NCBI GenBank assembly: GCA_011046415.1
Contig: DSAP01000090.1
Span: forward strand, 4,590-68,589
Direction of reading: 5' to 3'
Source of the DNA: a bacterium
GTDB lineage: Bacteria; Zhuqueibacterota; QNDG01; JABMRT01
DNA: 64,000 nt
Part shown: one piece after another, positions 1 to 64,000 of the stretch
Layout of the letters: the number at the start of each line of letters is the position of its first letter
How positions within the stretch are numbered: position 1 is the first letter of the stretch
Notes under the pieces: generated by a model
The model's input: the letters and a program-made list of their open reading frames with translations, nothing else
Told to the model about the DNA's origin: nothing
Databases searched by the model: none
Program-made: the position numbers and the translations under genes

Positions 1-177
1 TCTGAGCTATGGGTTCGGGCTCATGGGCACGCCCCGGGTCGCGGCGATTAAACTGGCGCGCTGGCTGACCGAAATCCCGCCTTCGGAGCGGGCCGAGGCG
101 TCGGTGATGTATACCGTCACGGCGGAGTGAGCAGAGAAGCATAAGCAGTCCCCCCCTCCGAAGGTGGAGATCCGTTG

Positions 178-771
178 TTACGGTTTCTCTCCCTCGGCCC
201 AGTAGAGCGAATCCGACTCTTCCATCCGGACGGGGACCAGGCCGGTGCGTCCGAACAGTTCCCGAATCCGGACGATGCCCGGCAGGCGGTCCCGGTTGAC
301 CGGGGCCGCCAGGGTCGCATGGAAGGCGTTGAGCCGTTCGCTCGAATCGGTATGGAGGATGAGGAGACGGCCGCCCGGTTTGAGGACGCGCGCCATTTCC
401 GAAAGCGCGCGGGGTTTGTCCTGAAAATGCGGGAAGGCGCAGAAACAGAGGATTTTATCGAAGGATCTCTCCCTGTAGGCCAGATTCATCACGTCTTCAC
501 AGCAATGATGGATGGATCCGTTTCCGCTGATTTTCCTGGACTCTGACAACATCCTTTCCGCGATGTCCTGGGCGACGACACATCCATCCCGTCCCGAGAA
601 TTCTCCGAGAAAGCGGGTCATGCGTCCGGTCCCCGCGCCGATGTCGAGGATCCGTTCTCCTTTTCCGACGTTGAATTCTTTCAGGTAATCCCGGAAATCC
701 GGCCGGCCGGGCATCCGCGCCTCCCAATCCATGGCGAGGCGGTTGAAATAATCCCGGTGGGTTTCAGCCAT
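178..771 (-). CDS. class I SAM-dependent methyltransferase
   Basis: 197-aa ORF with Rossmann SAM-binding motif ILDIGAGTGR near the N-terminus and small-molecule methyltransferase architecture. Its start is overlapped 8 nt by the upstream ORF (translational coupling). Confidence 0.8.
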   Translation of the reverse strand: MAETHRDYFNRLAMDWEARMPGRPDFRDYLKEFNVGKGERILDIGAGTGRMTRFLGEFSGRDGCVVAQDIAERMLSESRKISGNGSIHHCCEDVMNLAYRERSFDKILCFCAFPHFQDKPRALSEMARVLKPGGRLLILHTDSSERLNAFHATLAAPVNRDRLPGIVRIRELFGRTGLVPVRMEESDSLYWAEGEKP

Positions 772-1285
772 GCGGCCTCCTCAGGGCGAAAACCGGCCGA
801 TTTTCCAGACGGGAAAGCAGGGCGGGGATGAGGATCAGCATGACGATCATCCCTGGCATTCCTTTCACCAGGAGATAGAACGCGGCCGCGGTGCCCGGCA
901 GACCGATCAGGGGGGCGAGGAATTTAGTCAGGATGAAGAGGACGATGCGGGATGCGAGGAGACCGGCGAGGAGGATCCAGAAACTCCCCAGTCCGGTCCT
1001 GAAGCGCAGACCGCTGACCACGCCTCCGAGTACGGCCAGTTCGCCGGTCATCCAATACACGGTCGGAACGGGCGGCATGCCGGTGGTCAGCGTCGAGACC
1101 AGGGGCGTGAGTACGCCCGTCAGGACGGCGAAGAGCGGGGGCAGAAAAAAGGAGCCGACCGCCAGGGGCCAGAACATGGGCAGAAATACGGACCCCATTC
1201 CGATCAGATGGAAGAGGATCGGGAAGAGGACGCCGAGCGCGATGAACAGGCCGCCGAGGACGAGATGCCGGGTTTTTCCGGTCAT
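764..1285 (-). CDS. ECF-transporter S component (substrate-capture integral membrane protein), solitary
   Basis: 173 aa, about six hydrophobic helices, Pro/Gly-rich membrane segments typical of ECF S components (BioY/ThiT-like fold). No EcfA/EcfT genes nearby. Confidence 0.55.
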   Translation of the reverse strand: MTGKTRHLVLGGLFIALGVLFPILFHLIGMGSVFLPMFWPLAVGSFFLPPLFAVLTGVLTPLVSTLTTGMPPVPTVYWMTGELAVLGGVVSGLRFRTGLGSFWILLAGLLASRIVLFILTKFLAPLIGLPGTAAAFYLLVKGMPGMIVMLILIPALLSRLENRPVFALRRPHG

Positions 1286-1391
1286 GTGCGTCCCCGCGGT
1301 TTCTCAGTGGCCGGTATAATATTCACATCGGTTCTCCGGAATGGCGGGATGTTCGCGGTGAGCCGCGCCCCTCGCCGTCCCGCTCTCGAAT

Positions 1392-3257
1392 TCAGAATGT
1401 GTAGCCGATCTCGCTCATCAGCATCCGTCCGGGCATGGGATAACCGTACATGGCCTGGTACGACGCGTCGAACGCGTTTTTCAGGGCGAGTTTCGCTTCC
1501 AGCGTCTTCAGGAATCGCCAGGAGACCGACAGGTCCACCACCGTATAATCCTTCATGGGATAGAGGTTGGGGAACGGGGCGGCCGAGTCCCTGCCCGTCC
1601 AGTCCTCGACCCGGACGAGTGTCCCCGTGAGCGTCAGCCCCGAAAACCGCCAGGACACGAACCCGCTGGTCTTCCGTTTCGGCATGTTGGGGATCGGATA
1701 TTTCATGTCGATGAAGGCGGAAACGATTCCGATTTCCGCCCGATCGGATGGGAACGCCGTGATCTCGATTTCAAGCCCCTTGTTCTCGATTTTCCCGACA
1801 TTGGTGAGTTGGAAACCCGACCCCGAGGCGCGTCGCGCCGGCGCGATCAGGTTGTCTCCGGTGATACGGAAAACGGCGGCGTCGATTTTCAGGATGCGTC
1901 CGATTTGCTGTCCGAATCCCGCTTCCAGGTTCCAGATTTCGTCGGGTTTGAGCGCCTCGTTCCGCGACGGGAAGAAATAGAGTTCCCGGATCGACGGACT
2001 GCGGAATCCCTTGGAGAAGTCCATGCGCACCGTACGGGTCTGGGTCACCTGGGCGACCAGGCCCAGCTTGGGTATCGAGACGGTCCCGAAGAGATCGTGG
2101 TGCTCCAGCCGGTATCCGGCGGAGAGGAGCAGGCGCGCCGGGAGGAGCTGCTGGATATGGATGTAAGGCGCATATTCCAGGATCGTTTTTTCCGTATACG
2201 CCACGCTGCCTTCGGCGTGGCCGCCGTACCGTTTCAGGTCGAATCCGATCGTCGTGGTGTTGCCGCGGATGGGCCGCATGTTGTGGTACGCGATCAGGCC
2301 GGTCATCCGGTCGGAGGAACGCCATCCGTCCGAGAATCGGTGCCGTCCGAAGTTGCCGTGCCATTTCAGATAGGATTCCCCGTAACGGCTCCTATGGTTC
2401 AGCGTCACGTCTCCGCCCCAGCGCAGGATGTCGTACCAGTCGTCGGTTTTCGGCGTAGTGGCAAATCCCGGATCGTAGAGATACAGATCGGCCAGGCTGG
2501 CGTTGACATCCATTGAGGTTTTTGAATTCAATGCATAGGACACGTTCCCCGTGAAGAAATTGCCTTCATAGGTGTTTTTGGCGTCTTTCCGGAAACCGTC
2601 TGTGCTCCGGCGCGCGGCGGTCAGGTTGTAAGACCATCTGCCCTTTCTCAGACTGTGCCGGAGGCCGAAGTCTTGGGTGTTGTAAGCGCCGTATCCGGCG
2701 TTCAGCCGGGTGCTGAAACCCTCCGCCTCCTTTTTCCCGGAGATGATGTTGATCACGCCGGCCGTGGCGTTGCTGCCATACAGGAAACTGGCCGGTCCGC
2801 GGACGACTTCGATGTGATCCACGCCATCCACGGAAAATTCATCCGCGATGGTGCAGCCCATCAGTCCCATGAAATCGGGGCGGCCGTTGCGCAGGATCAT
2901 CACGTGGGTGTCGGCCGTTCCGCCGATGCCGCGCATGGACAATTTGCCGGCGGCTACGCCGGCCGCGCCGTACCCCATCACATTCCATTGTGTCAGATGA
3001 AGGCCGGGAACATAGGTGTTGACCGCATCCAGTGCGGCATGGCTCGGGACCGATTGAATCCGGGCAGGCGTGATGACCGAGATGCTGGCGGCCAGATCCC
3101 GCTGCGCGCCCGCGGTCCGCGTTCCCGTCTTGACGACGGGGTTGAAGTAATAACGGACCGAGATGGAATCGGAGGCAGAAGCCGGTACTTTCGCGGAAAA
3201 CACAGCCGGGGAGGACAGAAAGATACAGAGAATCGAGAGAAAACATACATGCTTCAT
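1392..3257 (-). CDS. TonB-dependent outer-membrane receptor (about 620 aa, vitamin/small-ligand size class)
   Basis: Signal peptide MKHVCFLSILCIFLSSPAVFSA, plug-domain motifs (VVRGPASFLYGSNATAGVINII), long beta-barrel, C-terminal aromatic YTF. Start set at the Met that begins the signal peptide. Confidence 0.9.
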   Translation of the reverse strand: MKHVCFLSILCIFLSSPAVFSAKVPASASDSISVRYYFNPVVKTGTRTAGAQRDLAASISVITPARIQSVPSHAALDAVNTYVPGLHLTQWNVMGYGAAGVAAGKLSMRGIGGTADTHVMILRNGRPDFMGLMGCTIADEFSVDGVDHIEVVRGPASFLYGSNATAGVINIISGKKEAEGFSTRLNAGYGAYNTQDFGLRHSLRKGRWSYNLTAARRSTDGFRKDAKNTYEGNFFTGNVSYALNSKTSMDVNASLADLYLYDPGFATTPKTDDWYDILRWGGDVTLNHRSRYGESYLKWHGNFGRHRFSDGWRSSDRMTGLIAYHNMRPIRGNTTTIGFDLKRYGGHAEGSVAYTEKTILEYAPYIHIQQLLPARLLLSAGYRLEHHDLFGTVSIPKLGLVAQVTQTRTVRMDFSKGFRSPSIRELYFFPSRNEALKPDEIWNLEAGFGQQIGRILKIDAAVFRITGDNLIAPARRASGSGFQLTNVGKIENKGLEIEITAFPSDRAEIGIVSAFIDMKYPIPNMPKRKTSGFVSWRFSGLTLTGTLVRVEDWTGRDSAAPFPNLYPMKDYTVVDLSVSWRFLKTLEAKLALKNAFDASYQAMYGYPMPGRMLMSEIGYTF

Positions 3258-3305
3258 GGAAAGTCCCTCCGGCAGAAGTAACACGAAATATATAATTGTA
3301 ACACA

Positions 3306-3334
3306 AATATAGACTATTTTCTTTTCATCGTCAA
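3306..3334 (-). promoter_or_regulatory. sigma-70-like promoter for the TonB-dependent receptor (minus strand TTGACG-N17-TATATT)
   Basis: On the minus strand: TTGACG (plus 3329-3334), 17-nt spacer, TATATT (plus 3306-3311), about 45 nt upstream of the receptor start. The 5' UTR is too short for a riboswitch. Confidence 0.4.
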
Positions 3335-3479
3335 GAAAAAACTTGCTTTTTTTATATTCCGAACCGGTCCGCGGAAAATCCTCCCGATCCTGCAGGTTTT
3401 TCTTTCAGGAAGGGCGGAAGATTTCGTATATTGCTTCGTCCTGATACGTGGTCCGGATTTCACCCATCGAGGAGCCGAT

Positions 3480-3971
3480 ATGGATGATCAAAAACTTTTC
3501 CTGGGGTATCCCGTGAAGCTACGGGGGGAAGGCATGTCCAGACAGCGGTTGCGTGCGATCCGGAAAGGATTACGCACGCTCCATACGCTCGAGGTCATGG
3601 CGGTTCAGATCTACCGGTTTCAGGCAACGGGCGGGTCGCTGGATCTGCGCCCCCATCTGATCGCGGCCATGCAGAACGAGATGCGGCATGTCGAGGATTT
3701 TCTCGTCAAACTGCTCGAATACGGTTTTCGTCCCGCCTGGAACCGCTGGATGTACTGGCTCGTGGGCTGGTTCTTCGGATACGGTTCCCGGATTCTCGGC
3801 CGTGAACACATCCTGAAGACCGGCATCTGGGTCGAGGACAAAGCCGTTCACCATTACGGGGAATTGCTGGAGACCGTGGAATGGGACGAGGACACCCGGC
3901 CGATCGTCGAGAAAGACCGGGAGGATGAACGGCATCACATCCGGCTCTGGCAGAGCCTCCAAAACGGTTAA
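3480..3971 (+). CDS. COQ7-like (demethoxyubiquinone hydroxylase family) di-iron ferritin-like protein
   Basis: H-x-x-E...IY..Q and EMRHVEDF...RP motifs resemble the COQ7 di-iron ligand pattern; 163 aa. Confidence 0.5.
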   Translation: MDDQKLFLGYPVKLRGEGMSRQRLRAIRKGLRTLHTLEVMAVQIYRFQATGGSLDLRPHLIAAMQNEMRHVEDFLVKLLEYGFRPAWNRWMYWLVGWFFGYGSRILGREHILKTGIWVEDKAVHHYGELLETVEWDEDTRPIVEKDREDERHHIRLWQSLQNG

Positions 3972-4025
3972 TATCAGGGCAGTCTTTGACGCATCTTTGC
4001 TGGAACGACGATCCGATGTCCGTTT

Positions 4026-4508
4026 TCAGGGGGTCTTGCGTGCAGGGTCCTTCTGATCCGCCGTCCGGATGAAGGGGAAGGGTTCCGCCTGGTTCAGGGT
4101 TTCCCGCAGGTCGCGCAGATCCGGTTTCGATCGGGACAGGCCGCCCCTGAGCCCTCGGACTGCGAAACCGTCCGCTTTCAAACCGAAAAAACCTCTGCGG
4201 AAGTGGAGCGCCACCTCCACGGGATAGTGTTCTTCTCCCTTGATCCGCCAGACCACCTCACGCACCACCCCTTTGTGTATCTGCTCGAAACAGTAATCGA
4301 TATGGGGGCCTTCGAGACTGAATTGGCCGGAAAGTTTATGGCGGCCGAACTCCGACAGGGATTCTTTCACGACCGCGTCGAACCGATCCGAGATTTTCCT
4401 GAACGGTCCCTCGGGTGCGTGGTGTTTTCTGCCGTATCGCTCATGAGCCTCGAGTGATTTCTCGATGAGTTTGATGCGAGGATTCGTATCATCCGGCGCG
4501 TCTGTCAT
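4026..4508 (-). CDS. hypothetical protein
   Basis: 160-aa ORF in a coding-like frame with no recognisable motif. Confidence 0.4.
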   Translation of the reverse strand: MTDAPDDTNPRIKLIEKSLEAHERYGRKHHAPEGPFRKISDRFDAVVKESLSEFGRHKLSGQFSLEGPHIDYCFEQIHKGVVREVVWRIKGEEHYPVEVALHFRRGFFGLKADGFAVRGLRGGLSRSKPDLRDLRETLNQAEPFPFIRTADQKDPARKTP

Positions 4509-4682
4509 TTCCGTTTCCCCTCAGATATCCGGATTGTTTCTTCTTGGCTGAAACATTCCGAATAATGCAGTAAGGAATCAAAACAACGCAAACCCGATTC
4601 GCAGGCCGTCCGAAAGCTAATGAACCCGACGTTCAATGTCAAGCAAAAAAAGAGGCTTCTAATTGGTTGAATAATCGGAAAG

Positions 4683-5549
4683 TTATGGGAAAAATTTCAG
4701 CGCGATCATCTTATGGATGAGTTTGGCCACGGCAAAGGGTGAATTCGGATCGTCCTCCCGGCAGGAGAGTTCGACCACATCGAATCCGACCACCTTTTTA
4801 TTGCTGAAGATCGTGGCCAGCAGGGCGAGGATTTCGTCCCATGTCATGCCGCCGGGTTCGGGCGTCCCGGTCGTGCGTACGACGCTCCAGTCCAGCACAT
4901 CGACGTCGAGGGTGATGAATACGGGATCGGGGAGGGCTTCGACGGCCGTTCGGAGGTCGAAGGCGCCTTTCCGGAATGCGTCCATCGTGCAGAGCTGGAT
5001 CTTTTCCGTCCGGATCCGGTCGGCTTCTTCCGCGGACATGCTCCGGATGCCGATCTGCAAGGTGTGTTCGGTCTCTTCGCGGATACGCGACATCACGCTG
5101 GCGTGGCTGAGGCGGCTTCCCTGATACGAATCTCTCAGATCCGCATGGGCGTCGAGCTGGATGACGGAGACGGCGCCGTGTTTTTCGCGGAGCGCCCGGT
5201 AATAACCGCCCGTGATCGAATGGTCACCGCCGATGACGACCGGAAATTTGTCCCGTTCCAGTATCGCTTTTGCCGCGTCTTGAATGGACTGGATCATCCT
5301 CTCCGGCGTGCTCGGGATGGCGGGCGGGGTGAGTGTGGATATGCCGATTTTGTACGGTTCCGTATCCAGCACTTCATCATAGAGTTCCACATAATACGAG
5401 GCGTCGATCACGGCATCCGGCGCCCCTGCCGTGCCCGCACCGCAGGAGATGCCTCCCTCGTAGGGGAAGGGAAGGATCGCCACGGCGGATGTATCCAGAT
5501 CCGTGAATTCGGGTTCCAGGTCCAGAAATTGTTTATGATACAGCTTCAT
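4683..5549 (-). CDS. speB: agmatinase (arginase/ureohydrolase family)
   Basis: Mn-binding motifs GGDHS, DAHADL and DVDVLD; 288 aa; overlaps the upstream deoxyhypusine-synthase-like gene by 17 nt. Confidence 0.9.
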   Translation of the reverse strand: MKLYHKQFLDLEPEFTDLDTSAVAILPFPYEGGISCGAGTAGAPDAVIDASYYVELYDEVLDTEPYKIGISTLTPPAIPSTPERMIQSIQDAAKAILERDKFPVVIGGDHSITGGYYRALREKHGAVSVIQLDAHADLRDSYQGSRLSHASVMSRIREETEHTLQIGIRSMSAEEADRIRTEKIQLCTMDAFRKGAFDLRTAVEALPDPVFITLDVDVLDWSVVRTTGTPEPGGMTWDEILALLATIFSNKKVVGFDVVELSCREDDPNSPFAVAKLIHKMIALKFFP

Positions 5550-6621
5550 CCTGTCCTGCCGAATCGAGTTTTTGCATCATTCCGGGAATCATCGAAAGGA
5601 GTCTCCGGTACGGACGCGGAGGATTCAATTCCAGCACATAGGCGGCGAGCAGGGGGAAAATGACGCTGTATTCGCCCCAGATCTGGACCAGCTTGTCCTC
5701 ATCGGCGGTCTGGTACTTGCCCCAGGTGACGGCCTCGCCGAAGGTGCAGCTCGACAGGCTGCCTTCCCGTTCCACGGCCGTGCCGATCTGGAGCCCCCGG
5801 TCGGCCCCCTCGAAGTCGACCCCGAGAATCTGGCTGATGGTCGGACCCGTCTGCTGGATGAAATTTTTCGGTCCGCCGCCTCCGAGTTCCACGAAACCGG
5901 TGCCGCCCGAGGCATAGGCGACCGCCGCGGATTCCAGAATGTCACGCTGGGCCGAGAGCCGGACCGGAAACCCCTCGCGGTCCGTGCGTGCCAGATTCAT
6001 GGCGATCGAGTGGTTGCTGTGGGAATCCCAGAATATGGGGACGCCCAGTTTCGCCGCGACCGCGACGAAACTGAGATCCGGATGCGGGGCGTTCTCGAGG
6101 GTCCATCTGCCGAGACGTTCGTTGAATTCCCAGCTTGCCAGGACCTTTCCGGACAGGGCCGCATGGTCTTCGCGGACGAAACGCCGGATGATGGCATCCT
6201 GGGCTTCGAGCGTCTCTTTTTCCCGGATCCCGATGTCGTAGATCCGCGTGTCTCCATGACGGCGAAGCTGATTGTCGTCACAGTGCGGGCTGATGGCTTT
6301 GACGGGCAATCCGAAGGCGAAATGCAGGTCGTGGTAGACCTGGGCGCCCGTCGAACAGACGATGTCGATGAATCCGTCTTCGAGGAGCGAGATCACCGCT
6401 CCTCCCATGCCGCCTGCGATGCCCGCGCCCGCGATGCCGAGCCAGATGGTGTCCCCGTTTTCGATCATCCTTCGGAACAGTTCCGCGCCGCGATAGACGT
6501 TTCTCGCCTCGAAGGCCGTGCGTCCCATATGGCCGAGCAGATCGGACGCACGCATCCCCTTTTCCAGCCGTTCAGGCCGGATATCCGGGGCGTCTTCAAA
6601 CAGGGACCGTTGGGAATTCAT
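5533..6621 (-). CDS. deoxyhypusine synthase-like protein (homospermidine-synthase-like)
   Basis: About 360 aa from MNSQRS; Gly-rich NAD-binding stretch GIAGAGIAGGMGG and deoxyhypusine-synthase-family conservation; overlaps the end of the arginine decarboxylase gene. Confidence 0.8.
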   Translation of the reverse strand: MNSQRSLFEDAPDIRPERLEKGMRASDLLGHMGRTAFEARNVYRGAELFRRMIENGDTIWLGIAGAGIAGGMGGAVISLLEDGFIDIVCSTGAQVYHDLHFAFGLPVKAISPHCDDNQLRRHGDTRIYDIGIREKETLEAQDAIIRRFVREDHAALSGKVLASWEFNERLGRWTLENAPHPDLSFVAVAAKLGVPIFWDSHSNHSIAMNLARTDREGFPVRLSAQRDILESAAVAYASGGTGFVELGGGGPKNFIQQTGPTISQILGVDFEGADRGLQIGTAVEREGSLSSCTFGEAVTWGKYQTADEDKLVQIWGEYSVIFPLLAAYVLELNPPRPYRRLLSMIPGMMQKLDSAGQDEAVS

Positions 6622-6631
6622 GATTTCATTC

Positions 6632-7180
6632 TCAATCGAGAAGCATGACCGCTGCGGCGAGGACGGTGGTCCAGAGTCCGTCCTTGTGGCCGCGCGCGGA
6701 CTGGCAGATGCTGCGGCTGATGAACTGGCGGTTTTTATCCGCGACATAGAGCTGTTTCCGCTCGTCCCATGCCACATCCGGATCGAGTTCGATGCCGAGG
6801 GTCGAGGCCAACATGGTCGCGGCCAGGTCTTCCGCGAAGTCGGAGGCCTTCTTCATGGTTTCACCGAACGCATGATGCTCGCTGATGTATCCGTACTGGA
6901 TCTTATCCTTGGGGTGGGCGAGTCCGATAGCGGAAGCGACCAGGCGATTGGGCTCATTCGTACATTCGCGCGCCATGACGACGAAGGTAATCTGACCGGG
7001 ACTCAGCTGTTTCTCGCCTTTTTCGCGGGAGATGATCTTGCAGTTGGGGGGGAAAATGCTCGACACGGTCACGAGATTGCAGATCTCGATCCCCGCGTCG
7101 CGAAGGGCGAGTTCGAAACTCTGCAGTTTGTTGCGGTGATACCCCATGCCCTTGGTGAAGAACATTTGTTTGGGCGTCAT
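6632..7180 (-). CDS. pyruvoyl-dependent arginine decarboxylase (PvlArgDC)
   Basis: About 183 aa beginning [13 protein letters not shown], characteristic of PvlArgDC; GGAGG ribosome-binding site upstream. Confidence 0.8.
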
Positions 7181-7573
7181 CTTATTCACATTGGCCTCCG
7201 TCCTCGATGTAATCGTCCAATGCAAGGGTTTCAGGAAAAATAACCGATCAAGATACCGAACTCCTGGATAAAAATCAATAAAAAATAAATTTTTATTTGA
7301 ATTTTTCGGTGCGGCGATTCACGCAGAAGAAGAGACGGGGGGACAGGATCGAACCGGAGACCCCGTACCGGATCGGCGGAGACTGGCAGAGTCGTCCGGA
7401 TTGTGAGGTACAAACGGCCGGATCCGTGCGGACCGTTTGAATGAGAAAACACCCTGTTTGCGTACCCGCCGGAGGGATGTTAAACCCCGCCATTCCGTAT
7501 TCAGGTCCTGAGAAACCAAGCAGGGCGGCCGGCCTTCTATCCATTCCGGTGATTTCCGGAAGACCGGTCGCGT

Positions 7574-8221
7574 TCAGCGCCTTGCGAGTCTGAAATCGAT
7601 TGGGATGGAAATTTTGACTTTCACCGGCCTGTCCCGCTGCAACGCAGGTTTCCATCGGATGGCGCGCACGGCAGCTTCCGCCGCTTCGTCGCATCCGTTG
7701 GGTCCCAGAGATTTCAGGATTTCCGTTTTCACGACCTGACCGGTTTCGTCGATATAGGCCATCACGATGACACGGCCTTCGATGCCGGAAATACGCGCGA
7801 TCTCGGGATAGACGAGATACTTCAGGATGGCCGGATACCCTCCGATGGGTTCGGGCCGGGTCTCAACGACCTCGAAGAAAAACGATTCTTCGGGTTCAAC
7901 CGATCTCCAGATGGGCGGCATTTCGCTGATTTTGTCCCACTCCCGGATATCCGGGATGTCGAGTTCCAGGAGATCCGTTTCCTTCTCGGCGGGGATGGGG
8001 ATAGAAGGACGTTGGGGCGGGACGGTCTTTTTTTCCACGAGGGTTTGCGGCGTTTCCGTCAGGGGGATGGGGCCGGGATTCTCAAAAAAAGTCCTGGAAT
8101 CCCGAAGGAATCTTTTGTTTCCCTGCAGGATCACGATGCAAAGAGAAAGCGCGATGATCAGGCCCAGTTCGAACAAACGCGTGTGCTCAAACCGACGTTC
8201 TGTGAAAATCTGGATGTCCAT
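7574..8221 (-). CDS. TonB-family energy transducer (N-terminal membrane anchor, Pro-rich linker, TonB C-terminal domain)
   Basis: TM helix LGLIIALSLCIVIL, proline-rich spacer, TonB C-terminal-like GYPAILKYLVYPEIARISGIEGRVIVMAYIDETGQV; start taken at MDIQIF. Confidence 0.7.
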   Translation of the reverse strand: MDIQIFTERRFEHTRLFELGLIIALSLCIVILQGNKRFLRDSRTFFENPGPIPLTETPQTLVEKKTVPPQRPSIPIPAEKETDLLELDIPDIREWDKISEMPPIWRSVEPEESFFFEVVETRPEPIGGYPAILKYLVYPEIARISGIEGRVIVMAYIDETGQVVKTEILKSLGPNGCDEAAEAAVRAIRWKPALQRDRPVKVKISIPIDFRLARR

Positions 8222-8283
8222 GGCGATCCTCCTTTCTTGCGGGAATGGTTCTTTTATCGTCACCGCTCCGGGATTTCTCCGCC

Positions 8284-8511
8284 TCATCTCTGACGCAGGA
8301 GGAAGAAAATGATAAAGAGACAGATCAGCATGAGCAGGATGGACATCAGCGCCCAGAAACCCGGATAGATTCTAAAAATCAACCCGAACCGGCGGCGGTC
8401 ACGCCGTCGCGCCAGGACTTGTCGCCAGATTTCATGACGGAGATGCGCCATGTCGCGTTCCGGCGGCCGGCTCATTTTCAGGATTTGTTCGATGTCGTTC
8501 ATGGTTTTCAT
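8284..8511 (-). CDS. small single-pass anti-sigma-factor-like membrane protein
   Basis: 75 aa; charged N-terminus, one C-terminal TM helix; sits directly downstream of the ECF sigma gene. Confidence 0.4.
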   Translation of the reverse strand: MKTMNDIEQILKMSRPPERDMAHLRHEIWRQVLARRRDRRRFGLIFRIYPGFWALMSILLMLICLFIIFFLLRQR

Positions 8512-8517
8512 AGCTGT

Positions 8518-9101
8518 TTTTTCAGTTGTTCGAGACCTCGTCGGATCTGTGTTTTGATCGTATTCTCGGGAATATGGAGGATGACCGCGATCTCGCGGAT
8601 CGGCAATTCCTCGTAATAACGTAAGGTCAGCACATCCTGATAACGCGGTTTGATTTTGTGCAGTGCCCGGAGCACACGGGCTGATTTGAGCTAGATTTCC
8701 TTTTGGTCTTCCTCGGCGGCGATTCCGGAGTCGGTGGAACTGTCCCCCGGGAGGACGGCAATCCGGGGTTCTGTCAGTCGTACCAGCTTCCGGTTCCTGC
8801 GGAAATGCTGGTGGATCTCATTGGTGGCGATCCGGTAGAGCCAGGCCGAGAAGGGCAGGCCTTTCCATTCGAAGTGCTGGATCCCATCCAGGGCTTTCAG
8901 GAAGGTGGAAGCGGTTAGGTCTTTCGTGAGCGTCTCGTCGCCCGTGCGCCGGAGGATATAATTGGAAATGGTCCCGTAGTATTTGTCGAAGAGAAATCGA
9001 AAGGCGGCCGGATCGGATTTCGACGCGGCAATCCATTTTTTGTCATCTGTGAACTCCGTATTCACGGACGCACCGCTTTTCGGGGTCTGCTTTCTCTTCA
9101 C
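8518..9101 (-). pseudogene. ECF (sigma-70 family) sigma factor interrupted by an in-frame TAG at 8691-8693
   Basis: Region 2 (FRFLFDKYYGTISNYILRR...) is encoded at 8694-9101 and region 4 (LPIREIAVILHIPENTIKTQIRRGLEQL) at 8518-8690 in the same frame, separated only by a TAG. GTG start at 9101. Confidence 0.7.
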
Positions 9102-9277
9102 TTACAAAATACCGAATTGAACGAAAAGTTTCGTTTTTTTTGACAGGGATTGAATTCATCGGGTGGTACCGCGACGAAACGGAAAGACATTTTCGGCTTG
9201 AACCTTTCCCGGGGTTTGAGTATTTTGTGTCGGATCGAAAGAAGAGGATCGTCGGGAAAGGCGGATTGATCTTAGCA

Positions 9278-9450
9278 AACTACTGGCTTTGCCAGTGGTT
9301 CACGATCTTAAACGGGTCGGCACTAAACGTGCCTTCTTTTGCTCGCGGCCTTTGGCCGCAATCAAAAGCCACCGGCTTTGCCGGTGGTCGTTAATTCCGT
9401 GGGATCACGCAAAGCCTTCCGGCGAGGCCTCAGGCCGGAAAGGCTTTGCC
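9278..9450. repeat. array of REP-like palindromic elements (GC arms flanking TTT)
   Basis: AACTACTGGC-TTT-GCCAGTGGTT (9278-9300), GCGGCC-TTT-GGCCGC (9345-9359), GCCACCGGC-TTT-GCCGGTGGTC (9368-9389), and the larger palindrome GCAAAGCCTTCCGGC...GCCGGAAAGGCTTTGC (9409-9450), in a 330-bp noncoding gap. Confidence 0.5.
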
Positions 9451-9469
9451 GTTCCTGAAAACCGGATTG

Positions 9470-10468
9470 TTACGCTTTGTTGCTGAACGCCTCGTCGAAG
9501 ACGCCCGCGGGCAGCGGATAATTCAGGGTTTTCAGAAATTCACAGGCATCGGCGGCGCCGAATTCACGGTCCATGCCGGGGTCTTCCCATTCGACCGAAA
9601 GGGGGCCGTTGTACCCGATCCGGTTCAATACCCGGATGATCCCTTCGAAGTCCACGTCGCCGCGACCGAGCGAGCGGAAATCCCATCCGCGGCCGGCCCG
9701 GCCGAAATTGAGATGCGAGCCGAGTATGCCGGTGGTGCCGTCCAGCGTCACGGCGCAATCCTTCATGTGGCAGTGATAGATCCGTTCCTCGAATTCCTCG
9801 AGGAATTTCACCGGATCCATGCCCTGCCACTCAAGATGGCTCGGGTCGAAATTGAAGCCGAAGGCCTCCCGGTACGCGATGGCGTCGAGTACCTTGCGCG
9901 TCGTGACGAAATCATAGGCGATCTCGGTCGGATGCACCTCGAGCGCGAACCGGACGCCGCATTCGTCGAACACATCCAGGATCGGGTTGAAGAGTTCTGC
10001 GAAATATTGATACCCTCTTTCGACTTCGTCCCAGTCGTTGGGGGGGAAGGAGTACAGCATATGCCAGATGGACGAACCGGTGAAGCCGTTCACGACCGGG
10101 ACGCCCAGATTGCGGGCGGCCCGCGCCGCCGCCTTCATGGAATCGATCCCGAACCGGCGTTTCTTTTCCGCATCGCCCTTGCAATCGTCCGGGACGAAGC
10201 CGTCCGACCGGTTGTCGTCGTTGGGATCCAGAATCAGCTGTCCTGTGAGATGATTGCTGATAGCCCAGGTCTTGAGTCCGTATTTGGCCAGGAGTTTGTG
10301 TCTGGCGTCGCAGTACGCCTTGTCCTCCGCGGCCCTGAAAACATCCATGTGATCGCCCCAGCAGGCAAGCTCCAAACCGTCATATCCCCAGTCCCGGGCT
10401 TTTTTGCACAGGGTTTCGAGGGGCAGGTCGGCCCACTGTCCGGTGAAGAGTGTGATGGGTCTGGGCAT
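9470..10468 (-). CDS. sugar phosphate isomerase/epimerase (xylose-isomerase-like TIM barrel)
   Basis: 332 aa; metal-binding barrel motifs (ALEVHP, CHMKD, WEDPGMD) typical of the AP-endonuclease-2 / TIM-barrel isomerase family. Confidence 0.8.
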   Translation of the reverse strand: MPRPITLFTGQWADLPLETLCKKARDWGYDGLELACWGDHMDVFRAAEDKAYCDARHKLLAKYGLKTWAISNHLTGQLILDPNDDNRSDGFVPDDCKGDAEKKRRFGIDSMKAAARAARNLGVPVVNGFTGSSIWHMLYSFPPNDWDEVERGYQYFAELFNPILDVFDECGVRFALEVHPTEIAYDFVTTRKVLDAIAYREAFGFNFDPSHLEWQGMDPVKFLEEFEERIYHCHMKDCAVTLDGTTGILGSHLNFGRAGRGWDFRSLGRGDVDFEGIIRVLNRIGYNGPLSVEWEDPGMDREFGAADACEFLKTLNYPLPAGVFDEAFSNKA

Positions 10469-10915
10469 GACTCTCTCCTTTTTTTGGTGGCGGATTAAAT
10501 TTACAGATCGGGATCGGGAATGTCAAGGAATATGAAGCGCGGCGGCAACGGAGGATCCGTTTCGGACAGGGGTGTGCGGAGTCACACAACCGGATGTGAA
10601 TCAGAAAGGTAAGACGGGATGACAAGCCGGAATATCCGGGAGATCTTTTCATTGGTGAAGTTGAATTTTGTCTGATTCCGAAGAAGACAGCGGGTCGGGA
10701 TTTCTGTCCTGACCGAAAATAGTGGCTTCTGGTTGGATGAATGGAAAACCGGGGCGGAAACGGACTGCGATTCCTTGCCGGTTTATCATCAAGCGGAACC
10801 GGACGTGAATACTCCTGCCTTTTCCATAAGTAGGTTTAAAAACGGGATGCAACAAATCGCCGGGAAGTCCATATACTGAACAGGATGTCTCATGAATACG
10901 AGAGGAGGGGTCACT

Positions 10916-11551
10916 ATGAAAACCCGTCTCACATTTGCCTTTTTATTCCCGGCGATGGTCCTGTTCACCGGCTGCAACGTGCAGGTGAACCGGTCGGTCC
11001 ATCTCGGTGACGGGCGCACTGTCCGCGCCGATCAGGTTACGGTCAACGGGCAGATCACCGTTGGTTCGGATTGTGAGGTGCGCGGCAATCTGACAACGGT
11101 GAACGGAAACATTCGGGTCGGAAGAAACTCAAAGATCAGGTCGATTCGTACGGTCAACGGCACCGTTCGTCTCCAGGATGATGTGAAAATTTACGGAAAA
11201 CTCCAGTCCGTAAACGGTCCGGTGTCGTGCGACCCGGGGGTGAGAATCCGGGGTGACATCGCGACCGTGAACGGGAATATCGACTTGCGACAGACGATGG
11301 TCGGCAGAAATCTCGTCACCACTCACGGACGTATCACGCTGGCCGGAAAGTCTGAGGTGGACGGAAACATCCTGATAAAAAGAGATCAGGGAAGTCACAG
11401 GATCCGTCCCCTCTCCATCGAGATTACGGAGGGTTCCGTGGTCAGGGGGGATATCCGCGTCGCGGATCGTCGATCGGTTGTGACGGTGTCTCTTTCCCGC
11501 GGCGGGCAGGTCCAAGGCGTAATTCACAACGCCACGGTGGTGGAGGAGTAA
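10916..11551 (+). CDS. lipoprotein with six tandem 19-20-aa TVNGxI repeats (predicted beta-helix; bactofilin/DUF4097-like)
   Basis: Signal peptide MKTRLTFAFLFPAMVLFTGC (lipobox), then repeats TVNGQITVG / TVNGNIRVG / TVNGTVRLQ / SVNGPVSCD / TVNGNIDLR / THGRITLAG. Confidence 0.65.
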   Translation: MKTRLTFAFLFPAMVLFTGCNVQVNRSVHLGDGRTVRADQVTVNGQITVGSDCEVRGNLTTVNGNIRVGRNSKIRSIRTVNGTVRLQDDVKIYGKLQSVNGPVSCDPGVRIRGDIATVNGNIDLRQTMVGRNLVTTHGRITLAGKSEVDGNILIKRDQGSHRIRPLSIEITEGSVVRGDIRVADRRSVVTVSLSRGGQVQGVIHNATVVEE

Positions 11552-11678
11552 CCGTCCCCGTACCGGCTCAAGACGGCGGTGGTTGTACTCTATCTGGGGT
11601 GCGTATTTCCTCCCGAAAGACGCGCCCCCCTCGCATTTTTCTTCCTTTTCCCTCTGTAACCATCGGGTCTCGATCCGA

Positions 11679-13064
11679 TCATTCCGACTCGGTGACGAAC
11701 GAGAATGTCACCGGATCTTTCAGGGCCGATCCGTGCATGTCCCGGGCACCGGTTCCGAGGGTAATCGTGTATTTGGTGTTTCCCGCCAGGTCCTGGGACG
11801 GCCTGAAGGAGATCACATCTTTGGATGGATTGGTGTTGTTTTCCTGATAAGACCATCCCCGGAAGAACGATCCACGCACGGCCGGCTGAATCCCGAACGC
11901 GTTCTGTACCGCAGCCAGATTCATGTAGGTGTTGAACTGGATGCTGATAACCACATTTCGGGAAACGAAGATCTCCCCGTTCAGGGGACGGGTGTTCGTC
12001 ACTTCGAGCGGAGCGGTCTCGAAGGAGAACTCGAAAGGATCGCCGAGGGCGTCGCCGTCCAGGTCCGTGGCCGTGCCGTCGATCCGGATCGTGTACAGGG
12101 TTTCGCAACGGAGCGGTCCTCCCGTGAAAATCCTGAGCTGATTTCTCTCGGGCCAGAGGGGTGTGATGTCGGACGGCGGCGAGAGGGTCAGGGCGGACTC
12201 CGTCGATACCGCATCCATACGCCTGGGGAAGTTGACATAGATCGAGGCGTTCTGAAGCGGATTGACGTAGATCGCCCCGTGTTCGGGTTGGGTCAGGATC
12301 ACGTTCTGTGACGTCGCGGATTGCACCGTGCTGAAACGGAACATCAGGGGGAACGAGAGCGGGGAGCCCGCGGTATCCATCGCAGTCGTGGCCAGAATCA
12401 CGGTATAGGTGGTATCCACATAACCATCCTTCTGAGCCATCCGGTAGGTGAAGGAAGTGATGTTTTCATATGTCGAGATAACGGCTCCGGCACCGGAATC
12501 CCGGGCGTATAAACTCTCATCGTTCCAGTAGTACCTCGGTGTGGGGGTGTAGGCGAACGCGCCCCAGTAGAAAACGCCTTCGGAAGGCGGATCGGTCGAG
12601 AAAGCGGCCTCGACGCTCTGGCGGTTCATCGGCCGGACGAATTCCACCGAAATGGAAATCTGGGACCAGCGGCGGTCGAAAACGATCTCCGACCGGTCCG
12701 CCGGATAGACTTGTGAAATCAGGTCCGGAAAGTCGGAGAGGCGGATTTCCCCGACATAGGTCCGGGCGCCCCCGGTCACCTCGACATCCGCTCTCCGGTA
12801 TGTGCCGTAATTTCCTGCCTTTACAATGAGATCATAGTTGCCGGCGGGTACGTTCTCAAGCAGAAAAGTGCCATTATACGGGCTGATCTGCACGGAATCG
12901 ACCGGTTCCGCCTGGCCGATCACGACCCAGGCGCCGCTGTCGGCCTGCACCACTCTTCCGGTGATGGAACCGTCCGTTTCAGCGGTGATGATCTTTTCGA
13001 TGGTTTTGGTGCATCCCGAAAAGAGGATGAGCCCCATCGAACAATAGATTCGTATGTTTTGCAT
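11679..13064 (-). CDS. surface lipoprotein with an N-terminal carboxypeptidase-regulatory-like domain and several Ig-like (SbsA/BIG-type) domains
   Basis: Lipobox LFSGC; VPAGNYDLIVKAGNYG motif; repeated roughly 90-aa beta-sandwich-like units; 461 aa. Confidence 0.6.
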   Translation of the reverse strand: MQNIRIYCSMGLILFSGCTKTIEKIITAETDGSITGRVVQADSGAWVVIGQAEPVDSVQISPYNGTFLLENVPAGNYDLIVKAGNYGTYRRADVEVTGGARTYVGEIRLSDFPDLISQVYPADRSEIVFDRRWSQISISVEFVRPMNRQSVEAAFSTDPPSEGVFYWGAFAYTPTPRYYWNDESLYARDSGAGAVISTYENITSFTYRMAQKDGYVDTTYTVILATTAMDTAGSPLSFPLMFRFSTVQSATSQNVILTQPEHGAIYVNPLQNASIYVNFPRRMDAVSTESALTLSPPSDITPLWPERNQLRIFTGGPLRCETLYTIRIDGTATDLDGDALGDPFEFSFETAPLEVTNTRPLNGEIFVSRNVVISIQFNTYMNLAAVQNAFGIQPAVRGSFFRGWSYQENNTNPSKDVISFRPSQDLAGNTKYTITLGTGARDMHGSALKDPVTFSFVTESE

Positions 13065-13345
13065 GAGAGCCTCCCTGATTTATCTGCGGAAAGACTACAA
13101 GACATGTGCCAGATCCACCAGCCGGAGATTCGGCCCGGAGAGAAGATGTCCGCTTTAGAAAAAGAGACAAGTGTTCCTGAGTTTTTTGTGGATTCCCCGG
13201 AAATCTGAGGATGATGTCTGAATGCATATCATGATCCAGAAAATGATAAGCAGCAAATCCGGATTTGCCGGAGACCGGGATTTCCGACTCCGGTGAATCG
13301 AACAATTACGGAAAAACAAGCGTCTTCCTGCTCCGGTTTATGGCG

Positions 13346-14686
13346 TCATTCTTCCGGGAAAGAAGACAGAATGCCTCCGGTCAGACGGAGCAATTCGGTC
13401 TGCGATTCGATGAGCCGGTACACGGCCGTGAGCCGGCCGACCGCCGCATTCAGGTAAAGCATCTGGACGTCCCGGTAATTAAACGAGTTGATCGCGCCCG
13501 TTCTGAATTTCTCCCCGGAGATTTCGAGGTTCAGCGCCGCGGTCGCCTGCGCCTCGGCGGCCACATCGACGAGCTTCTTTCTTACCTCAAACAATTCCAG
13601 TTGCGCGGCGAGCCGGTTGGACAGACTGTGTATCATGGCATCGGTTTCGACCTGTCCGATTTCATGGTCCACCTTCGCGATTTGTACCGCCCGGTTTCTC
13701 GCTCCGCCGCTGAACAGGTTCCAGCTCAGGTTCAGGGTGCCGTATCCCTCGTAGGTCGTGAGGGGGGACGGCCGGATATCGATGCGGCTGCCTTCCAGTC
13801 CGGCGCGGAGGGAGAGGGACGGCCACCATTCGCTTCGGGCGAGGGCGACCTGTTTTTCGAGCAGGGTCTGGCGGAGGTACCGGTTCCTCAGCAGCCGGTT
13901 GTCGGCAAGCATCCTGTCCTTCAATATTCCATACTCATACGTATTCGCGGCGGCTTCGAACGGTTCCGTCAGCCGGTAAGCGCGGTCGTCCGTTTCGCCG
14001 ATCAGATAATTGAGATCACGCATGGCGTTGCGGGCGCGCGCGGTTTGTTCCAGGTATCTGGCCTCGTCCTCGAGCCAGGCATTTTTCGCCTGGAGCAGGT
14101 CGTATGTGACGAGGGCGCCCAGTTGACGCTGGGATTCCGCCCTCTCGTACCGGTTTCCGGAGAGGGTGCGCAGTGTGTCGAGTACGTCCGCCTGTTTTAA
14201 CTGGAGCAGTGCGTTGTAATAGGCCAGGATGACGGCCTGAACCGATTCTTCGATGAGCAGGGCCGTGTTCCCCGCGCTCAACCGCTCCAGCTGATCCAGC
14301 CTTGCCTTGCGGATCCGGACCGCGAATCCGTCGAACAGGATCCACTGGAGGGTCAGATTTGTCGAGGCCATATCCCGGACATCCCGGTCCCCGGTATCGA
14401 GATCCTGCCTGCGTGAAGCGGAAATCGAAAAATCCAGGGAGGGAAACGCTCCCGCCGTACCCCAGGTGTTTTGAATCGCCGCGATTCTTTTGTCGAGACG
14501 GCGGATCCGGATATCATAATTGTATTCGAGGGCGCGGCCGACGGCCTCCGGCAGGCCCAGGGAGTCCTGGGCAGAAAGGTGCGTAAAGCCGAGCATGATC
14601 CAGATCGCCGGAATAAGAAATCTACGGTTCATCATGAAGCCCTTCCCGGATCGCATGGTTTCGGATTCAATCTCACATTCTGTCAT
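13346..14686 (-). CDS. TolC-family outer-membrane efflux channel
   Basis: Signal peptide starting MMNRRFLIPAIWIMLGF (the true start may be Met18-19 at about 14635); two-repeat TolC architecture. The ATG at 14684-14686 overlaps the RND gene stop (ATGA). Confidence 0.8.
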   Translation of the reverse strand: MTECEIESETMRSGKGFMMNRRFLIPAIWIMLGFTHLSAQDSLGLPEAVGRALEYNYDIRIRRLDKRIAAIQNTWGTAGAFPSLDFSISASRRQDLDTGDRDVRDMASTNLTLQWILFDGFAVRIRKARLDQLERLSAGNTALLIEESVQAVILAYYNALLQLKQADVLDTLRTLSGNRYERAESQRQLGALVTYDLLQAKNAWLEDEARYLEQTARARNAMRDLNYLIGETDDRAYRLTEPFEAAANTYEYGILKDRMLADNRLLRNRYLRQTLLEKQVALARSEWWPSLSLRAGLEGSRIDIRPSPLTTYEGYGTLNLSWNLFSGGARNRAVQIAKVDHEIGQVETDAMIHSLSNRLAAQLELFEVRKKLVDVAAEAQATAALNLEISGEKFRTGAINSFNYRDVQMLYLNAAVGRLTAVYRLIESQTELLRLTGGILSSFPEE

Positions 14687-17600
14687 TCATCCTCCCGGTC
14701 CCGGTGCAATATCTCGAATTCGACCTCTTCGGGAGCCGGGCGGCGGCCGGTCCACAGATGGACGGCATTGACACGCAGGTCATTCAGGGCCTGGATGAGC
14801 GGGGGAAAGAAGATCAGGATGAATCCCGACCCGAACACGACGCCGTAGGCGAGGCTGATGGCCATGGGGATGAGGAACTGCGCCTGATGGCTCCTCTCCA
14901 GAATCAGAGGGAAAAGACCGATCGATGTGGTCAGCGTGGTCAGGAGAATCGGCCGCAGACGCCGGCTCCCCGCCTCGGTAATGGCGTCTCTCACTCTCAT
15001 GCCGGAGGCAACCAGGCTGTTGTATTTGGCCAGGAAGATGACGGCGTCGTTGATGATGACGCCCGAAAGCGCGATCATGCCCAGCACCGAGAGCAGGGAA
15101 ACGGGTTTCCCGTGAATCCAGTGCCCCAGAAATGCACCCACCAGGGACAACGGGATCATGGCCAGGATGATGACCGGTTGTTCGAGGGATTTGAAATGAA
15201 TCATCAGGATGAGCACGATGCAGGCGAATGCGATGCCGAAATACGTCTGGAGCTTGTCCACCGTGATCTGGCTTTCGCGCTGCTGGCCCTGAAAAACGAC
15301 ACGGATTCCGGGATATCTGGCCTTGATCTCAGGGATGATCTGTGTGTTGATCTGGTTCAGAATGTCCGGGACCGAGTCGTAGGGATCGACCAGGTCGGCC
15401 TCGATCCGCATTTCACGTTGCCCGTTGAACCGGCGGATTCCGACCGGGCCGCGCTGGATATCATAGTCCGCCAGTTCGATGAGGGGGAATGTCCCTTTGG
15501 GTGTCTTGATCCGCATTTGTTCGAGCTGGCCGATATGCATCCGGTCTTCGGGGGGGAAGCGCACCCAGATCCGGATTTCGTCCCGGCTTTGCTGGAGCCG
15601 CTGGACCTGCTCGCCGTAAAATCCCTGGCGCACCTGACTCACGATATCCGATTCATTCAATCCCAGCAGGTATGCCTTCGATTTGAGCCTGAGCCGGATC
15701 TCCTGTTTGCCCTGGGCGTTGTTGTCGATGATGTCTTTCAGCATCGGCATGTTGTTCAGGCCGGCCATCAGCATATCCCGGGCGGCTTCCAGCTCTTCGA
15801 GATTGCGGCTCAGGAGGCTGACGGAGACCGGCATGCCCCAGCGGCTCCTGCTGCCGACCGTGTATTTTTCCGCTTCGGGGACCGGGCCGATTTTGTTCCG
15901 CACCCGTTCCGCGATCTGCATGCCGGTCAGATCTATCCGGGTCAGATCGACGGGAAAGACGGTGAGCCGTCCGGCGTGCGTGCCGACCTCCTGTCTCGAG
16001 AACGCGTGTCCCACCTGGAGGCGGGTATCCCGGATGAGGTCTTCAGACCGGCCCATTTCCTGTTTCAGATCATCGTTGACCGTCCACACGGCCTCTTCGA
16101 ATCGGTGGAGGAAGCGGTACGTCTGTTCATCCCCGGATCCGGGGACGAAGGCGATGTTGATTTCGAAGCTGTCGAAATCCACCACGGGATAATAGGTGCT
16201 TCGGATGAATCCGCCTCCGAGAAGCCCGATCGTGATCATCATCATGGCGGGCGGAATGGCCAGCATGAGGTAGCGCCATCGGAGCGACCGCCGGATAAAG
16301 GCCGCATATCCTCTCCCGCTCAGCCAGGCCAGGCCGTCTTCGATATGGTGCTTCACCGATTTTTGGGGACGGGCCATTCTCTCCCGGTCGAGCACATGGT
16401 GCGAGGCCAGATGGGCCGGCAGGACGAAAAAGGCTTCAATCAGGCTTAAAATGAGGCAGATAATGACGATGAAGGCCATTTCCCAGAGTTGTTCCATGTT
16501 CGTGCCCGTCAGGAACAGCAGCGGCATGAAGGCAACGACCGTCGTGGTGATGCTGGTCAGCACCGCCGGCATGACTTCGAGGGTCCCCTCGATCGCCGCC
16601 CTGCGAGGACTGTATCCCTGCTGAAAATAGGCGAACACATTCTCGCCGATGACGATGCCGTCGTCGACCAGGATGCCGATGACCAGGATCATTCCGAACA
16701 GGGACATCATGTTGATCGTGATGCCGTAGAGGTTGGCGATCACGAACATGGACAGGAATGAGGCCGGGATTCCCCAGGCCACCCAGAAGCTGACCCGGAA
16801 GCTGAGGAAAAGGGTCAGTGAGATGATCACGAGGATGGAGCCGAGAATCCCGTTGTTGACCAGGATTCTCAACCGGCTGTTCAGGATTTCGAGAAAGCTG
16901 AAATTGACCCTGAGCCGGACCCCGGGATTCCTGGCGTTGAAATCTTCCGCATAGGCATTGATGTATTTGTCGATGGCTTCGAGGTCTTCTTCCGGCAGTT
17001 TGTCGACCAGGAAAGTCACCGAAGGCTTTCCGGCCCGGTAGGCGGGATAGAAACTCTCCGGCGCGGTCTTGCGCACGGTCCCCACATCCCGGATGCGCAG
17101 GAAACCGCCGCTGGGGGTACCCCTGAGCGGGATGTCCGCGATCACGTCCGGATCTGCGCTGCGGGAACGCAGCCGGATCAGGATTTCCTCGGAACGCGAC
17201 CGGATCTGGCCGCCCGAGATGTCCCGGTTGTTGTTCAGGATGGCCCGGGAGACCTCCGTGAGCGTCAGATTGTAGCGCAACAGGTTCGTCTCGGGAATCT
17301 CGACCGAAATCTCGGGTGTGGGGGCGCCGCCCAGGGAAACCTGGCTGATGATTCCGGAATTCAGGAAATCTTCCTCGATCTGATAGCCATATTCCTTGAG
17401 GGTGAACAGGTCGTCCGTCCCGGAAAGGGTCAGGAAAGCGGCCCGCGAGGTGGGACGCCTCTTGAACACAATCGGGCGTTCCGCGGCGGAGGGAAACGCG
17501 GAGATGCCGTCGACCGCATTCTTGACTTCCATCAGGATTTCATCGATGTCATACCGGCCCGTGGTCTCGATGAGCACCTGCGAAGCGTTTTCCGACGAGG

Positions 17601-17850
17601 TGCTCGTGATCTCCTTGATGCCCACGATACCGCGGACGGCTTCTTCGATCAGCGAGGTGACGCCTTCTTCCATTTCGACCGGCGAGGCGCCCGGATAAAA
17701 AACCGAGATGGATATAAAGCGGGATTTGATTTCCGGGAAGAAACTCTTCTTCAGGTTGTTCAGCGAAAGCCATCCTGCGATCAGGATGAAGGCGATGATC
17801 AGGTTGGCGTAAAACGGATATTTCACGAAGGTGGTGACCAGTTTTCGCAT
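14683..17850 (-). CDS. RND efflux permease (AcrB/CzcA family)
   Basis: 1055 aa; 12-TM RND topology with two large periplasmic loops; N-terminal MRKLVTTFVKYPFYANLIIAFILIAG typical of AcrB-family pumps. Confidence 0.9.
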   Translation of the reverse strand: MRKLVTTFVKYPFYANLIIAFILIAGWLSLNNLKKSFFPEIKSRFISISVFYPGASPVEMEEGVTSLIEEAVRGIVGIKEITSTSSENASQVLIETTGRYDIDEILMEVKNAVDGISAFPSAAERPIVFKRRPTSRAAFLTLSGTDDLFTLKEYGYQIEEDFLNSGIISQVSLGGAPTPEISVEIPETNLLRYNLTLTEVSRAILNNNRDISGGQIRSRSEEILIRLRSRSADPDVIADIPLRGTPSGGFLRIRDVGTVRKTAPESFYPAYRAGKPSVTFLVDKLPEEDLEAIDKYINAYAEDFNARNPGVRLRVNFSFLEILNSRLRILVNNGILGSILVIISLTLFLSFRVSFWVAWGIPASFLSMFVIANLYGITINMMSLFGMILVIGILVDDGIVIGENVFAYFQQGYSPRRAAIEGTLEVMPAVLTSITTTVVAFMPLLFLTGTNMEQLWEMAFIVIICLILSLIEAFFVLPAHLASHHVLDRERMARPQKSVKHHIEDGLAWLSGRGYAAFIRRSLRWRYLMLAIPPAMMMITIGLLGGGFIRSTYYPVVDFDSFEINIAFVPGSGDEQTYRFLHRFEEAVWTVNDDLKQEMGRSEDLIRDTRLQVGHAFSRQEVGTHAGRLTVFPVDLTRIDLTGMQIAERVRNKIGPVPEAEKYTVGSRSRWGMPVSVSLLSRNLEELEAARDMLMAGLNNMPMLKDIIDNNAQGKQEIRLRLKSKAYLLGLNESDIVSQVRQGFYGEQVQRLQQSRDEIRIWVRFPPEDRMHIGQLEQMRIKTPKGTFPLIELADYDIQRGPVGIRRFNGQREMRIEADLVDPYDSVPDILNQINTQIIPEIKARYPGIRVVFQGQQRESQITVDKLQTYFGIAFACIVLILMIHFKSLEQPVIILAMIPLSLVGAFLGHWIHGKPVSLLSVLGMIALSGVIINDAVIFLAKYNSLVASGMRVRDAITEAGSRRLRPILLTTLTTSIGLFPLILERSHQAQFLIPMAISLAYGVVFGSGFILIFFPPLIQALNDLRVNAVHLWTGRRPAPEEVEFEILHRDREDE

Positions 17851-17878
17851 GGGTTTTTTCCCGATATTTCGCCTGTGT

Positions 17879-19042
17879 TTATCCGTCGGATTGTTTCAGG
17901 CCGTGCGCCGGGGAGTCTACGCCCCTGATTTTGACCGGAGAATTTTCCGACACATTGATCAGGGGCTGCGTCACCACATACATTTCCGGTTCAGGGCCTT
18001 TGATCAGTGCGGTATTTTCGGTGAGTCTCACGACATCCACCGTGCGGATTTGCAGGAGTCCGTCCAAGACGAGGAAGACCTGATTGTAATTGAAGAGGGC
18101 GTTCCTCGGTATTTGCATGACATCCTTCACGGGCGTGCCTTCGAACCGGGCGAGGAGGAATTCCCCCGAAAAAAGCGGATTCTGTCCTGTCAGGGGAACG
18201 CGGACGAAAACGCTTCTCGACTGGGTCGCGTCCTCCACGAAATGCGATACGCGCGTCACCGGGCCCCGCCATTCTATCTCCCGCGCTTCGGACACGAGAA
18301 CGACCGGATCCCCGATTCGGATCCATCGGGCGTTCGCCGTCTCGATCGGCACCTCGACTTCCAGGGCATCGGTGGCGATGATGCGCGCGATCCGGCTTCC
18401 CGTATTGGCATAGGCGCCCGTTTCGAGAAACACGTCGGTGTAAACACCCTGAAAGGGCGCGCGGATGGTATGGCGGGAGAGTCTCAGCTCGGATTGCTGG
18501 ACGGCGAAATAATCCGAAAGAAAGTTTCTGCTGGCCAGGAAAATCCGCAAAGGCTCCCGGTCGACTTCCGGAAGGCCCGGCAGGGGTGCGTCCAGACGGA
18601 TTGCGCCGAAAAATTCCAGAAATGTCCCGTAGTATTCCGGATAATCCACCTGGATGTCCGGTAACAGGACGGCCACCCGGTTGAGGAACTGGCTTTTCTG
18701 GGCCTTCAGCGCGAGTTCCGCCTCGTCCCGGTAAATCGTCAACAGGGCCTGGCCTTTCTGGAATGTCTGGCCTTTCTTGAGCGGCTGATCGCCCGGCTCG
18801 ATACGCCCCGAGGCCTCGGCGATCACCTCCACTTCCGCGGTGGAGTGGACCCGTCCCTTGCCGGTGATCGGGGACAGAATTTCCGAATACCGAATCGGTT
18901 CGGCCATGACCCACCGTTCACTCACCGGGGGAGGCCGGGTGGGCAGTTCGGGTTTTAAGGTGAACAGATACCGCATCAGAATAAAACTGAAAGAGAGGAT
19001 GCCGAGAAATCCCGCGATGATGATCCATTTGCGCTTATCCAT
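17879..19042 (-). CDS. RND efflux membrane-fusion protein (HlyD/AcrA family)
   Basis: N-terminal TM anchor, coiled-coil/lipoyl/beta-barrel segments; 387 aa; immediately upstream of the RND pump. Confidence 0.8.
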   Translation of the reverse strand: MDKRKWIIIAGFLGILSFSFILMRYLFTLKPELPTRPPPVSERWVMAEPIRYSEILSPITGKGRVHSTAEVEVIAEASGRIEPGDQPLKKGQTFQKGQALLTIYRDEAELALKAQKSQFLNRVAVLLPDIQVDYPEYYGTFLEFFGAIRLDAPLPGLPEVDREPLRIFLASRNFLSDYFAVQQSELRLSRHTIRAPFQGVYTDVFLETGAYANTGSRIARIIATDALEVEVPIETANARWIRIGDPVVLVSEAREIEWRGPVTRVSHFVEDATQSRSVFVRVPLTGQNPLFSGEFLLARFEGTPVKDVMQIPRNALFNYNQVFLVLDGLLQIRTVDVVRLTENTALIKGPEPEMYVVTQPLINVSENSPVKIRGVDSPAHGLKQSDG

Positions 19043-19223
19043 GTATCATTTCCCTGTCGGCTGGGTTTGGACTGTCCATGGCCGGATGCGACTGCGTGAT
19101 CCGCCCTGACGGATATCTCCGCCGTTTGCGTTCATTATAAGTGAAAAAACGGAAATTTCACAATGAATTATCCATGTTTGTTCCCGTCTCATACAATTTT
19201 TTACACTTTGACGACAAAGGGAT

Positions 19224-20126
19224 TTATCCCGCGATGGATTTTTGATGCTGGATCCGGGAGAACCTGCGTGCCGCGATGAATCCGTCAATCGCATAGATGC
19301 AGAGGGCCGTCCAGATGAACAGGAATCCGATGAGCCTGTTTTTTGAAAAAGGCTCATGATAGAGGAATACCCCGATCAGGAACTGGAGCGTGGGCGCAAC
19401 ATACTGGAGGAGTCCGATCAGCGAATAGGGGATCCGTCGCGCGGCGGATCCAAAGAGGAGGAGCGGGAGCGCGGTGGCCGGTCCCGATAAGGCGAGCAGG
19501 AGCGTCTGTCCCGCGGGACCGTTTCCGAAGGCACCGGCCTGAATGACCTGAAAATGGATCAGGAAACCGAGAGCCGGAAGGAACAGGATGGCGGTTTCGA
19601 GCGAGAGTCCCTCGATCGAATTCAGGGGCGCCGTCTTCCGGATCAATCCGTAGAAGGCGAACGAAAAGGCGAGCACGAGCGCGATCCAGGGCAGACGGCC
19701 GAAACGCAGCGTCAGATAGAGTACACCGGCGGCGGCCAGGATGACCGCGACACGCTGCCAGGGGCGCAGGGTTTCCCTGAGCACGAAGACACCGAGGAGC
19801 ACGGCCACGATCGGGTTGATGAAATAGCCGAGGCTTGATTCGATGATATGCCCGCTGTTGACGGCCCAGATATAGGTGCCCCAGTTCAGGGCGAGGAGCA
19901 GGGATGTCCCCAGGAAGATCAGGAAAATGACCGGCTGTTTATGGATCCGGGCGATCCATCCCCAATCTTTCATAAACAGGAGGATGATCAGGATGAAAAC
20001 GAGAGACCAGACCATGCGGTGGCAGAGGATCTGGAAGGATGAAACCGCGGCCAGGGCTTTCCAGTAGACGGGAAGCAGCCCCCAGATTCCATATGCCAAA
20101 AACCCGTAAACAATGCCGCGCTGCAT
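19224..20126 (-). CDS. rarD: EamA/RarD-family (drug/metabolite transporter) permease
   Basis: 10-TM protein with two EamA repeats; LAYGIWGLLPVYWK start typical of RarD. Confidence 0.75.
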   Translation of the reverse strand: MQRGIVYGFLAYGIWGLLPVYWKALAAVSSFQILCHRMVWSLVFILIILLFMKDWGWIARIHKQPVIFLIFLGTSLLLALNWGTYIWAVNSGHIIESSLGYFINPIVAVLLGVFVLRETLRPWQRVAVILAAAGVLYLTLRFGRLPWIALVLAFSFAFYGLIRKTAPLNSIEGLSLETAILFLPALGFLIHFQVIQAGAFGNGPAGQTLLLALSGPATALPLLLFGSAARRIPYSLIGLLQYVAPTLQFLIGVFLYHEPFSKNRLIGFLFIWTALCIYAIDGFIAARRFSRIQHQKSIAG

Positions 20127-20244
20127 GTCATCTTTCCGCATTGAAAAAACGAATCAAGTTATAAAAGAAAAGGCGCCCCTGCAAGTAAAAAAACCGGGTG
20201 ATCGGCTGCCAGTCCTGCAGGGATGAAATCAAACAGGCAGAAAA

Positions 20245-20288
20245 ATGTCAATACGGCATAAATAATCATACATTATGTCAATATGGCA
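20245..20288. promoter_or_regulatory. tandem direct repeats TGTCAATA(C/T)GGCA spaced 30 bp apart; candidate enhancer for the hsp20 sigma-54 promoter
   Basis: ATGTCAATACGGCA at 20245-20258 and ATGTCAATATGGCA at 20275-20288, 50-95 bp upstream of the -24 element. Confidence 0.35.
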
Positions 20289-20336
20289 AGCAATGAAAAG
20301 AACGTATAAACTCCATATATTTAGTTATATACATCG

Positions 20337-20352
20337 TGGCACACAGGTTGCA
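20337..20352 (+). promoter_or_regulatory. sigma-54 (-24/-12) promoter of the hsp20 operon
   Basis: TGGCAC-ACAGG-TTGCA: perfect GG-N10-GC spacing and near-consensus flanks, about 50 bp upstream of the first Hsp20 start. Confidence 0.6.
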
Positions 20353-20400
20353 TCTGCCTGATTTGGATCCACAAACCACCATTCAAAGGAGGTGTGAGCG

Positions 20401-20832
20401 ATGTACGTCAATCGATTTCTTAACCGAACGGAAACCTGGCGCTGGCTGGACGATCTGCAGCGGGAAATGAACCGTTTATTCGACGGGTACGGATTCACGC
20501 CGCAACGGGCTTTTCCAGCCGTGAACATCCGGGCCAATGCGGAAGAAGCCCTGGTTTCCGCAGAATTGCCAGGGGTGGAACTGAAGGATCTCCGCCTTTC
20601 CGTGATGAACAACACGCTGACGCTCGAAGGCGTGCGCAGGGGCGAACCCGTGAAAGAAGGAGAATCCGTCCATCGTCAGGAGAGGAAAATCGGGGATTTC
20701 AAACGATTTCTGGAACTGCCGTTTTCAGTGAATCCGGATCGAATCACCGCCGGTCTCAAGAACGGCATCCTGACGATCCGGCTGCCCCGCAGGGAAGAAG
20801 ACAAACCCAAATCCATCCAGATTCAGGGATAA
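20401..20832 (+). CDS. Hsp20/alpha-crystallin small heat-shock protein
   Basis: Alpha-crystallin domain (ALVSAELPGVELKDLRLSV...NGILTIRLP). Confidence 0.9.
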   Translation: MYVNRFLNRTETWRWLDDLQREMNRLFDGYGFTPQRAFPAVNIRANAEEALVSAELPGVELKDLRLSVMNNTLTLEGVRRGEPVKEGESVHRQERKIGDFKRFLELPFSVNPDRITAGLKNGILTIRLPRREEDKPKSIQIQG

Positions 20833-20839
20833 TCAGGAG

Positions 20840-21250
20840 GTGATCGCCATGGCTGAAAAGGCTGTTCAAAAAATGGAAAGCCAGGAAGTCGAACGGGTCG
20901 AACGAACCCGTTCAGGAAGGACTTTCCTGCCGCCGACGGACATCATCGAAACCGAAAGCGAGATCATTCTCCTTGCGGATATGCCGGGAGTCGATGAGAA
21001 GACCGTCGATATCATACTCGAGAATAAATTGCTGACGATTCAGGGGAATGTCGAAACCCGGGACGATAACAATCTCCAGACGGTGTATGCCGAATTCGAA
21101 TCCGGAGATTATTACCGCGCATTTACGCTGAGTGACGACATCGACCGGGAGAGGATCCAGGCCAAGCTGAAGAACGGCGTGCTGAAACTCGTTCTTCCCA
21201 AGGCGGAGACGGCGAAATCACGCAAGATTGCGGTCCACACCGGAGAATAA
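20840..21250 (+). CDS. Hsp20/alpha-crystallin small heat-shock protein
   Basis: Alpha-crystallin domain (IILLADMPGVDEKTVDI...NGVLKLVLPK). Confidence 0.85.
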   Translation: MIAMAEKAVQKMESQEVERVERTRSGRTFLPPTDIIETESEIILLADMPGVDEKTVDIILENKLLTIQGNVETRDDNNLQTVYAEFESGDYYRAFTLSDDIDRERIQAKLKNGVLKLVLPKAETAKSRKIAVHTGE

Positions 21251-21272
21251 AAGCATGAAAGGAGGGATTGCG

Positions 21273-21767
21273 ATGAAGATCAAAGAGCTGATTCCTGCGC
21301 AGTGGGGACGGAGTGAGGTGCCCGTCAGGCGGACGATGGACTCCAGTCCCCTCCTCGATTTGCAACGTGGAATGAATCGCATGTTCGACCAGTTTTTCGA
21401 CGATTTCACGGGGTCCCGGTTTCCGGAATCAGCCCGGAATGTCTATCCGCAGATCGACATCCGCGAAACCGATCAGGCCGTCGAGGTGTCGGCCGAATTG
21501 CCCGGACTCGAACGCGAAGATGTGGATATCTCGATCGCGGCAGACGTGCTGACAATCCGGGGCGAGAAACGGCAGGAGAAAGAGGAGAAAAACGGCGGAG
21601 TCCGTTATGTCGAACGCACCTATGGTGCATTCCGGCGCGAAATTCCGATCCGGGCCGAGATCGAAGTCGAGAAGGTGAACGCGAAAATGAAAAACGGCGT
21701 TCTGACCGTAACGCTGCCCAAGAAACCGGAAAGCCGGCGTATGGCCAGACGCATCGAAGTGCAATGA
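21273..21767 (+). CDS. Hsp20/alpha-crystallin small heat-shock protein
   Basis: AAAGGAGGG ribosome-binding site then ATG at 21273; VEVSAELPGLEREDVDI...NGVLTVTLPKK. Confidence 0.85.
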   Translation: MKIKELIPAQWGRSEVPVRRTMDSSPLLDLQRGMNRMFDQFFDDFTGSRFPESARNVYPQIDIRETDQAVEVSAELPGLEREDVDISIAADVLTIRGEKRQEKEEKNGGVRYVERTYGAFRREIPIRAEIEVEKVNAKMKNGVLTVTLPKKPESRRMARRIEVQ

Positions 21768-21774
21768 AACGGTC

Positions 21775-21817
21775 GCAGCCGGTGTACGGTCCGTACACCG
21801 GCTGCGTTTTTGCTTTT
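21775..21817. terminator. strong rho-independent terminator between the convergent hsp20 operon and GH3 gene
   Basis: 13-bp GC-rich stem GCAGCCGGTGTAC / GTACACCGGCTGC, 5-nt loop, followed by GTTTTTGCTTTT; an A-run on the other side makes it usable from both directions. Confidence 0.75.
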
Positions 21818-21826
21818 ATTGTCCCC

Positions 21827-24463
21827 TTATCTGTACAGGATCCGATCCCCGAGGACTTCAAATCTCCCGGTGAGACTGCCCGTGGTCTCCGCATCGGCAC
21901 TGCCGGAAAAGCCGGGTTGTTTGCCCCCGACGGCAATTTCGAAGAAACCGGGTTCGAGGATCTGATTGGCGGAATCATCCCAGAATGCGAGCTGTCGGGG
22001 TGTCAGCGTGAAGGCAACTTCCTTTTTTTGTCCGGGTGCGAGATGGATCCGCCGGAATCCCTGCAGGGAGCGGATGGGAACGGGAAATGACGCCTCGACA
22101 TCCGAGACATAGAGCTGTACGACTTCGTCGCCCGCCATGCCGCCCGCATTCTCCACCGTCACCGAGACACAGACATCTTCACCCGCCGTGACCGTATCGG
22201 GAATCTGCAACTCCGAATACACGAAACGGGTATAGCTGAGTCCGTGTCCGAAAGGATACAGGGGGTCTCCCGTGAAATAACGGTAAGTCCGTTCTTCCAT
22301 GGCATAATCCTCGAAAGGCGGAAGCTGATCCAGCGATTTGTAGACCGTGACCGGAAGGCGTCCGGCCGGGTTGCAGTCGCCGAAGAGCACATCCGCGATG
22401 GCGGTGCCTCCTTCCTGGCCCGGATACCAGACCTGGAGGATCGCTGGCAGATTCCGGTCGGCCCAGTTCACGGTCACGGCACTGCCGCTCATCAGGACGA
22501 GCACCACGGATTTCCCCGTCATTTTCAGGGCCTTTAGCAATTCCACCTGGATGTCCGGCAGGTCGATGCGGGTCCGGTCTCCGCCGGTGAATCCTTCGAT
22601 CCGGACGGGCATCTCCTCGCCTTCGAGCATTGCGCCGATACCGCCCGCGAAAACAATCAGATCCGAATTCTTCGCCGCCTCGATCGCGTCCCGGAAAGGA
22701 TCCCCCCCGATTTCAGACCATTCGAACCGGATCCATGCGGCTCCCTGATTCTGATAATACTCGACCGTGACGGGGAGGGCTTCCTTCGCCTTGAGCGAGA
22801 CCGTGGCGGTCCGGATCTCGATGTCGTGATCGGACCAGTTGTCGATGAGCGTATCCCCGTTCACGATGAGCCGGTAACCGTCGTCTCCCATCAGGGAGAA
22901 TCGGTAATTCCCGCCCTTGGGGGCGATGAGTTCGCCCTGCCATCTCACGGAGAAATTGGCATGGCCGAGTCCGGGAACGGCGCTGCGCCACCAGTTGCTG
23001 TCGATTTCCCGGTCCACGCGCACGTGGAGGGGTTCTCCCTCAAGCGCCTGATTCATGTAGTATTCCGCCCTGAGGCCGGCCTGGCCGTTCGTCCTGAGTA
23101 CACCGGCGGGCACCAGTTCGGCCGGCGGGTTTTTATCCACATAATTGCATCCGCGTGCATACAAGACCCGGGTGTTCTTCCCGACTTTATTTTGTATTCC
23201 CTCGAGCACGGTGACCGATTTGGAAGGCGTGCCGTTGTAATTCCCGAGCAGGACGAACCGGTTATCCGCGTTCGGACCGATCACCGCGATGGTCTTGATA
23301 TCCCGTTTCAACGGAAGCAGCCCGTCGTTCTTGAGCAACACGAGCGATTCCCGGGCGGCCCGGACCGAGAGGGCCCGGTGCGCTTCACAGTCGTTTTTTT
23401 CAAAAGGTATCCGGGCATAGGCCACCCGTTCGGGCGGGTCGAACATACCCAGCCTGATACGCGCCGTAAAGAGCCTGCGGAGGGCGACGTCGAGTTCCGC
23501 CTCGGTGATGAAACCGCGCCGGACGGCCTGTTTCAGGTCGCGGTATGAATTGCCGCATTCCAGGTCGGTGCCGGATTTCACGGAGAGGGCCGAGGCCTCG
23601 GCCGCGTCGCCGACGATCCGGTGGTGCCGATAGATGTCATCGATCGCCCCGCAATCCGAAACGATGTACCCCTCGAATCCCCAGTCATTCCGCAGGATGT
23701 CCCTGAGCAGCCTCGGGCCGGCGCAGCAGGCCTCCCCGAGATAGCGGTTGTAGGCGCACATGACAGACCAGGCGCCGGCCTCCTCGACGGTCGCCCTGAA
23801 TGCGGGGAGGTAGGTGTCGTACAGGTCGCGCAGGTCGGTGACGGCGTCGAAGTGGTGCCGGTCGGGTTCCGGGCCGCTGTGTACGGCGTAATGTTTCGGG
23901 GTGGAGACGACCTTGAGGTAATGCGGATCGTCTCCCTGAAGGCCTTTGACGAACGCCACGCCCATGCGTCCGGTCAGGTAGGGGTCTTCGCCGTAGGTTT
24001 CCTGCCCCCGGCCCCAGCGCGGATCCCGGAAGATGTTGATGTTGGGGCTCCACATGGTCAGGCCCTTGTACCGCCCGAAATCGCCCTGCCGGACGAATTC
24101 GTGATGTTTCGCGCGGGCTTCGGTCGAAGTCACGTCGGCCACCTCGAACATCAGGTCCGTATTCCAGGTCGCGGCGAGGCCGATAGCCTGGGGAAAGACC
24201 GTGGCGATTCCCGCGCGGGCCACGCCGTGCAGGCATTCGTTCCACCAGTTGTATTCCGGAATGCCGAGCCGGGGGATGGCGCGGGCGACATCCATCATCT
24301 GGGAGATTTTTTCCTCCAGCGTCATGCGGGAGATCAGGTCGTCCACCCGTTGTGAGACCGGCAGATCGGGATTCAGATAGGCCGGGCCCTCCTCTGCGAT
24401 GGAGAGTTGCATACCGGTCAGCGCGAGAAAGACGATTAAGAGGAAGACAGGTTTTCGTTTCAT
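21827..24463 (-). CDS. glycoside hydrolase family 3 beta-glucosidase/xylosidase with PA14-like insertion
   Basis: Signal peptide MKRKPVFLLIVFLALTG; GH3 N-domain motifs (RDPRWGRGQETYGEDP, KHYAVHSGPE), catalytic GFEGYIVSDCGAI, C-terminal fibronectin-like domain. Confidence 0.85.
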   Translation of the reverse strand: MKRKPVFLLIVFLALTGMQLSIAEEGPAYLNPDLPVSQRVDDLISRMTLEEKISQMMDVARAIPRLGIPEYNWWNECLHGVARAGIATVFPQAIGLAATWNTDLMFEVADVTSTEARAKHHEFVRQGDFGRYKGLTMWSPNINIFRDPRWGRGQETYGEDPYLTGRMGVAFVKGLQGDDPHYLKVVSTPKHYAVHSGPEPDRHHFDAVTDLRDLYDTYLPAFRATVEEAGAWSVMCAYNRYLGEACCAGPRLLRDILRNDWGFEGYIVSDCGAIDDIYRHHRIVGDAAEASALSVKSGTDLECGNSYRDLKQAVRRGFITEAELDVALRRLFTARIRLGMFDPPERVAYARIPFEKNDCEAHRALSVRAARESLVLLKNDGLLPLKRDIKTIAVIGPNADNRFVLLGNYNGTPSKSVTVLEGIQNKVGKNTRVLYARGCNYVDKNPPAELVPAGVLRTNGQAGLRAEYYMNQALEGEPLHVRVDREIDSNWWRSAVPGLGHANFSVRWQGELIAPKGGNYRFSLMGDDGYRLIVNGDTLIDNWSDHDIEIRTATVSLKAKEALPVTVEYYQNQGAAWIRFEWSEIGGDPFRDAIEAAKNSDLIVFAGGIGAMLEGEEMPVRIEGFTGGDRTRIDLPDIQVELLKALKMTGKSVVLVLMSGSAVTVNWADRNLPAILQVWYPGQEGGTAIADVLFGDCNPAGRLPVTVYKSLDQLPPFEDYAMEERTYRYFTGDPLYPFGHGLSYTRFVYSELQIPDTVTAGEDVCVSVTVENAGGMAGDEVVQLYVSDVEASFPVPIRSLQGFRRIHLAPGQKKEVAFTLTPRQLAFWDDSANQILEPGFFEIAVGGKQPGFSGSADAETTGSLTGRFEVLGDRILYR

Positions 24464-24631
24464 GGTATGGCTCCTATTGTGTTGTCTTCTATTTCTGAAT
24501 TGGGTTGATGGACTAAGTGGATGATATGGGCGTGGTGCATCGATTTCCCTCCACATTGGCGATCCTTTTCACCCGGGAAGAAATATAGATCGCAATACAT
24601 GGCATTGATTATCCCCGACGAACTGAATAGT

Positions 24632-24653
24632 TGCCGGCATAGTACTGCCGGCA
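24632..24653 (-). terminator. hairpin (TGCCGGCA-TAGTAC-TGCCGGCA) downstream of the 24724 gene
   Basis: 8-bp self-complementary GC stem with a 6-nt loop; modest U-tract on the minus strand. Confidence 0.3.
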
Positions 24654-24723
24654 CTCAACCCGTTCAGGCTGCGGACGGGTCAATCTGCCGGTCAATCCTC
24701 GATAATATCGTCCGCCAGGATTA

Positions 24724-25125
24724 TTACACCGTCCCCAGACTCAGGTCGCCGTGCAGCTTGAGGAGATGCCCATCCCGGTCGATCCAGAGATCCCTGTCGG
24801 GGAAGAATTCCTTCAATTTTTTCTGGATATGCCGCATCGCGAGTTCCTCGATCCGTGTCCTGACTTCTTCGGAGATCTTTTCGAGCGTCACCATGCGGAT
24901 GTCGATGACATAGCCCTTCCCGCGTTCCGAACCCAGGCCGAGGGTGAAATTGGCCGTGATGTCGAACAGGCCGTCATGGGACCGGTTTGCGGTCGCGCCC
25001 CGTCCCCGGCGGGCGGGATGGAGGTGATATTTGTGACCGTAAGCATCCTCGAGTACTTCGTCGAGATCGTCCAGGAGCCGTTTCAGCTTCTGTTCCCAGA
25101 GGCGGAGATGGGGGTGCTGGACCAT
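24724..25125 (-). CDS. hypothetical protein
   Basis: 133-aa ORF from MVQHPHL downstream of glnS; charged, helical-looking, no recognisable motif. Confidence 0.35.
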   Translation of the reverse strand: MVQHPHLRLWEQKLKRLLDDLDEVLEDAYGHKYHLHPARRGRGATANRSHDGLFDITANFTLGLGSERGKGYVIDIRMVTLEKISEEVRTRIEELAMRHIQKKLKEFFPDRDLWIDRDGHLLKLHGDLSLGTV

Positions 25126-25202
25126 AATCCTCAATCTTTGCGGAGGAACGGCTTTTCCGGAGAAGGAGAGCGGCCGGAAATGCTGTTTCCAACCAATCGG
25201 TT

Positions 25203-26879
25203 TTATCTGTTCATTTTTCCTTCGATCTTCGCCCAGGTGTCCCGCAGGGTGACGGTCCGGTTGAAAACCGGACGGTCGGGCCGTGAATCCGGATCGGCGC
25301 AGAAATATCCCTTTCGTTCGAACTGGCAGCGATAACCGGGGGAAACATCCTTCAGGCAAGGCTCGATCTTGGCGGTCACGACTTCCAGAGACCGGGGATT
25401 CAGATGCGCCAGCCAGTCCGTTTCGGACGCCGGGTCGGGCACGGTGAAGAGGCGGTCGTACAGCCGCACCTCGGCGTCGGCCGCATGCGCCGCGGAGACC
25501 CAGTGCAGGGTGCCTTTGACTTTTCTTCCGTCCGGGGAATCGCCGCCGTGGGTTTCCGGATCATAGGTGCACCGGAGTTCAACGACTCTTCCATCCGCGT
25601 CCTTCACGACATCCCGGCAGGTGATGAAGTAGGCGTAACGCAGACGGACTTCCCGTCCCGGAGAGAGGCGGTGGAATTTGGGGGGCGGGTCCTCCCTGAA
25701 ATCTTCCTGTTCGATATAGAGTTCCCGGCCGAAGGGCACCCTGCGCGTGCCTTCTGCCGGGTCTTCGGGATTGTTGATGCAGTCGAGTTCCTCGGACCGG
25801 CCTTCCGGATAATTGGTGATCACGACCCGGAGGGGATCCAGGACGGCCATGGCACGCGGGGCGGATTTGTTCAGATGCTCACGCACGCAGTATTCGAGCA
25901 TGGACATATCCACCAGGCTGTCCCGCTTCGCCACGCCGATCATCTCAGCGAAATTCCGTATGGATTCGGGCGTATATCCGCGGCGCCGCATCCCGGACAG
26001 GGTCGGCATGCGCGGGTCGTCCCATCCCGAGACGCGGCCTTCCCTGACCAGTTGGAGGAGTTTGCGTTTGCTCATCACGGTGAAGGCCAGGTTGAGCCGG
26101 GCGAATTCGATCTGCTGCGGATGATAGATTTCCAGTTTGTCCAGAAACCAGTCATACAGGGGGCGGTGGTCTTCGAATTCGAGCGTGCAGATCGAATGGG
26201 TCACGCGTTCGATCGAATCTTCGAGGCCGTGCGCCCAGTCGTACATGGGGTAGACGCACCAGGCGTCTCCGGTGCGGTGATGCGCGGCGTGAAGGATCCG
26301 GTACATGACCGGATCGCGCAAATTGATATTGGATGCGGCCATGTCGATTTTCGCGCGGAGTACCTTCGATCCGTCCGGAAATTCACCGGCTTTCATCCGT
26401 TCGAACAGATCCAGGTTCTCGTCGATGGAACGATTCCGGTACGGACTCTCCCTGCCGGGTTTGGTCAGCGTGCCGCGCGCCTCGCGGATCTGTTCGGAGG
26501 TCTGGTCGTCCACATAGGCGAAACCCTTCCGGATCAGCGCGACGGCGTGATCGAACATCAGTCCGAAATAATCCGACGCATAATAGAGGTGATCGCCCCA
26601 GTCGAATCCGAGCCACCGGACATCTTCGATGATCGACCGGACATATTCATCCTCTTCCCTGGTCGGATTGGTGTCGTCGAAACGCAGGTGGCAGACGCCC
26701 CCGAATTCCAGCGCCATGCCGAAATTCAGGCAGATCGATTTGGCGTGGCCGATATGGAGGTATCCGTTCGGTTCCGGCGGGAAACGCGTGACGACGCGGC
26801 CCTCCCATTTGCCGGTCCGGTTGTCCTCGCGGATGATTTCGCGGATAAAATGGGGGATTCTCTCGTCCGAGGCGCTCAT
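25203..26879 (-). CDS. glnS: glutamine--tRNA ligase
   Basis: HIGH motif ([12 protein letters not shown]), VMSKR (KMSKS) motif, and near-collinear similarity to E. coli GlnRS through the C-terminal anticodon-binding barrels ([13 protein letters not shown]). Confidence 0.9.
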
Positions 26880-27192
26880 GGATTCTGTGTACTCCCGGAA
26901 AACTAGGTAAACTTGGTTGAATGACTCATCGTCCGAACCCATATAAAATAATAAATCGAGATGCCATTTTCAATCGGAGATTATGAAACGGCCGGGGTTT
27001 GCCGTGCAGGGTGACCGGAACAGTGGAGGGAAACGGACGGATCCGAAAAGAAAAATGACATTCTTTTACAGTCTGTGTCGAGAACATATCGTATATTTTA
27101 ATAAGGAAAGTAAAAATAACGCAAACGAAGCATGATGTACGGATCCGGCTCTGTGATCGGAATGGGGACGGATCTGTCCATGGAGGTGCAAC

Positions 27193-29091
27193 ATGAAACG
27201 TGTCGTAAAATGGGGTCTCTTCCCGATTCTCGGCCTGCTGTCCTTAATCTGGTTTCTGATCCGCGTGATTCCCAAGCCGAGCCGTGTCACCTATCCCTGC
27301 ATCCAGGCGACGGCGCCCCTGGCCTCATCGTTCGTCCTCTGGCTGATGGGCCTGTTTTCCTCCGTGGTTTTGTTCAGGAAAGCGCGGGAATACCGGCTTC
27401 AGTCCCGGCATGGACTTTTCTCTCTGGCCGCGGTGGCGGGGGCGCTATTGTTTCTGATTTCATTCCTTCAGGACACGCATCCGGTCAAGGCCTTTCCCGT
27501 TTCGACGCTCGAAGGACCCAATCAGCCGATCGGGGAGGGAAAAGGCGTCCATCCCGGACGGGTGGTCTGGGTTCATGATCCCGATGCGACCAACGCCGAT
27601 TACAGTGCGTCCTGGATGAACTACTGGTATCAGGATGTCCATACGAATCAGGATGCCGTGAACCGGATGTTCTCGGACGGACTGCGGCGGTTGACGGGGG
27701 ATACCTCCGACGCCGCCGCCTGGGATTCAATTTTCCGCTATCACAATAACAGCACCGGCAAAGGGGACGTCGGGTATCAGGCCGGAGAGAAAATCGTCAT
27801 CAAGATCAATCTGAACGGACGGAACAATTATCCCCAGGAACCCAACATCAATACGTCCCCTCAAATCTGTTACACCGTGCTGGATCAGTTGATTCGTGTC
27901 GTGGGTGTGGCCCAGGCCGATATCCACATCGGCGATCCCAACATCGATTTCGACACCCCTCACTGGAACAAATGCCATTCCGCGTTTCCCGATGTAAAAT
28001 ACTGGGGGACGGGGGCCGGTCGCACCCCTCCGGTCCGATCGGAGGAAAAGGTGCTCTTTACCAGCGACGGTTCCATCGGCGACTGGCTGCCTCAAAGTTA
28101 TCTGGATGCCGCCTATATGATCAACATTCCTGTATTCAAAAAGCACCATCGCTCCGGGATATCATTGTCGAGCAAGAACCATTTCGGATCCGTTACCCCC
28201 TTCAATCAGGGCGCATGGCACTGGCATCCCAGTCTGCCCTGTCCTGACGGCGGTGCGGATGTGAGCAACGGCGAGATGGGCGCATACCGGTGTTTCGTCG
28301 ATCTCATGGGGCACAAGGATCTGGGCGGAAAGACGATCCTCCATCTCGTCGACGGTTTATGGGGTTCCACAAACTGGGGGCATCCTCCCGTCAAATGGCG
28401 CATGACGCCGTTCCACGACGACTGGCCCTCGTCGCTCTTTCTCTCCCAGGATCCGGTGGCCGTCGAATCCGTCTGCTTTGACTTTTTGTATCATGAATTC
28501 GATTCAAGTCACCCGACCGAAGGCGCGTATGACCGGCGGGACAATTCCGGTCCTTTCCCTCAATATGCGGGGACCCAGGATTATTTGCATCAGGCCGCGG
28601 ATTCCCGGAACTGGCCGGCCGGCATCCAGTATGATCCGGAAAACGACGGCACGATCCTGCCCGCGAGTCTGGGAGTCCACGAACACTGGAACAATCCCGA
28701 GGACAAGCAGTATTCTCGGAATCTCGGTCTGGACACGGGGATCGAACTGTTGCTGATATCGGGGTCGTCCGCGGTCGGGGATCCCGGGACAGGCATGGTT
28801 CGGGGATTCATCCTGGAACAGAACTATCCCAATCCGTTCAACCCGATGACCGAGATCCGCTACCGGCTGTTTTCCTCCGCCTCGGTATCCCTGGCGATCT
28901 ATCGGGCAGACGGGCGGCGGATCCGCACCCTGGCCGAAGGATCCCAGGATGCCGGGATCCACGTCCGGCAATGGGACGGTCTGACCGACAGCGGCCTTCC
29001 CGCGGCCTCGGGTGTGTATTTCTGCCGGATCGATGTGAGGAATGAGGACGGGATTTCCCAACAGGTACGCAAGATGGTTCTGAACCGGTAG
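27193..29091 (+). CDS. DUF362-domain protein with N-terminal hydrophobic segments and a C-terminal T9SS sorting domain
   Basis: Three N-terminal hydrophobic helices, DUF362 core (HFGSVTPFNQGAWHWHP...GHKDLGGKTILHLVDGLWG), C-terminal ILEQNYPNPFNPMTEIRY (T9SS type-A sorting-domain hallmark). TAG stop. Confidence 0.7.
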   Translation: MKRVVKWGLFPILGLLSLIWFLIRVIPKPSRVTYPCIQATAPLASSFVLWLMGLFSSVVLFRKAREYRLQSRHGLFSLAAVAGALLFLISFLQDTHPVKAFPVSTLEGPNQPIGEGKGVHPGRVVWVHDPDATNADYSASWMNYWYQDVHTNQDAVNRMFSDGLRRLTGDTSDAAAWDSIFRYHNNSTGKGDVGYQAGEKIVIKINLNGRNNYPQEPNINTSPQICYTVLDQLIRVVGVAQADIHIGDPNIDFDTPHWNKCHSAFPDVKYWGTGAGRTPPVRSEEKVLFTSDGSIGDWLPQSYLDAAYMINIPVFKKHHRSGISLSSKNHFGSVTPFNQGAWHWHPSLPCPDGGADVSNGEMGAYRCFVDLMGHKDLGGKTILHLVDGLWGSTNWGHPPVKWRMTPFHDDWPSSLFLSQDPVAVESVCFDFLYHEFDSSHPTEGAYDRRDNSGPFPQYAGTQDYLHQAADSRNWPAGIQYDPENDGTILPASLGVHEHWNNPEDKQYSRNLGLDTGIELLLISGSSAVGDPGTGMVRGFILEQNYPNPFNPMTEIRYRLFSSASVSLAIYRADGRRIRTLAEGSQDAGIHVRQWDGLTDSGLPAASGVYFCRIDVRNEDGISQQVRKMVLNR

Positions 29092-29176
29092 GATTCCGGG
29101 ATTATAATTTTAACCGGGAGGACGGTCGTCAACCGTCCCTCCCGGGTTTTATTCTTACGTATGCGATGGAGGCCTT

Positions 29177-29863
29177 ATGGACAAGTCAATCAAGCTGCTG
29201 CTTCTGTTCTTCTTCATCGCGGGTACGGGTTGCCGCCGGCAGGCGACCGAGCCGGTGACGACACCGGGCGTAATACAGGGCACGGTCCGGTCGCTTCTGA
29301 TGACCGGCGCTGTGACCGTTCCGTCCGCCTTTGTTTTCTGGGAAGACAGCCTTCTCGCCACGACCGATGCAGAAGGAGATTACCGGATCGACAAGCTGGA
29401 ACCCGGCGAGTATCTGTTGACCGGTTCCGCCCTGTTCTGCGGGGATTCCATCCGGGCGGTCCGGGTGGAGTCCGGAGCCACGGCCGTCCTCGATTTCGAC
29501 CTGATTCCCGATTCGAGCACCGGGAGAGTATACGGCGAGTTTCAGGATGATTTCCTGTTCCGGCAGCGTCTCGTGGAAAATCCGTCCATGTCGGAGTGGA
29601 GCGAGAGAGAGATATTCGATGCGTATACCGGCGCGACGCTCCAGTCGAAAACACTCGGATACGCCCTGCCCGACCGCATGGTGTTCCTGGGTGACAGCAT
29701 CCTGGCTTATGCGGATTCCTGGGGGCAGTTCTGGTTCACGCTCCCGAGCGGGACGTATCCGCTGACAGCAACCTGTGAGGGGTACCGGAGCCGGACCCGG
29801 GTGGTGACCGTTCCCGCGGACGGGCGTGTCTATCTCAATTTCTTCCTGCCGAGGTCGGAATAG
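29177..29863 (+). CDS. lipoprotein with two carboxypeptidase-regulatory-like (CarbopepD_reg) beta-sandwich domains
   Basis: Signal peptide MDKSIKLLLLFFFIAGTGC; GTVRS...EPGEY and GRVYG...PSGTYPLTATCEGY repeats. TAG stop. Confidence 0.55.
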   Translation: MDKSIKLLLLFFFIAGTGCRRQATEPVTTPGVIQGTVRSLLMTGAVTVPSAFVFWEDSLLATTDAEGDYRIDKLEPGEYLLTGSALFCGDSIRAVRVESGATAVLDFDLIPDSSTGRVYGEFQDDFLFRQRLVENPSMSEWSEREIFDAYTGATLQSKTLGYALPDRMVFLGDSILAYADSWGQFWFTLPSGTYPLTATCEGYRSRTRVVTVPADGRVYLNFFLPRSE

Positions 29864-30161
29864 GACTATCCGCCGTCAGGATTTCCGGAATCGCCGACAG
29901 ACATGGTGGACGCCGGAAAAAGTACGTATGCCTAAGCCGGGTTCGTCCGGACGAGCCGGTTCGGTAGCCGGAAAAGGGAAAACCTGATTTAAGGACATGC
30001 AAATCGGGGAGGAAGGGCGACCGGCGACTCACGCCGATTGGATTGTCCGTTTCAAAAATGAGGCCCGGGATCGTTTCAGAAATCATCTCGTCCGTCCAAT
30101 TCTCCGGGGTTGCTCCAGTGGTGATCCGCAAAATCCATGAACCGCATCCAGTCGTATTCTG

Positions 30162-31286
30162 TCAGGTCATGTCGTCCCGGCCGGATAGGTAGCCGATATG
30201 ACCGTCATGCAGCGGGCGCTTCTTCCTCGGCATCTCTCTTTCGGCAAGACCGGTTATTCCGTAAAGTCTGTAGACGGGATCGGCATGGACACATGCCAGG
30301 TATTCTCCTTTTGGGTCCGCATGTTTGTCTTTCTCCGCACTCGCCACATACACGAGCCGGGGTGCCATGAGTGCGATCAGCTTGTGCTGATCGATGGGTA
30401 ATTTGTTTTCCTGGCCGTTGTACTGTTTATAGTTGTTGCTGAACCAGTGTGGAAATTTCCGGTTGATCCGTTTGATCCGCTCACCTTTTTTGCGTCTGGC
30501 CAGTGCGGCTCCCGTACAACCTGAATTGTTGCTGATCACCAGTTCGAAACGTTCATCCTTGGCCCCGCACCAGAGAGCCGCCTTGCCGCCGCGGGAATGG
30601 CCGACCACGGCCATCCGGCTTTCATCGATTTCGGGGTCCGATTCAAAATAATCCATGGCGCGACTGGCGCCCCATGCCCATGCAGCCACGGCTCCCCAGG
30701 CGTCGGGGAGGGGGGCTTCATCCAAATCATCGAACAAACCGATGACCCCTTTCCGGAAATGGAATTTATCGTCCGGTGCCAGATCGGAGATGTGATAAGC
30801 AGCCGCCGTGTAACCCCGAAGAACGATTTCTTCCGCGGGCCAGAACGGTGTTCGGTTTTGCCGGGTGGGATCGATATTTTCTTCACGGGACCGGTGGCAA
30901 ATCAGGAGGAATCCCGGGACCGGTTTCCGTGTCTCGTTCGGGATGAATATGACGAGTGGAATCATACCCTCTCCGGCGGGTCCGGTGAAGCGGATCGCAA
31001 CTAATTTGCGTGTCGCACGGCCCGACATTGCAGACCGGGTCTCTTCGATGATGTCGAAGCGAAGGTCATCCGGCCGCGCGGTTGAGGCACGTCCGTAGAC
31101 TTTTGATCGAAAAAGTTCCAGGATTTCAGGCCGTCGAATCGTCTCCCATTCGGTCTGTGTCTGAATCCGGTCACCTTCACGGGTTTTAAGAGGGTCCGGC
31201 AGCGACAGTCTGCTTCCGATCGCAGCACAGGATATCATCAGAAAAGAGGCGGTCGCGATGACAGGGTGCCGATTCAAATTCATACG
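30162..31286 (-). CDS. alpha/beta-hydrolase, glucuronoyl-esterase-like (CE15-like)
   Basis: Signal peptide/lipobox MNLNRHPVIATASFLMISC; VVGHSRGGKAALW resembles the CE15 G-C-S-R-x-G nucleophile motif. Confidence 0.5.
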   Translation of the reverse strand, partial: RMNLNRHPVIATASFLMISCAAIGSRLSLPDPLKTREGDRIQTQTEWETIRRPEILELFRSKVYGRASTARPDDLRFDIIEETRSAMSGRATRKLVAIRFTGPAGEGMIPLVIFIPNETRKPVPGFLLICHRSREENIDPTRQNRTPFWPAEEIVLRGYTAAAYHISDLAPDDKFHFRKGVIGLFDDLDEAPLPDAWGAVAAWAWGASRAMDYFESDPEIDESRMAVVGHSRGGKAALWCGAKDERFELVISNNSGCTGAALARRKKGERIKRINRKFPHWFSNNYKQYNGQENKLPIDQHKLIALMAPRLVYVASAEKDKHADPKGEYLACVHADPVYRLYGITGLAEREMPRKKRPLHDGHIGYLSGRDDMT

Positions 31287-31524
31287 GTTTTGCCGTGATA
31301 TTGGGAACCGAAGTACCTGTCTGAATAACTTGCGTATCACCCAGACGAAAACCGTTCTCACAGTTTCGGTGGATTTCACCATCAGGGTGCTGAACATTCA
31401 GCTTGAATCCGGTTTGTCTTCAGGATCAATTTCACACGGATATCACCCCGGGCCGGGTCGCGCTTAAAAAACGGATACCTCCCCTGATCGTTCCCGGAGT
31501 AGGCGTCCGGTTATCCCAATCTGC

Positions 31525-32595
31525 CTATTTTTTTACCTTGTCCGGCAGGTCGTCCACCCATTTCAGGATCCGGTCGCAGTTGTATTTGCTGACTTCGTAG
31601 ACCAGGCCGTCGTCCTGGACATAGAGATACGCCCCCCTGTCTTCCCCGAGGTCCTTTCCGAAAATAAAGTTGTGCTGCTGTCCGTCCCGGGTCTTGAAGA
31701 CGAGATAGGTTCCGGGATTGTTGAGGTTCATTCCATATTTGGCGGGTTTGTTCATATCGGCCAATGTGTTGCCGATCCGGTCCACCACCTCCGATGCGAA
31801 GACGCCGGTGATATCACGGAGAAAATTCTCCATCTCCTTCGCATCCATTTCGACTTCACGGCCGCTTCCGGAGAGTACCCAGTAACTTTCCTTGCTCGTG
31901 GTCGTCGTGGTGTCGTCCTTCTGTTCAGTGACTTCCCGTTCCATCTTCTTCAGATAGCGATATATGCCGCACCTGGCAATCGCGACTTCCCTGAGCTGCT
32001 CCTTGTCCTGGTCGATGGCCTTCAGGTCGAAGAAAGAACGCGGTCTGAAACGGGTGAGCGTGTCGATATCGCCGTAGACAGACAGGGCGGAGAGGATGTT
32101 GTTGTCCGTGAAGTAGACCCTGTCGCGGTCCGCGAAACGGACGAATCCGCCGTCCGAATCCCCGGCTTTCTTCCCGATGAGCAGGTTGGCGAGGGGCCTG
32201 CCGGTCTCATCCTTCAGCATCAGTTGGATGCCCTTGTCGTCCGTGAGATCATATTGGGGGTGATGCCTCGGGTCGGCGCTGCGTACTTTCCCCGTCATCT
32301 GGATGAGATCCTCGATCAGTTTGTCGATCCGGCTCTTCTGGGCTTTCACATTGAACGAGGTGGGGATTCGCCACCTGTCCCGCTCGGTCCGGGTGAAAAT
32401 CATCTGGGCGCGTCCTTCAGGGCCGGTGTGTTTGGACACCTCGATGGCCGCCACATCCTCGGCAGCCACGCCGATAAGAATGGTTTGTACGAGTTCGTCA
32501 ATCCGGACGGTGCTGTGCCGCGGCCGCGTGACGAAGAACAGAATCAGCAGTGCGATGAATACCCCGGCAAAAATCTTGATTTCTTTTTCTTTCAT
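31525..32595 (-). CDS. DUF4340-domain protein (GldG-associated)
   Basis: N-terminal TM anchor then about 330-aa periplasmic domain; directly downstream of gldG, as usual for DUF4340. Confidence 0.55.
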   Translation of the reverse strand: MKEKEIKIFAGVFIALLILFFVTRPRHSTVRIDELVQTILIGVAAEDVAAIEVSKHTGPEGRAQMIFTRTERDRWRIPTSFNVKAQKSRIDKLIEDLIQMTGKVRSADPRHHPQYDLTDDKGIQLMLKDETGRPLANLLIGKKAGDSDGGFVRFADRDRVYFTDNNILSALSVYGDIDTLTRFRPRSFFDLKAIDQDKEQLREVAIARCGIYRYLKKMEREVTEQKDDTTTTTSKESYWVLSGSGREVEMDAKEMENFLRDITGVFASEVVDRIGNTLADMNKPAKYGMNLNNPGTYLVFKTRDGQQHNFIFGKDLGEDRGAYLYVQDDGLVYEVSKYNCDRILKWVDDLPDKVKK

Positions 32596-32702
32596 CTGTC
32601 CTAGCCTCTCGGGTTTGAAAGGGGTTGCATTTTACCGTCAAACGAAAGACGCCGGAGAAATCGGGGAAGACGGAAAAGATTTCTCCGTATCTTTCAATCA
32701 GC

Positions 32703-34469
32703 CTATTTCTTCTTCCTTTTAACGGTCAGGTAGATGCCGAGGAGGACGAAGACGGCAGGGCTGAACCAGACCACGAATCCCTTGGCCAAGGCCTTGCCTG
32801 CGGGGCCGATCGTCCTGATGCGCCTGGCCGTGATGGTTTTCGACCGGATATTGATCAGGTCGTCTCCGAGCGTGAGTGCATCCACCGTGTTGCGCAGCAG
32901 GGCGACGTGGCTCGGGATCGACTGAAGCATGTCGCTCTTGAACATGTTCGCACAACCGATCGCCAGGATCTTGCCGAATTTCCCCTTTACGGACAATTCG
33001 ACCGGTACGGGTTCTTTCTCAGCCTCCTCGTCCGACTCGGGCCAGGGCGGAACCACCCCATCGGAGAATTTCGGTTTGAATGAGCCCTCCACGAGAATGC
33101 CGAGCGGCTGTCTCCGCAGGACCGCCTCCTGCGGCGGCGGATCGGTATTCACCGGACCGTATCCCATTCCGTCTCGTGTCCAGCTCACGTTGCTGGAAGT
33201 GAAGAGCGTTTTGTGGGACAGGGTGTCCTGTTTCATCCTGTCATCGTGTACGATCAGGCGGGTTCCATACAAGTAGAAGAGTTCCGTGATTTTGTTCGAG
33301 ATCGAGAGCCGGTTGTTGATGTTCTCGGCATTGACACGGATCATGACCGGTTTGGTGACCGGTTCGAGTCGCTGCTCCCTGACCTGCATGAATCCGAGGT
33401 TGCGGGTGCTGTAGACCGGCACCTGGATGTAGGCCGTATTCTGATCCATGAACATCCGCGTATCGAATTCGAATCCATAGTGTCTCACGAGGTCATTCAG
33501 ATTGACCCGGGTCGGCATGCCGCGCAGTTCGAAATTTCCAGGCGTCGTATACTGAACCTGATAATTATGCATCTGTGCGGCCAAGATGACGGAGACGCCT
33601 TCTTGAATGAGTTTATCCAGTTCATAAAGCTGTCGTTCGGCGAGCGGTTGATCCGCCATGACGAGCATGGTCTGGATATTTTCTGGGATGGGATCGTCCT
33701 TTTTGATATTCGTCCGCGTGACGTCGTAACCGGCTTCCCGAAGGACTCTGACGGTGGCCTCATACATATCCGGGGGCGCCTGCTGGTAATGCTGCATCAT
33801 ATGAGGGGGAATTTCGGGTTGTGCGGGATAAAAGCCGATTCTCGGGCGTCTGTTCGCGACCAGTTTATAAATTCGCGACATGATCTCGTATTCCAGACTG
33901 CCGAAGGTTTCTGGCCGGACTTCCTCGATTACATCTTCCTTGCGATCCAGATAACTCAGGACGAGGGAGGAGTAGACGCGTTTGATCGCAAACTCATCCC
34001 GTTCGGTACTCTGGACGCCGAAGGGGATCACGCCTTTCTCGAAAAGCCGTTCGGCAATTTTTTTGCGCGTCACACCGGGCGCATCCGTGTCATCTTTTGT
34101 CCCGGCCTTTTCGGATTCCAGTGCCTCGCGTTCCTCCTCCGCAGAAGGATCGAAAACGGTATAGGTCAGCTTTCCGTCCGAGGCCATTTCGAGTTCCCTG
34201 AGCTTGTCGATGACGTCCCGTTCCAGATTCTTCCACTGGGTGGGCATCTTTTCGGAGGAGGATACATAGTACGTGATGTCTATCGGCGCCTCGAGCTGAG
34301 ACAGAATCGTGCGTACGGAAGGCGACAGCCTGTAGACCTGGTCGGCTGTGAGATCGAACCGGCCGACATTGAAATTGCCGATCACCATATTCAACAAAAC
34401 GGCGATTCCGGTCACGAGCAACGCACCGATCACGAATCGGGCGGTGAAATCATTTTTCCAGTCCTTCAT
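32703..34469 (-). CDS. gldG: GldG-like ABC-transporter-associated protein
   Basis: 588 aa; N- and C-terminal TM helices flanking a large periplasmic domain; ABC-type uncharacterised transport system architecture. Confidence 0.7.
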   Translation of the reverse strand: MKDWKNDFTARFVIGALLVTGIAVLLNMVIGNFNVGRFDLTADQVYRLSPSVRTILSQLEAPIDITYYVSSSEKMPTQWKNLERDVIDKLRELEMASDGKLTYTVFDPSAEEEREALESEKAGTKDDTDAPGVTRKKIAERLFEKGVIPFGVQSTERDEFAIKRVYSSLVLSYLDRKEDVIEEVRPETFGSLEYEIMSRIYKLVANRRPRIGFYPAQPEIPPHMMQHYQQAPPDMYEATVRVLREAGYDVTRTNIKKDDPIPENIQTMLVMADQPLAERQLYELDKLIQEGVSVILAAQMHNYQVQYTTPGNFELRGMPTRVNLNDLVRHYGFEFDTRMFMDQNTAYIQVPVYSTRNLGFMQVREQRLEPVTKPVMIRVNAENINNRLSISNKITELFYLYGTRLIVHDDRMKQDTLSHKTLFTSSNVSWTRDGMGYGPVNTDPPPQEAVLRRQPLGILVEGSFKPKFSDGVVPPWPESDEEAEKEPVPVELSVKGKFGKILAIGCANMFKSDMLQSIPSHVALLRNTVDALTLGDDLINIRSKTITARRIRTIGPAGKALAKGFVVWFSPAVFVLLGIYLTVKRKKK

Positions 34470-34470
34470 C

Positions 34471-35199
34471 TTAAAATTTTCTCCTTTCCAATACTTTGGC
34501 GTTCAGAAAAAGGAACAGCGCAGTAAAGGACAAGAAATAGACGACGCTGCGGAGGTCGACCACGCCGCGTTCAATGTCGTTGAAATGGCGCGAGACGCCG
34601 ACATAATGATACAGGAAGGATCCCAGACCCGGAATCCAGCCGTCGATCACCATGGGCACATAGCGCCATCCGATGAGTACGAAGAATCCGCAGACGAGGC
34701 TGGTGATGATCAGCGAAATGATCTGATCAGAGAAAAACGCGGAAATAAAGATGCCGAGGGCCAGAAAGAAAGCCCCCAGAAGGATGGCGCCGAAATATCC
34801 GCCCGCGATGGGTCCGAAATCCGGTCTTCCCAGGAACAGGAGCATAAGCGGGATGGTCAGGGTGCCCGCCAGGGCGACCAGATAGAAAACCAGACTGGCC
34901 AGGTATTTTCCGAGCACGATGTGTTCCGTCCTGATGGGAAGGGTGAGGAGTAGTTCCACGGTCCCGAGTTTCTTTTCTTCGGACCACAGCCGCATCGTGA
35001 TTGCGGGGATGAAAATCATCCCGAGCACGAGGGGCAACGTAGAGAAGAAGGCGCGCATGTCGGCATTGCCGAAGAAGAAGAAATGGAACATATAAAGGCC
35101 GGTGTTCAACACGATGAAGATGATGCTGAAGACATAGGCGATCGGGGAGTAGAAATAGGCGTCGAATTCCCGCTTGAAGATGACCTTGACGTCGTTCAT
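34471..35199 (-). CDS. gldF: ABC-2 family permease (GldF-like)
   Basis: 242 aa, six TM helices; 4-nt overlap with gldA. Confidence 0.7.
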   Translation of the reverse strand: MNDVKVIFKREFDAYFYSPIAYVFSIIFIVLNTGLYMFHFFFFGNADMRAFFSTLPLVLGMIFIPAITMRLWSEEKKLGTVELLLTLPIRTEHIVLGKYLASLVFYLVALAGTLTIPLMLLFLGRPDFGPIAGGYFGAILLGAFFLALGIFISAFFSDQIISLIITSLVCGFFVLIGWRYVPMVIDGWIPGLGSFLYHYVGVSRHFNDIERGVVDLRSVVYFLSFTALFLFLNAKVLERRKF

Positions 35200-36149
35200 G
35201 CGTCGCCTCCCTGACTGTTTTTATCTCCTGAGGTCAGCCGGATGAAGGTGTCTTCGAGAGACATCTGTTCCGGTGTAAAATTAAAAATATCCCATTTTTT
35301 TTCGCGGATCAGTTCATTCAGCTTGCCGGTCAGATCGACCTTCGCCTCTGAAAAAAGATGCGCACCGACGACCCCGCGCGGAAGCGCTTCATCGTAAATG
35401 ATATCCTTGAGATCCATGGACCGGACGGATGAATCAAAATCTTTTTTGGGTGCCCTGACTGCGATATAGACCGAATTCTGATCCGAAACCCTGCGGACGA
35501 GATCCTCAAATTTACCATCCGCTGCGATCCGCCCGTTATGGATCATGAGGATGCGGTCCGACACGGCGGCCGCTTCGGACAGGATGTGGGTAGAGAGGAT
35601 GATGGTCTTCTCGTGGGCCAGCTCCTTGATCAGCTTGCGGATTCCGATGATCTGGAGCGGATCGAGTCCCGAAGTCGGCTCGTCGAGTATCAGCACGGCC
35701 GGATCGTGGATGAGGGCCTGCGCGAGACAGGTACGCTGTCTGAATCCCTTGGAGAGCTCGCCGATTTTGCGCCGGAGCACAGTGCCCAGACCCGCAGCCT
35801 CGACCACCCAGTCGAAACGTGATTTAAACGCGCCGTTCAGGTGACGCGCCCGGCCGACGAATTCCAGGTATTCATGAACGAGCATGTCGGCATAGAGGGG
35901 TGTGGTCTCAGGCAGGTAGCCGATCAGTTCGCGCACTTCGAGGGCGTTTTCAACCACATCGAAACCGCCGACCGTCACCGTTCCCGATGAGGGTGCCGTG
36001 TAGGTGGTGATGATTTTCATGGTCGTGGATTTGCCGGCGCCGTTGGGCCCGACGAACCCCACGATCTCGCCTTTCGGGATGGAGAAACTCACATTCGCTA
36101 CAGCCTGGATGGGGCCGTAATTCTTACAGACATTCTTGAGTGTAATCAT
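35196..36149 (-). CDS. gldA: ABC transporter ATP-binding protein (GldA-like)
   Basis: Walker A GPNGAGKST, ABC signature LSKGFRQR, Walker B ILDEPTSGLD. Confidence 0.85.
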   Translation of the reverse strand: MITLKNVCKNYGPIQAVANVSFSIPKGEIVGFVGPNGAGKSTTMKIITTYTAPSSGTVTVGGFDVVENALEVRELIGYLPETTPLYADMLVHEYLEFVGRARHLNGAFKSRFDWVVEAAGLGTVLRRKIGELSKGFRQRTCLAQALIHDPAVLILDEPTSGLDPLQIIGIRKLIKELAHEKTIILSTHILSEAAAVSDRILMIHNGRIAADGKFEDLVRRVSDQNSVYIAVRAPKKDFDSSVRSMDLKDIIYDEALPRGVVGAHLFSEAKVDLTGKLNELIREKKWDIFNFTPEQMSLEDTFIRLTSGDKNSQGGDA

Positions 36150-36785
36150 AACCTGTCCTCATGTTACGATTCCGGTGCCCTGTCGTGTTTTTTTTATATC
36201 GTTTGGTGGGATCTTTTTCTTACAATACCATCGGGTTCAACATGGGATTCAGAAATCATCTTTCATCGGTTTTCTCTCCTTCATATCATATCATTCAAGG
36301 ACGACATCGGTTATCCTGCCGGAAAATCATCATAATCAACGCAGAAAAACGAATTTGGGTTCCAATTTAACAGGGGTCAGGCAGTCCGAATAATTAATCC
36401 TGCCCTATTTTTGTATGGTTTCATTCTCCCCGTCTCATCATGGGGGAGTGCATTGGCCCCCCGCCGTTCGCCTCCGACCACTGGCCGTTATGAATTAACG
36501 CATGGTTTTAGGGCGCGTTGGAATCATTTAATTACACAATTCATAAATTTTTCAGGAGATAAATGCCGTGTGTGAAATCCGAAAATAATCAGGAGTCAGG
36601 CCGTATCATTCTAAGGCGGGACCGCAATAAAAAGGCAGATAGAAGTGAAGTGATATTAATTCAAATCATATTTATTTAGACCGCTTCTGTCTTATCAAAG
36701 ATAGGATGCCGTTCCCGATTCCGGCAGAATGGAACGGTGCTTTCTATCCTTGAGCAGGTCATGTGTTTCCTGCCGGAAGGAAAGG

Positions 36786-36814
36786 TTGACAAACAGTCCG
36801 GTAATCACTAAATT
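36786..36814 (+). promoter_or_regulatory. sigma-70-like promoter (TTGACA-N17-TAAATT) for the outer-membrane beta-barrel gene
   Basis: Exact -35 hexamer and 17-nt spacer, about 38 bp upstream of the start. Confidence 0.4.
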
Positions 36815-36851
36815 ACATTGTAAAAAAAATGATTTGTTGAGGAGTTTTTAT

Positions 36852-37400
36852 ATGAGGCGATTACCGATTGCTTCAGGAATCCTGTTTTTCATCATTTTCT
36901 CGACATCTCTTTTGGCCGGACAGGCCGGAAGGCCGCATTTCGGATTCTCGGCCGGCCTCGGTCTGCCGAAGATACCCCTTTCTCAATTCAGGACGCCTGT
37001 TTCGTTTCTGGCAAGCGGGATGGTTTATATGCCTGTCTACGCCAGAATGGGCATACAAATGGACGGGAATGCGCTGACCACGGTGAGCATGGGGACGGTC
37101 AACAGGGCGGAGGATGATTTTAAATTTGATCTGATCTGGGCCTCGGCAAGCCTGACCTACCGGATGCGCGGATTGATGGAAAGCCGTGCCGCGTTGATGG
37201 CCGGCTTCGGTGTGTACCGTATCGACCGGCGGATCGACAGGCGAAACGATCGGCTCGATACGTCCGGTTTCACTCTCGGGATGTCCCAGTGGATGAAACC
37301 CGGCGGCAGGGGCGGGTATTTCGAGATACGCTGGCATCTGCTTTTCAAACCGGAAGACAATCCCCAGGTGCTGACGCTGACTTACGGGTTTCTCCTGTGA
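36852..37400 (+). CDS. small outer-membrane beta-barrel protein (OmpW/OmpA-beta-barrel-like)
   Basis: GAGGAG ribosome-binding site; signal peptide MRRLPIASGILFFIIFSTSLLA; alternating amphipathic beta-strands, aromatic-rich C-terminus. Confidence 0.55.
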   Translation: MRRLPIASGILFFIIFSTSLLAGQAGRPHFGFSAGLGLPKIPLSQFRTPVSFLASGMVYMPVYARMGIQMDGNALTTVSMGTVNRAEDDFKFDLIWASASLTYRMRGLMESRAALMAGFGVYRIDRRIDRRNDRLDTSGFTLGMSQWMKPGGRGGYFEIRWHLLFKPEDNPQVLTLTYGFLL

Positions 37401-38086
37401 GTGATTCCGGCCGGCGTTCCCTGAAAGCATTCCGGAGGCGCATCACCTATTCCCATGCCTTTATTGCTTTCGTCTCGGGACTGGCCATGCTGCTGATCCG
37501 TGCCTATCTGCCGTGCCTCAGGGTCCGTAGGTTCTTTCATCCCGAATTTCTGAAACTGGACCGAGACCGTGTTTTTTACGGATTCTGGCACGGACGCCTT
37601 TTTTTGCTCGTGCCGGTTTTCGGTCCCTGGCATGTGACGATCATGACCGATCTGAGCTGGGCGGGTGAACTGCTCGCGCGAATCTTGATCCGTTTCGGCT
37701 ATCATGTCGTGCGCGGATCGAGCAAGCGCGGGGGGGTCCAGGGCGTCATACACATGAAAAAAAAGGTCGAGACCGGTGTGGGCGGGGCGCTCGCACTCGA
37801 CGGTCCCCGCGGTCCATATCGCCAATCCAAGCCGGGGATCCTCTTCCTCGCCGGGAAATTGGACTATCCCATCGTTCCCCTTGCCTTCGGTGCGAACCGC
37901 TACTGGACCCTCAGGACATGGGATCGGGTGGTCATTCCGAAACCTTTTTCGCGGTGCGTGGTCGGACTCGGAAGACCCATCCCGGCTAACCGGATCCGGC
38001 AGGGATTGGAGACCGAAGAGCTCGATCGTCTGATCGACGGCTGGACGGAAACTTGCGACCGGTCCGTGAGACACCGGCCATCCTGA
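37397..38086 (+). CDS. DUF374 (lysophospholipid-acyltransferase-like) family protein
   Basis: FYGFWHGRLF, HVVRGSSKRGG and LDGPRGP motifs characteristic of DUF374; GTG start overlapping the upstream TGA (GTGA). Confidence 0.6.
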   Translation: MSDSGRRSLKAFRRRITYSHAFIAFVSGLAMLLIRAYLPCLRVRRFFHPEFLKLDRDRVFYGFWHGRLFLLVPVFGPWHVTIMTDLSWAGELLARILIRFGYHVVRGSSKRGGVQGVIHMKKKVETGVGGALALDGPRGPYRQSKPGILFLAGKLDYPIVPLAFGANRYWTLRTWDRVVIPKPFSRCVVGLGRPIPANRIRQGLETEELDRLIDGWTETCDRSVRHRPS

Positions 38087-38182
38087 AACGCCGTAAATGG
38101 GAGCCGTCCGGTTCAAAGGTAAGCGATCAGGAGTCCGAACTCCTAACTTATAACTCTTAACTTGTAACTTAAAAAAGTATTT

Positions 38183-38758
38183 ATGGAAACCCGCCTACAG
38201 GTCCGTTCCTTCGATTCCCGGCTCTCGCCGGAAGAGTTCCGGGAGGTCCCGCGGAATCCCGTCTATCCCATCCTCGACAATCTCCGCAGCGCGTTCAATG
38301 TCGGTTCGGTGATCCGTACGGCGGATTGCATCCTCGCAGAAAAGATTTGTCTCTGCGGCTATACGGCCCACCCTCCACACAAAAAACTCGACAAAACGTC
38401 TCTGGGCGCCCTGCCTTATGTGCCGTGGGCGTATTACGAGACAACTTCCGAGGCGATTCGGGTGTATAAGGACCTGGGGGTTCCCGTCGTGGCGCTCGAG
38501 TTGACCAACCGAAGCCGGCTCATCTGGGAGTACCGGTTCCCCCTCCCGGTTGCGCTGGTTCTCGGCAATGAGGCGCTGGGCGTCTCACATGAGGCACTTG
38601 CCGTGGCCGACGACATCCTCGAGATCCCCATGCTGGGGTATAAGAATTCAATCAACGTGGCCGTAGCCTTCGGCATCGCGGCTTATGAAATTCAGCGTCA
38701 GCACTGGCAGCGGTTTGTGCCGCAGCTTGCGTCGAGGAAGGGGGAGGGGGAGAAATGA
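38183..38758 (+). CDS. SpoU/TrmH-family RNA 2'-O-ribose methyltransferase
   Basis: SPOUT motifs NVGSVIRTAD, LVLGNEALGV, IPMLGYKNSINVAVAFGIAAYE. Confidence 0.85.
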   Translation: METRLQVRSFDSRLSPEEFREVPRNPVYPILDNLRSAFNVGSVIRTADCILAEKICLCGYTAHPPHKKLDKTSLGALPYVPWAYYETTSEAIRVYKDLGVPVVALELTNRSRLIWEYRFPLPVALVLGNEALGVSHEALAVADDILEIPMLGYKNSINVAVAFGIAAYEIQRQHWQRFVPQLASRKGEGEK

Positions 38759-39167
38759 ATGTGGCCAGGGCATTGCGACCCGCGCGTCGTGTGTGTGAGG
38801 CAACGGCAGAGTACGGGCCGAGCCGGAACGAGATTGTGCTTTATCGCGCACCGGATGGAACCGTCTCGCTCGACATCCGACTTGAACGTGATTCAATCTG
38901 GCTGACACAGAAGCAGATGGCAGAATTGTTCATCACGGAGCGAAGCGTCAGTATCAAGCGTCTACGCAATGTCTTCATAACCGGCGAGTTAAAGAAGGAC
39001 TCAGTATGTGCATTTTTTTTGCACATACTGACGAAGACGGAAAAACCTACAATACAACCTTTTGTTATCTCGACGCCATCATTTCCGTCGGCTACCATGT
39101 CAATTCCAAGCGCGGCACGCAGTTTCGCATCTGGGTAACGCGCGTAGTTAGAAAGTATATCCTATAA
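38755..39167 (+). pseudogene. RhuM-family (virulence/prophage-associated) gene remnant, frameshifted at a T8 run and 3'-truncated
   Basis: N-terminal hallmark EIVLYRAPDGTVSLDIRLERDSIWLTQKQMAELF in frame 1. Continuation LDAIISVGYHVNSKRGTQFRIW is in another frame after the T8 run at 39013-39020. Ends about 180 aa short of full-length RhuM. Confidence 0.6.
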
Positions 39168-39276
39168 AGGTTTACACTGTCAATGAACGGCGGCTGAAGG
39201 ATCTCAGTCATCCCGTTTTGGTGATTGGGGAATCATAAAAGAATGATAATATAATCGACCAACCGAGGAGTGACAG

Positions 39277-40041
39277 ATGAAATCCCATTTTGAAAAACAC
39301 GTCCTGCGTCATCCTCCGTGGTATCCGATTTTAATCACCGCAACCCTTTTCTCGTTTTTGGGATGTCAACAATCCAGAAGGGAGAGCGCCATGCAGCAGG
39401 GAGAAGACCCGTATGTCAGACAAAGGCATGCGATGGTTTCAAAGCAGATCGCCGGCCGCGGGGTGAAGGATCCGCGTGTCCTGGCCGCGATGGAAAAGGT
39501 GCCGCGACATCTCTTCGTTCCCGACAACATCAGGTCGCACGCCTATGAGGACAGCCCCCTGCCGATCGGATACAATCAGACCATATCCCAGCCTTACATC
39601 GTGGCGTACATGACGGAGCAGCTTGTCCTGGAGGGCGACGAACGTGTTCTCGAGGTCGGTACGGGGAGCGGTTATCAGGCCGCCGTGCTGGCCGAACTGG
39701 TCCCTGAGGTGTATACGATCGAGATCATCGAACCCCTGTCGGTCACGGCACGGGAACAGATCGAGAAGGCGGGATTTGAGAACGTCCACTTCCGGGTCGG
39801 CGACGGATACCTGGGATGGCCGGAAGCCGCGCCGTTCGATGCGATCATGATCACGGCCGCTCCCAGGCAGATACCGGAAACGCTCATCGGCCAGCTCCGG
39901 GTTGGTGGAAGGATGATTGTTCCCGTCGGACAATGGCATCAGGAACTCCTCCTTATCACCAAAAAAGAAAAAGACTATTCCGTGAAGAAGCTCCTGCCCG
40001 TACGTTTCGTTCCCATGGTCCGATCCCGGTCTGATGAATGA
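39277..40041 (+). CDS. pcm: protein-L-isoaspartate O-methyltransferase with N-terminal lipoprotein-type signal peptide
   Basis: PIMT motifs (VLEVGTGSGYQAA, GDGYLGWPEAAPFDAI, GGRMIVPVG) preceded by a 40-aa extension MKSHFEKHVLRHPPWYPILITATLFSFLGC. Confidence 0.8.
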   Translation: MKSHFEKHVLRHPPWYPILITATLFSFLGCQQSRRESAMQQGEDPYVRQRHAMVSKQIAGRGVKDPRVLAAMEKVPRHLFVPDNIRSHAYEDSPLPIGYNQTISQPYIVAYMTEQLVLEGDERVLEVGTGSGYQAAVLAELVPEVYTIEIIEPLSVTAREQIEKAGFENVHFRVGDGYLGWPEAAPFDAIMITAAPRQIPETLIGQLRVGGRMIVPVGQWHQELLLITKKEKDYSVKKLLPVRFVPMVRSRSDE

Positions 40042-40195
40042 AACGACCGGCTTATCGTTTCAAGGCCGTTGTCCATATTCCCGATATCCCGGTCACGAAC
40101 CGGGATATCTTCCGGAGATGAAACATTATCGAGAAAATCCTGTAAAATATAATGGACTTATCAAAAAACTCTTAATCGAAGAAAGATCGGAAAAA

Positions 40196-40858
40196 ATGTC
40201 GCCTGCCGAAGGAAGAAAGTGGAGAAAGTCGGATTCGAACCGGATCATCGCCGGCGTCTGCGGGGGGCTGGCTGAGTATTTCAAGATCGATGCCACCGTT
40301 GTCCGTATTCTGTGGTTGGTTTCCATTTTTCTGAACGGCCTGGGTCTGCTCGCCTATCTGGTGGCGCTGGTGGTTTTGCCGGCCGCTTCGGATGATCCGG
40401 CGTCACGTGAAGGAGGCAGGAAATCCGGTTCCGGAGGCTGGCTTATTCTCGGTGTTCTGCTTATCCTCTTGGGTCTTTTCTGGGGGGTGCATAACTGGGG
40501 ATGGTACGCCGGGTTCCCCTGCCCGGGATTTACCCATTGGGGGAGGCAGGACTTCTGGCCGGTATTGCTGGTTGTCCTCGGTATTCTCTATCTGGTGCAT
40601 GTCCTCAAGGATTCGAAGGCCGGCGGCGGATCCGGCGGATCGTCCGGATCGACCAATACATCACGTTGGCCGTTTCATCGCACGACAGATGACCGGGTGA
40701 TCGGCGGGGTCTGCGGCGGACTGGCCCGGCATGTCCGCATCGATCCCACCCTGGTACGAATCGGAACCGTTGTTTTCGTACTGATGACGGGCGTCGTATT
40801 CGGCGTTTTGCTTTATGCGGCGGCCCTCGTCCTGATACCCGAAGAAAAGAAGGCATGA
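40196..40858 (+). CDS. membrane protein with two PspC domains
   Basis: RIIAGVCGGLAEYFKIDATVVRILWLV and again RVIGGVCGGLARHVRIDPTLVRIGTVVF, each followed by TM helices; start uncertain (40118 or 40196). Confidence 0.7.
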   Translation: MSPAEGRKWRKSDSNRIIAGVCGGLAEYFKIDATVVRILWLVSIFLNGLGLLAYLVALVVLPAASDDPASREGGRKSGSGGWLILGVLLILLGLFWGVHNWGWYAGFPCPGFTHWGRQDFWPVLLVVLGILYLVHVLKDSKAGGGSGGSSGSTNTSRWPFHRTTDDRVIGGVCGGLARHVRIDPTLVRIGTVVFVLMTGVVFGVLLYAAALVLIPEEKKA

Positions 40859-40885
40859 CCAGATGAAAAGATCTGGATTGGTTCC

Positions 40886-41428
40886 ATGAAAGAAGAAAAA
40901 CGTTCCATCATCCCCGGTGTCCTGCTCGTTTTGGCCGGTTTATGGTTGTTGTCACGCGATGTGATTCAACAACACGGTATCTGGGAACGCATTTATCCGC
41001 TTGTTATTCTGGTTTTTGCCGGATTTTACTTAATCGACTGGGTCCGCAGGAAAAAGGAGGACACCTTTTTCTGGGCTGTTTTCTTTCTGCTTACCGGCCT
41101 TTTCTATTTGTTGCGGAATTATGATTTAATTCCCTACCTCTATATCGAGGAGTACTGGCCGGTTTTTTTCCTTTTCTGGGGACTGGGTTATCTGGTACGT
41201 TTTTTTCTCCGTCCCGCCGAATGGAACATCCTGATTCCCGCCATCCTCTTCCTCTTTATGGGGGCCTTCTTTTTTTTACATGCGGCGGGTGGTGTTCTTG
41301 ATTTTCCCGATATTGAGATCGAGAAATACTGGCCCGCCGGTCTTATCGTCATCGGATGCGGGTTGTTGATCAGTGCATTATTCAAATCTTTAAAAAACAA
41401 TTCTGACCAGGGGCAGATTCGATCCTGA
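40886..41428 (+). CDS. polytopic membrane protein (LiaF-N-terminal-like/DUF5668-like), PspC partner
   Basis: 180 aa, five or six TM helices, Trp/Phe-rich; 27 bp after the PspC gene. Confidence 0.45.
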   Translation: MKEEKRSIIPGVLLVLAGLWLLSRDVIQQHGIWERIYPLVILVFAGFYLIDWVRRKKEDTFFWAVFFLLTGLFYLLRNYDLIPYLYIEEYWPVFFLFWGLGYLVRFFLRPAEWNILIPAILFLFMGAFFFLHAAGGVLDFPDIEIEKYWPAGLIVIGCGLLISALFKSLKNNSDQGQIRS

Positions 41429-41472
41429 ACCCGCATTGTCACATATGTTAAATTAAATTCATATTTTTCTCC

Positions 41473-41501
41473 TTGACATTCCGCCTGAAATCATCTAAAA
41501 T
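41473..41501 (+). promoter_or_regulatory. sigma-70-like promoter (TTGACA-N17-TAAAAT) for hybrid kinase 1
   Basis: Exact -35 hexamer, 17-nt spacer, good -10; about 70 bp upstream of the TTG start. Confidence 0.45.
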
Positions 41502-41572
41502 CAAGTTGGTATTAAAGATTCACTCCATTTGACCAGTTTCTCTATCGACAGTAAACCGGGAGCGTAAGCGGG

Positions 41573-44047
41573 TTGTCGATTTTCTTTAAAAAAGGAAAAG
41601 ATGCATCATTTGAAAAGGACCAGTCCCTTTCTTTCATTGCGTGGGGTGTGGGACAGGATTTCTATGCGGATGCCGTTCATCCCGAACAGCGCACCCAGAA
41701 ACTGCTCTCGGAGATACAGCGGCGTACTTTGGCCGATCAGGCACTGATTGCCGGTTCGAATTTCGACACTGAAACGCTCGAAATCCTGTATTGTGCCCCT
41801 CCCAAAGAACCTTCGCTTATCCAGCCGGATGTCATCCGGCTTTTGCTTGAGAAGGTATTCGTCGAAAATAAAATCCTCGATCTGAACGAATTCGCGGATA
41901 TCGATCCGGTCGTACGGTATCTGAAGGACAGTCAGGTTTCCTCGATTCTGATCTGCCCTCTCAATATCCACGAAAAAACCATCGAGGCGTTGATTGTCGT
42001 CAATTATTATGAGGGTCATGATAACCGGATGCAGGAGTTCATCCAATTCGTCTCCGCCACATTGGCCGTTTCGCTGCAGAACACGGGGCTCTATGCCATC
42101 CTCCATGACAAGGAAGAGGAAATTTCCGACTGGTCCGAACAGGTTGGCCAACGGATCGAGACCGACGCCAAACAATTTCTTGAAAAGGAATTTCAGTATT
42201 ACAATCTGTTTGAAGAAGCCCCCTATGGCATCATCGTCCATAGCATCGAAGGGCGTATTCTTGAGGCCAACCAGGCCGCCCGTCAGATTCTCGGGTATGA
42301 CAAAAAAGGCCTTTTAGAGAAGAAATGGTCGGATCTCGTCGAAGAAGACCTGGATGTCCGGCTGAATACTTTCTTTGCGGATATTTTGCGTACCCAGAAA
42401 GCCGGCACCCTCGAAATTTCGTTCATAAAAAAAGACGGAACACAGTTCTGGGCGGATCTCTGTTCTCAGCGGGTCAGGCTTCACGGAAAGATCGCCCTCG
42501 AGACCTTTATCCGGGATATCTCTCAGCAAAAGGTGCGAGAGGCGGAATTGCAGGACAAGCAAAATAAATATGAGGTTTTCGTCGAGTCGTCTCTGGTCGG
42601 TGCGTATGTGATCCAGAATGGACGCATCCATTTCACCAATGAGAAATTCGAAGAATTATGCGGATTTCCGAAAAAAGAACTCTTTGACAGTGAGTTTATT
42701 CAACTGATCGCCCCGGAAGACCGGAGCATGGTTTTGAGTCGCGAGATGCGCAGGGAGAAGGGTGATAGTGTTCCCGATCAATATGAAATCCGTTTTCTTA
42801 AAAAAGATGAGGAACGCTGGTGGGGCGAAGTGCGTTGCCGGAGGATCGAAGTGGATGGCAACCCGGCTATACTCGGTAATGTGATCGATGTCACCCAGCG
42901 AAAACGCCTCGAAGTTCAGCTTCTTGAAAGCCAGAAAATGGAATCCATCGGCACGCTCGCCGGTGGCATCGCCCATGATTTTAATAACCTCCTCGGCGGT
43001 ATCCTGGGATATGCATCGCTGTTGATGAGTGATATGCCCAAAGATCACATCTATTTTGAAGACATCCATACTATCGCAGAAACCGCCAAAAAGGCAGCGG
43101 ACCTTACCAACCGGCTCCTGGCCTTTGCGCGGGGCGGCAAATATCAGGTGACAGCGATCGACAGCAACCGAATTGTGGATGATGTGGTGGCCATTCTTTC
43201 CAGAACCGTCGACCGTTCAATCGCCATAGAAACCCATCTGGTAAAGAACTTATGGCATATCAAGGGGGATTCCCAGCAGATTCATCAGGCGTTTCTCAAT
43301 ATTTGTCTCAATGCGATCGAGGCCATGCCGGGCGGTGGAAAACTGATGATATCCACGGCGAACGTTATCCTGGACGAAGCGTTCGCACAGGCACAGATGG
43401 GGGGCAGTCCCGGTGATTACGTGCGGATTACCGTAAGCGACACCGGCATCGGCATGGACGAGAAAACCAGACGTCGGATTTTCGAACCCTTCTTTACCAC
43501 CAAACCCGCCCAGGCGGCCAAAGGCCTCGGACTCGCCATGGTTTACGGCATTGTGAAAAATCATGAGGGCGCAGTTCTTGTAGACAGCGTGCTGGGGAGC
43601 GGCAGTAAATTTACACTCTATTTTCCGAAATATACGGAGGAGGAGAGTCCGGAGCCTGAATCCGGTGAACCGGTTCTTTCTGCCAAAAAGGGGACAGTGC
43701 TGCTCGTCGACGATGAAGCGGTCATTCGCCGTGTGGCCAAACGGATGCTCGAGAGAGGGAACTATGAGGTGATTTCGGCCAAGGACGGCCAGGAGGCGCT
43801 GGCGATTTATGAAGAAAGACAAAAAGATATTCATCTGGTGCTGATCGACCTGATCATGCCGGGAATGAACGGGACCGAAACGGTTGAAAAGCTGAAGAAG
43901 ATCAATCCCGATATCAAAGTCATTTATACCAGCGGATACGGTCTCGGCGATCATCCCGAACTGCAACATCACAATGTGGACATGTTTATCCAGAAACCGT
44001 TTCAGACTGAAATCCTGATCGAGAAAGTCGCGCAGCTGCTTTCCTGA
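41573..44047 (+). CDS. hybrid sensor histidine kinase (GAF-like, two PAS, HisKA, HATPase_c, receiver)
   Basis: H-box IAHDFNNLLGGILGYASLL; N/G1/F/G2 boxes (NAIEAM, DTGIGM, FEPFFTTK, GLGLAMV); C-terminal receiver with phospho-Asp in VLIDLIMPGMNG. TTG start. Confidence 0.85.
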   Translation: MSIFFKKGKDASFEKDQSLSFIAWGVGQDFYADAVHPEQRTQKLLSEIQRRTLADQALIAGSNFDTETLEILYCAPPKEPSLIQPDVIRLLLEKVFVENKILDLNEFADIDPVVRYLKDSQVSSILICPLNIHEKTIEALIVVNYYEGHDNRMQEFIQFVSATLAVSLQNTGLYAILHDKEEEISDWSEQVGQRIETDAKQFLEKEFQYYNLFEEAPYGIIVHSIEGRILEANQAARQILGYDKKGLLEKKWSDLVEEDLDVRLNTFFADILRTQKAGTLEISFIKKDGTQFWADLCSQRVRLHGKIALETFIRDISQQKVREAELQDKQNKYEVFVESSLVGAYVIQNGRIHFTNEKFEELCGFPKKELFDSEFIQLIAPEDRSMVLSREMRREKGDSVPDQYEIRFLKKDEERWWGEVRCRRIEVDGNPAILGNVIDVTQRKRLEVQLLESQKMESIGTLAGGIAHDFNNLLGGILGYASLLMSDMPKDHIYFEDIHTIAETAKKAADLTNRLLAFARGGKYQVTAIDSNRIVDDVVAILSRTVDRSIAIETHLVKNLWHIKGDSQQIHQAFLNICLNAIEAMPGGGKLMISTANVILDEAFAQAQMGGSPGDYVRITVSDTGIGMDEKTRRRIFEPFFTTKPAQAAKGLGLAMVYGIVKNHEGAVLVDSVLGSGSKFTLYFPKYTEEESPEPESGEPVLSAKKGTVLLVDDEAVIRRVAKRMLERGNYEVISAKDGQEALAIYEERQKDIHLVLIDLIMPGMNGTETVEKLKKINPDIKVIYTSGYGLGDHPELQHHNVDMFIQKPFQTEILIEKVAQLLS

Positions 44048-44113
44048 TCCTCCGATCCCATCCGGTGCCTGCAATTTCGTCCAAAAAAAATAAAAACAAA
44101 ACAGTTCTCAATT

Positions 44114-44129
44114 TGGAACAAGGTTTGCT
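44114..44129 (+). promoter_or_regulatory. possible sigma-54 promoter (TGGAAC-N5-TTGCT) upstream of hybrid kinase 2
   Basis: Correct GG-N10-GC spacing; -24 deviates from the consensus (A for C after GG); about 90 bp upstream of the start. Confidence 0.3.
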
Positions 44130-44220
44130 TTTCGGTTAAGAGATCATGGATTCTCTGACTGTTAATGTGTTTTGATAAAGACGGCGGTGTTCAGCAGGAT
44201 GCTATCCGGAAACTTTGTCT

Positions 44221-46668
44221 ATGCAGATAAGTCCAGATAAAACAGAAATCTCGGATGGTCTTCTCTCCGAGCGGCTACTCGAAGAACTCTATTCGAAGGC
44301 AGATATCCTGTATTTTCTGCTGGACGATCAATTCCAGATTGTTTCATGCAATGTCACGGCACAGGAAAAAATGGGCCATGACAAAAAACAACTGGCCGGA
44401 AAAAAATTCCTCGATCTGGTTCCGAAAATCGATCAGGCCGATTTTGAGAAAAAACTCCAGATATGTGCGACCAAAGGTTATCTGCGACATTTCATCGCCT
44501 CGCTGCGCGACCATCACAACAAATCGATCGATGTCGGCGTCAACGGGTTGTTGATCGTTTCAGAGGATGGCGGTCAGTCACATTTACGGCTTTTTATCAA
44601 GGATATTTCGGAGCAGGTACGCAATGCACGACAGCGTCTCCTCTCCACCCAGATTCTGCAATATCTGACTCAAAAGCCAAAAGAGAAAGATGCCATTCGT
44701 TATCTGCTTCGTGAAATCTGGGAAAGCCGCCTCTCGACCGGTCTCGGAATCTTTCTTGAGGATTCCTTCGGCAAGAAATTTTCTCTCGGCACATGGGGGA
44801 ATCTCGGATCCAGTTCCGAGAATACGTTTTCCGAACAACCCGCATGGAATCCCCGTAAATGGACGCGGGTCCGGGATGCGGTCAGGGATATTTTTTCTGT
44901 CCGGTGGACGGATCACGGCAGTTTCTGGGTCGATTCCCTGTCCGATGTGGTTCTTGAGCTGGAAAATTTTCCGGAAAAGGATAATCTGCTCGCGTTGTCC
45001 GATTATGAATCCCTGGCCATCTTCCCCCTCAACACGAAGACCTATTCAGGCTATCTCGTTCTGACGCACACAGCCTATGGGCGCTGGGATCGTGAGGATG
45101 TCGAGTTCTTTGAGTCGCTGATTACATCCCTGTTGCTGCTCGAATCCGAAACTCCCATTGACGACGTAGCCTTTTCTGCACCCCAACCGACTGCGTTCCT
45201 CCAACAGATACCGTTTATCGGGGTGCTGTATATTCAGAAAGGCCGGATCCGGTTTGCCAACCCCTGGATGCATGAAGTCCTCGGTTTTTCGGAGGAAGAA
45301 TTCCTCGATAAACCGGTTCTGGATATCGTGGAACCGGCTTATCATGAAGTTGCCGAGAATCTGACGGTTGAGATCCGGTCTGAAGCGCATCATTCCCGGT
45401 GTTGGGAAATCGGATTCAGGGACAGCGAGGGCAAATCCCGGCTGACGGACTGTGTTGTCGCGCCCTGCGAGAAGGACGGATCTCAAATCTGGTACCTCAA
45501 CGCCAGGGAATCCGTTCAAAAAGACGAGGAAGACGAATCCGTCAAGGCCAGGAAACTGGAATCTCTCGGCACCCTGACAGACGGTATCGTGCATGATTTT
45601 AACAATGTACTGTCGAATCTAATGGGCTACAGTTCACTTTTAAGCGAAGAGGTTCCCAAAGACAGTCCTTATTACGAGGATGTTCAGGAGATCGCCAAAA
45701 CAAGCGAAAAGGCCTCCCAACTCACCAGCCGTTTGCTTTCATTCACCCAGGACAAACCCCATGTCGTCAAGGATCTGAATATAAACGGCCTTATTACCGA
45801 GGTGGCCGGGGTTCTCTCGCGGACGATCGAAAAAAACATCACGATCCAGGCTGAACTCGACGATCAACTCAAATGCATCGAGGGAGACGCCGGCCAGATT
45901 CAGCAGGCTTTTCTTCAGGTGGCATTCAACGCACGAGATGCCATGCCGATGGGAGGGAAACTGCGTTTTCAAACCCGCAACATGAGTCTCAGTGAAAATG
46001 CGGCCAAACATCAGAACGGTGCGAAATCCGGAGAATACGTCCAGATTATTATCAGTGATACGGGACAGGGGATGAACGCCAAGATCAGGGAGCAGGTTTT
46101 CAACGCCCAGTTCTCCACCAAAAACCAATCGGGACGTGGATATGGATTGACCCTTGTCCAGGATGTCGTCCAGAAGCATCAGGGATTTATATCGGTCTTC
46201 AGCGATATGACAAAAGGCACCATTTTTAAAATCCATTTCCCGGCCGCCGAGAAGACTGTGAGGGAAATCTCGAACCCCGTTCCTTATTCGCATGCTCACA
46301 CACGCGAGACCATCCTTCTTATAGAAGATCAAACGAAATTCCGTGAGAGTGCCATTAAGATGCTGAGTCATTACGGATACAAGGTGATCGGCGCAGAGAA
46401 TCCGAATGAGGCCATGGCGATCTACAAAAAATACATAAACCGAATCGATGTGGTCATTCTCCAGATGATTTCACCGGGTGTGGAGGTTCAGAAAATACTG
46501 GCCGCGCTTAAGAAAATCAACCCGGCGGTCCGTATTATCGCTTCAGCCAATCCGGGCGAAGATGCGTTAATAGATCCGCGTCTCCGAAAATATTTTGCAG
46601 GTTTTGTCCAGAAGCCTTTCGACCAACGCCTGCTTCTCCGCGAGATTCAGGGTGTCATGAACGCCTGA
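44221..46668 (+). CDS. hybrid-type sensor histidine kinase (PAS, HisKA, HATPase_c, C-terminal pseudo-receiver)
   Basis: H-box IVHDFNNVLSNLMGYSSLL; intact N/G1/G2 boxes (NARDAM, DTGQGM, GYGLTLV). The C-terminal receiver has Gln in place of the phospho-accepting Asp (VVILQMISPG). Confidence 0.8.
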   Translation: MQISPDKTEISDGLLSERLLEELYSKADILYFLLDDQFQIVSCNVTAQEKMGHDKKQLAGKKFLDLVPKIDQADFEKKLQICATKGYLRHFIASLRDHHNKSIDVGVNGLLIVSEDGGQSHLRLFIKDISEQVRNARQRLLSTQILQYLTQKPKEKDAIRYLLREIWESRLSTGLGIFLEDSFGKKFSLGTWGNLGSSSENTFSEQPAWNPRKWTRVRDAVRDIFSVRWTDHGSFWVDSLSDVVLELENFPEKDNLLALSDYESLAIFPLNTKTYSGYLVLTHTAYGRWDREDVEFFESLITSLLLLESETPIDDVAFSAPQPTAFLQQIPFIGVLYIQKGRIRFANPWMHEVLGFSEEEFLDKPVLDIVEPAYHEVAENLTVEIRSEAHHSRCWEIGFRDSEGKSRLTDCVVAPCEKDGSQIWYLNARESVQKDEEDESVKARKLESLGTLTDGIVHDFNNVLSNLMGYSSLLSEEVPKDSPYYEDVQEIAKTSEKASQLTSRLLSFTQDKPHVVKDLNINGLITEVAGVLSRTIEKNITIQAELDDQLKCIEGDAGQIQQAFLQVAFNARDAMPMGGKLRFQTRNMSLSENAAKHQNGAKSGEYVQIIISDTGQGMNAKIREQVFNAQFSTKNQSGRGYGLTLVQDVVQKHQGFISVFSDMTKGTIFKIHFPAAEKTVREISNPVPYSHAHTRETILLIEDQTKFRESAIKMLSHYGYKVIGAENPNEAMAIYKKYINRIDVVILQMISPGVEVQKILAALKKINPAVRIIASANPGEDALIDPRLRKYFAGFVQKPFDQRLLLREIQGVMNA

Positions 46669-46775
46669 TCCCTGAAAAGCATCTCATTTTCTCTCTTTTC
46701 GCAACAATCATGACAACCCGGATGCTTGTCTTTCAGATCCGATGGCTTAAATCTTTTCATTTGTCCAGATTTATC

Positions 46776-46804
46776 TTGACAATCATCCCTGAAGGTTGTA
46801 TTAT
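46776..46804 (+). promoter_or_regulatory. sigma-70-like promoter (TTGACA-N17-TATTAT) for the leuA/cimA-like gene
   Basis: Consensus -35, 17-nt spacer, near-consensus -10; about 55 bp upstream of the start. Confidence 0.45.
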
Positions 46805-46861
46805 TTTTATTCTGCGGGGAATGACTCTGAAAAAAATCATTTTTTGTGTAGGGAAAATGCT

Positions 46862-48424
46862 ATGGCTGAAAAAGTGATGATCATGGACACCACATTGCGT
46901 GACGGTGAACAAATGCGCAATGTCAGTTATTCATCCGAAGAAAAACTCAGTGTCGCACGGATATTGCTCGATGAAGTCAGGGTATATCGCATCGAGATCG
47001 CCAGCGCCCGCGTCAGTGAGGGAGAACAAAAAGCCGCCCAAAAAGTGCTTCAGTGGTCCAAATCGGCCGGTTATCTCGACCGGGTCGAGATCCTCGGTTT
47101 TACGGATCATACGAAATCGGTCGATTGGATCGGCGGCATCGGCGGCAAGGTAATCAACCTGCTCGCGAAGGGCGACAGGCAGCATGCCGAAACCCAGCTT
47201 GGAAAAACCAAGGAAGAACATGTGGCGGATATCCTGAAGACGATCTCCTATGCGTCCGATCAGGGATTTATCTGCAATATCTACCTCGAAGCCTGGTCAC
47301 ATGGTATGATCCGATCGCGGGATTATGTCTATTATCTGATCGATGCGATCAAAGACACCCCCATTGTCCGATATATGCTCCCGGATACGCTCGGTATCCT
47401 GTCGCCGAGCCAGGTGGCCCAATTCACCCGGGATATGATCGACCGGTACGGTGACATCGGGTTTGATTTTCACGCCCATGATGATTACGGAGTCTCCGTA
47501 GCCAATACGCTCACCGCCGTGGAGAACGGTATCCGCTGCGTGCACACGACCATCAACGGCATGGGTGAGCGGGCCGGCAATGCGCCTCTGGATGAGGTCG
47601 TGGTCGGCATCCATGATTTTCTGAAAATGGAAACAGATGTCGATGAGAAACAACTTTACCATGCCAGTCAAACCGTATCGATTTATTCGAGCTGCCGTAT
47701 CGCATTCAACAAGCCGATTTCCGGTCCCAATGTGTTTACACAGACGGCCGGTATTCACGCCGACGGCGATAAAAAAGGGAACCTTTACTCGAGCCAGTTG
47801 CACCCCGATCGGTTTGACCGGGCCTATGAATACGCCTTGGGTAAATTGAGCGGAAAATCCAGCCTGGATTACAACCTCGATAAGATGGGCATCACACTCA
47901 GTTCCGCACAGAAAAAGAAAGTGCTTGAGCGTGTGATTCTGCTCGGAGACCGCAAGGAATCCATCACCGAGGCGGATCTGCCTTATATCATCTCGGATGT
48001 GCTTGAGACGCCGCAGGACAAGACGTTCGAATTCCTTTCATCCGTAATCGTGACCAGCATCGGGTTGAGGGCCGTGGCCGCGGTCAAATTGCGGTACCAG
48101 AATCCGGATACGCAAAAAACCGAGGAATGGGAAGAGAATGCCAGCGGCGACGGCGGCTATGATGCCTTTATGAACGCCATCCGGTCGATCGCAGGCAAGA
48201 TCCGGATCGAACTCCCGCGGCTGGCCGATTATACGGTTTCCATCCCGCCCGGTGGAAAAACCGATGCGCTGGTTCAGTGCGCCATCATCTGGGAATTGGA
48301 TGAACGGCGTTTTGTGACGCGTGGGTTGAATTCGGATCAGGTCCTGGCCGCCGCCGAAGCCACTGAGAAGATGCTGAATTTAATTACGTTACCCCACCGT
48401 TCTAAACAGAAGGCCGAGCCATAG
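46862..48424 (+). CDS. 2-isopropylmalate synthase / (R)-citramalate synthase family (LeuA/CimA)
   Basis: HMGL-like TIM barrel beginning IMDTTLRDGEQ, metal ligands HAHDDYG...HTTINGMGERAGNA, C-terminal LeuA-dimerisation/regulatory domain; about 520 aa. Confidence 0.8.
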   Translation: MAEKVMIMDTTLRDGEQMRNVSYSSEEKLSVARILLDEVRVYRIEIASARVSEGEQKAAQKVLQWSKSAGYLDRVEILGFTDHTKSVDWIGGIGGKVINLLAKGDRQHAETQLGKTKEEHVADILKTISYASDQGFICNIYLEAWSHGMIRSRDYVYYLIDAIKDTPIVRYMLPDTLGILSPSQVAQFTRDMIDRYGDIGFDFHAHDDYGVSVANTLTAVENGIRCVHTTINGMGERAGNAPLDEVVVGIHDFLKMETDVDEKQLYHASQTVSIYSSCRIAFNKPISGPNVFTQTAGIHADGDKKGNLYSSQLHPDRFDRAYEYALGKLSGKSSLDYNLDKMGITLSSAQKKKVLERVILLGDRKESITEADLPYIISDVLETPQDKTFEFLSSVIVTSIGLRAVAAVKLRYQNPDTQKTEEWEENASGDGGYDAFMNAIRSIAGKIRIELPRLADYTVSIPPGGKTDALVQCAIIWELDERRFVTRGLNSDQVLAAAEATEKMLNLITLPHRSKQKAEP

Positions 48425-48535
48425 GATAGAAGGGTACGATCGGTGCCCGGCATCCTATTCCGCTAGGCAAAAAATTCTTGATTCTTGCGTCCAATTGTTT
48501 ATATTGGTTAAACATTCAATCCGGCGGGTCGATCG

Positions 48536-49213
48536 ATGGATATTTTTGAAGGCAGACAGGCTATTCGTGAACGGCTGTTGTCTGATGCCACCCATCGCAT
48601 GAAAAATATCATGGGTGGGATCAGCGGTTTTGCGGCTTTGATTTTAAAAGATTTAGACGAAGGATCGCATCATTATCCTTTGGTCGAACGGATTCAGGAA
48701 AATGTCATTCGCCTCGATCAGTTCCTCCTGGATGTCATGACTTTGGTTCGGGAACGGACAATGTATTCCGAGACCATCGATCTGCCGAGTACAGTCAGGG
48801 ACGTGTGTGTGAATCATTATGCGGATCCGGCCGACGACAACCCTGACTATCCCTTCAAGATCGAATCATCTCCATCGAGAATTCCGTTCAGGGCCGATCC
48901 GTTACTCATACGAAACGGATTATATCATGCGCTTCAGATTGTGGATGCGCTTTCGAGTAAAATCGAAACACTTCGGATCGAATCCGATGACGCGGCCGTG
49001 TCATTGCGTTATATCTTTGTCTGTGACAAATCCCTCAATGCCTTAAAGGAAGATATTCTGGCCGGATTGGGCAGCATTGAATCCGTCGATATACAACTGT
49101 CTCTCGCAGTCTGTCTGAAATTGATGCGGATGCACCAAGGGGAAGTTCAGATCGACCATCTGGACGGAAAACGCTGGATTTTCCTTCTGCGGTTCAGTCT
49201 GAATGACAGATGA
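48536..49213 (+). CDS. histidine-kinase-like protein with H-box but degenerate ATP-binding domain (no sensor)
   Basis: DHp helix HRMKNIMGGISGFAALIL, but the downstream region lacks DxGxG (G1) and GxGLGL (G2); 225 aa; directly upstream of the NtrC-family regulator. Confidence 0.5.
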   Translation: MDIFEGRQAIRERLLSDATHRMKNIMGGISGFAALILKDLDEGSHHYPLVERIQENVIRLDQFLLDVMTLVRERTMYSETIDLPSTVRDVCVNHYADPADDNPDYPFKIESSPSRIPFRADPLLIRNGLYHALQIVDALSSKIETLRIESDDAAVSLRYIFVCDKSLNALKEDILAGLGSIESVDIQLSLAVCLKLMRMHQGEVQIDHLDGKRWIFLLRFSLNDR

Positions 49214-49354
49214 AACAGGACGGAGTTTTCCCGGTCATCTATCAATAACGGTACGAAGTCTGTATGGTGAACGGCAAAAGGCAGGTGCGGGCGCGCGGGA
49301 TGCTCACTAAAAACCGTTTCATATGCAGATCAGGTTAGAAAGGAATCAGACGGT

Positions 49355-50728
49355 ATGGGCGCCGAACAGAAACGCATACTTGTCGTCGATGATGAAGATG
49401 TGATCAGGGAGCTTCTTTTCGAGATGCTTCAACGCAAATCGTACACCGTGGAAACCGCACCCACGGGCAAGGCCGCATTGCAGATGGCCGAGGAGAAGGC
49501 TTACGACCTGATCGTGAGTGATATCCGGCTTCCCGATGTGAGCGGAATGAAGATTCTCGACCGGCTCAAGAAGAAACAGCCGGATTTGGGCATCATTCTC
49601 ATCACGGCGTACGGCTCGATCAAGAACGCGGTGCGCGCCATGAAACAGGGGGCGTTCGATTATATCACAAAGCCCTTTGATCTGGATGAAATCGAATTGG
49701 TCATCGATAAGTATTTTGAATATCAGAATCTGGTCGTCGAGAACCAGTATCTCCGCTCGGAACTCGACAGGAAGTTCAGCTTCGAGAACATCGTCGGCGC
49801 CAGCGACCCCATGCAGCGTGTCTTCGATTCCATCCGCATGGTGGCCAGAAGCAGGGCCACGGTGCTGATTCAGGGATCCAGCGGCACAGGCAAAGAACTG
49901 GTGGCACGGGCGATTCATTACAACAGCGACCGCAAACACCGGGCTTTCATCACGACCAACTGCGCCGCGCTTCCCGAAGGACTGGTCGAAAGTGAACTGT
50001 TCGGCCATGAGAAAGGCGCATTCACCGGTGCCTATAGAACAAACATCGGGCGCTTCGAAATGGCCGACGGCGGCACCATTCTGCTCGACGAAGTCAGCGA
50101 AATCAGTCTGCCGCTTCAGGCCAAATTGCTCCGGGTCATCCAGGAGCGGGAAATCGAGAGAGTCGGAGGCGGGAAGCTCATTCCGGTGGACGTGCGAATC
50201 ATAGCGACCACCAACCGCAACCTGAAAGAGGAGGTCGAGAAAGATAACTTCCGTGCCGATCTCTTTTATCGGCTCAATGTGGTGCCGATCTATTTACCCC
50301 CGTTGTCCGAGAGACGCGAGGATATTCCCCTTCTGATCAAGTATTTCGTTCATAAATTTGCCGCAGAGAACGGGAGTCCCCTTAAATCCGTCTGCGAAGA
50401 GGCCATGCACATGTTGACCGAGAGAGATTGGCCCGGCAATGTCCGCGAAGTCGAGAACGCGGTGGAGAGAGCCGTGGTCATGAGCGGGCCGGACGTCAAT
50501 AACCTTGAATCCAAACATTTCTTTTTCTCGGATCAGTCCGAAGCCGCTTCTTCGTTTAAAATGGAGACCGGCCAGATGACGCTGCATGATATGGAGAAAA
50601 ACCTGATTCTCAAGACACTGAGAGAGAACGCGGATAATCGGACCAAAACGGCCGAGATTCTCGGAATCAGCGTACGTACGCTCCGCAATAAATTGAACGA
50701 GTACCGGGCCGACGGTATCACGGTTTAG
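49355..50728 (+). CDS. sigma-54-dependent response regulator / bacterial enhancer-binding protein (NtrC family)
   Basis: Receiver domain (phospho-Asp in DLIVSDIRLPDVSG), AAA+ sigma-54 activator domain (GSSGTGKELVARAIH, ESELFGHEKGAFTGA), C-terminal Fis-type HTH. Confidence 0.9.
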   Translation: MGAEQKRILVVDDEDVIRELLFEMLQRKSYTVETAPTGKAALQMAEEKAYDLIVSDIRLPDVSGMKILDRLKKKQPDLGIILITAYGSIKNAVRAMKQGAFDYITKPFDLDEIELVIDKYFEYQNLVVENQYLRSELDRKFSFENIVGASDPMQRVFDSIRMVARSRATVLIQGSSGTGKELVARAIHYNSDRKHRAFITTNCAALPEGLVESELFGHEKGAFTGAYRTNIGRFEMADGGTILLDEVSEISLPLQAKLLRVIQEREIERVGGGKLIPVDVRIIATTNRNLKEEVEKDNFRADLFYRLNVVPIYLPPLSERREDIPLLIKYFVHKFAAENGSPLKSVCEEAMHMLTERDWPGNVREVENAVERAVVMSGPDVNNLESKHFFFSDQSEAASSFKMETGQMTLHDMEKNLILKTLRENADNRTKTAEILGISVRTLRNKLNEYRADGITV

Positions 50729-50969
50729 CCTGAATCATCCCTTTCCTGAGGGATCTGGTGGAATTGAAAACCGAAGTTTGTGAATAGATGAGGGATTGGA
50801 TCGGGACTGAACCGTAACCGACTGTGGACTGTGCTTTTCCGGTTAATCAGGAAAAGGCAGGCCGAACAAAGCCGTATTTTTCACAATAAACCACGTTTCA
50901 AATTATAAACACACTGCACAGATCGGCAATTCTCTCCTGATCAATGGAAAGAAACCTTATCAGTGTTTT

Positions 50970-50984
50970 CTGATTCTGAATCAG
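50970..50984. promoter_or_regulatory. 15-bp perfect palindrome CTGATTC-T-GAATCAG, candidate enhancer site about 70 bp upstream of the 51050 sigma-54 promoter
   Basis: Perfect inverted repeat in a 400-bp AT-rich intergenic region. Confidence 0.3.
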
Positions 50985-51049
50985 CTTCCATTTGATTATC
51001 AAAGCATAACCAATTGTATATTCAGAGATTATATCAACCGTATACTCCA

Positions 51050-51065
51050 TGGCATGGATGTTGCT
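51050..51065 (+). promoter_or_regulatory. sigma-54 (-24/-12) promoter for the receiver / REC-PAS-HisKA operon
   Basis: TGGCAT-GGATG-TTGCT with GG-N10-GC spacing, about 60 bp upstream of the 51124 start. Confidence 0.5.
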
Positions 51066-51123
51066 TTTTGTCCGGTGTGTGAGATGTGTAAATGGTTAGA
51101 ATTTTCGGCCAAAGGAAATTATC

Positions 51124-51492
51124 GTGGAACCGGTCAAACATGTGCTGTTTGTCGATGATGAAGAGGAAGTCCTGAAAATCCTTGTGGATTATTTTTCGGA
51201 TACCGGGTATGCGTTGCATGTGGCCACCGGGGCCGAAGATGCGCTCAGGATCATCGGAGAAACGCCGATCGATCTGGTTTTTTCCGATCTCCGGCTCAAG
51301 GACGGCCTCGGAACGGATTTGCTGAACACGGTTAAGAAGACATACCCGGGGGCTCTCCGTGTCCTCACATCCGGGTATCTGGATATTCGCTTCGGAAAAA
51401 TTCAGGAAGACCAGGTGGACGGTACCCTGTATCTATCCAAGCCCTGGAACCTGGCAACGCTGAAGACCCTTATCGCCCAGCGGATTGGATGA
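51124..51492 (+). CDS. single-domain response regulator (CheY-like receiver)
   Basis: DDEEEV acidic pocket, phospho-Asp in DLVFSDLRL, conserved Lys in SKPW; GTG start. Confidence 0.7.
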   Translation: MEPVKHVLFVDDEEEVLKILVDYFSDTGYALHVATGAEDALRIIGETPIDLVFSDLRLKDGLGTDLLNTVKKTYPGALRVLTSGYLDIRFGKIQEDQVDGTLYLSKPWNLATLKTLIAQRIG

Positions 51493-52564
51493 ACACGTGG
51501 CTCAGAAGAAGAAAATCGTTTTTATCGACAACAAATCGGCATATCGGAAGATCGCGAAAGAGGCATTTCAATCGACACCCTATGAATGTGTGATATGCAA
51601 GACGGGGCAGGACGGATTGAATACGATCGCCTCCGTGCATCCCGATCTGGTGGTTGTCGAGGCTTTTCCTCCCGACATGTCCGGGGAAGAGATCTATCTG
51701 CAGTTTCTCTCCAATCCGGAATACCGCAACCTGAGGAAAATCCCGTTTATCGTCCTGACCGAGAATGGACATGTGGACCGGTCCCGGCTCTACGGCATGG
51801 GGTTCAGCGCCTGTATGAGAAAGCCGTTTAAAGCCAGAGAACTGATCGAGTTTGTCGAGGATGCCCTGGTCTCCCATCAAATCAAAATGGAAGAGATGTA
51901 TTGCTGGGAAACCATCCGCGAGGCCAAGGATTTTCTGGAACGCGTCGTTGAGACTTCTCTCGATGCCATCGTGACGACGGACAACGGCGGTATCATTACC
52001 TATTGCAACCGTGCCTGCGAAGAAATGCTTGGTTACAGCTTTCAGGAATTGATCGGCAAACGTGTCAGTCAGTTTCTGGTTTGCGGCGCCTCGGAGCTCC
52101 TAAAAATCAGCGCCTATCTGCGCAAACGCAATCAACTTCAGAATTATAAGACCGTGATCATCGGGAACAGAAATCAGAAGGTCTCCATCAATCTTTCCCT
52201 CTCGACGATGCGTGATTCCGAGGGAAAAGTCATGGGCGCCCTGGGGATCGCGAAAGAGACCGGGGGTGAAAAATTTGCCGAATATGATTCCCTGGCTTCG
52301 GGCCGTCTCGCGACCGTAGTCGAAACCGCCGTAGCCGTCAATCACGCGGTGAACAATCCGCTGGTGCCGATACTCGGGAATGCCCAGTTCTTGCTCCAGG
52401 ACGACAGGCTGATGGACGAGGACATCCGCCGCCGGCTCCGCGTGATCGTCAAGAATGCGTTGCGGATCCGTGATATCACACAGAAGTTGGCCAGCATATC
52501 CCATCCCGTGACCAAGGAATATCTCAAGGGCACCCGGATGCTGGACATCGACGCATCGACCTGA
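51485..52564 (+). CDS. atypical receiver-PAS-HisKA protein lacking the HATPase_c catalytic domain
   Basis: Receiver with Glu instead of phospho-Asp (DLVVVEAFPPDMSG), PAS (ETSLDAIVTTDNGGIITYCNRACEEMLGY), HisKA H-box (VNHAVNNPLVPILGNAQFLL); ends about 70 aa after the His. Confidence 0.6.
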   Translation: MDEHVAQKKKIVFIDNKSAYRKIAKEAFQSTPYECVICKTGQDGLNTIASVHPDLVVVEAFPPDMSGEEIYLQFLSNPEYRNLRKIPFIVLTENGHVDRSRLYGMGFSACMRKPFKARELIEFVEDALVSHQIKMEEMYCWETIREAKDFLERVVETSLDAIVTTDNGGIITYCNRACEEMLGYSFQELIGKRVSQFLVCGASELLKISAYLRKRNQLQNYKTVIIGNRNQKVSINLSLSTMRDSEGKVMGALGIAKETGGEKFAEYDSLASGRLATVVETAVAVNHAVNNPLVPILGNAQFLLQDDRLMDEDIRRRLRVIVKNALRIRDITQKLASISHPVTKEYLKGTRMLDIDAST

Positions 52565-52573
52565 ACCATCCCT

Positions 52574-52604
52574 ATAAAATAACTGTATTTTATCCCCCTT
52601 TTTT
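52574..52604 (+). terminator. terminator-like hairpin with C5T6 tail after the REC-PAS-HisKA gene
   Basis: ATAAAATA-ACTG-TATTTTAT then CCCCCTTTTTT; the stem is all AT, so it is weak. Confidence 0.3.
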
Positions 52605-52672
52605 CTTGCATTTTATGGGTACTTTCAGTAAGTTTTATCTCTGGAATTCTGTTTGACTTTGAGGAAAAGAAT

Positions 52673-53689
52673 TTGAAGGGCAGAGTAATCCTGGTTGTTT
52701 TTTATTTCCTGATTTCGGGAAATACGGTAACCGGTCTGACGGTGGGGAAATACGCGGGAGATTTCATGGCTGTGGGTGTCGGCGCCAGGGCGCTCGCCCT
52801 CGGAGGCGCTTTCACGGCCGTTGCAGATGATATTTCCGCAGGATACTGGAACCCGGCCGGTCTGTCGCGGCTTTCTCATGTCCAGGTGATGATGATGCAC
52901 GCCGAACGGTTTGGGGGGATTGTGAATTGGGATTTCATGGGAGTCGGGCTGCCGCTCCGGGGCGAATCCGCGGTTGCCCTTGGCCTGTATCGGCTCGGGA
53001 TCGACGGGATCCCCCTGACCCGGTTAAGGGATCCAAAACGGGAAATGGGCGATATCTATTTCGACGAATCCGGGAGGCGGCTTCAAAATGTGCCTTATGC
53101 CTATAAATACACCAGTCCCAATGATCTGGCACTTGTCGGTTCCTACAGCTCAAAGTTGGATGACAAGATACGGATCGGATTGAACGCCAGGCTGATTCGT
53201 CGCTCGGCGGATGTCTATGAAGCATGGGGAATGGGTTTCGACGCCGGTATCCTTGTTCATCTTGAAAACCGATGGCAAGTCGGAGCCATGATTCGGGACG
53301 CCACCGGTACGCTGCTGGCCTGGAACGGAGGACGGAAAGAATGGATTCTGCCCAGATTGCAGGTGGGTGTCGGTTATCCGTTCCAGGCCCGTTCGTTCTC
53401 CTTTCTCCCCATACTCGATGTGGCCATCCATTTCGACAATACCGTGCAAACCACGTTCAAGATGGGACGGGTAAGCATGGAGATCATGGGAGGCCTTGAA
53501 ATCTGTTACCAGAACCGAATCGCTTTGCGGTTCGGTTCAAACCGCGGTGCTTTGACGGCCGGTACCGGTTTCCGGATCGCTTTCTTTTCTGTGGATTATG
53601 GTTTTCAGACCCATTCGGAACTCGGACTCACACACCGTGTCTCGCTCACGATAACGGATATTCGGGATAAGCTCAGTCAAAACCGTTAA
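52673..53689 (+). CDS. PorQ/PorV-family (FadL-like) outer-membrane protein, T9SS-associated
   Basis: Signal peptide; N-terminal hallmark GARALALGGAFTAVADDISAGYWNPAGL; 338 aa beta-barrel-like. Confidence 0.55.
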   Translation: MKGRVILVVFYFLISGNTVTGLTVGKYAGDFMAVGVGARALALGGAFTAVADDISAGYWNPAGLSRLSHVQVMMMHAERFGGIVNWDFMGVGLPLRGESAVALGLYRLGIDGIPLTRLRDPKREMGDIYFDESGRRLQNVPYAYKYTSPNDLALVGSYSSKLDDKIRIGLNARLIRRSADVYEAWGMGFDAGILVHLENRWQVGAMIRDATGTLLAWNGGRKEWILPRLQVGVGYPFQARSFSFLPILDVAIHFDNTVQTTFKMGRVSMEIMGGLEICYQNRIALRFGSNRGALTAGTGFRIAFFSVDYGFQTHSELGLTHRVSLTITDIRDKLSQNR

Positions 53690-53783
53690 TTATTTCGTCA
53701 TTTTTTATTTTCATATTGATTCTCCGGTTTTATTTTTGTAAAATACACATTCTCAGGTGGTTATCATTATTTATGAGTACAGG

Positions 53784-54674
53784 ATGAAACAAATCACTGT
53801 CCGAAGCATGACAGGGTTGGGTGTGGCTGAAGTCCAGGAAAACGGCGTGACCGTCACGGTTGAAATCCGTGCGGTCAACAACCGGTTTCTCGAGATTTCG
53901 ACGCGGCTGCCCCAGTCCGCCTCCCGGCACGAACAGGAACTGCGCGAATACGTACGTTCCCGGATCGAACGGGGGAAATTATATATCACGATCACGGTAC
54001 AGCATGAGAACGGCAATCCGTTTGCATTGCGCGTCATGCCGGACAAAGCGAGGTCGATCCGGCATCTTTTAATGGAACTCAAGAAAGAGGCAGGCATCGA
54101 AGAATCCCTGACGCTTGATCATTTCCTGAAATTCTCTGAAATCTTTGAACCTGCAGAAAACGGAAGGTCTGATAAAAGCCTGTGGCCGCAAATTTTACAG
54201 GCTCTCGATCAGGCTCTGGGAAACCTCGATATCATACGTCTGAAAGAGGGCACTTGTCTGACTGAAGACCTGATTCACAGAATCGGGAAACTTGAGGAGA
54301 AAATCGAAGCCGTGGAACGGATCGCATCCGCGAATCTTCACGAAAAACATCAAAGAACAGTCGAACAGATCGGAACCCTGATCGGACAGTATTCGTTGAA
54401 TGAAGACCGCCTGTACACGGAAATCGCCATCCTTTCGGACCGGCTCGACATCACGGAAGAGTGTGTCCGTCTCAAAAGTCATGGCCGGCTTTTTCTCGAT
54501 TCGCTGCGATCCGGAAAGTCTGTGGGGAAAAAACTCACATTTTTACTCCAGGAAATGAACCGGGAGGTTAATACCATCAGTTCCAAGGCGGCCAGTTTGG
54601 AGATCAGCCATCTGGTCGTAGACATGAAAGAAGAAATCGAGAGAATGCGGGAACAGGTTCAGAATCTGGAGTGA
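53784..54674 (+). CDS. yicC: YicC/YloC-family protein (stress-induced; endoribonuclease YicC)
   Basis: N-terminal MKQITVRSMTGLG...VEIRAVNNRFLE and C-terminal LQEMNREVNTISSKA motifs; conserved yicC-gmk-rpoZ-coaBC neighbourhood. Confidence 0.8.
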   Translation: MKQITVRSMTGLGVAEVQENGVTVTVEIRAVNNRFLEISTRLPQSASRHEQELREYVRSRIERGKLYITITVQHENGNPFALRVMPDKARSIRHLLMELKKEAGIEESLTLDHFLKFSEIFEPAENGRSDKSLWPQILQALDQALGNLDIIRLKEGTCLTEDLIHRIGKLEEKIEAVERIASANLHEKHQRTVEQIGTLIGQYSLNEDRLYTEIAILSDRLDITEECVRLKSHGRLFLDSLRSGKSVGKKLTFLLQEMNREVNTISSKAASLEISHLVVDMKEEIERMREQVQNLE

Positions 54675-54705
54675 AAAACTGCATCGTCATCGGGGAAAAT
54701 GCGTT

Positions 54706-55239
54706 GTGTTTTCCGCGCCGTCGGGCGGGGGGAAAAGTACGGTGATCGGCGCGCTTTGCGAGATGGATCAGAGTCTCGAATATTCCGTCTCGGTAACAAC
54801 ACGCAGTCCCAGATCTGGAGAACAGGAAGGGATCGATTATTATTATCTCTCAAAAGATGCGTTTAAAAAGAAGATTCTTGAGGATGCGTTTTTGGAATGG
54901 GCCGAAGTGCATGGTGAATTTTACGGTACGCTTCGGAATGAAATAGAACGACGGATGTCTCAGGGGAAAATTATCCTTCTTGATATCGATGTGCAGGGAG
55001 GGCTTGCCGTGAAAAGAAGCATCCCCGAGGCATTGTTGATTTTTCTCTATCCTCCTTCCTGGGAGGTGCTCGAATCGCGGCTGAGAAATCGTGGAACGGA
55101 GACGATGGAAACCCTGCGCACCCGGCTCGAAGCGGCCAGACGGGAAACAGAAGTGGGAAGACAATATGATTTTCATGTAATTAACCAGGATATCAAAGAG
55201 ACCGTACTCGACGTATTCACCATTATCAACAAGGGTTAA
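54706..55239 (+). CDS. gmk: guanylate kinase
   Basis: P-loop SAPSGGGKST, GMP-binding SVSVTTRSPRSGEQEGIDYYY...EWAEVHGEFYGT; N-terminus uncertain (GTG at 54706 or upstream non-canonical start). Confidence 0.85.
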   Translation: MFSAPSGGGKSTVIGALCEMDQSLEYSVSVTTRSPRSGEQEGIDYYYLSKDAFKKKILEDAFLEWAEVHGEFYGTLRNEIERRMSQGKIILLDIDVQGGLAVKRSIPEALLIFLYPPSWEVLESRLRNRGTETMETLRTRLEAARRETEVGRQYDFHVINQDIKETVLDVFTIINKG

Positions 55240-55254
55240 CAGATCGGAGGATCT

Positions 55255-55548
55255 ATGGATAAAATCGCCCTGGAAGATTTATTGAAAGAGACAGACAATT
55301 TATATGAGACCGTGGTGGCCATGTCCAAACGGGCAAGACAGGTGAACGATGAACAGAAAAAAATTATCGATAAAGAGAGAGAAAACCTGCCTGTGCCTGA
55401 AACACGTGAGAGTGAAGATCTTGATGATGTTGAAATCGACCGTGAAGCACTGGCCCGGGAATATACAAAATATCCGAAACCGACTTTTGTGGCCATGAAC
55501 GAGATGAAAGAGAAGCAGATTCTCTGGGATTTTCCGGAAGAGGTTTGA
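55255..55548 (+). CDS. rpoZ: DNA-directed RNA polymerase subunit omega
   Basis: NLYETVVAMSKRARQV motif, 97 aa, located between gmk and coaBC. Confidence 0.8.
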   Translation: MDKIALEDLLKETDNLYETVVAMSKRARQVNDEQKKIIDKERENLPVPETRESEDLDDVEIDREALAREYTKYPKPTFVAMNEMKEKQILWDFPEEV

Positions 55549-55612
55549 TCCGGCATATTCATATGGTCGGGCCGGGAAATCAATCAACCGGATTATTCAG
55601 AGTGGCAGGTGG

Positions 55613-56824
55613 ATGAATCAGCGGTTCAAAGACAAACGGATACTGCTCGGCGTGACCGGCAGCATAGCGGCTTACAAGGCATGTCTCGTACTCAGACTGC
55701 TACAGGAGGAAGGGGCTGAGGTCCGTGTCGTGATGACGCGTGCGGCCCGTGAATTCATTGCCCCCCTGACCTTCGAGACGCTGACGGGGGAAGAGGTGGT
55801 CGAGGGACTCTTTTCCGCACGGCGTATCGAGCGGACCCGGCATATCCGCCTGGCCGAATGGGCGGACGGGATTCTGATCTGTCCGGCCACGGCGAATCTG
55901 ATCGCCAAGGTGGCTGCCGGCATCGCGGATGATTTCCTGAGCACGGTGATCTCGGCATCCCGGAGTCCCGTGATTTTTGCCCCGGCCATGGACCTCGAGA
56001 TGGCCAGGAATCCGATTTATCAGTCCAATTGCAGGAAGCTGGCCGATCTGGACTATCGGTTCGTTGCATCCGGTGAGGGTTTTCTGGCGAGCGGTGCGAC
56101 CGGTCCGGGCAGACTCGCCGATCCCGACCGGATCATCGACGGCGTGGCCACCGCGCTGTTGAAAGATTCCCGCTGGGCTGGCAAACGGGTCCTCATCACA
56201 GCCGGGCCGACACGCGAGCAGATCGACCCGGTCCGTTTCCTCAGCAACCGTTCCAGCGGAAAGATGGGGTATGCCCTCGCCGAAGCGGCCTTTCTCAGGG
56301 GCGCGGAGGTCACACTCGTGACGGGTCCAACTTTTCTCCGGGCGATGGAGGGTATTGCGGTCCACCGCATCGAAACCGCTTCGGAAATGGCCGGGCAGGT
56401 CGCATCGCTTTTCCCGGCATCGGACATGCTCATCATGGCGGCCGCCGTGGCGGATTATACACCGGCCGAACCGTCCGATCAGAAACTGAAAAAGGATGAA
56501 GCGAATTTGACGCTGTCTCTCAGCCGGACGGACGATATCCTGACCCGCGCCGCCGGGGATAAGGGAGGCCGGATCGTAGTAGGGTTTGCCCTCGAAACCC
56601 GGGATGGGGAGTTGCATGCCAGGGAAAAACTGAAAAAAAAGAATCTCGATCTCGTGTGCCTGAACAATCCGTTTGAGGAGGGCGCGGGATTCGAGACGGA
56701 TACGAACCGGATTACCCTCTTTGCACGGGACGGGACCGAAAAATGCCTGGGTCTTCTATCCAAGAAAGACACGGCCGAACGCATCCTCGATGAGGTGGAC
56801 CGCCTTTTGGCAGGAGGCGGATAA
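55613..56824 (+). CDS. coaBC: bifunctional phosphopantothenoylcysteine decarboxylase / phosphopantothenate-cysteine ligase
   Basis: Flavoprotein N-domain (ILLGVTGSIAAYKA, PAMDLEM) and CoaB C-domain; 403 aa. Confidence 0.9.
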   Translation: MNQRFKDKRILLGVTGSIAAYKACLVLRLLQEEGAEVRVVMTRAAREFIAPLTFETLTGEEVVEGLFSARRIERTRHIRLAEWADGILICPATANLIAKVAAGIADDFLSTVISASRSPVIFAPAMDLEMARNPIYQSNCRKLADLDYRFVASGEGFLASGATGPGRLADPDRIIDGVATALLKDSRWAGKRVLITAGPTREQIDPVRFLSNRSSGKMGYALAEAAFLRGAEVTLVTGPTFLRAMEGIAVHRIETASEMAGQVASLFPASDMLIMAAAVADYTPAEPSDQKLKKDEANLTLSLSRTDDILTRAAGDKGGRIVVGFALETRDGELHAREKLKKKNLDLVCLNNPFEEGAGFETDTNRITLFARDGTEKCLGLLSKKDTAERILDEVDRLLAGGG

Positions 56825-57525
56825 TGCCGTCCTGTGAGACGCAGACCATGCTCGGACAGGCCCGACGCTATTTCACGCAGATGGCCGAGCTGTTCGGATC
56901 CGACCTGATCCTGACGGAACCGGATGTCCTGTCCCGTTTGAATGGATCCGGTGATCCTCAAGCGTTGTCCGCGTTCTGTGAATCCATCCGCACATGCCGG
57001 AAATGTCACCTCGCGAAGAGCCGGACCCGTTTCGTATTTGGAACCGGGAATCCCCGCGCCAGGCTGATGCTGGTCGGCGAGGCACCCGGGGAGGAGGAAG
57101 ATCTCAGGGGAGAACCCTTTGTCGGCAAGGCCGGACAGCTTCTCGATAAGATTCTCGGCGCGATCGGATTCTCACGGGATGAGGTCTTTATCGCCAACAT
57201 ACTCAAATGCCGTCCTCCGAAGAACCGGGATCCCGAACAGGAGGAGATCCAAACCTGTTTGCCCCATCTTGAAAAGCAGATCGCGCTGATACAACCGGAT
57301 ATCATCGTTGCCCTGGGACGCATTGCGGCCCAGACCCTGCTCGGTTCCACGGACCCGCTGACAGAACTGCGCAGCCGTGTCCACCGTTATGCGGAGAGAC
57401 CGCTTTTGGTGACCTATCATCCGGCCGCCCTGCTTCGCAATCCGGAATGGAAGCGGCCGACGTGGGAAGACGTCCAGAAACTCAGAAAACTTTACGATGA
57501 ACTGGTTGGAGATAAACCCGGATGA
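56824..57525 (+). CDS. uracil-DNA glycosylase, family 4
   Basis: Fe-S Cys ligands (CRKCHL), GEAPGEEED and HPAALLRNP motifs. Confidence 0.8.
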   Translation: MPSCETQTMLGQARRYFTQMAELFGSDLILTEPDVLSRLNGSGDPQALSAFCESIRTCRKCHLAKSRTRFVFGTGNPRARLMLVGEAPGEEEDLRGEPFVGKAGQLLDKILGAIGFSRDEVFIANILKCRPPKNRDPEQEEIQTCLPHLEKQIALIQPDIIVALGRIAAQTLLGSTDPLTELRSRVHRYAERPLLVTYHPAALLRNPEWKRPTWEDVQKLRKLYDELVGDKPG

Positions 57526-58925
57526 AATCCGCGGAATCCAAACTGATACCGGCATCCCGAACGGGTGACGGGATTTTTGACCGCGTACCGCCCCAGGCGC
57601 TCGAGGCCGAACGGGCCGTACTGGGTTCCATTATGCTCGACAACGATTGCGTGGGCAAAGTGGTCGAAATGTTGTCGCCGGAATGTTTTTACCGGACGGC
57701 ACATCAACATATTTTCCAGGCTGCTATTCATCTTTTCGAAAAAAACGAACCGGTTGATCTGATCACCCTGAGCAATGAGCTTAAACGGATTCAGGTTCTG
57801 GATGAGATCGGCGGCGCCTATTATCTGACCGAGTTGTCCGAATCCGTACCCTCTGCGGCCAATGTCGAATATCATGCCCGGATCATCTTTGCCAAATATC
57901 TGCTTCGCAGGTTGATCGTCGAATCGGCGCAGATCGCCCAAGCCTGTTATGAACCGGTCGAGGATGTTTTTAACCTGCTCGATCGTGCAGAGCAGAGTAT
58001 TTTCGGCCTCGCAGAGAACCAAATGCGCAGCACGTTTCAGCATATCAATCCCCTCATGCACGGTGCCATGGAGAAAATCGCCGGTTATCATGAGCGCAAG
58101 AGTCTGATCACGGGCGTCACCACCGGATTCACAAAACTCGACGAACTGACCTCCGGATTTCAGAACGGTGAACTTATCATCGTCGCCGGTCGTCCCTCAA
58201 TGGGCAAGACCGCGTTTTGTCTGAATATGGCCCGGAACGCCGCGGTTCTCGGCAAGACGCCGGTCGGCATCTTCAGCCTCGAAATGGCGCGTGATCAGCT
58301 GGCCCTGCGACTGCTTTGCGCCGAGGCCCGCGTGGATGCCCATGCCGTCAGGACGGGGACGCTTTCCGACCACGACTGGCCGAAACTCAGTACCTGTGTG
58401 GGTACATTGGCCGAGTCTCCCATCTATATCGACGACACGCCCGGGATGGGCGTGCTCGAAATGCGGGCCAAGGCCAGGCGCCTCAAAAAAGAAAAAGACC
58501 TCGGCATGCTGATCATCGATTATCTTCAGCTCATGCAGGGTCCGAGAGGCGCCGAAAGCCGTCAACAGGAAATTTCGACGATTTCGCGTTCTCTCAAGGC
58601 GCTTGCCAAAGAACTGGCTGTTCCCGTGGTCGCCCTCTCTCAGCTCTCGCGCGCCGTTGAAGTGCGCGGCGGAGACAAGCGGCCTATGCTCTCTGATCTG
58701 CGGGAATCCGGCGCAATCGAACAGGATGCAGACGTGGTGCTCTTTATTTACCGGCCTGAATTTTACGGCATCACGAAAGATGATGACGGCCATACGGTAG
58801 AAGGCCGTGCCGAAGTGATCATCGGGAAACAACGGAACGGACCGGTTGGAACCGTCCATCTGAGTTTCGTGAAGCAATGGGCAAAATTTGAGAATTATGC
58901 GGCCGAAGAAGCCGCTCCTTTCTGA
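57522..58925 (+). CDS. dnaB: replicative DNA helicase
   Basis: N-terminal EAERAVLGSIML; Walker A GRPSMGKTAF, Walker B MLIIDYLQLM, SQLSR arginine finger; ATGA overlap with the UDG gene. Confidence 0.9.
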   Translation: MKSAESKLIPASRTGDGIFDRVPPQALEAERAVLGSIMLDNDCVGKVVEMLSPECFYRTAHQHIFQAAIHLFEKNEPVDLITLSNELKRIQVLDEIGGAYYLTELSESVPSAANVEYHARIIFAKYLLRRLIVESAQIAQACYEPVEDVFNLLDRAEQSIFGLAENQMRSTFQHINPLMHGAMEKIAGYHERKSLITGVTTGFTKLDELTSGFQNGELIIVAGRPSMGKTAFCLNMARNAAVLGKTPVGIFSLEMARDQLALRLLCAEARVDAHAVRTGTLSDHDWPKLSTCVGTLAESPIYIDDTPGMGVLEMRAKARRLKKEKDLGMLIIDYLQLMQGPRGAESRQQEISTISRSLKALAKELAVPVVALSQLSRAVEVRGGDKRPMLSDLRESGAIEQDADVVLFIYRPEFYGITKDDDGHTVEGRAEVIIGKQRNGPVGTVHLSFVKQWAKFENYAAEEAAPF

Positions 58926-58927
58926 CC

Positions 58928-61201
58928 ATGGAATCCGTCGTTAAAAAACAAAACAGAGAGATGCATCCTGTGCTCAAAAAACAACGGGATACGCTTCACG
59001 TCGTTCCGCTCGCACGGGTCCCCGAGGTACGCCGACATTATCGTCAGGTTTTTTACCGAATCCTGAAAAATGTCAAATCCTATGTCAAGAATCCGGATAT
59101 CGACATGCTCAAACGGGCTTATAATTTCGCATATGGAGCCCATGAGAATCAGCTTCGCCGATCGGGCGTGCCATATATCGAACACTGCCTTGAGACCGTG
59201 AAGATACTTACCGAACTCAAAATGGATATGGTTACCCTGACGGCCGCCATGATCCATGACGCGGTCGAGGATACCGGGATTTCCATCGAGCAGGTGCGTG
59301 AGGAATTCGGCGACGTGGTCGCCCAACTCGTGGACGGCGTCACCAAAATCAGCGAACTGAAATACAACAGCCATATCGAACAGCAGGCGGACAATTTCAG
59401 GAAGATGATTTTCTCGATGTCCAGAGACCTGCGCGTGATCATGATCAAACTGGCCGACCGTCTCCACAACATGCGCACCATCGAATACCTGCCTTCCAGG
59501 AACGCCCGGCGGATCGCGCTCGAGACCCGTGATATTTATGCCTCATTGGCCCATCGTTTCGGGATCGCCCGGACGAAATGGGAACTGGAAGATCTTTCGC
59601 TAAAGACACTCGATCCCAAAGCGTTTTACGACATCGCCCGCAAGATTACAGATCGCAGGGAAGAACGGGAAGCGTATATTGAAAAAATGGCCATGCCCAT
59701 CCGAAATGAGTTATCCAGACACGATATCGTTTGTCAGATCACGGGACGTCCCAAATCGATCTATTCGGTTTACCGGAAGATACAAAAAAGGAACAAACCC
59801 TTCGAGGAAATTTATGATCTCCTGGCGATTCGTGTGGTCGTGAGCAAGGTGGACGAATGTTATTTTACACTCGGTGTCGTTCACACACTATTCACTCCCG
59901 TACATGACCGGTTCAAGGATTATATCGCCACCCCCAAACTCAACATGTATCAATCGCTCCATACCACGGTGATCGGCCCCGAAGGGCGAATGGTCGAAAT
60001 TCAGATACGCACCGAAGAGATGCACCGGGTGTCGGAGATCGGGATCGCGGCCCATTGGAAGTACAAGGAGGGCAAGCAATCGGACGACGAACTCGACCGG
60101 TACAGCGCCTGGCTTCGGGAGATGATCGATTTTCAGAAGGATACCGTCGATGCGGAAGAGTATATGGAAATACTCAGGACGGACCTCTTCCGGGCCGAAA
60201 TATTTGTCTTTACGCCGAAAGGCGATTTACTGAAACTGCCGACCGGATCGACGCCGGTGGATTTTGCCTTTTCCGTGCATACGGATGTCGGTTTTCACTG
60301 CATCGGGGCCAAGGTCAACGGCCGCATTGTCCCCCTCGCCACGGAACTGAAGAATGGTGATGCTGTCGAAATTATCACATCTTCCAATCAGCGTCCGCAT
60401 CAGGATTGGCTGAATTTTGTCAAGACCGCAAGGGCGAAGACCCGCATCCGGAAATGGCTTAAAGATGCACAGCAGCGCGAGGCGATCAAACTGGGGGAAG
60501 AAATCCTTGCGAAGAGCCTGAAACGTTATCGGATCCGGTCCACACAGAAAGAAATCCGCGATGCGGCTTCTCAGCTGGGCAGGGACAACCTCGAACAGCT
60601 GTATACCGATCTGGGACAGGGAAATATTTCCATCCAGAAGGTGATCGAGACGATCAGTCCCGAGAAGACGGACGAAGCAGTTTCCGTCCCAAAAGAGGAC
60701 ATATTCGACCGGTATATCACGCGGGCGAGGGGGTCGGCTAAAGGGGTGCGGGTTCAGGGAATGGATCAATTCCTGATCCGGTTTGCCAGATGCTGTCACC
60801 CGGTTCCCGGCGATTCCATTTCCGGTTTCATATCGAGAGGCCGCGGAATCGTCGTTCACAGAAAAGACTGTGCCAATGCCTTGAGACTGATGGAAATTCC
60901 CGAACGGGTCATCGAGGTTTCCTGGGATGTCGACAGCAAGAGCTCGTTCATCGTTCAGCTTCGTATCATCGCATCCGTGCGGAATGATTTCCTCAAAGAT
61001 GTAGCCGAATCTCTTTCCCAGCTCGAAAGCAACATCGTCAAAATCGACATGAAGACTGAAAACTCTTTGATCACTGTTTTCCTGATTCTCGAAGTCAAGG
61101 ATTTATCCCATCTCAATAAAATCACAAGAAGGCTTCATCGCCTGAAAGGTATTGTCTCGGTAACGCGTGACAGCGGATCGGGGAGTGAGAAAGAAGTGTA
61201 A
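58928..61201 (+). CDS. rel: bifunctional (p)ppGpp synthetase/hydrolase (RelA/SpoT homologue)
   Basis: HD hydrolase domain (HDAVEDT), synthetase domain (TGRPKSIYSVYRKI, LAIRVVV), TGS and ACT domains; 757 aa. Confidence 0.9.
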   Translation: MESVVKKQNREMHPVLKKQRDTLHVVPLARVPEVRRHYRQVFYRILKNVKSYVKNPDIDMLKRAYNFAYGAHENQLRRSGVPYIEHCLETVKILTELKMDMVTLTAAMIHDAVEDTGISIEQVREEFGDVVAQLVDGVTKISELKYNSHIEQQADNFRKMIFSMSRDLRVIMIKLADRLHNMRTIEYLPSRNARRIALETRDIYASLAHRFGIARTKWELEDLSLKTLDPKAFYDIARKITDRREEREAYIEKMAMPIRNELSRHDIVCQITGRPKSIYSVYRKIQKRNKPFEEIYDLLAIRVVVSKVDECYFTLGVVHTLFTPVHDRFKDYIATPKLNMYQSLHTTVIGPEGRMVEIQIRTEEMHRVSEIGIAAHWKYKEGKQSDDELDRYSAWLREMIDFQKDTVDAEEYMEILRTDLFRAEIFVFTPKGDLLKLPTGSTPVDFAFSVHTDVGFHCIGAKVNGRIVPLATELKNGDAVEIITSSNQRPHQDWLNFVKTARAKTRIRKWLKDAQQREAIKLGEEILAKSLKRYRIRSTQKEIRDAASQLGRDNLEQLYTDLGQGNISIQKVIETISPEKTDEAVSVPKEDIFDRYITRARGSAKGVRVQGMDQFLIRFARCCHPVPGDSISGFISRGRGIVVHRKDCANALRLMEIPERVIEVSWDVDSKSSFIVQLRIIASVRNDFLKDVAESLSQLESNIVKIDMKTENSLITVFLILEVKDLSHLNKITRRLHRLKGIVSVTRDSGSGSEKEV

Positions 61202-61235
61202 CTGTCCTGTCCCTTTTTTAAAGGAGGAATGATCA

Positions 61236-61553
61236 ATGAATGACATGCTCACGGTAACCAAGAAAGATGTCGCGAAGCGGACGGCGAAACTGGTCGGTGA
61301 ACGAATCTATACCACGGAGAAAATCGTGGACGGCGTTTTTACGGCGCTGCGTGAGTTCATGACGGACGCCGATCCCGAGGTGCGGATCGAAATCCGTGAT
61401 TTCGGCGTCTTCGAGGTGAAAAAGACCAAACCCAAACCCAAGGCAAGGAATCCCAAGACGGGGGAAATCATTTATGTCCCGGCCCGCAGGAAGACCCATT
61501 TCAAGGCCGGGAAGATTTTGAAAGAAGTGTTGAAACAACCCATCAATAAGTAA
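61236..61553 (+). CDS. hup: HU/IHF-family nucleoid-associated DNA-binding protein
   Basis: AAAGGAGG ribosome-binding site; RDFGVFEVKK...RNPKTGE arm motif. Confidence 0.85.
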   Translation: MNDMLTVTKKDVAKRTAKLVGERIYTTEKIVDGVFTALREFMTDADPEVRIEIRDFGVFEVKKTKPKPKARNPKTGEIIYVPARRKTHFKAGKILKEVLKQPINK

Positions 61554-61997
61554 GTGGGACGCGTACTCGGTTTAGATTACGGAAGACGGCGTGTCGGGGT
61601 TTCCGTGAGCGATCTTTTGGGCATCACGGCCCAGCCTTTGACGACATGGACGGGCTTGGGAGATACGAAACTGATACAGAGAATCGCGGCCACGATTTCT
61701 GAAATGGGCATCGATTCTGTGGTCATCGGAGATCCGTTGACGACGCGGGGAGAAAGAGGCATCATGTCGGAAAGAGTCCGCCGATTTGTCGGCAGATTGT
61801 CCAAAACCGTTCGTGTCCCTGTTTATCTCCAGGATGAACGGTTTACCTCGGTCGAGGCCAAACGCGTTCTCCGGGACCAGGGACGAAAGACCGGCTCGAA
61901 CAAGGATGTCGTCGACCGCATCTCCGCGGTCCTGATCCTTCAGGCCTACCTGGACCGGCAATCCGCGATCCGGCGGCAAGTTGAGGATGAAGAGTGA
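61554..61997 (+). CDS. ruvX: Holliday-junction resolvase-like RuvX/YqgF (pre-16S rRNA nuclease)
   Basis: RVLGLDYGRRRVGVSVSD N-terminal catalytic motif; GTG start; 147 aa. Confidence 0.85.
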   Translation: MGRVLGLDYGRRRVGVSVSDLLGITAQPLTTWTGLGDTKLIQRIAATISEMGIDSVVIGDPLTTRGERGIMSERVRRFVGRLSKTVRVPVYLQDERFTSVEAKRVLRDQGRKTGSNKDVVDRISAVLILQAYLDRQSAIRRQVEDEE

Positions 61998-63511
61998 ACA
62001 AGAATGATCGGATGAAATTGTTGATATCCGCCGTCGGGCTGATCCTGGCGTTTCCCCCTTTTCCGTTCGGTCCCCTCGCGACGATCGTCCTCATACCATT
62101 TTTCTTTTTCCTGAAAGGCACTACATTCCGGCAGGCTGTGACCGGAAGTTATTTTCTGGGACTCGTCTGGGCCGCGGGCACGATCTACTGGATCGGATGG
62201 GCGACGCTTCCCGGGGTGATCGGCGCCGTCATTGTTTTTGCGCTGTATCCCGCCCTTTTCGGAGGCATCCTTAACCGCCTGTTTCATCTATGGGGTGAAC
62301 GGGCCGTCTGGACCGCTCCCTTTCTATGGACCGGCGTGGAAATTATCGCAGGCTCCGGTGTCCTGGGATTTCCCTGGAATTCTCTTTCCCATACGATGAT
62401 TCAGATTCCACAGTCCATTCAATTCGCCTCCGTCACAGGGATGTACGGTGTGACTTTCTGGCTTGTCCTGCTGAATGTATTTATTTTCAAATTATTCAGG
62501 CACATCCCGGATATCAGACGCGCATGCCGATTCATGACGATTACCGTGATCCTGATCCTTTTTCCCGTGATTCACGGATCCATTTTTTCGGCCGTTTCCA
62601 TGCCCGGGACCCCTCAAATCCGCGTTTCCCTGATCCAGGGCAATATCGATCCCTATATCCGGTGGACGCCTCAATTTGTGGATTCCAATTTCGTGATCTA
62701 TCGGCGTCTGACCCGCAAGGCGGGAGAATCCTCCCCGGATCTTATCGTTTGGCCGGAATCGGCCGCGCCCTGTTACGTCCGAAGCCGGAATCATTGTGCG
62801 GCGCCGATCCATTACCTGGCCGACAGCCTGCACATACCCCTGCTGACAGGCGCACCGGACTATGAATGGACGGATGCGAATCACGTGAAGACCTATAATG
62901 CCGCGTTTCTTTTCACTCCCGGCATGCGCCGGCTGGACCGTTATCACAAACGGCGTCTCGTTCCGTTTTCGGAACGGGTACCTTTCGTGAGCAGGCTTCC
63001 CTTCCTCTACGAGTTCTCCCGGCGATTCACGCTGGATATCGGAGATTTTTCGCCAGGCGATTCCGCGGTTGTTTTCAGGCTCCCGCCGGATTCTACGGGT
63101 TCGCGTACGCCTTTTTCCGTGTTAATCTGTTATGATTCCGTCTTTCCGGAGAATGTCCGGCAATTTGTCGAGGCCGGCGCGCGATTTTTGGTCATCATCA
63201 CCAATGACGGCTGGTTCGGCCATACCTCGGGTCCCTATCAGCACGCGGCGATCGCCCGGCTCCGCGCGATCGAGAACCGGATCTGGATCGCCCGCAGCGC
63301 CAATACCGGGATCTCGGAGATTATCGATCCGTTCGGCCGGGTTTTGTCCCGAACCCGGCTCAATGAGGCCACCGTCCTGACGGGTCACGTGGGACTGCTT
63401 CAGGAGAGGACGCTGTTCACACGGTTCGGCCAATGGATTCCTGTCCTGGTCCTGACGGGATGCGGTCTGATCCTGTGCCTGGGGGCCATCACGAAACTCG
63501 GCAAGCGGTGA
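61994..63511 (+). CDS. lnt: apolipoprotein N-acyltransferase
   Basis: N-terminal polytopic membrane region plus C-terminal CN-hydrolase domain (catalytic Cys in VLICYDSVFPE, ITNDGWFG); GTGA overlap with ruvX. Confidence 0.85.
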   Translation: MNKNDRMKLLISAVGLILAFPPFPFGPLATIVLIPFFFFLKGTTFRQAVTGSYFLGLVWAAGTIYWIGWATLPGVIGAVIVFALYPALFGGILNRLFHLWGERAVWTAPFLWTGVEIIAGSGVLGFPWNSLSHTMIQIPQSIQFASVTGMYGVTFWLVLLNVFIFKLFRHIPDIRRACRFMTITVILILFPVIHGSIFSAVSMPGTPQIRVSLIQGNIDPYIRWTPQFVDSNFVIYRRLTRKAGESSPDLIVWPESAAPCYVRSRNHCAAPIHYLADSLHIPLLTGAPDYEWTDANHVKTYNAAFLFTPGMRRLDRYHKRRLVPFSERVPFVSRLPFLYEFSRRFTLDIGDFSPGDSAVVFRLPPDSTGSRTPFSVLICYDSVFPENVRQFVEAGARFLVIITNDGWFGHTSGPYQHAAIARLRAIENRIWIARSANTGISEIIDPFGRVLSRTRLNEATVLTGHVGLLQERTLFTRFGQWIPVLVLTGCGLILCLGAITKLGKR

Positions 63512-63585
63512 ATCGCAAACGGCCCATGTCGGCACGAAGACCGGGAGTAACAGGCTTATGTCGGATGCATGAAGGAGAAAAATTA

Positions 63586-63843
63586 ATGGCCGTTCCAGAT
63601 TATCAGAGCTTGATGTTGCCGCTTTTTAAAGTTGCGGAAAGAAATGGCACTGAAATTTCAACAAGCGAGGCCGTTGAAGCTCTTGCAAAGGAATTGGGCC
63701 TTACCGAAGATGATTTAAAAGAGATGCTCCCAAGCGGCATACAGTCAACTTTTATTGATCGAGTTTGTTGGGCTTCTACTTACATGAAAAAGGCTGGGCT
63801 ACTCGAAGCAACACGCAGAGGATTCTACCAAAATCAAATATGA
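63586..63843 (+). CDS. Mrr_N-like winged-helix domain protein (restriction-endonuclease N-domain only)
   Basis: MAVPDYQSLMLPLFKVAERNGTEISTSEAVEALAKELGLTEDDLKEMLPSG matches the Mrr N-terminal domain; only 85 aa; canonical AAGGAG ribosome-binding site; locally low GC. Confidence 0.5.
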   Translation: MAVPDYQSLMLPLFKVAERNGTEISTSEAVEALAKELGLTEDDLKEMLPSGIQSTFIDRVCWASTYMKKAGLLEATRRGFYQNQI

Positions 63844-64000
63844 CCGGCCTCTATTGCCAGCCGGTTTTGCGGAACGATATGAGGCCGGAATTATTCCGTA
63901 CCGATCAGACCAGAAAGCAGGATGTAGCCCGACGTGATACTTTTTCAATTGATAAAACAGGCGGGTTTTCTCATTTTATTGAAGACCGGAATTATCCTGC

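Follow-up and report, generated by a model that had tools for sequence, protein, structure and literature searches.

Several described systems come close to the sigma gene that is the subject of this report. In bacterial sigma factors, region 4 recognises the -35 element of the promoter and anchors sigma on the beta-flap of RNA polymerase. A sigma gene may carry an amber codon and still keep some function; for example, the rpoS amber allele of Escherichia coli K-12 has partial activity through suppression or internal initiation. In E. coli, UAG followed by C is a weak termination context. Promoters of the SigW type have the consensus TGAAAC-N16-CGTA. Crystal structures of ECF holoenzymes indicate that the linker between regions 2 and 4 runs via the active-centre cleft and out through the RNA exit channel to region 4 (PMC6372665). 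Finally, SigO-RsoA of Bacillus subtilis is an ECF-like sigma with split domains, in which separate region 2 and region 4 polypeptides can form an active factor (PMC7826278).

The gene that we compare with these systems lies on the minus strand of a 64-kb stretch of DNA, which was analysed over its whole length and is referred to as the window. Translation of 8508-9101 (minus strand) gives a single internal stop in one open frame, reading ...AAEEDQKEI, stop, LKSARVLRALHK...KKQL, stop; in a fuller form, it is ...SGIAAEEDQKEI, stop, LKSARVLRALHKIKPRYQDV...EQLKKQL, stop. The internal stop is the amber codon TAG at 8691-8693 (minus strand; 'cta' on the plus strand), which is codon 125 of a 185-codon gene, and the base after it is C, i.e., a UAG-C context. 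From the probable start at GTG 9065 to the stop there are 124 codons (8694-9065, minus strand), which encode region 2 and most of the linker between regions 2 and 4. Region 4 follows at 8508-8690 (minus strand) as 60 in-frame codons and a TGA stop (8508-8510), and this segment is translated within sigma only given readthrough or reinitiation.

Both halves are readily recognised. The N-terminal piece matches Pfam Sigma70_r2 (PF04542) with an E value of 5.9e-15 (55 bits, the cut-off being 24), and the piece after the TAG matches Sigma70_r4_2 (PF08281; E 5e-17) and Sigma70_r4 (PF04545; E 7e-14). When the two pieces are joined, the sequence matches the region 2 and region 4 domains plus Pfam Sigma70_ECF, and it scores 101 bits against the NCBIfam ECF superfamily model TIGR02937 (cut-off 42.9). 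The translation and the Pfam matches thus bear out an earlier note on this DNA, which described regions 2 and 4 of an ECF sigma factor as lying in one frame, parted only by the TAG at 8691-8693. The layout is also that of the ECF (group 4) sigma factors, with regions 2 and 4 only, a short linker and 185 codons, where about 180-200 amino acids would be expected. However, the uninterrupted reading frame of a functional ECF member is broken here by the TAG at codon 125, and so the gene is a member of the ECF (group 4) sigma-70 family by descent, but a disrupted one. The amber codon is located at the C-terminal end of the region 2/4 linker, five residues ahead of the region 4 profile match; that is, it sits at the boundary between linker and region 4 and leaves both Pfam domains complete.

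The limits of the gene differ somewhat from the span 8518-9101 given before: the end is at 8508, and the true start is probably GTG 9065, not GTG 9101. The longest ORF does begin at GTG 9101 and yields a 136-aa product, which is the form annotated in the databases (P0001, HDQ44962.1). GTG 9065 is favoured because it gives 185 codons, exactly the length of the orthologues, which start at the aligned position (those in loci L004 and L009 likewise begin with GTG there), and because a conserved promoter at 9108-9133 would set the transcript start at about 9100.

This putative autoregulatory ECF-type promoter (9108-9133, minus strand) reads TGAAAC-N15-GGTATT, with a -35-like TGAAAC at 9133-9128 and a -10-like GTATT at 9112-9108. 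TGAAAC-N15-GTATT resembles ECF promoters such as the SigW consensus. When five orthologous upstream regions are aligned, GAAAC and G[TC]ATT do not vary. The motif TGAAAC-N15-G[TC]ATT occurs once in the 64-kb window, where 0.22 copies would be expected, and exactly once per locus in the 12 loci that were fetched (L001-L012), always just upstream of the sigma gene. The conservation of this motif suggests that the sigma gene may be autoregulated.

The spacer between this promoter and the stop of the AP_endonuc_2 gene has a feature of its own, a closely packed cluster of hairpins at 9270-9470 (minus strand), five or six in number and nearly perfect. The core GGCAAAGCC, which three of the hairpins share, is found nowhere else in the window. 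Folded as RNA, the cluster has an energy of -96.3 kcal/mol (z -8.4), and one hairpin is terminator-like. The element matches no Rfam family, and L009, in which the orthologous spacer is shorter, lacks it. It may be an array of terminators, an inserted small repeat or an RNA of unknown type.

A homologue search over 5.8 billion proteins returned 706 matches, and the best 120 of these were examined for length. In this set, 119 of the 120 proteins are 179-247 aa long and have both domains; the sole 136-aa entry is the window organism's own. The closest relative among the matches listed is 64% identical, and the named matches are mostly from candidate division KSB1. Intact orthologues from KSB1 and related uncultured bacteria (e.g., P0005 in GCA_013202295.1, P0002 and P0003) are 51-64% identical to the window sigma and 185 aa long. 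Two other searches added no relatives: a tblastn scan of 185,579 species representatives found nothing, and when the protein database was searched with the 60-aa region 4 segment, which is shorter than the word index requires, the window's own entry was the sole match.

The neighbouring genes are conserved as well. In the KSB1 locus L009 (GCA_013202295.1), AP_endonuc_2 is followed by sigma (185 aa), then by a 75-aa gene and a TonB_C gene, exactly as in the window. In L005-L008, the sigma gene (185 aa) and the 75-aa gene are followed by genes for a pyruvoyl arginine decarboxylase (PvlArgDC), a deoxyhypusine-synthase-like protein (DS) and an arginase-family protein, and these three are the genes found after the TonB_C gene in the window. 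This conserved synteny supports the orthology of the window sigma and the KSB1-type sigmas. The KSB1-type orthologues are the nearest counterparts of the window gene; they share with it the length of 185 aa (counting through the TAG), the neighbours and the upstream TGAAAC-N15-G[TC]ATT. They differ in that all of them are uninterrupted, the stop codon being present only in the window genome. A disrupted gene set against intact orthologues in conserved synteny is the pattern of a recent nonsense allele.

The first of the neighbours, at 8284-8511 (minus strand), encodes a 75-aa single-pass membrane protein, a putative anti-sigma partner, the ATG of which overlaps the stop of the sigma gene in the sequence ATGA (8508-8511 in the window). 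The same overlap is present in every orthologous locus examined (L004, L005, L009 and L012). The window protein is 48% identical to two of its orthologues and 32% identical to a third. Compared with Pfam and NCBIfam, it matches no family, no anti-sigma domain model and no FecR. We regard it as a candidate minimal anti-sigma factor, its position being what points to this role. Next is a gene for a TonB C-terminal-domain protein at 7574-8287 (minus strand; Pfam TonB_C E 4e-20, TIGR01352 E 2e-14). The protein has 215 aa from the called start at 8221, and the longest ORF, from an ATG at 8287 that overlaps the stop of the 75-aa gene, has 237 aa. This gene has the same position in the KSB1 locus L009 and is absent in L005 and L012. 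As a separate observation, a polyamine-type gene set at 4683-7225 (minus strand), consisting of a pyruvoyl-dependent arginine decarboxylase, a deoxyhypusine-synthase-like protein and an arginase/agmatinase-family protein, stays linked to the sigma/75-aa pair in the distant orthologous locus L005.

The cluster of sigma, 75-aa and TonB-C genes that the earlier note described thus exists and is conserved in L009, but its description as a cell-surface-signalling-like unit is not supported. The likeness to FecI/FecR/FecA signalling is that an ECF sigma gene precedes one for a membrane protein and that a TonB-related gene is close by. The Fec system, however, has a FecI-like sigma, FecR and a TonB-dependent signalling transducer, none of which is found in the window cluster. 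The NCBIfam models nearest to the window sigma are of the BldN, SigY, SigM and SigW types, with no equivalog model reaching its cut-off, and no FecI-type model is among the best 25 NCBIfam models listed. No outer-membrane transducer of the TonB-dependent kind, with its N-terminal signalling domain, is encoded in the cluster. A TonB-dependent receptor is encoded no nearer than 1392-3257, about 4 kb away and past unrelated genes, and it has only Plug and barrel matches on record. The label fails because the sigma is not FecI-like, there is no FecR, the TonB-like protein is not a transducer and some orthologous loci lack the TonB_C gene. Another comparison is with SigW of B. subtilis, which is the best full-length match of the window sigma to a solved structure (PDB 5wuq; E 2.6e-18) and whose type of promoter the putative window promoter resembles. 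Here too there is a difference: the window partner, unlike RsiW, has no recognised anti-sigma domain.

Every syntenic orthologue examined is uninterrupted, and the stop occurs in the window lineage only. At the column of the TAG, 34 homologues have a variable residue (N in 14, K, D, R and H in three each, E, Q and S in two each, Y and A in one each), and the aligned codon in four orthologues is AAA, GAC, CGA or GCA. Among the residues seen at this column, K, E, Q, S and Y can each be reached from TAG by one base change. The earlier note proposed to compare this codon in related genomes and asked whether it was Tyr, Gln or Trp. The relatives always have a sense codon there, but no single ancestral codon stands out, and at 64% identity or less the relatives have diverged too far for one to be assigned.

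The same TAG is found in several assemblies. It is identical in a JGI contig of sample 3300022547 (62.5 kb, L001), a contig that is reported in two JGI samples, in NODE_15 of the ENA assembly ERZ1742330 (121.6 kb, coverage 17.8x, L002) and in the Logan assembly of run SRR7787019 (L003). The same DNA is also in an NCBI TPA MAG, where the halves are annotated separately as HDQ44962.1 (136 aa) and HDQ44961.1 (55 aa). Over about 19 kb, neither L001 nor L002 differs from the window (100% identity). The number of the JGI sample is also given in a paper for a MAG named 'wilburensis', a hint that the DNA may come from spring sediment. One could argue from complete identity over 19 kb that the four assemblies come from overlapping read sets, in which case an artefact might have been shared by all of them and the true genome would have a sense codon; the agreement indeed shows reproducibility across pipelines rather than independent populations. 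However, the same base was obtained by three or four different assembly pipelines, from an ENA contig with 17.8x coverage and a JGI contig in two samples. Consensus substitution errors are very rare at such depth, and no homopolymer or repeat was found at the amber site. Since the same DNA is in four assemblies, we consider an assembly error very unlikely, and a sequencing artefact of any kind has only a very small chance of explaining the stop. The earlier note had listed a nonsense mutation, a sequencing error and programmed readthrough as options; the identical TAG in the JGI, ENA, Logan and NCBI TPA sequences argues against the second, and the first fits best. Phase variation was also considered, and it was rejected because the site has no repeat or homopolymer.

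The TAG codon is an ordinary stop in this DNA. In a greedy set of 57 likely window genes, 26 end with TGA, 23 with TAA and eight with TAG, and the TAG-ended proteins that were checked finish just past their last domain. For example, in a LeuA-like protein (46796-48424), LeuA_dimer reaches residue 530 of 542, in an NtrC-like activator (49355-50728), HTH_8 reaches residue 450 of 457, and a 632-aa protein (27193-29091) has a C-terminal FlgD_ig tail. Past the TAG at 29089-29091 there is another long open frame, which reads the next gene in an alternative frame and matches no family. These eight endings, which in the proteins checked agree with the domains, uphold the earlier claim that TAG is a normal stop and that the code is not reassigned.

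Could the TAG in the sigma gene nevertheless be recoded in a programmed manner, by pyrrolysine, a suppressor tRNA or a reassigned code? The only point for this idea is that the frame runs on into a well-conserved domain. In addition to the eight TAG-ended genes, which are inconsistent with such recoding, the 57-gene list, with frames checked by eye, has no other gene in the 64-kb window that is interrupted in frame, and hence no other TAG inside a gene. (A GC3-based screen for further interrupted frames was too noisy, as antisense frames pass it too, and the greedy gene list was used instead.) A tRNA scan of the 64-kb window found no tRNA, and no Rfam family was detected in it at gathering thresholds. 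The RNA around the TAG folds no better than shuffled sequence (z +0.64), there is no stable structure downstream of the codon, the residue aligned with it in homologues is variable and unimportant, and none of the listed homologues shares the stop. We therefore give hardly any credence to recoding. The programmed readthrough offered in the earlier note has no support either, given the lack of structure and of a conserved stop in any relative.

Other genes in the window deserve a brief mention. Between the LeuA-like gene and the NtrC-type activator gene there is a 225-aa protein (48536-49213, plus strand) with HisKA and no detectable HATPase_c, which may be a truncated or atypical histidine kinase. 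The region 40034-46668 (plus strand) looks like an envelope-stress-type neighbourhood; membrane proteins with a PspC domain or of a LiaF-like type are encoded there, and after them come two PAS hybrid histidine kinase/receiver proteins in tandem (824 and 817 aa). Two tandem Hsp20/alpha-crystallin genes (143 and 136 aa) are located at 20401-21250 (plus strand).

The state of the rest of the unit bears on whether the interrupted gene still functions. The region 4 segment keeps all of its nearly invariant residues. The ratio of region 4 identity to N-terminal identity, measured against the orthologues, is 1.09, and among the intact orthologues themselves it is 1.03-1.16. The 75-aa partner gene and the promoter motif are undamaged. 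This absence of damage in region 4, promoter and partner gene points to a recent mutation. However, the same lack of decay fits equally well with continued use of region 4, and this counts against a simple loss of the gene.

Such use would require that the allele be leaky or functional, either by a low level of near-cognate readthrough at UAG-C or by reinitiation downstream, which would produce a two-piece sigma. The position of the split is favourable because it leaves both Pfam domains complete, and a GTG at 8673-8675 (minus strand) is in frame 15 nt after the TAG and would give a 55-aa region 4 product. This GTG, the only candidate for a restart, has been called as the start of a separate gene by both JGI and NCBI. 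However, GTG 8675 lacks the Shine-Dalgarno sequence that about half of the genes in the window have: none is at a working distance, and the nearest AAGGA is 22 nt away on the upstream side. Nor is there any structure or other signal near the stop. The rpoS amber allele of E. coli K-12, which keeps partial activity, lends some support to a leaky allele. The two cases are alike in having an in-frame TAG in a sigma gene with the locus otherwise intact, and the rpoS allele is a loss-of-function or hypomorphic one that can persist. They differ in that the rpoS stop interrupts a group 2 sigma close to its N-terminus and has known suppression and internal initiation, whereas the window stop is between the domains of a group 4 sigma.

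SigO-RsoA (PMC7826278) sets a precedent for regions 2 and 4 on two polypeptides, which would also be the arrangement in the window. SigO and RsoA, however, have a gene each, with its own start, and their separation is conserved in the family; the window has one stop codon, no ribosome-binding site for the second part and relatives that are fused. Thus, GTG 8675 does not have the translation start signals of its own that a second polypeptide of the SigO-RsoA kind would have, and a split architecture is not seen among the relatives. The other 119 of the best 120 homologues are unsplit and the syntenic orthologues examined are all fused, so the split is unique to the window and derived. In addition, the stop severs the linker that normally tethers the two domains through the polymerase (PMC6372665). 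On balance, we think it unlikely, but worth keeping in mind, that the allele is leaky or works in two pieces. A bolder version, in which the amber codon has turned a fused ECF sigma into a split one, with a fragment of 124 aa and one of 55 aa, the latter made by reinitiation at GTG 8675, assembling on RNA polymerase, or in which readthrough sets a deliberately low dose of sigma, seems to us decidedly improbable.

The explanation that we prefer, with a probability of about 0.72, is that a genuine single-base change has put an amber codon into a conserved and probably autoregulated ECF sigma gene, here the orthologue of an uncultured KSB1-like bacterium. The stop is real and confined to the window lineage, and nothing else in the unit is damaged. 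Translation from GTG 9065 would stop at codon 125 and leave region 2 and the linker without region 4. With region 4 missing and the linker cut at this point, the truncated sigma should be inactive or nearly so. Therefore, from the roles of region 4 and the linker we infer that the amber mutation most likely inactivates or severely weakens the sigma factor. Should the promoter be autoregulated, expression of the operon would remain basal. The early stop should also lower expression of the 75-aa and TonB-like genes, because translational coupling at the ATGA would be lost and possibly through Rho polarity. The earlier note expected that inactivation would deregulate the unit; loss of the sigma would instead make its regulon uninducible.

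What do these results mean? As a recent nonsense allele, the window gene would be one more regulator lost in a natural population, which is an ordinary event and matters little. If, on the other hand, the two fragments were active together, it would represent a naturally occurring step in the evolution of split sigmas, such as SigO-RsoA. For those who use the databases, HDQ44962.1 (136 aa) and HDQ44961.1 (55 aa), both named as "sigma-70 family", are the halves of one disrupted gene. A by-product of modest value is the recognition of a conserved module of sigma and 75-aa partner in KSB1-type bacteria, and its likely autoregulatory promoter, TGAAAC-N15-GTATT, could serve for predicting the regulon in complete genomes.

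Follow-up and report, generated by a model that had tools for sequence, protein, structure and literature searches.

A three-gene Hsp20 operon with a predicted sigma-54 promoter and paired upstream boxes

Three Hsp20 genes and their flanking elements

The DNA that we analysed, a 64-kb stretch referred to here as the window, carries three tandem genes for small heat shock proteins (sHSPs), with an EamA transporter gene and a GH3 glycosidase gene as neighbours. A PorV/PorQ-family type IX secretion protein encoded in the window reaches 115 bits, above its cut-off of 90, and thus indicates that the organism belongs to the Bacteroidota-related (FCB) group. The features of the locus are as follows:

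20246-20258, plus strand: distal putative enhancer box, reading TGTCAATACGGCA; degenerate palindrome of the form TGTCA-N3-TGACA with its centre at about -111
20276-20288, plus strand: proximal putative enhancer box, TGTCAATATGGCA, centred at about -81 from the predicted start
20289-20336, no strand: AT-rich spacer between boxes and promoter, a candidate DNA-looping region
20337-20352, plus strand: predicted sigma-54 promoter TGGCAC-acagg-TTGCA (TGGCACacaggTTGCA), with GG at 20338-20339 and GC at 20350-20351
20387-20394, plus strand: Shine-Dalgarno sequence of sHSP gene 1, AGGAGGTG, within which AAGGAGGTGT is invariant across the orthologue alignment
20401-20832, plus strand: sHSP gene 1 (143 aa, type 1, PF00011 68.2 bits, C-terminal I-Q-I)
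20849-21250, plus strand: sHSP gene 2 (133 aa, type 2, PF00011 66.8 bits, C-terminal I-A-V)
21273-21767, plus strand: sHSP gene 3 (164 aa, type 3, PF00011 80.9 bits, C-terminal I-E-V)
21774-21816, plus strand: intrinsic terminator with a 15-bp G+C-rich stem, a 3-nt loop, and a T tract

The initial annotation had described three tandem, nearly contiguous Hsp20 genes, and the profile scores bear this out: the products reach 68, 67, and 81 bits with PF00011 (HSP20), for which the gathering cut-off is 20.8 bits. The genes are separated by gaps of 16 and 22 nt, and every gene has its own Shine-Dalgarno sequence. An I/V-x-I/V oligomerisation motif at the C terminus is a hallmark of the Hsp20/alpha-crystallin family, and all three proteins end with one (IQI, IAV, and IEV). 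The N-terminal arm of the gene 2 product is short and lacks the EMNRLF motif.

The strong terminator said to close the operon is also there. Its stem (21774-21806), with 11 G-C pairs out of 15, is followed by TTTTTGCTTTT, and it folds with -30.9 kcal/mol (z = -5.96). The hairpin had been called bidirectional. Since the GH3 gene is convergent and ends at 21827, the hairpin does lie between two converging genes, but its minus-strand side has only three T's and no terminator is called there.

Upstream of the genes, 20337-20352 is a perfect match to TGGCAC-N5-TTGCW (TGGCACACAGGTTGCA, plus strand) and the only one without a mismatch in 64 kb, where shuffled sequences give an expectation of 0.04; what had been annotated as a near-consensus -24/-12 element is therefore exact and unique in the window. 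With one mismatch allowed, the window holds 7 such sites against 1.28 expected. The distance from GG to GC is exactly 10 bp, and the element is correctly oriented, 48 nt ahead of the first ATG, with a predicted transcription start near 20363; promoters of this class are expected to start about 12 nt past the GC.

Two 13-bp boxes (TGTCAATAYGGCA), 30 bp apart from start to start, precede this element. The distal box begins 91 bp and the proximal box ends 48 bp before the promoter. Two repeats 30 bp apart had been reported 50 to 95 bp upstream; we found both, with coordinates shifted by 1 bp, and every other element named in the initial annotation was likewise located with an offset of at most 1 bp. 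The two copies are real, but the motif is more aptly seen as a degenerate palindrome of the 5-N3-5 form, TGTCA-N3-TGACA, than as a 13-mer direct repeat. The proximal box is the sole exact TGNCA-N3-TGNCA in the window, and a search with the generalised box TGTCANNNTGRCA, allowing one mismatch, returned no other intergenic occurrence there. In sigma-54 promoters, activator sites typically lie about 70 to 150 bp from the start and are often paired or palindromic, and boxes centred at about -81 and -111 fall within that range. The region from 20246 to 20336 has a GC content of 28.6%, compared with 54.8% for the window. No IHF consensus was seen by eye in the spacer (20289-20336).

Conservation of the promoter and boxes in orthologous operons

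Orthologues of the sHSPs, with 48 to 70% protein identity, occur in five three-gene operons that keep the order 1-2-3, each paralogue being orthologous to its counterpart. We aligned six upstream regions, from genomes of 43 to 55% GC that encode these 48 to 70% identical proteins. Invariant across all of them are both boxes, TGGCA, TTGCAT, the Shine-Dalgarno sequence, and the ATG; the alignment contains no other conserved upstream island. TGGCAY-N5-TTGCA is found in front of the orthologous operons L003, L004, L019, L147, and L148, and the version in L005 (Verrucomicrobia) is TGGCAT-N5-TTGCT. The proximal box of the orthologous operons reads TGTCAAAATGACA, TGTCAGAATGACA, or TGTCAAAATGGCA. The spacing from box to box is 30 to 31 bp in the window, L003, L004, L019, and L147, and the gap from box to promoter splits the orthologues into those with 48 to 50 bp and those with 58 to 59 bp. 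The two groups thus differ by 10 to 11 bp, and an 11-bp spacer indel, one helical turn, distinguishes them.

This footprint bears directly on the possibility that the operon is read from a sigma-70-family or sigma-32-like promoter, with the repeats serving as a conventional repressor or activator operator and the -24/-12 match being fortuitous. Matches of that kind can be found: a weak sigma-70-like site at 20293-20321 (ATGAAA-17-TATATT, 9/12) and a sigma-32-like match at 20292 (AATGAAA-N12-CTCCAT, 10/13). The orthologous upstream regions keep neither of them, but their -24/-12 element is invariant. The consensus of E. coli sigma-32 has a spacer of 13 to 15, and the 12 of the candidate falls short of it. 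An exact sigma-54 consensus, as noted, is expected 0.04 times per window. CIRCE is absent as well; a search for TTAGCACTC-N9-GAGTGCTAA found none across the window when 3 mismatches were tolerated, and none in 20101-20420 when 4 were. We therefore regard this alternative as extremely unlikely. Bacteroidota sigma-A and sigma-32 motifs upstream of the operon were unconvincing. An RNA thermometer was considered too, but the 5' untranslated region folds with -9.1 kcal/mol (z = +0.68), which is not thermometer-like, and a terminator-like fragment is all that Rfam matches there at E <= 1.

Neither the 64 kb of the window nor the next 10 kb on its right contain rpoN, and that 10-kb flank of the source contig has no further gene for an enhancer-binding protein (EBP). 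With one EBP gene in the window itself, and four -24/-12 sites that are intergenic and correctly placed, the absence of rpoN from the genome is unlikely.

Several homologues that are 49 to 51% identical, on long contigs (L152, L154, and L155), have no sigma-54 promoter, so sigma-54 regulation of these sHSP operons, as judged from their upstream regions, is lineage-specific. The groESL operon of L152 carries a perfect CIRCE. The two-gene sHSP operons of Leptospira resemble the window operon in pairing types 1 and 2 in the same order (43 to 47% identical). They differ in control elements: two inverted repeats that are CIRCE-like, without a -24/-12, in Leptospira, and a -24/-12 without CIRCE in the window. 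The CIRCE repeat is found in all 14 of 14 Leptospira orthologous loci. HrcA-CIRCE control on one side and predicted sigma-54 control on the other look like a regulatory rewiring of an orthologous operon.

Chaperone genes behind the same module and candidate activators

We scanned metagenomes for TGTCANNNTGRCA-N45-70-TGGCAY-N5-TTGCW, which gave at least 120 loci, and took as the downstream gene the longest ORF starting at most 300 nt after the promoter. Among the 120 matches listed, Hsp20, DnaK, or GroEL is encoded by the first gene in 35 (HSP20 in 22, HSP70 in 9, and Cpn60 in 3 to 4). This is the largest class among them, with P about 1e-40 at a generous background of 1%. The bases flanking the box, which were outside the search pattern, show a bias confined to the chaperone set: C at -1 in 52% versus 34%, and G at +13 in 64% versus 22%. 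The window boxes lack these C...G flanks typical of the chaperone set. Lineages among the chaperone matches listed include Planctomycetota and Bacteroidaceae; one DnaK match is annotated as Candidatus Brocadiia and one as Bacteroidaceae.

The gaps between box and promoter among the matches listed cluster at 45 to 56 and 60 to 70 bp, with none at 57 to 59. The window gap of 48 bp is uncommon there (3/116), and that of L003, L004, and L019 (58 to 59 bp) falls into the empty range. The peaks thus do not coincide with the gaps of the window and these three orthologues, and the two-site arrays hold a 10- to 11-bp register of their own.

The module in front of hsp20, dnaK, and groEL in many uncultured lineages makes it most likely that the window operon is one member of a sigma-54-dependent regulon for protein quality control under heat or proteotoxic stress. 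The operon itself places a -24/-12 element directly before chaperone genes in a Bacteroidota-related organism.

The box is not confined to chaperones, and its core matches the enhancer sites of E. coli NorR. This raises the question of whether the boxes serve an EBP of redox or nitrosative stress, NorR-like or of another kind, with NO, sulfide, or oxidants as the signal instead of heat or unfolded protein. The E. coli NorR sites TGTCAATTTGACT, TGTCATATCGACC, and AGTCATTTTGACT share the core GTCA-N3-TGAC, and multiple sites act as an assembly scaffold for NorR (PMC2941729). With respect to the NorR-type pattern GT-N7-AC, the agreement of the window boxes with the E. coli sites lies in the TGTCA-N3 half, and the second half in the window is TGGCA or CGGCA, not TGAC. 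Five of the listed loci have an EBP gene, and all five are non-chaperone loci (L102, L040, L045, L106, and L029). L040 and L106 combine the exact box with a divergent NorR-like EBP and downstream genes that are, from N-terminal sequences only, flavorubredoxin-like and flavohaemoglobin/globin-like. In L045 and L029 the box occurs with EBPs adjoining Pyr_redox_2 and DsrE genes (a PAS-EBP beside Pyr_redox_2). Set against this, the targets in the window are chaperones, not detoxification enzymes. We found neither NorR regulon targets (norVW, hmp, and hcp) nor an adjacent norR encoding GAF-AAA+-HTH at the operon or in the window, which has no GAF-EBP at all. Hsp20, DnaK, and GroEL form the largest class among the matches listed, none with an adjacent NorR-like gene, and the C...G flanks distinguish chaperone-linked boxes. 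A redox or nitrosative signal for this operon is therefore very improbable. Since NorR shares the core and the box is also found beside activators of other subfamilies, the motif does not name the activator, nor is this class of box specific to chaperone promoters.

A search of all ORFs of the 120 listed loci with the AAA+ domain (phmmer) found no EBP gene beside a chaperone match. Within the window, the initial annotation had pointed to the NtrC-family activator encoded at 49355-50728 as a possible governor, in which case a histidine-kinase phosphorelay would control the sHSP operon, as in HsfB/HsfA-lonD. Among the proteins of the window it alone has a sigma-54 interaction domain; its architecture is REC-AAA+-HTH_8, and kinase genes lie next to its own. 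HsfA/HsfB, labelled 'Heat shock' in PMC3892784 (citing Ueki and Inouye), set a precedent for a heat-shock regulator of the NtrC type. Another REC-AAA+-HTH EBP, associated with a PDZ-GAF kinase, is encoded 7.6 kb from the orthologous operon in L150, and the PAS-EBP beside TGTCA boxes in L045 has an HTH resembling that of the 49355 protein.

The gene's own surroundings lend the proposal no support. The immediate downstream neighbour of the 49355 gene is preceded by a sigma-54-like promoter (51050-51065) that has no TGTCA box and instead a different palindrome, CTGATTCTGAATCAG (50970-50984), whose 13-bp core lies 66 bp and whose full 15-mer lies 65 bp upstream; a gap of 65 to 66 bp belongs to the distance class of real enhancers. 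The 49355 gene is 29 kb from the operon, with about 25 unrelated genes between them, and its product is below every NCBIfam equivalog cut-off. Its identity to the L150 EBP is 42%, the level of a paralogue, with a different HTH, and the flanks of the other orthologous operons have no EBP. Control by the 49355 protein is thus unlikely.

The L150/L151 EBP, 7.6 kb from the hsp20 operon, was rejected as the activator: that operon has no box upstream, and the proximity is compatible with chance, because roughly 10 EBP genes per 4-Mb genome would put one within 10 kb of about 5% of loci. The recognition helices of the HTH were uninformative as a guide to box binding across the EBPs compared, because EBPs adjoining boxes show both NorR-like and NtrC-like helices. 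L102 and L142 have response-regulator genes downstream of boxes, and their matches to the response-regulator operon of the window (51124 onward) were too weak and generic to support orthology.

Proposed mechanism and relation to known systems

Taken together, the evidence makes it quite probable that this sHSP operon stands on a sigma-54 promoter, with an activator bound at the two boxes, and belongs to a proteotoxic-stress regulon. Most likely, it is transcribed only by sigma-54 RNA polymerase. Since the predicted promoter appears to be served by tandem activator sites, enhancer-dependent rather than sigma-32-type control, as initially suggested, is strongly supported by phylogenetic footprinting and by the metagenome-wide association. 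The sequence elements, the degree to which they are conserved, and their link to chaperone genes are direct observations, whereas the use of sigma-54, the binding of an activator, the signal that induces the operon, and the position of the start are inferred. On the -24/-12 element at 20337-20352, the holoenzyme would wait in a closed complex. An AAA+ EBP encoded elsewhere in the genome would bind the two degenerate palindromes as dimers, about 30 bp or roughly three helical turns apart, form a higher oligomer, and contact the polymerase by looping the AT-rich spacer. Its ATP hydrolysis would then open the promoter, and the transcript would start near 20363, run through the three genes, and stop at the hairpin at 21774-21806.

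Textbook control of heat-shock genes is by sigma-32, HrcA-CIRCE, HspR, or CtsR. An internal sigma-54 promoter in E. coli ibpB, reportedly described by Kuczynska-Wisnik et al. in 2001, is said to be secondary to sigma-32 at ibpA; like the window, it places an sHSP gene behind a sigma-54 promoter, but the main control in E. coli is sigma-32. Parallels also come from the Bacteroidota-related group. Start-site mapping in Flavobacterium psychrophilum revealed sigma-54 (SM4) promoters at groESL, dnaK, grpE-dnaJ, htpG, clpB, and lon (PMC9723704), and in a matrix-based survey, the sigma-54 regulons predicted for Bacteroidota and Planctomycetota were enriched for the chaperone cluster, IbpA/COG0071 among its members (PMC12316311). 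As in the window, the -24/-12 element in these cases lies directly before chaperone genes, and the activator is unnamed. Those two studies describe no enhancer motif, whereas in the window an upstream box is defined and the target is a three-gene sHSP operon; metagenome dnaK genes of Bacteroidaceae and Brocadiia carry the same box. In Chlorobaculum tepidum, another FCB-group bacterium, the HSP20 gene CT0644 has an RpoN motif at its mapped primary start (bioRxiv 10.1101/172254). It likewise is an Hsp20-family gene behind a sigma-54 promoter, but a single one with no enhancer or activator described, whereas the window has three genes with boxes.

The E. coli norVW promoter resembles that of the window in having several GTCA-N3-TGAC-type palindromes upstream of a sigma-54 promoter, and these sites are regarded as a scaffold on which the activator hexamer assembles (PMC2941729). 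It differs in having three sites about 21 to 24 bp apart, a role in NO detoxification, and norR divergent and adjacent; the window has two sites 30 bp apart, chaperone targets, and no adjacent activator gene. In Myxococcus xanthus, too, a heat-shock gene, lonD, is activated by an NtrC-type EBP through HsfB/HsfA (Ueki and Inouye, cited in PMC3892784), in a different phylum and with a different target.

Sigma-54-driven chaperone genes are thus already known from Flavobacterium and Chlorobaculum, and the window operon is a further instance. Being an expected case of a documented pattern, it has moderate value on its own. For the Bacteroidota-related group and Planctomycetota, the literature searched reports the sigma-54 promoter half of the switch alone; the full texts covered, few subscription journals among them, neither name an activator nor describe an enhancer motif for chaperone promoters of the sigma-54 type. 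The operon and the metagenome survey supply a concrete sequence for the candidate enhancer and, in its two sites, a simple substrate for tests, and the orthologous operon under CIRCE in Leptospira offers a natural contrast. A broader reading, which we advance tentatively and consider somewhat doubtful, is that (C)TGTCA-N3-TGACA(G) marks one conserved multi-phylum regulon in which the master activator of hsp20, dnaK, and groESL is an EBP, in place of sigma-32, HrcA, HspR, or CtsR. Such a regulon would take in Planctomycetota, the Bacteroidota-related group, and uncultured groups close to them. If this is true, the clean two-site enhancer of the operon would be a compact handle for finding the activator, and a way to ask by what means unfolded protein is sensed by an AAA+ activator, titration of a chaperone in the style of PspA/PspF being one example.

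The sHSP operon and its control region

The initial annotation described three Hsp20 (sHSP) genes, a promoter, upstream repeats and a terminal hairpin, and all of these elements are present in the window.

Features of the sHSP region
19224-20141, minus strand: EamA-family transporter gene, divergent to the sHSP operon
20246-58: distal box, 13-mer TGTCAATACGGCA
20276-88: proximal box, 13-mer TGTCAATATGGCA
20337-20352: sigma-54 -24/-12 promoter TGGCACACAGGTTGCA, zero mismatches to TGGCAC-N5-TTGCW
20401-20832, plus strand: sHSP gene 1, Hsp20/alpha-crystallin domain
20849-21250, plus strand: sHSP gene 2, Hsp20/alpha-crystallin domain
21273-21767, plus strand: sHSP gene 3, Hsp20/alpha-crystallin domain
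21827-24556, minus strand: GH3 glycosidase gene, convergent to the sHSP operon

For all three ORFs the domain score exceeds the Pfam gathering cut-off by a wide margin, and each protein carries an I/V-x-I/V motif at its C-terminal end. Gaps of 16 and 22 nt separate the genes, and a Shine-Dalgarno sequence is present in both. The paralogues share 26-34% mutual identity, and the type 2 protein (from the second gene) has no N-terminal EMNRLF motif. The last stop codon is followed by a 15-bp G+C-rich hairpin (-30.9 kcal/mol, z = -5.96) and a T tract. This terminator had been called bidirectional, which is half right: the hairpin does lie between two converging genes, but the T tract is on the plus strand only.

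The promoter and both boxes lie in the 259-bp intergenic region 5′ of gene 1. The promoter is the sole zero-mismatch TGGCAC-N5-TTGCW in 64 kb, where shuffled sequences give an expectation of 0.04, and its description as near-consensus is borne out. Both upstream repeats are there as well, although 1 bp below the positions originally implied. The spacer is AT-rich, with 28.6% GC compared to 54.8% for the window, and we saw no IHF consensus in it. An HU/IHF-family gene (Bac_DNA_binding; ~61236-61553, or 9243-9560 of locus L145) lies between relA/spoT and ruvX, and its product could be a source of DNA bending at sigma-54 promoters. The public gene call for the source contig places a 36-aa ORF at 20159-20269 on the minus strand, overlapping the distal box; this is probably a spurious call.

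Sites with one mismatch to the -24/-12 consensus are more frequent in the window than chance would give, 7 compared to an expectation of 1.28. We noted two further intergenic -24/-12-like sites in the correct orientation: TGGAACaaggtTTGCT (44114-44129), flanked by two hybrid histidine-kinase genes, and TGGCACatgtcTTGTA (13111-13096, minus strand), 31 nt 5′ of a Big_5/CarboxypepD_reg surface-protein gene (11679-13064).

Conservation and apparent replacement of the wiring

We searched unclassified MAGs and metagenome contigs for orthologous operons, using the first sHSP as the query. Its orthologues are 70% identical in locus L147, where the EamA neighbor is kept, 61% in L148/L149, 50% in L150 and 48-54% in L003, L004 and L019. 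These operons have the same three paralogues in the same order, each orthologous to its counterpart. Conservation of this fixed order among divergent paralogues suggests non-redundant roles, perhaps in hetero-oligomers.

Six upstream regions were then aligned, the genomes clearly differing in base composition. Invariant sequence is confined to the two boxes, TGGCA at -24, TTGCAT at -12, the ribosome-binding site AAGGAGGTGT and the ATG. The boxes of the relatives read TGTCAAAATGACA, TGTCAGAATGACA or TGTCAAAATGGCA; the motif does occur in two copies, as first described, but it is therefore not merely a direct repeat, rather a degenerate 5-N3-5 palindrome, TGTCA-N3-TGACA. The boxes are 30-31 bp apart, and their distance to the promoter falls into two orthologue groups whose values lie 10-11 bp apart, roughly a turn of the helix. 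Such a pattern is what a genuine enhancer with its sigma-54 promoter should show.

Other modes of control were also considered. The window operon has no CIRCE element, and the 5′ UTR of gene 1 has no thermometer-like structure. Weak sigma-70-like and sigma-32-like promoter matches overlap the spacer but are not conserved in the alignment. With the promoter and boxes invariant and the sigma-32-like match not conserved, the earlier proposal of enhancer-dependent rather than sigma-32-type control is supported.

Leptospira offers a different arrangement. All 14 Leptospira loci with an orthologous two-gene operon of type 1 and type 2 sHSPs (L006-L018, L022) have one or two CIRCE-like inverted repeats (~32 bp apart) ~85-120 bp 5′ of the sHSP start, and a -24/-12 element is found in none of the 14. 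The Leptospira operon, counterpart of the window operon, is wired to HrcA. A sigma-54 promoter is also absent at three other ~50% identical homologues. These loci mark the sigma-54 wiring as lineage-specific, and one mode of regulation seems to have replaced another at an orthologous operon. Chaperone clustering with different control was seen in a 60% GC MAG (L152, 6142-19881), where a stretch of 14 kb holds clpB, a dnaJ-like gene, two hsp20 genes and groES-groEL; there, a perfect CIRCE is found at groESL only, with no sigma-54 element.

The box beyond the window and its candidate activators

Scanning public metagenome contigs for TGTCANNNTGRCA, followed after 45-70 nt by TGGCAY-N5-TTGCW, gave at least 120 loci (L024-L143). 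For 107 of the 120 listed loci we classified by Pfam the longest ORF that begins no more than 300 nt 3′ of the promoter, and found HSP20 in 22, HSP70 in 9 and Cpn60 in 3. Including truncated genes, these chaperones account for 35/120 of the matches listed (P ~1e-40 against a generous 1% background). Among these matches, the chaperone-linked loci come from hosts of 27 to 69% GC, with one DnaK annotated as Candidatus Brocadiia (Planctomycetota) and one as Bacteroidaceae. Positions flanking the box were outside the search pattern, and among the matches listed a flank bias is confined to those linked to chaperones: the base before the box is C in 52% versus 34%, and the base after it is G in 64% versus 22%, giving CTGTCA-N3-TGRCAG. 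Among the same listed matches, the gaps between box and promoter are bimodal, 45-56 and 60-70 nt, in chaperone and non-chaperone sets alike; gaps of 57-59 nt are absent and a single site has 60 nt, where a uniform distribution would give ~18 at 57-60. The bimodality resembles face-of-helix selection, an indication that the majority of the matches are real modules. The window (48 nt) and L003, L004 and L019 (58-59 nt) are off the peaks.

What protein would bind the box? In the E. coli norR-norV intergenic region, TGTCAATTTGACT, TGTCATATCGACC and AGTCATTTTGACT lie 5′ of the sigma-54 promoter; these are the NorR enhancer sites, a scaffold for hexamer assembly (PMC2941729), and they share the core GTCA-N3-TGAC with the window box. 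Two metagenome loci (L040, L106) pair the box and a sigma-54 promoter with a divergent NorR-like enhancer-binding protein (EBP), and their downstream genes, judged by N-terminal sequences alone, resemble flavorubredoxin and flavohaemoglobin. The box also accompanies a PAS-EBP adjoining two Pyr_redox_2 genes in L045 (several overlapping boxes at 6120-6250) and an EBP adjoining a DsrE gene in L029. The box class is common to several EBP subfamilies and therefore cannot by itself name the activator. Among the matches listed, no EBP gene adjoins a chaperone-linked match.

The initial annotation suggested that the protein encoded at 49355-50728 may govern the sHSP operon. This REC-AAA+-HTH_8 response regulator is the sole EBP in the window, and it scores below all NCBIfam equivalog cut-offs. 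Directly 3′ of its gene is another sigma-54-like element, TGGCATggatgTTGCT (51050-65), preceded by a perfect 15-bp palindrome, CTGATTCTGAATCAG (50970-84), at 66 bp from its 13-bp core or 65 bp from the full 15-mer. The palindrome has the 5-N3-5 architecture of the heat-shock box but different half-sites, and there is no TGTCA box at the TGGCATggatgTTGCT promoter. The proposal is not supported. Because heat-shock regulators of the NtrC type are known (HsfA/HsfB of Myxococcus; PMC3892784), we retain it as quite improbable. The simplest reading of the sequence is that this EBP would serve the neighboring operon. The genes there (51124-53689) encode a response regulator, a REC-PAS-kinase and a PorV/PorQ-family (type IX secretion) protein, and with a promoter and palindrome of their own beside an EBP gene they may form an EBP-controlled secretion or signaling operon.

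In L150, the orthologous hsp20 operon has an EBP of the same REC-AAA+-HTH architecture 7.6 kb away. That EBP shares only 42% identity with the 49355 protein and differs from it in the HTH. It is encoded with an 820-aa PDZ-GAF histidine kinase (1037-4881, minus strand), and its recognition helix, YLNRLIKE, is closer to that of NorR (NLHRLAKR) than to that of NtrC. As a box-binding activator it is a speculative candidate. If a 4-Mb genome has ~10 EBP genes, as a rough estimate, ~5% of loci would lie within 10 kb of one, so the proximity in L150 is compatible with chance.

A proposed sigma-54 chaperone regulon

In the mechanism we propose, sigma-54 holoenzyme would form a closed complex at 20337-20352. 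An EBP would bind both boxes (~-81 and ~-111), oligomerize and reach the polymerase across the AT-rich spacer, and ATP hydrolysis would open the promoter, yielding a ~1.45-kb tricistronic mRNA ending at the hairpin. Start site, binding and signal are predictions from sequence; the inducing signal is most likely proteotoxic stress, because the module accompanies chaperone genes.

Sigma-54-driven chaperone genes are already known. In Flavobacterium psychrophilum, start-site sequencing maps sigma-54-type promoters at groESL, dnaK, grpE-dnaJ, htpG, clpB and lon, and three candidate EBPs are mentioned, none identified as the activator (PMC9723704). The Chlorobaculum tepidum HSP20 gene CT0644 has an RpoN motif at its primary start (bioRxiv 10.1101/172254). 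In a 2025 matrix-based survey, the sigma-54 regulons predicted for Bacteroidota and Planctomycetota are enriched in the chaperone cluster, with IbpA/COG0071 among its members (PMC12316311). Given these promoters, the window operon fits a known kind and is another instance of it. A PorV/PorQ-family protein encoded in the window assigns the organism to the type IX secretion (FCB) bacteria. In the literature searched, which covers few subscription journals, we found no enhancer motif or activator for such promoters. We tentatively suggest, as a possibility we would not yet favor, that the box marks a cross-phylum proteostasis regulon governed by an EBP as yet unnamed.

What the first reader, a model, noticed from the sequence alone, without database searches (positions are those of the whole stretch)
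27193..29091. T9SS cargo signature on a DUF362 protein that also has three N-terminal hydrophobic helices
The C-terminus (ILEQNYPNPFNPMTEIRY...) is the hallmark of a type-A T9SS sorting domain, which requires full Sec export. The first 100 aa, however, contain three predicted membrane-spanning segments before the DUF362 core. Either the annotated start is wrong and an internal start yields a normal signal peptide, or this is an unusual membrane-tethered precursor. DUF362 is an uncharacterised domain and has not been linked to secretion.
Basis: partly seen in the sequence, partly recalled or inferred. Interest (0 to 1): 0.5.

Follow-up and report, generated by a model that had tools for sequence, protein, structure and literature searches.

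The report
Secreted DUF362 enzyme with three-helix leader
This is a correctly called gene for a secreted enzyme of unknown activity, and its odd three-helix N-terminus is a strongly conserved, undescribed membrane leader found on over a thousand related enzymes, with a third helix that looks like a cleavable export signal.

Summary
ORF 27193..29091(+) encodes 632 aa with three hydrophobic helices (aa 10-26, 45-61, 75-91), a DUF362 core and a C-terminal Ig-like domain. That domain passes NCBIfam's T9SS type-A cutoff and resembles the PorU, PorZ and mirolase CTDs. A PorV/PorQ-family gene lies in the same window.

The "wrong start" reading is refuted. There is a GGAGGT Shine-Dalgarno site, two pipelines call the same start, Met52 is not conserved, and the N-terminus is among the best-conserved parts of the family.

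The N-terminal module is a two-helix hairpin with an invariant basic loop, R-V-I-P-K-P-S-R-x-x-Y-P-C. It occurs in at least 1153 protein clusters and 595 genome loci across FCB phyla, Planctomycetota and Verrucomicrobiota. It was always fused to this DUF362 core, while the C-terminal tails vary (T9SS CTD, CBMs, PKD, beta-helix, LamG).

Helix 3 has signal-peptide anatomy: a K/R-rich n-region, a 19-residue h-region and a polar c-region ending A/V-x-A (Ala 94% at -1). The likeliest route is Sec insertion, signal peptidase I cleavage after Ala100, then T9SS export.

One caveat remains. Bacteroidota members never have Gln at +1, unlike their neighbours, so processing may be atypical. What the hairpin does is unknown.

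This is a new variant of a known kind, of moderate interest.

The parts
27182..27187 (+). Shine-Dalgarno GGAGGT, 5 nt upstream of the ATG
   Evidence: Read directly from the sequence. It supports the annotated start.
27193..27261 (+). Basic N-tail (MKRVVKW) and hydrophobic helix 1 (aa 1-23). G14 and W20 are invariant.
   Evidence: Hydropathy 2.27. Column statistics on 250 sequences. AF2 helix at aa 2-25.
27262..27306 (+). Invariant basic loop R-V-I-P-K-P-S-R-V-T-Y-P-C-I-Q (aa 24-38), net charge +4, with a single invariant Cys36
   Evidence: R24, K28, P29, R31, Y34, P35 and C36 are at 100%. Loop charge is +3.98, sd 0.32. No Pfam or NCBIfam model covers it.
27307..27375 (+). Hydrophobic helix 2 (aa 39-61), rich in Ala, Ser and Gly. 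P42 and F47 are invariant.
27376..27411 (+). K/R-rich loop 2 (aa 62-73, RKAREYRLQSRH), which serves as the n-region of the signal-peptide-like helix 3. The family motif here is S-R-Y-x-L-F.
   Evidence: Mean charge +4.5. RR directly before helix 3 occurs in 1 of 250 sequences.
27412..27468 (+). Hydrophobic helix 3 (aa 74-92), acting as the h-region. Its length is fixed at 19 and small residues sit at positions 76, 83 and 90.
   Evidence: Length 19.0, sd 0.26, mean hydropathy 2.25. Column statistics.
27469..27492 (+). Polar c-region QDTHPVKA (aa 93-100) ending in V-K-A, the putative signal peptidase I site after Ala100
   Evidence: Position -1 is Ala 94% (with Gly and Ser). Position -3 is A/V/T/L/S/I. 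The alignment turns gappy and variable right after it. AF2 pLDDT is below 50 at aa 94-102.
27517..28767 (+). DUF362 / LarA-fold catalytic core (aa 109-525; the Pfam DUF362 match covers aa 201-430)
28768..28803 (+). Flexible linker (aa 526-537)
   Evidence: AF2 pLDDT below 50 at aa 525-537
28804..29091 (+). C-terminal T9SS type-A-like sorting domain (aa 538-632) plus the stop codon. It has seven beta-strands and Lys627 in the last strand.
29177..29863 (+). Downstream lipoprotein with two CarboxypepD_reg domains, probably co-transcribed and conserved in the closest relatives
   Evidence: Pfam. No terminator lies in the 85-nt gap. The same gene follows in L001, L003, L004, L005 and L009.
52673..53689 (+). 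PorV/PorQ-family outer-membrane protein, a T9SS-associated component in the same genome
   Evidence: NF033709 scores 115.2 bits against a cutoff of 90. The best match is the putative PorV2 model, E=1e-54.

Best explanation
The gene encodes a secreted LarA-fold (DUF362) enzyme from an FCB-group bacterium whose closest relatives are labelled KSB1 or Calditrichota. It is made with a conserved, roughly 100-aa three-helix membrane leader.

Helices 1 and 2 form a hairpin joined by an invariant, strongly basic loop (RVIPKPSRxxYPC). Helix 3 has the anatomy of a Sec signal peptide: a K/R-rich n-region, a 19-residue hydrophobic core, and a polar c-region ending in A/V-x-Ala.

Proposed route, all of it inferred:
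1. Helix 1 drives co-translational membrane insertion through Sec/YidC.
2. Helix 3 threads the DUF362 domain into the periplasm.
3. Signal peptidase I cuts after Ala100 and releases a roughly 530-aa protein.
4. That protein folds, and its C-terminal Ig-like domain hands it to the type IX secretion system for export to the surface or the medium.

What is shown directly: the hairpin is specific to this DUF362 clade and independent of the outer-membrane route. It is present whether the tail is a T9SS domain, as in FCB phyla, or CBM, PKD, beta-helix or LamG modules, as in Planctomycetota and Verrucomicrobiota. It therefore most likely serves the enzyme domain in cis, for targeting, holding or maturation at the membrane surface, rather than serving T9SS.

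The variable carbohydrate-binding tails suggest the enzyme acts on an extracellular glycan. Its chemistry is unknown.
For: - Start and ORF.
- N-terminal module conservation: 110 of 120 close homologues have three hydrophobic segments. G14, W20, R24, K28, P29, R31, Y34, P35, C36, P42 and F47 are invariant in 74 and in 250 sequences.
- Breadth: a profile of aa 1-76 finds 1153 clusters at E<=1e-3 and 865 at E<=1e-10 among 1.84 billion representatives. At least 599 stretches, 595 of them confirmed, occur in species-representative genomes of KSB1, Calditrichota, Ignavibacteria, Bacteroidales, Cytophagia, WOR-3, Fibrobacterota, Planctomycetota and Verrucomicrobiota.
- Obligate coupling to the core: every full-length representative and every intact locus copy with the motif also has a DUF362 domain (own core HMM, or Pfam DUF362 for the few with a divergent core). 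No stand-alone module was seen.
- Swappable tails: Por_Secre_tail, PKD plus beta-helix, CBM6/35 plus F5/8-C, and LamG.
- Signal-peptide anatomy of helix 3: -1 is Ala 94%, -3 is A47/V23/T8/L7/S7/I7, loop 2 carries +4.5, and a gappy variable stretch follows the Ala. AF2 is disordered at aa 94-102.
- CTD. A PorV/PorQ gene is in the window. Other genes in 13 related loci share the same tail.
- T9SS cargo are known to cross the inner membrane by Sec and lose a signal peptide (PMC11285876; PMC5837995).
Against: - Cleavage is inferred, not shown. No signal-peptide predictor was available.
- In 13 copies from Bacteroidota-labelled loci, the residue after the conserved Ala is never Gln. About 10 of 11 ordinary signal-peptide proteins encoded in the same set of loci do follow the Bacteroidetes Q-rule, under which a mean of 71% of SPase I substrates have Gln at +1 (PMC5837995).
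- Helix 3 is unusually long (19 residues), of nearly fixed length, and carries conserved small residues with heptad spacing. That looks like a packed transmembrane helix rather than a free signal peptide.
- The loop between helices 1 and 2 carries +4 charges yet must face the periplasm in this topology, against the positive-inside rule.
- Pfam's own Por_Secre_tail model is below its gathering score for this protein, at 15.4 against 27.
- Only one T9SS-associated gene was seen. No other T9SS gene appeared in the window ORFs scanned or in the 10 kb downstream.
Confidence: 0.6

Rival explanations
1. Uncleaved anchor. The three helices stay attached and hold the DUF362 domain on the periplasmic face of the inner membrane. 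The basic loop and Cys36 sit next to the catalytic domain and act on a membrane-proximal or anionic substrate. The C-terminal Ig-like domain would then be a structural or binding module, or would be used only after some other proteolytic release.
For: - The Q-rule is absent at the putative site in Bacteroidota members although their neighbours obey it.
- Helix 3 has fixed length and heptad small residues, so it looks like part of a packed three-helix unit.
- Only 6-17 residues separate the conserved Ala from the first core motif, which would keep the core at the membrane beside the invariant loop.
- The module and core are never found apart.
Against: - Ala at -1 (94%) with small or aliphatic -3, set in otherwise variable sequence, is hard to explain without a peptidase.
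- The tails are extracellular-type modules: T9SS CTD, CBM6/35, F5/8-C, PKD and beta-helix.
- The CTD is under clear selection in FCB members, and T9SS cargo must be free in the periplasm.
Confidence: 0.25
2. Dual Sec-Tat targeting, as in Streptomyces Rieske protein Sco2149. Helices 1 and 2 would be inserted by Sec. The folded, cofactor-loaded DUF362 domain would then be carried across by Tat using helix 3 as an internal Tat signal with a degenerate S-R-Y-x-L-F motif, before T9SS export.
For: - The architecture is the same: two transmembrane helices, a basic loop, a third helix and a globular LarA-fold domain.
- The motif before helix 3 matches the Tat consensus S-R-R-x-F-L except that the second Arg is Tyr.
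- A related DUF362-plus-CTD protein in L063 has a twin-arginine-type motif, FSRRTFLRAIG, read by eye since no Tat-signal model scored.
- The precedent is documented in PMC5449189 and PMC3471235 and PMC13186574.
Against: The defining features were tested and not met. A twin arginine sits next to helix 3 in only 1 of 250 sequences. Helix 3 is very hydrophobic (mean 2.25), whereas handover to Tat needs low hydrophobicity. There is no clear positive charge after the helix: the c-region averages +0.2 and the next 12 residues average -1.0.
Confidence: 0.05
3. Annotation artefact. The true start is internal (for example Met52) and the protein has an ordinary N-terminal signal peptide.
For: None beyond the oddity of the architecture.
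Against: - A Shine-Dalgarno site lies at the annotated ATG.
- ENA and JGI make identical calls.
- Met52 is present in only 13% of sequences.
- Residues 14-47 are the most invariant stretch of the family across phyla.
Confidence: 0.01
4. The C-terminal domain is only an FlgD-like Ig fold with no sorting role, and the T9SS signature is a false positive.
For: Pfam FlgD_ig scores above its threshold while Pfam Por_Secre_tail scores below. PDB sequence hits are to FlgD.
Against: - TIGR04183 is above its cutoff, and the best NCBIfam hit is PorU's own CTD.
- The domain sits at the extreme C-terminus, has seven strands and has Lys in the last strand.
- Structural matches include the PorU, PorZ, RemA and mirolase CTDs.
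- Many homologues pass Pfam PF18962.
- The same tail sits on unrelated neighbouring genes.
- The tail was detected only in loci labelled as FCB phyla (plus unlabelled MAGs) and in none of the Planctomycetota or Verrucomicrobiota loci, matching the known T9SS distribution (PMC11285876).
Confidence: 0.07

Closest known systems
T9SS type-A CTD cargo proteins (e.g. P. gingivalis RgpB, PorU, PorZ; T. forsythia mirolase)
   Same: A C-terminal 7-strand Ig-like sorting domain of about 90 aa with Lys in the last strand. It passes the TIGR04183 cutoff and matches solved CTDs structurally. The host is an FCB-group organism with a PorV/PorQ gene.
   Different: Known cargo begin with a plain N-terminal signal peptide. 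Here the signal-peptide-like helix is the third of three helices, preceded by a conserved 70-aa two-helix hairpin. Bacteroidota members do not show the usual Gln at +1.
DUF362 (PF04015) / LarA superfamily, Pfam clan CL0471
   Different: Sequence identity to LarA enzymes is 9-13%. This protein is extracytoplasmic, whereas LarA enzymes are cytoplasmic and use a nickel-pincer cofactor made in the cytoplasm. Whether any cofactor is bound here is unknown.
DUF362-CBM9-dockerin proteins from lignocellulose-degrading consortia (PMC5742341)
   Same: A DUF362 core fused to extracellular carbohydrate-binding or anchoring modules, which suggests a role in glycan processing.
   Different: Those were reported from other communities with dockerin and CBM9 tails. 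No N-terminal three-helix leader was described for them.
Dual Sec-Tat-targeted polytopic proteins (Sco2149 Rieske protein and relatives, PMC5449189)
   Same: Two N-terminal transmembrane helices, a basic cytoplasmic loop, a third helix, then an exported globular domain.
   Different: No twin arginine, a very hydrophobic third helix, and a conserved A-x-A site after it. The Sco2149 helix is not cleaved.
Extended signal peptide region (ESPR) of autotransporters and two-partner secretion proteins (comparison from general knowledge)
   Same: A conserved N-terminal extension ahead of a normal signal peptide, on proteins bound for an outer-membrane secretion system.
   Different: ESPR is a short soluble extension of about 25 aa, not a transmembrane hairpin. 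No Pfam match to it was found at E<=1.

Membership tests
T9SS type-A CTD cargo | C-terminal sorting-domain HMM match at the curated threshold | tested here: met
   NCBIfam TIGR04183 scores 25.2 bits against a cutoff of 23. Pfam PF18962 scores only 15.4 against 27 for this protein but passes in many homologues.
T9SS type-A CTD cargo | Compact 3+4 Ig-like beta-sandwich of seven strands at the extreme C-terminus, with a conserved Lys in the last strand | tested here: met
T9SS type-A CTD cargo | T9SS machinery encoded in the same genome | tested here: inconclusive
   A PorV/PorQ-family gene lies at 52673..53689 (NF033709, 115 bits against 90). SprA/Sov, PorK/L/M/N and PorU could not be looked for because only the window plus 10 kb was available.
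T9SS type-A CTD cargo | N-terminal Sec signal peptide removed by signal peptidase I | tested here: inconclusive
   A signal-peptide-like helix with a conserved A/V-x-A site exists, but it is internal as helix 3. The Q-rule is not obeyed in Bacteroidota members. Cleavage was not demonstrated.
DUF362 / LarA clan | Pfam PF04015 match above the gathering score | tested here: met
   59.3 bits against 24, aa 201-430
DUF362 / LarA clan | LarA-like fold of the core | tested here: met
LarA racemases/epimerases (DUF2088) | Nickel-pincer cofactor ligands and catalytic histidines; lar biosynthesis genes in the genome | not tested
   There is no sequence-level alignment to LarA, and the genome is not available. 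This protein should not be filed as a LarA enzyme.
Dual Sec-Tat-targeted membrane proteins | Twin-arginine motif immediately before the last transmembrane helix | tested here: not met
   RR occurs at that position in 1 of 250 sequences. The motif there is S-R-Y-x-L-F.
Dual Sec-Tat-targeted membrane proteins | [quoted passage not shown] | tested here: not met
   Mean Kyte-Doolittle hydropathy is 2.25 over 19 residues. The c-region charge is +0.2 and the following 12 residues average -1.0. Criteria come from PMC5449189.
FlgD hook-capping protein | FlgD N-terminal domain and a flagellar gene context | tested here: not met
   Only the Ig-like domain matches. There is no FlgD N-domain and no flagellar genes nearby.

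The most novel reading that the evidence does not exclude
The three-helix leader is more than a targeting device. It would be a small functional membrane protein made as a polyprotein with every member of a large clade of exported LarA-fold enzymes. Its invariant periplasm-facing basic loop and single Cys would bind an anionic ligand, or help mature or load the enzyme domain as it emerges from the translocon. Release from the leader would follow a non-standard processing step, as hinted by the missing Gln at +1 in Bacteroidota. This would be a new class of cis-acting membrane pro-domain for secreted bacterial enzymes, shared by T9SS and non-T9SS phyla.
Probability: 0.3. Interest if true: 0.7.

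Novelty: new variant of a known kind. Interest (0 to 1): 0.45.

Why it matters
T9SS cargo, and secreted bacterial enzymes in general, are expected to start with a simple signal peptide. Here a large uncharacterised enzyme clade always carries an almost invariant two-helix hairpin in front of its signal-peptide-like helix. The clade spans more than 1100 clusters at 50% identity across FCB phyla, Planctomycetota and Verrucomicrobiota, often in tandem copies and often fused to carbohydrate-binding modules.

No Pfam or NCBIfam model covers the hairpin, and no paper in the searched library describes it. Understanding it could show a new way of coupling inner-membrane insertion to the maturation or release of an exported enzyme. 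It would also give a handle on the function of exported DUF362 proteins, which are relatives of the nickel-pincer racemases and probably act on extracellular glycans.

For annotation, it shows that three predicted transmembrane helices should not be used to reject these proteins as secreted cargo, nor to move their start codons.

Tried and rejected
- Internal or alternative start: rejected.
- Other CTD-bearing genes in the window: none found with a family-specific HMM or a degenerate NYPNPFNP DNA pattern.
- A universally conserved neighbour that might explain the leader: none in 80 loci. Only a downstream CarboxypepD_reg lipoprotein is shared, in the closest six loci, and neighbours otherwise link only through the shared CTD. 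Pfam families among 133 neighbours are heterogeneous, with a few CAZymes.
- Disulfide partner for Cys36 in the mature domain: none is conserved; C367 reaches only 58%.
- Stand-alone N-module genes: the short database hits are contig-end fragments.
- Tat hypothesis: tested and not met.
- Q-rule as independent support for cleavage: it came out against rather than for.
- Extending the contig to look for more T9SS genes: 10 kb downstream holds none, and the upstream look-up failed because the product was not on record.
- AFDB fold library: unavailable.
- Literature on DUF362, PF04015 or COG2006: nothing on this leader. Several hits were to DUF3623 or DUF3627.
Full report
**1. The observation**

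The window holds an ORF at exactly 27193..29091 (+) encoding 632 aa. Its ATG is preceded by GGAGGT five bases upstream. Two independent pipelines, ENA and JGI, call the same 632-aa product on contigs of 112 kb and 62 kb.

A hydropathy scan finds three hydrophobic segments and no others in the protein, at aa 10-26, 45-61 and 75-91. Pfam places DUF362 at aa 201-430 with E=7e-16.

The C-terminal roughly 95 aa match several models:
- Pfam FlgD_ig: 36.4 bits, above threshold.
- Pfam Por_Secre_tail: 15.4 bits, below its threshold of 27.
- NCBIfam TIGR04183, the T9SS type A sorting domain: 25.2 bits against a cutoff of 23. The best NCBIfam match overall is the CTD region of PorU.

**2. Is the C-terminus a T9SS signal?**

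The AlphaFold2 model was built on 74 homologues and has mean pLDDT 86.4. It shows a seven-strand sandwich between aa 539 and 630, behind a disordered linker at aa 525-537, with Lys627 in the last strand.

Further support:
- Many homologues pass Pfam's Por_Secre_tail threshold.
- The same tail sits on unrelated neighbouring genes in 13 related loci.
- The window itself encodes a PorV/PorQ-family outer-membrane protein at 52673..53689, at 115 bits against a cutoff of 90.
- Within the family, the tail was detected only in loci labelled as FCB phyla or carrying no phylum label, and in none of the Planctomycetota or Verrucomicrobiota loci. This matches the reported distribution of T9SS.

No other CTD gene lies in the 64-kb window. 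No further T9SS gene was seen in the window ORFs scanned or in the next 10 kb. I accept the T9SS reading as likely, with the machinery only partly verified.

**3. Is the start wrong?**

No. The top 120 homologues are 54-64% identical over about 100% of the length, and 110 of them show the same three hydrophobic segments.

In alignments of 23, 74 and 250 sequences the N-terminus is among the most conserved parts of the protein. G14, W20, R24, K28, P29, R31, Y34, P35, C36, P42 and F47 are invariant. The candidate internal start, Met52, is a Met in only 13% of sequences.

**4. What the N-terminus is**

A profile of aa 1-76 searched against 1.84 billion representative proteins finds 1153 clusters at E<=1e-3 and 865 at E<=1e-10.

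The genomes are labelled KSB1, Calditrichota, Ignavibacteria/Melioribacteraceae, Bacteroidales, Cytophagia, WOR-3, Fibrobacterota, Pirellulales, Phycisphaerae, Sedimentisphaerales and Verrucomicrobiota, plus a few Bacillota MAGs.

Every full-length representative and every intact locus copy that has the motif also has a DUF362 domain (matched by my core HMM, or by Pfam DUF362 for the few with a divergent core). The C-terminus, in contrast, varies:
- T9SS tail
- PKD plus right-handed beta-helix
- CBM6/CBM35 plus F5/8 type C
- Laminin-G
- other tails, some of which look dockerin-like by eye

Short database entries are contig-end fragments, not stand-alone modules. Paralogues are often in tandem, with four in a row in L013.

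No Pfam or NCBIfam model covers the module. The papers holding DUF362, PF04015 or COG2006 do not describe it.

The conserved unit is therefore "hairpin + helix 3 + DUF362 core", and the secretion tail is an add-on.

**5. How the conflict with T9SS is most simply resolved**

Helix 3 is built like a Sec signal peptide:
- It follows a loop with mean charge +4.5.
- Its hydrophobic core is 19 residues long.
- An 8-residue polar stretch comes next and ends in a site where -1 is Ala in 94% of 250 sequences (Gly or Ser otherwise) and -3 is A47/V23/T8/L7/S7/I7.
- Immediately after that Ala the alignment becomes gappy and variable, until the first core motif P-N-x-P-M-G-x-G-K-G.

AF2 confidence collapses at aa 94-102. 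In the window protein the site reads V-K-A|F-P.

Cleavage there by signal peptidase I would free a roughly 530-aa periplasmic protein that T9SS can take. That is the route described for T9SS cargo. I consider this the best explanation, at about 0.6.

**6. What does not fit**

- **Q-rule.** In Bacteroidetes a mean of 71% of SPase I substrates have Gln at +1 (PMC5837995). In 13 family copies from Bacteroidota-labelled loci the residue after the conserved Ala is V, N, F, I, A, I, Y, K, I, I, A, N or N, and never Gln. About 10 of 11 ordinary signal-peptide proteins encoded in those same loci do have Gln at +1, including one CTD cargo. The family either escapes the rule or is processed differently.
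- **Helix 3 shape.** It has nearly fixed length (19.0, sd 0.26) and conserved small residues at positions 76, 83 and 90. That suggests it packs against helices 1 and 2.
- **Loop charge.** The loop between helices 1 and 2 carries an invariant +4 charge yet must face the periplasm if the enzyme domain is exported. This implies strong functional selection, and binding of an anionic ligand is one possibility.
- **Cys36.** It has no conserved cysteine partner in the mature domain.

These points keep an uncleaved-anchor model alive at about 0.25. They also suggest the leader does something beyond targeting.

**7. The Tat analogy**

The layout recalls the dual Sec-Tat-targeted Rieske protein Sco2149 (PMC3471235, PMC5449189, PMC13186574). 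The motif before helix 3, S-R-Y-x-L-F, is the Tat consensus with the second Arg replaced by Tyr. A more canonical DUF362 protein with a CTD in locus L063 has a twin-arginine-type motif, FSRRTFLRAIG, read by eye since no Tat-signal model scored.

The defining features nevertheless fail here. RR sits next to helix 3 in only 1 of 250 sequences, helix 3 is very hydrophobic, and no positive charges follow it. The motif may be an evolutionary relic. I give Tat dependence about 0.05.

**8. The enzyme**

K204, K316, H318 and K328 are nearly universal and are shared with the Tat-type DUF362. Many further His, Asp and Glu residues are conserved within the clade.

The carbohydrate-binding tails and the published DUF362-CBM9-dockerin proteins (PMC5742341) point to an extracellular glycan-related activity. 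In the window the gene is flanked by a GH3 xylosidase-like gene and a CE15 glucuronoyl esterase, and some related loci have CAZyme neighbours. The context is not conserved, however, and the chemistry remains unknown.

**9. Verdict**

The start is right, and the third helix most likely acts as a cleavable signal peptide.

A widespread, nearly invariant and undescribed two-helix pre-signal module is obligately coupled to an exported LarA-fold enzyme clade, and it shows an unexplained departure from normal signal-peptidase site statistics in Bacteroidota.

I rate this a new variant of a known kind, with moderate interest (0.45). Cleavage, topology and the role of the hairpin all need experiments.

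Noticed in passing
L008, L013, L018, L029, L039, L041, L046, L059, L068, L070, L078 (position after the conserved Ala, query residue 101): None of the 13 family copies from Bacteroidota-labelled loci has Gln after the putative signal-peptidase site. About 10 of 11 ordinary signal-peptide proteins in those same loci do, so the family departs from the Bacteroidetes Q-rule.
   Followed up: partly
L063:1-1650: A more canonical DUF362 protein (Pfam 114 bits) carries a T9SS CTD and a twin-arginine-type motif FSRRTFLRAIG (read by eye; no Tat-signal model scored). It lies 4 kb upstream of a three-helix-leader DUF362 in an Ignavibacteriaceae MAG. Exported DUF362 proteins therefore appear to use at least two inner-membrane entry signals.
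   Followed up: partly
window 27397-27414 (aa 69-74) and the homologous positions in 250 sequences: The residues just before helix 3 form S-R-Y-x-L-F, the Tat consensus with the second Arg replaced by Tyr. This may be a relic of a Tat signal.
   Followed up: partly
window 29177-29863 (+): A lipoprotein (lipobox IAGTGC) with two CarboxypepD_reg domains lies 85 nt downstream with no terminator in between. The same gene follows the DUF362 gene in five close relatives (L001, L003, L004, L005, L009).
   Followed up: partly
window 21827-24556 (-) and 30162-31397 (-): A GH3 beta-xylosidase-like gene with a PA14 insert and a CE15 glucuronoyl esterase flank the locus on the opposite strand. This glucuronoxylan flavour is not conserved in other loci.
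   Followed up: partly
window 31525-36149 (-): A gene cluster of DUF4340, a GldG-like ABC auxiliary protein, an ABC-2 permease and an ABC ATPase. It resembles the gliding-associated GldAFG transporter.
   Followed up: no
window 20401-21767 (+): Three tandem HSP20-family small heat-shock genes.
   Followed up: no
L013 (four copies); L001, L003, L042, L068, L077, L026 (two each): Three-helix-leader DUF362 genes often occur as tandem paralogue arrays.
   Followed up: no
L079:5932-7649: The copy in a Fibrobacterota MAG is split over several frames. It is either a pseudogene or an assembly error.
   Followed up: no
window 40000-56000: G+C drops from about 0.58 in the first 40 kb to about 0.50. The cause was not examined.
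   Followed up: no
L010, L011, L017, L030, L056, L057, L077 (C-termini): Planctomycetota members share recurrent C-terminal endings such as ...LAMCVRGG.. and ...SLAMVVRGGE, which suggests another conserved but unidentified tail domain in place of the CTD.
   Followed up: no
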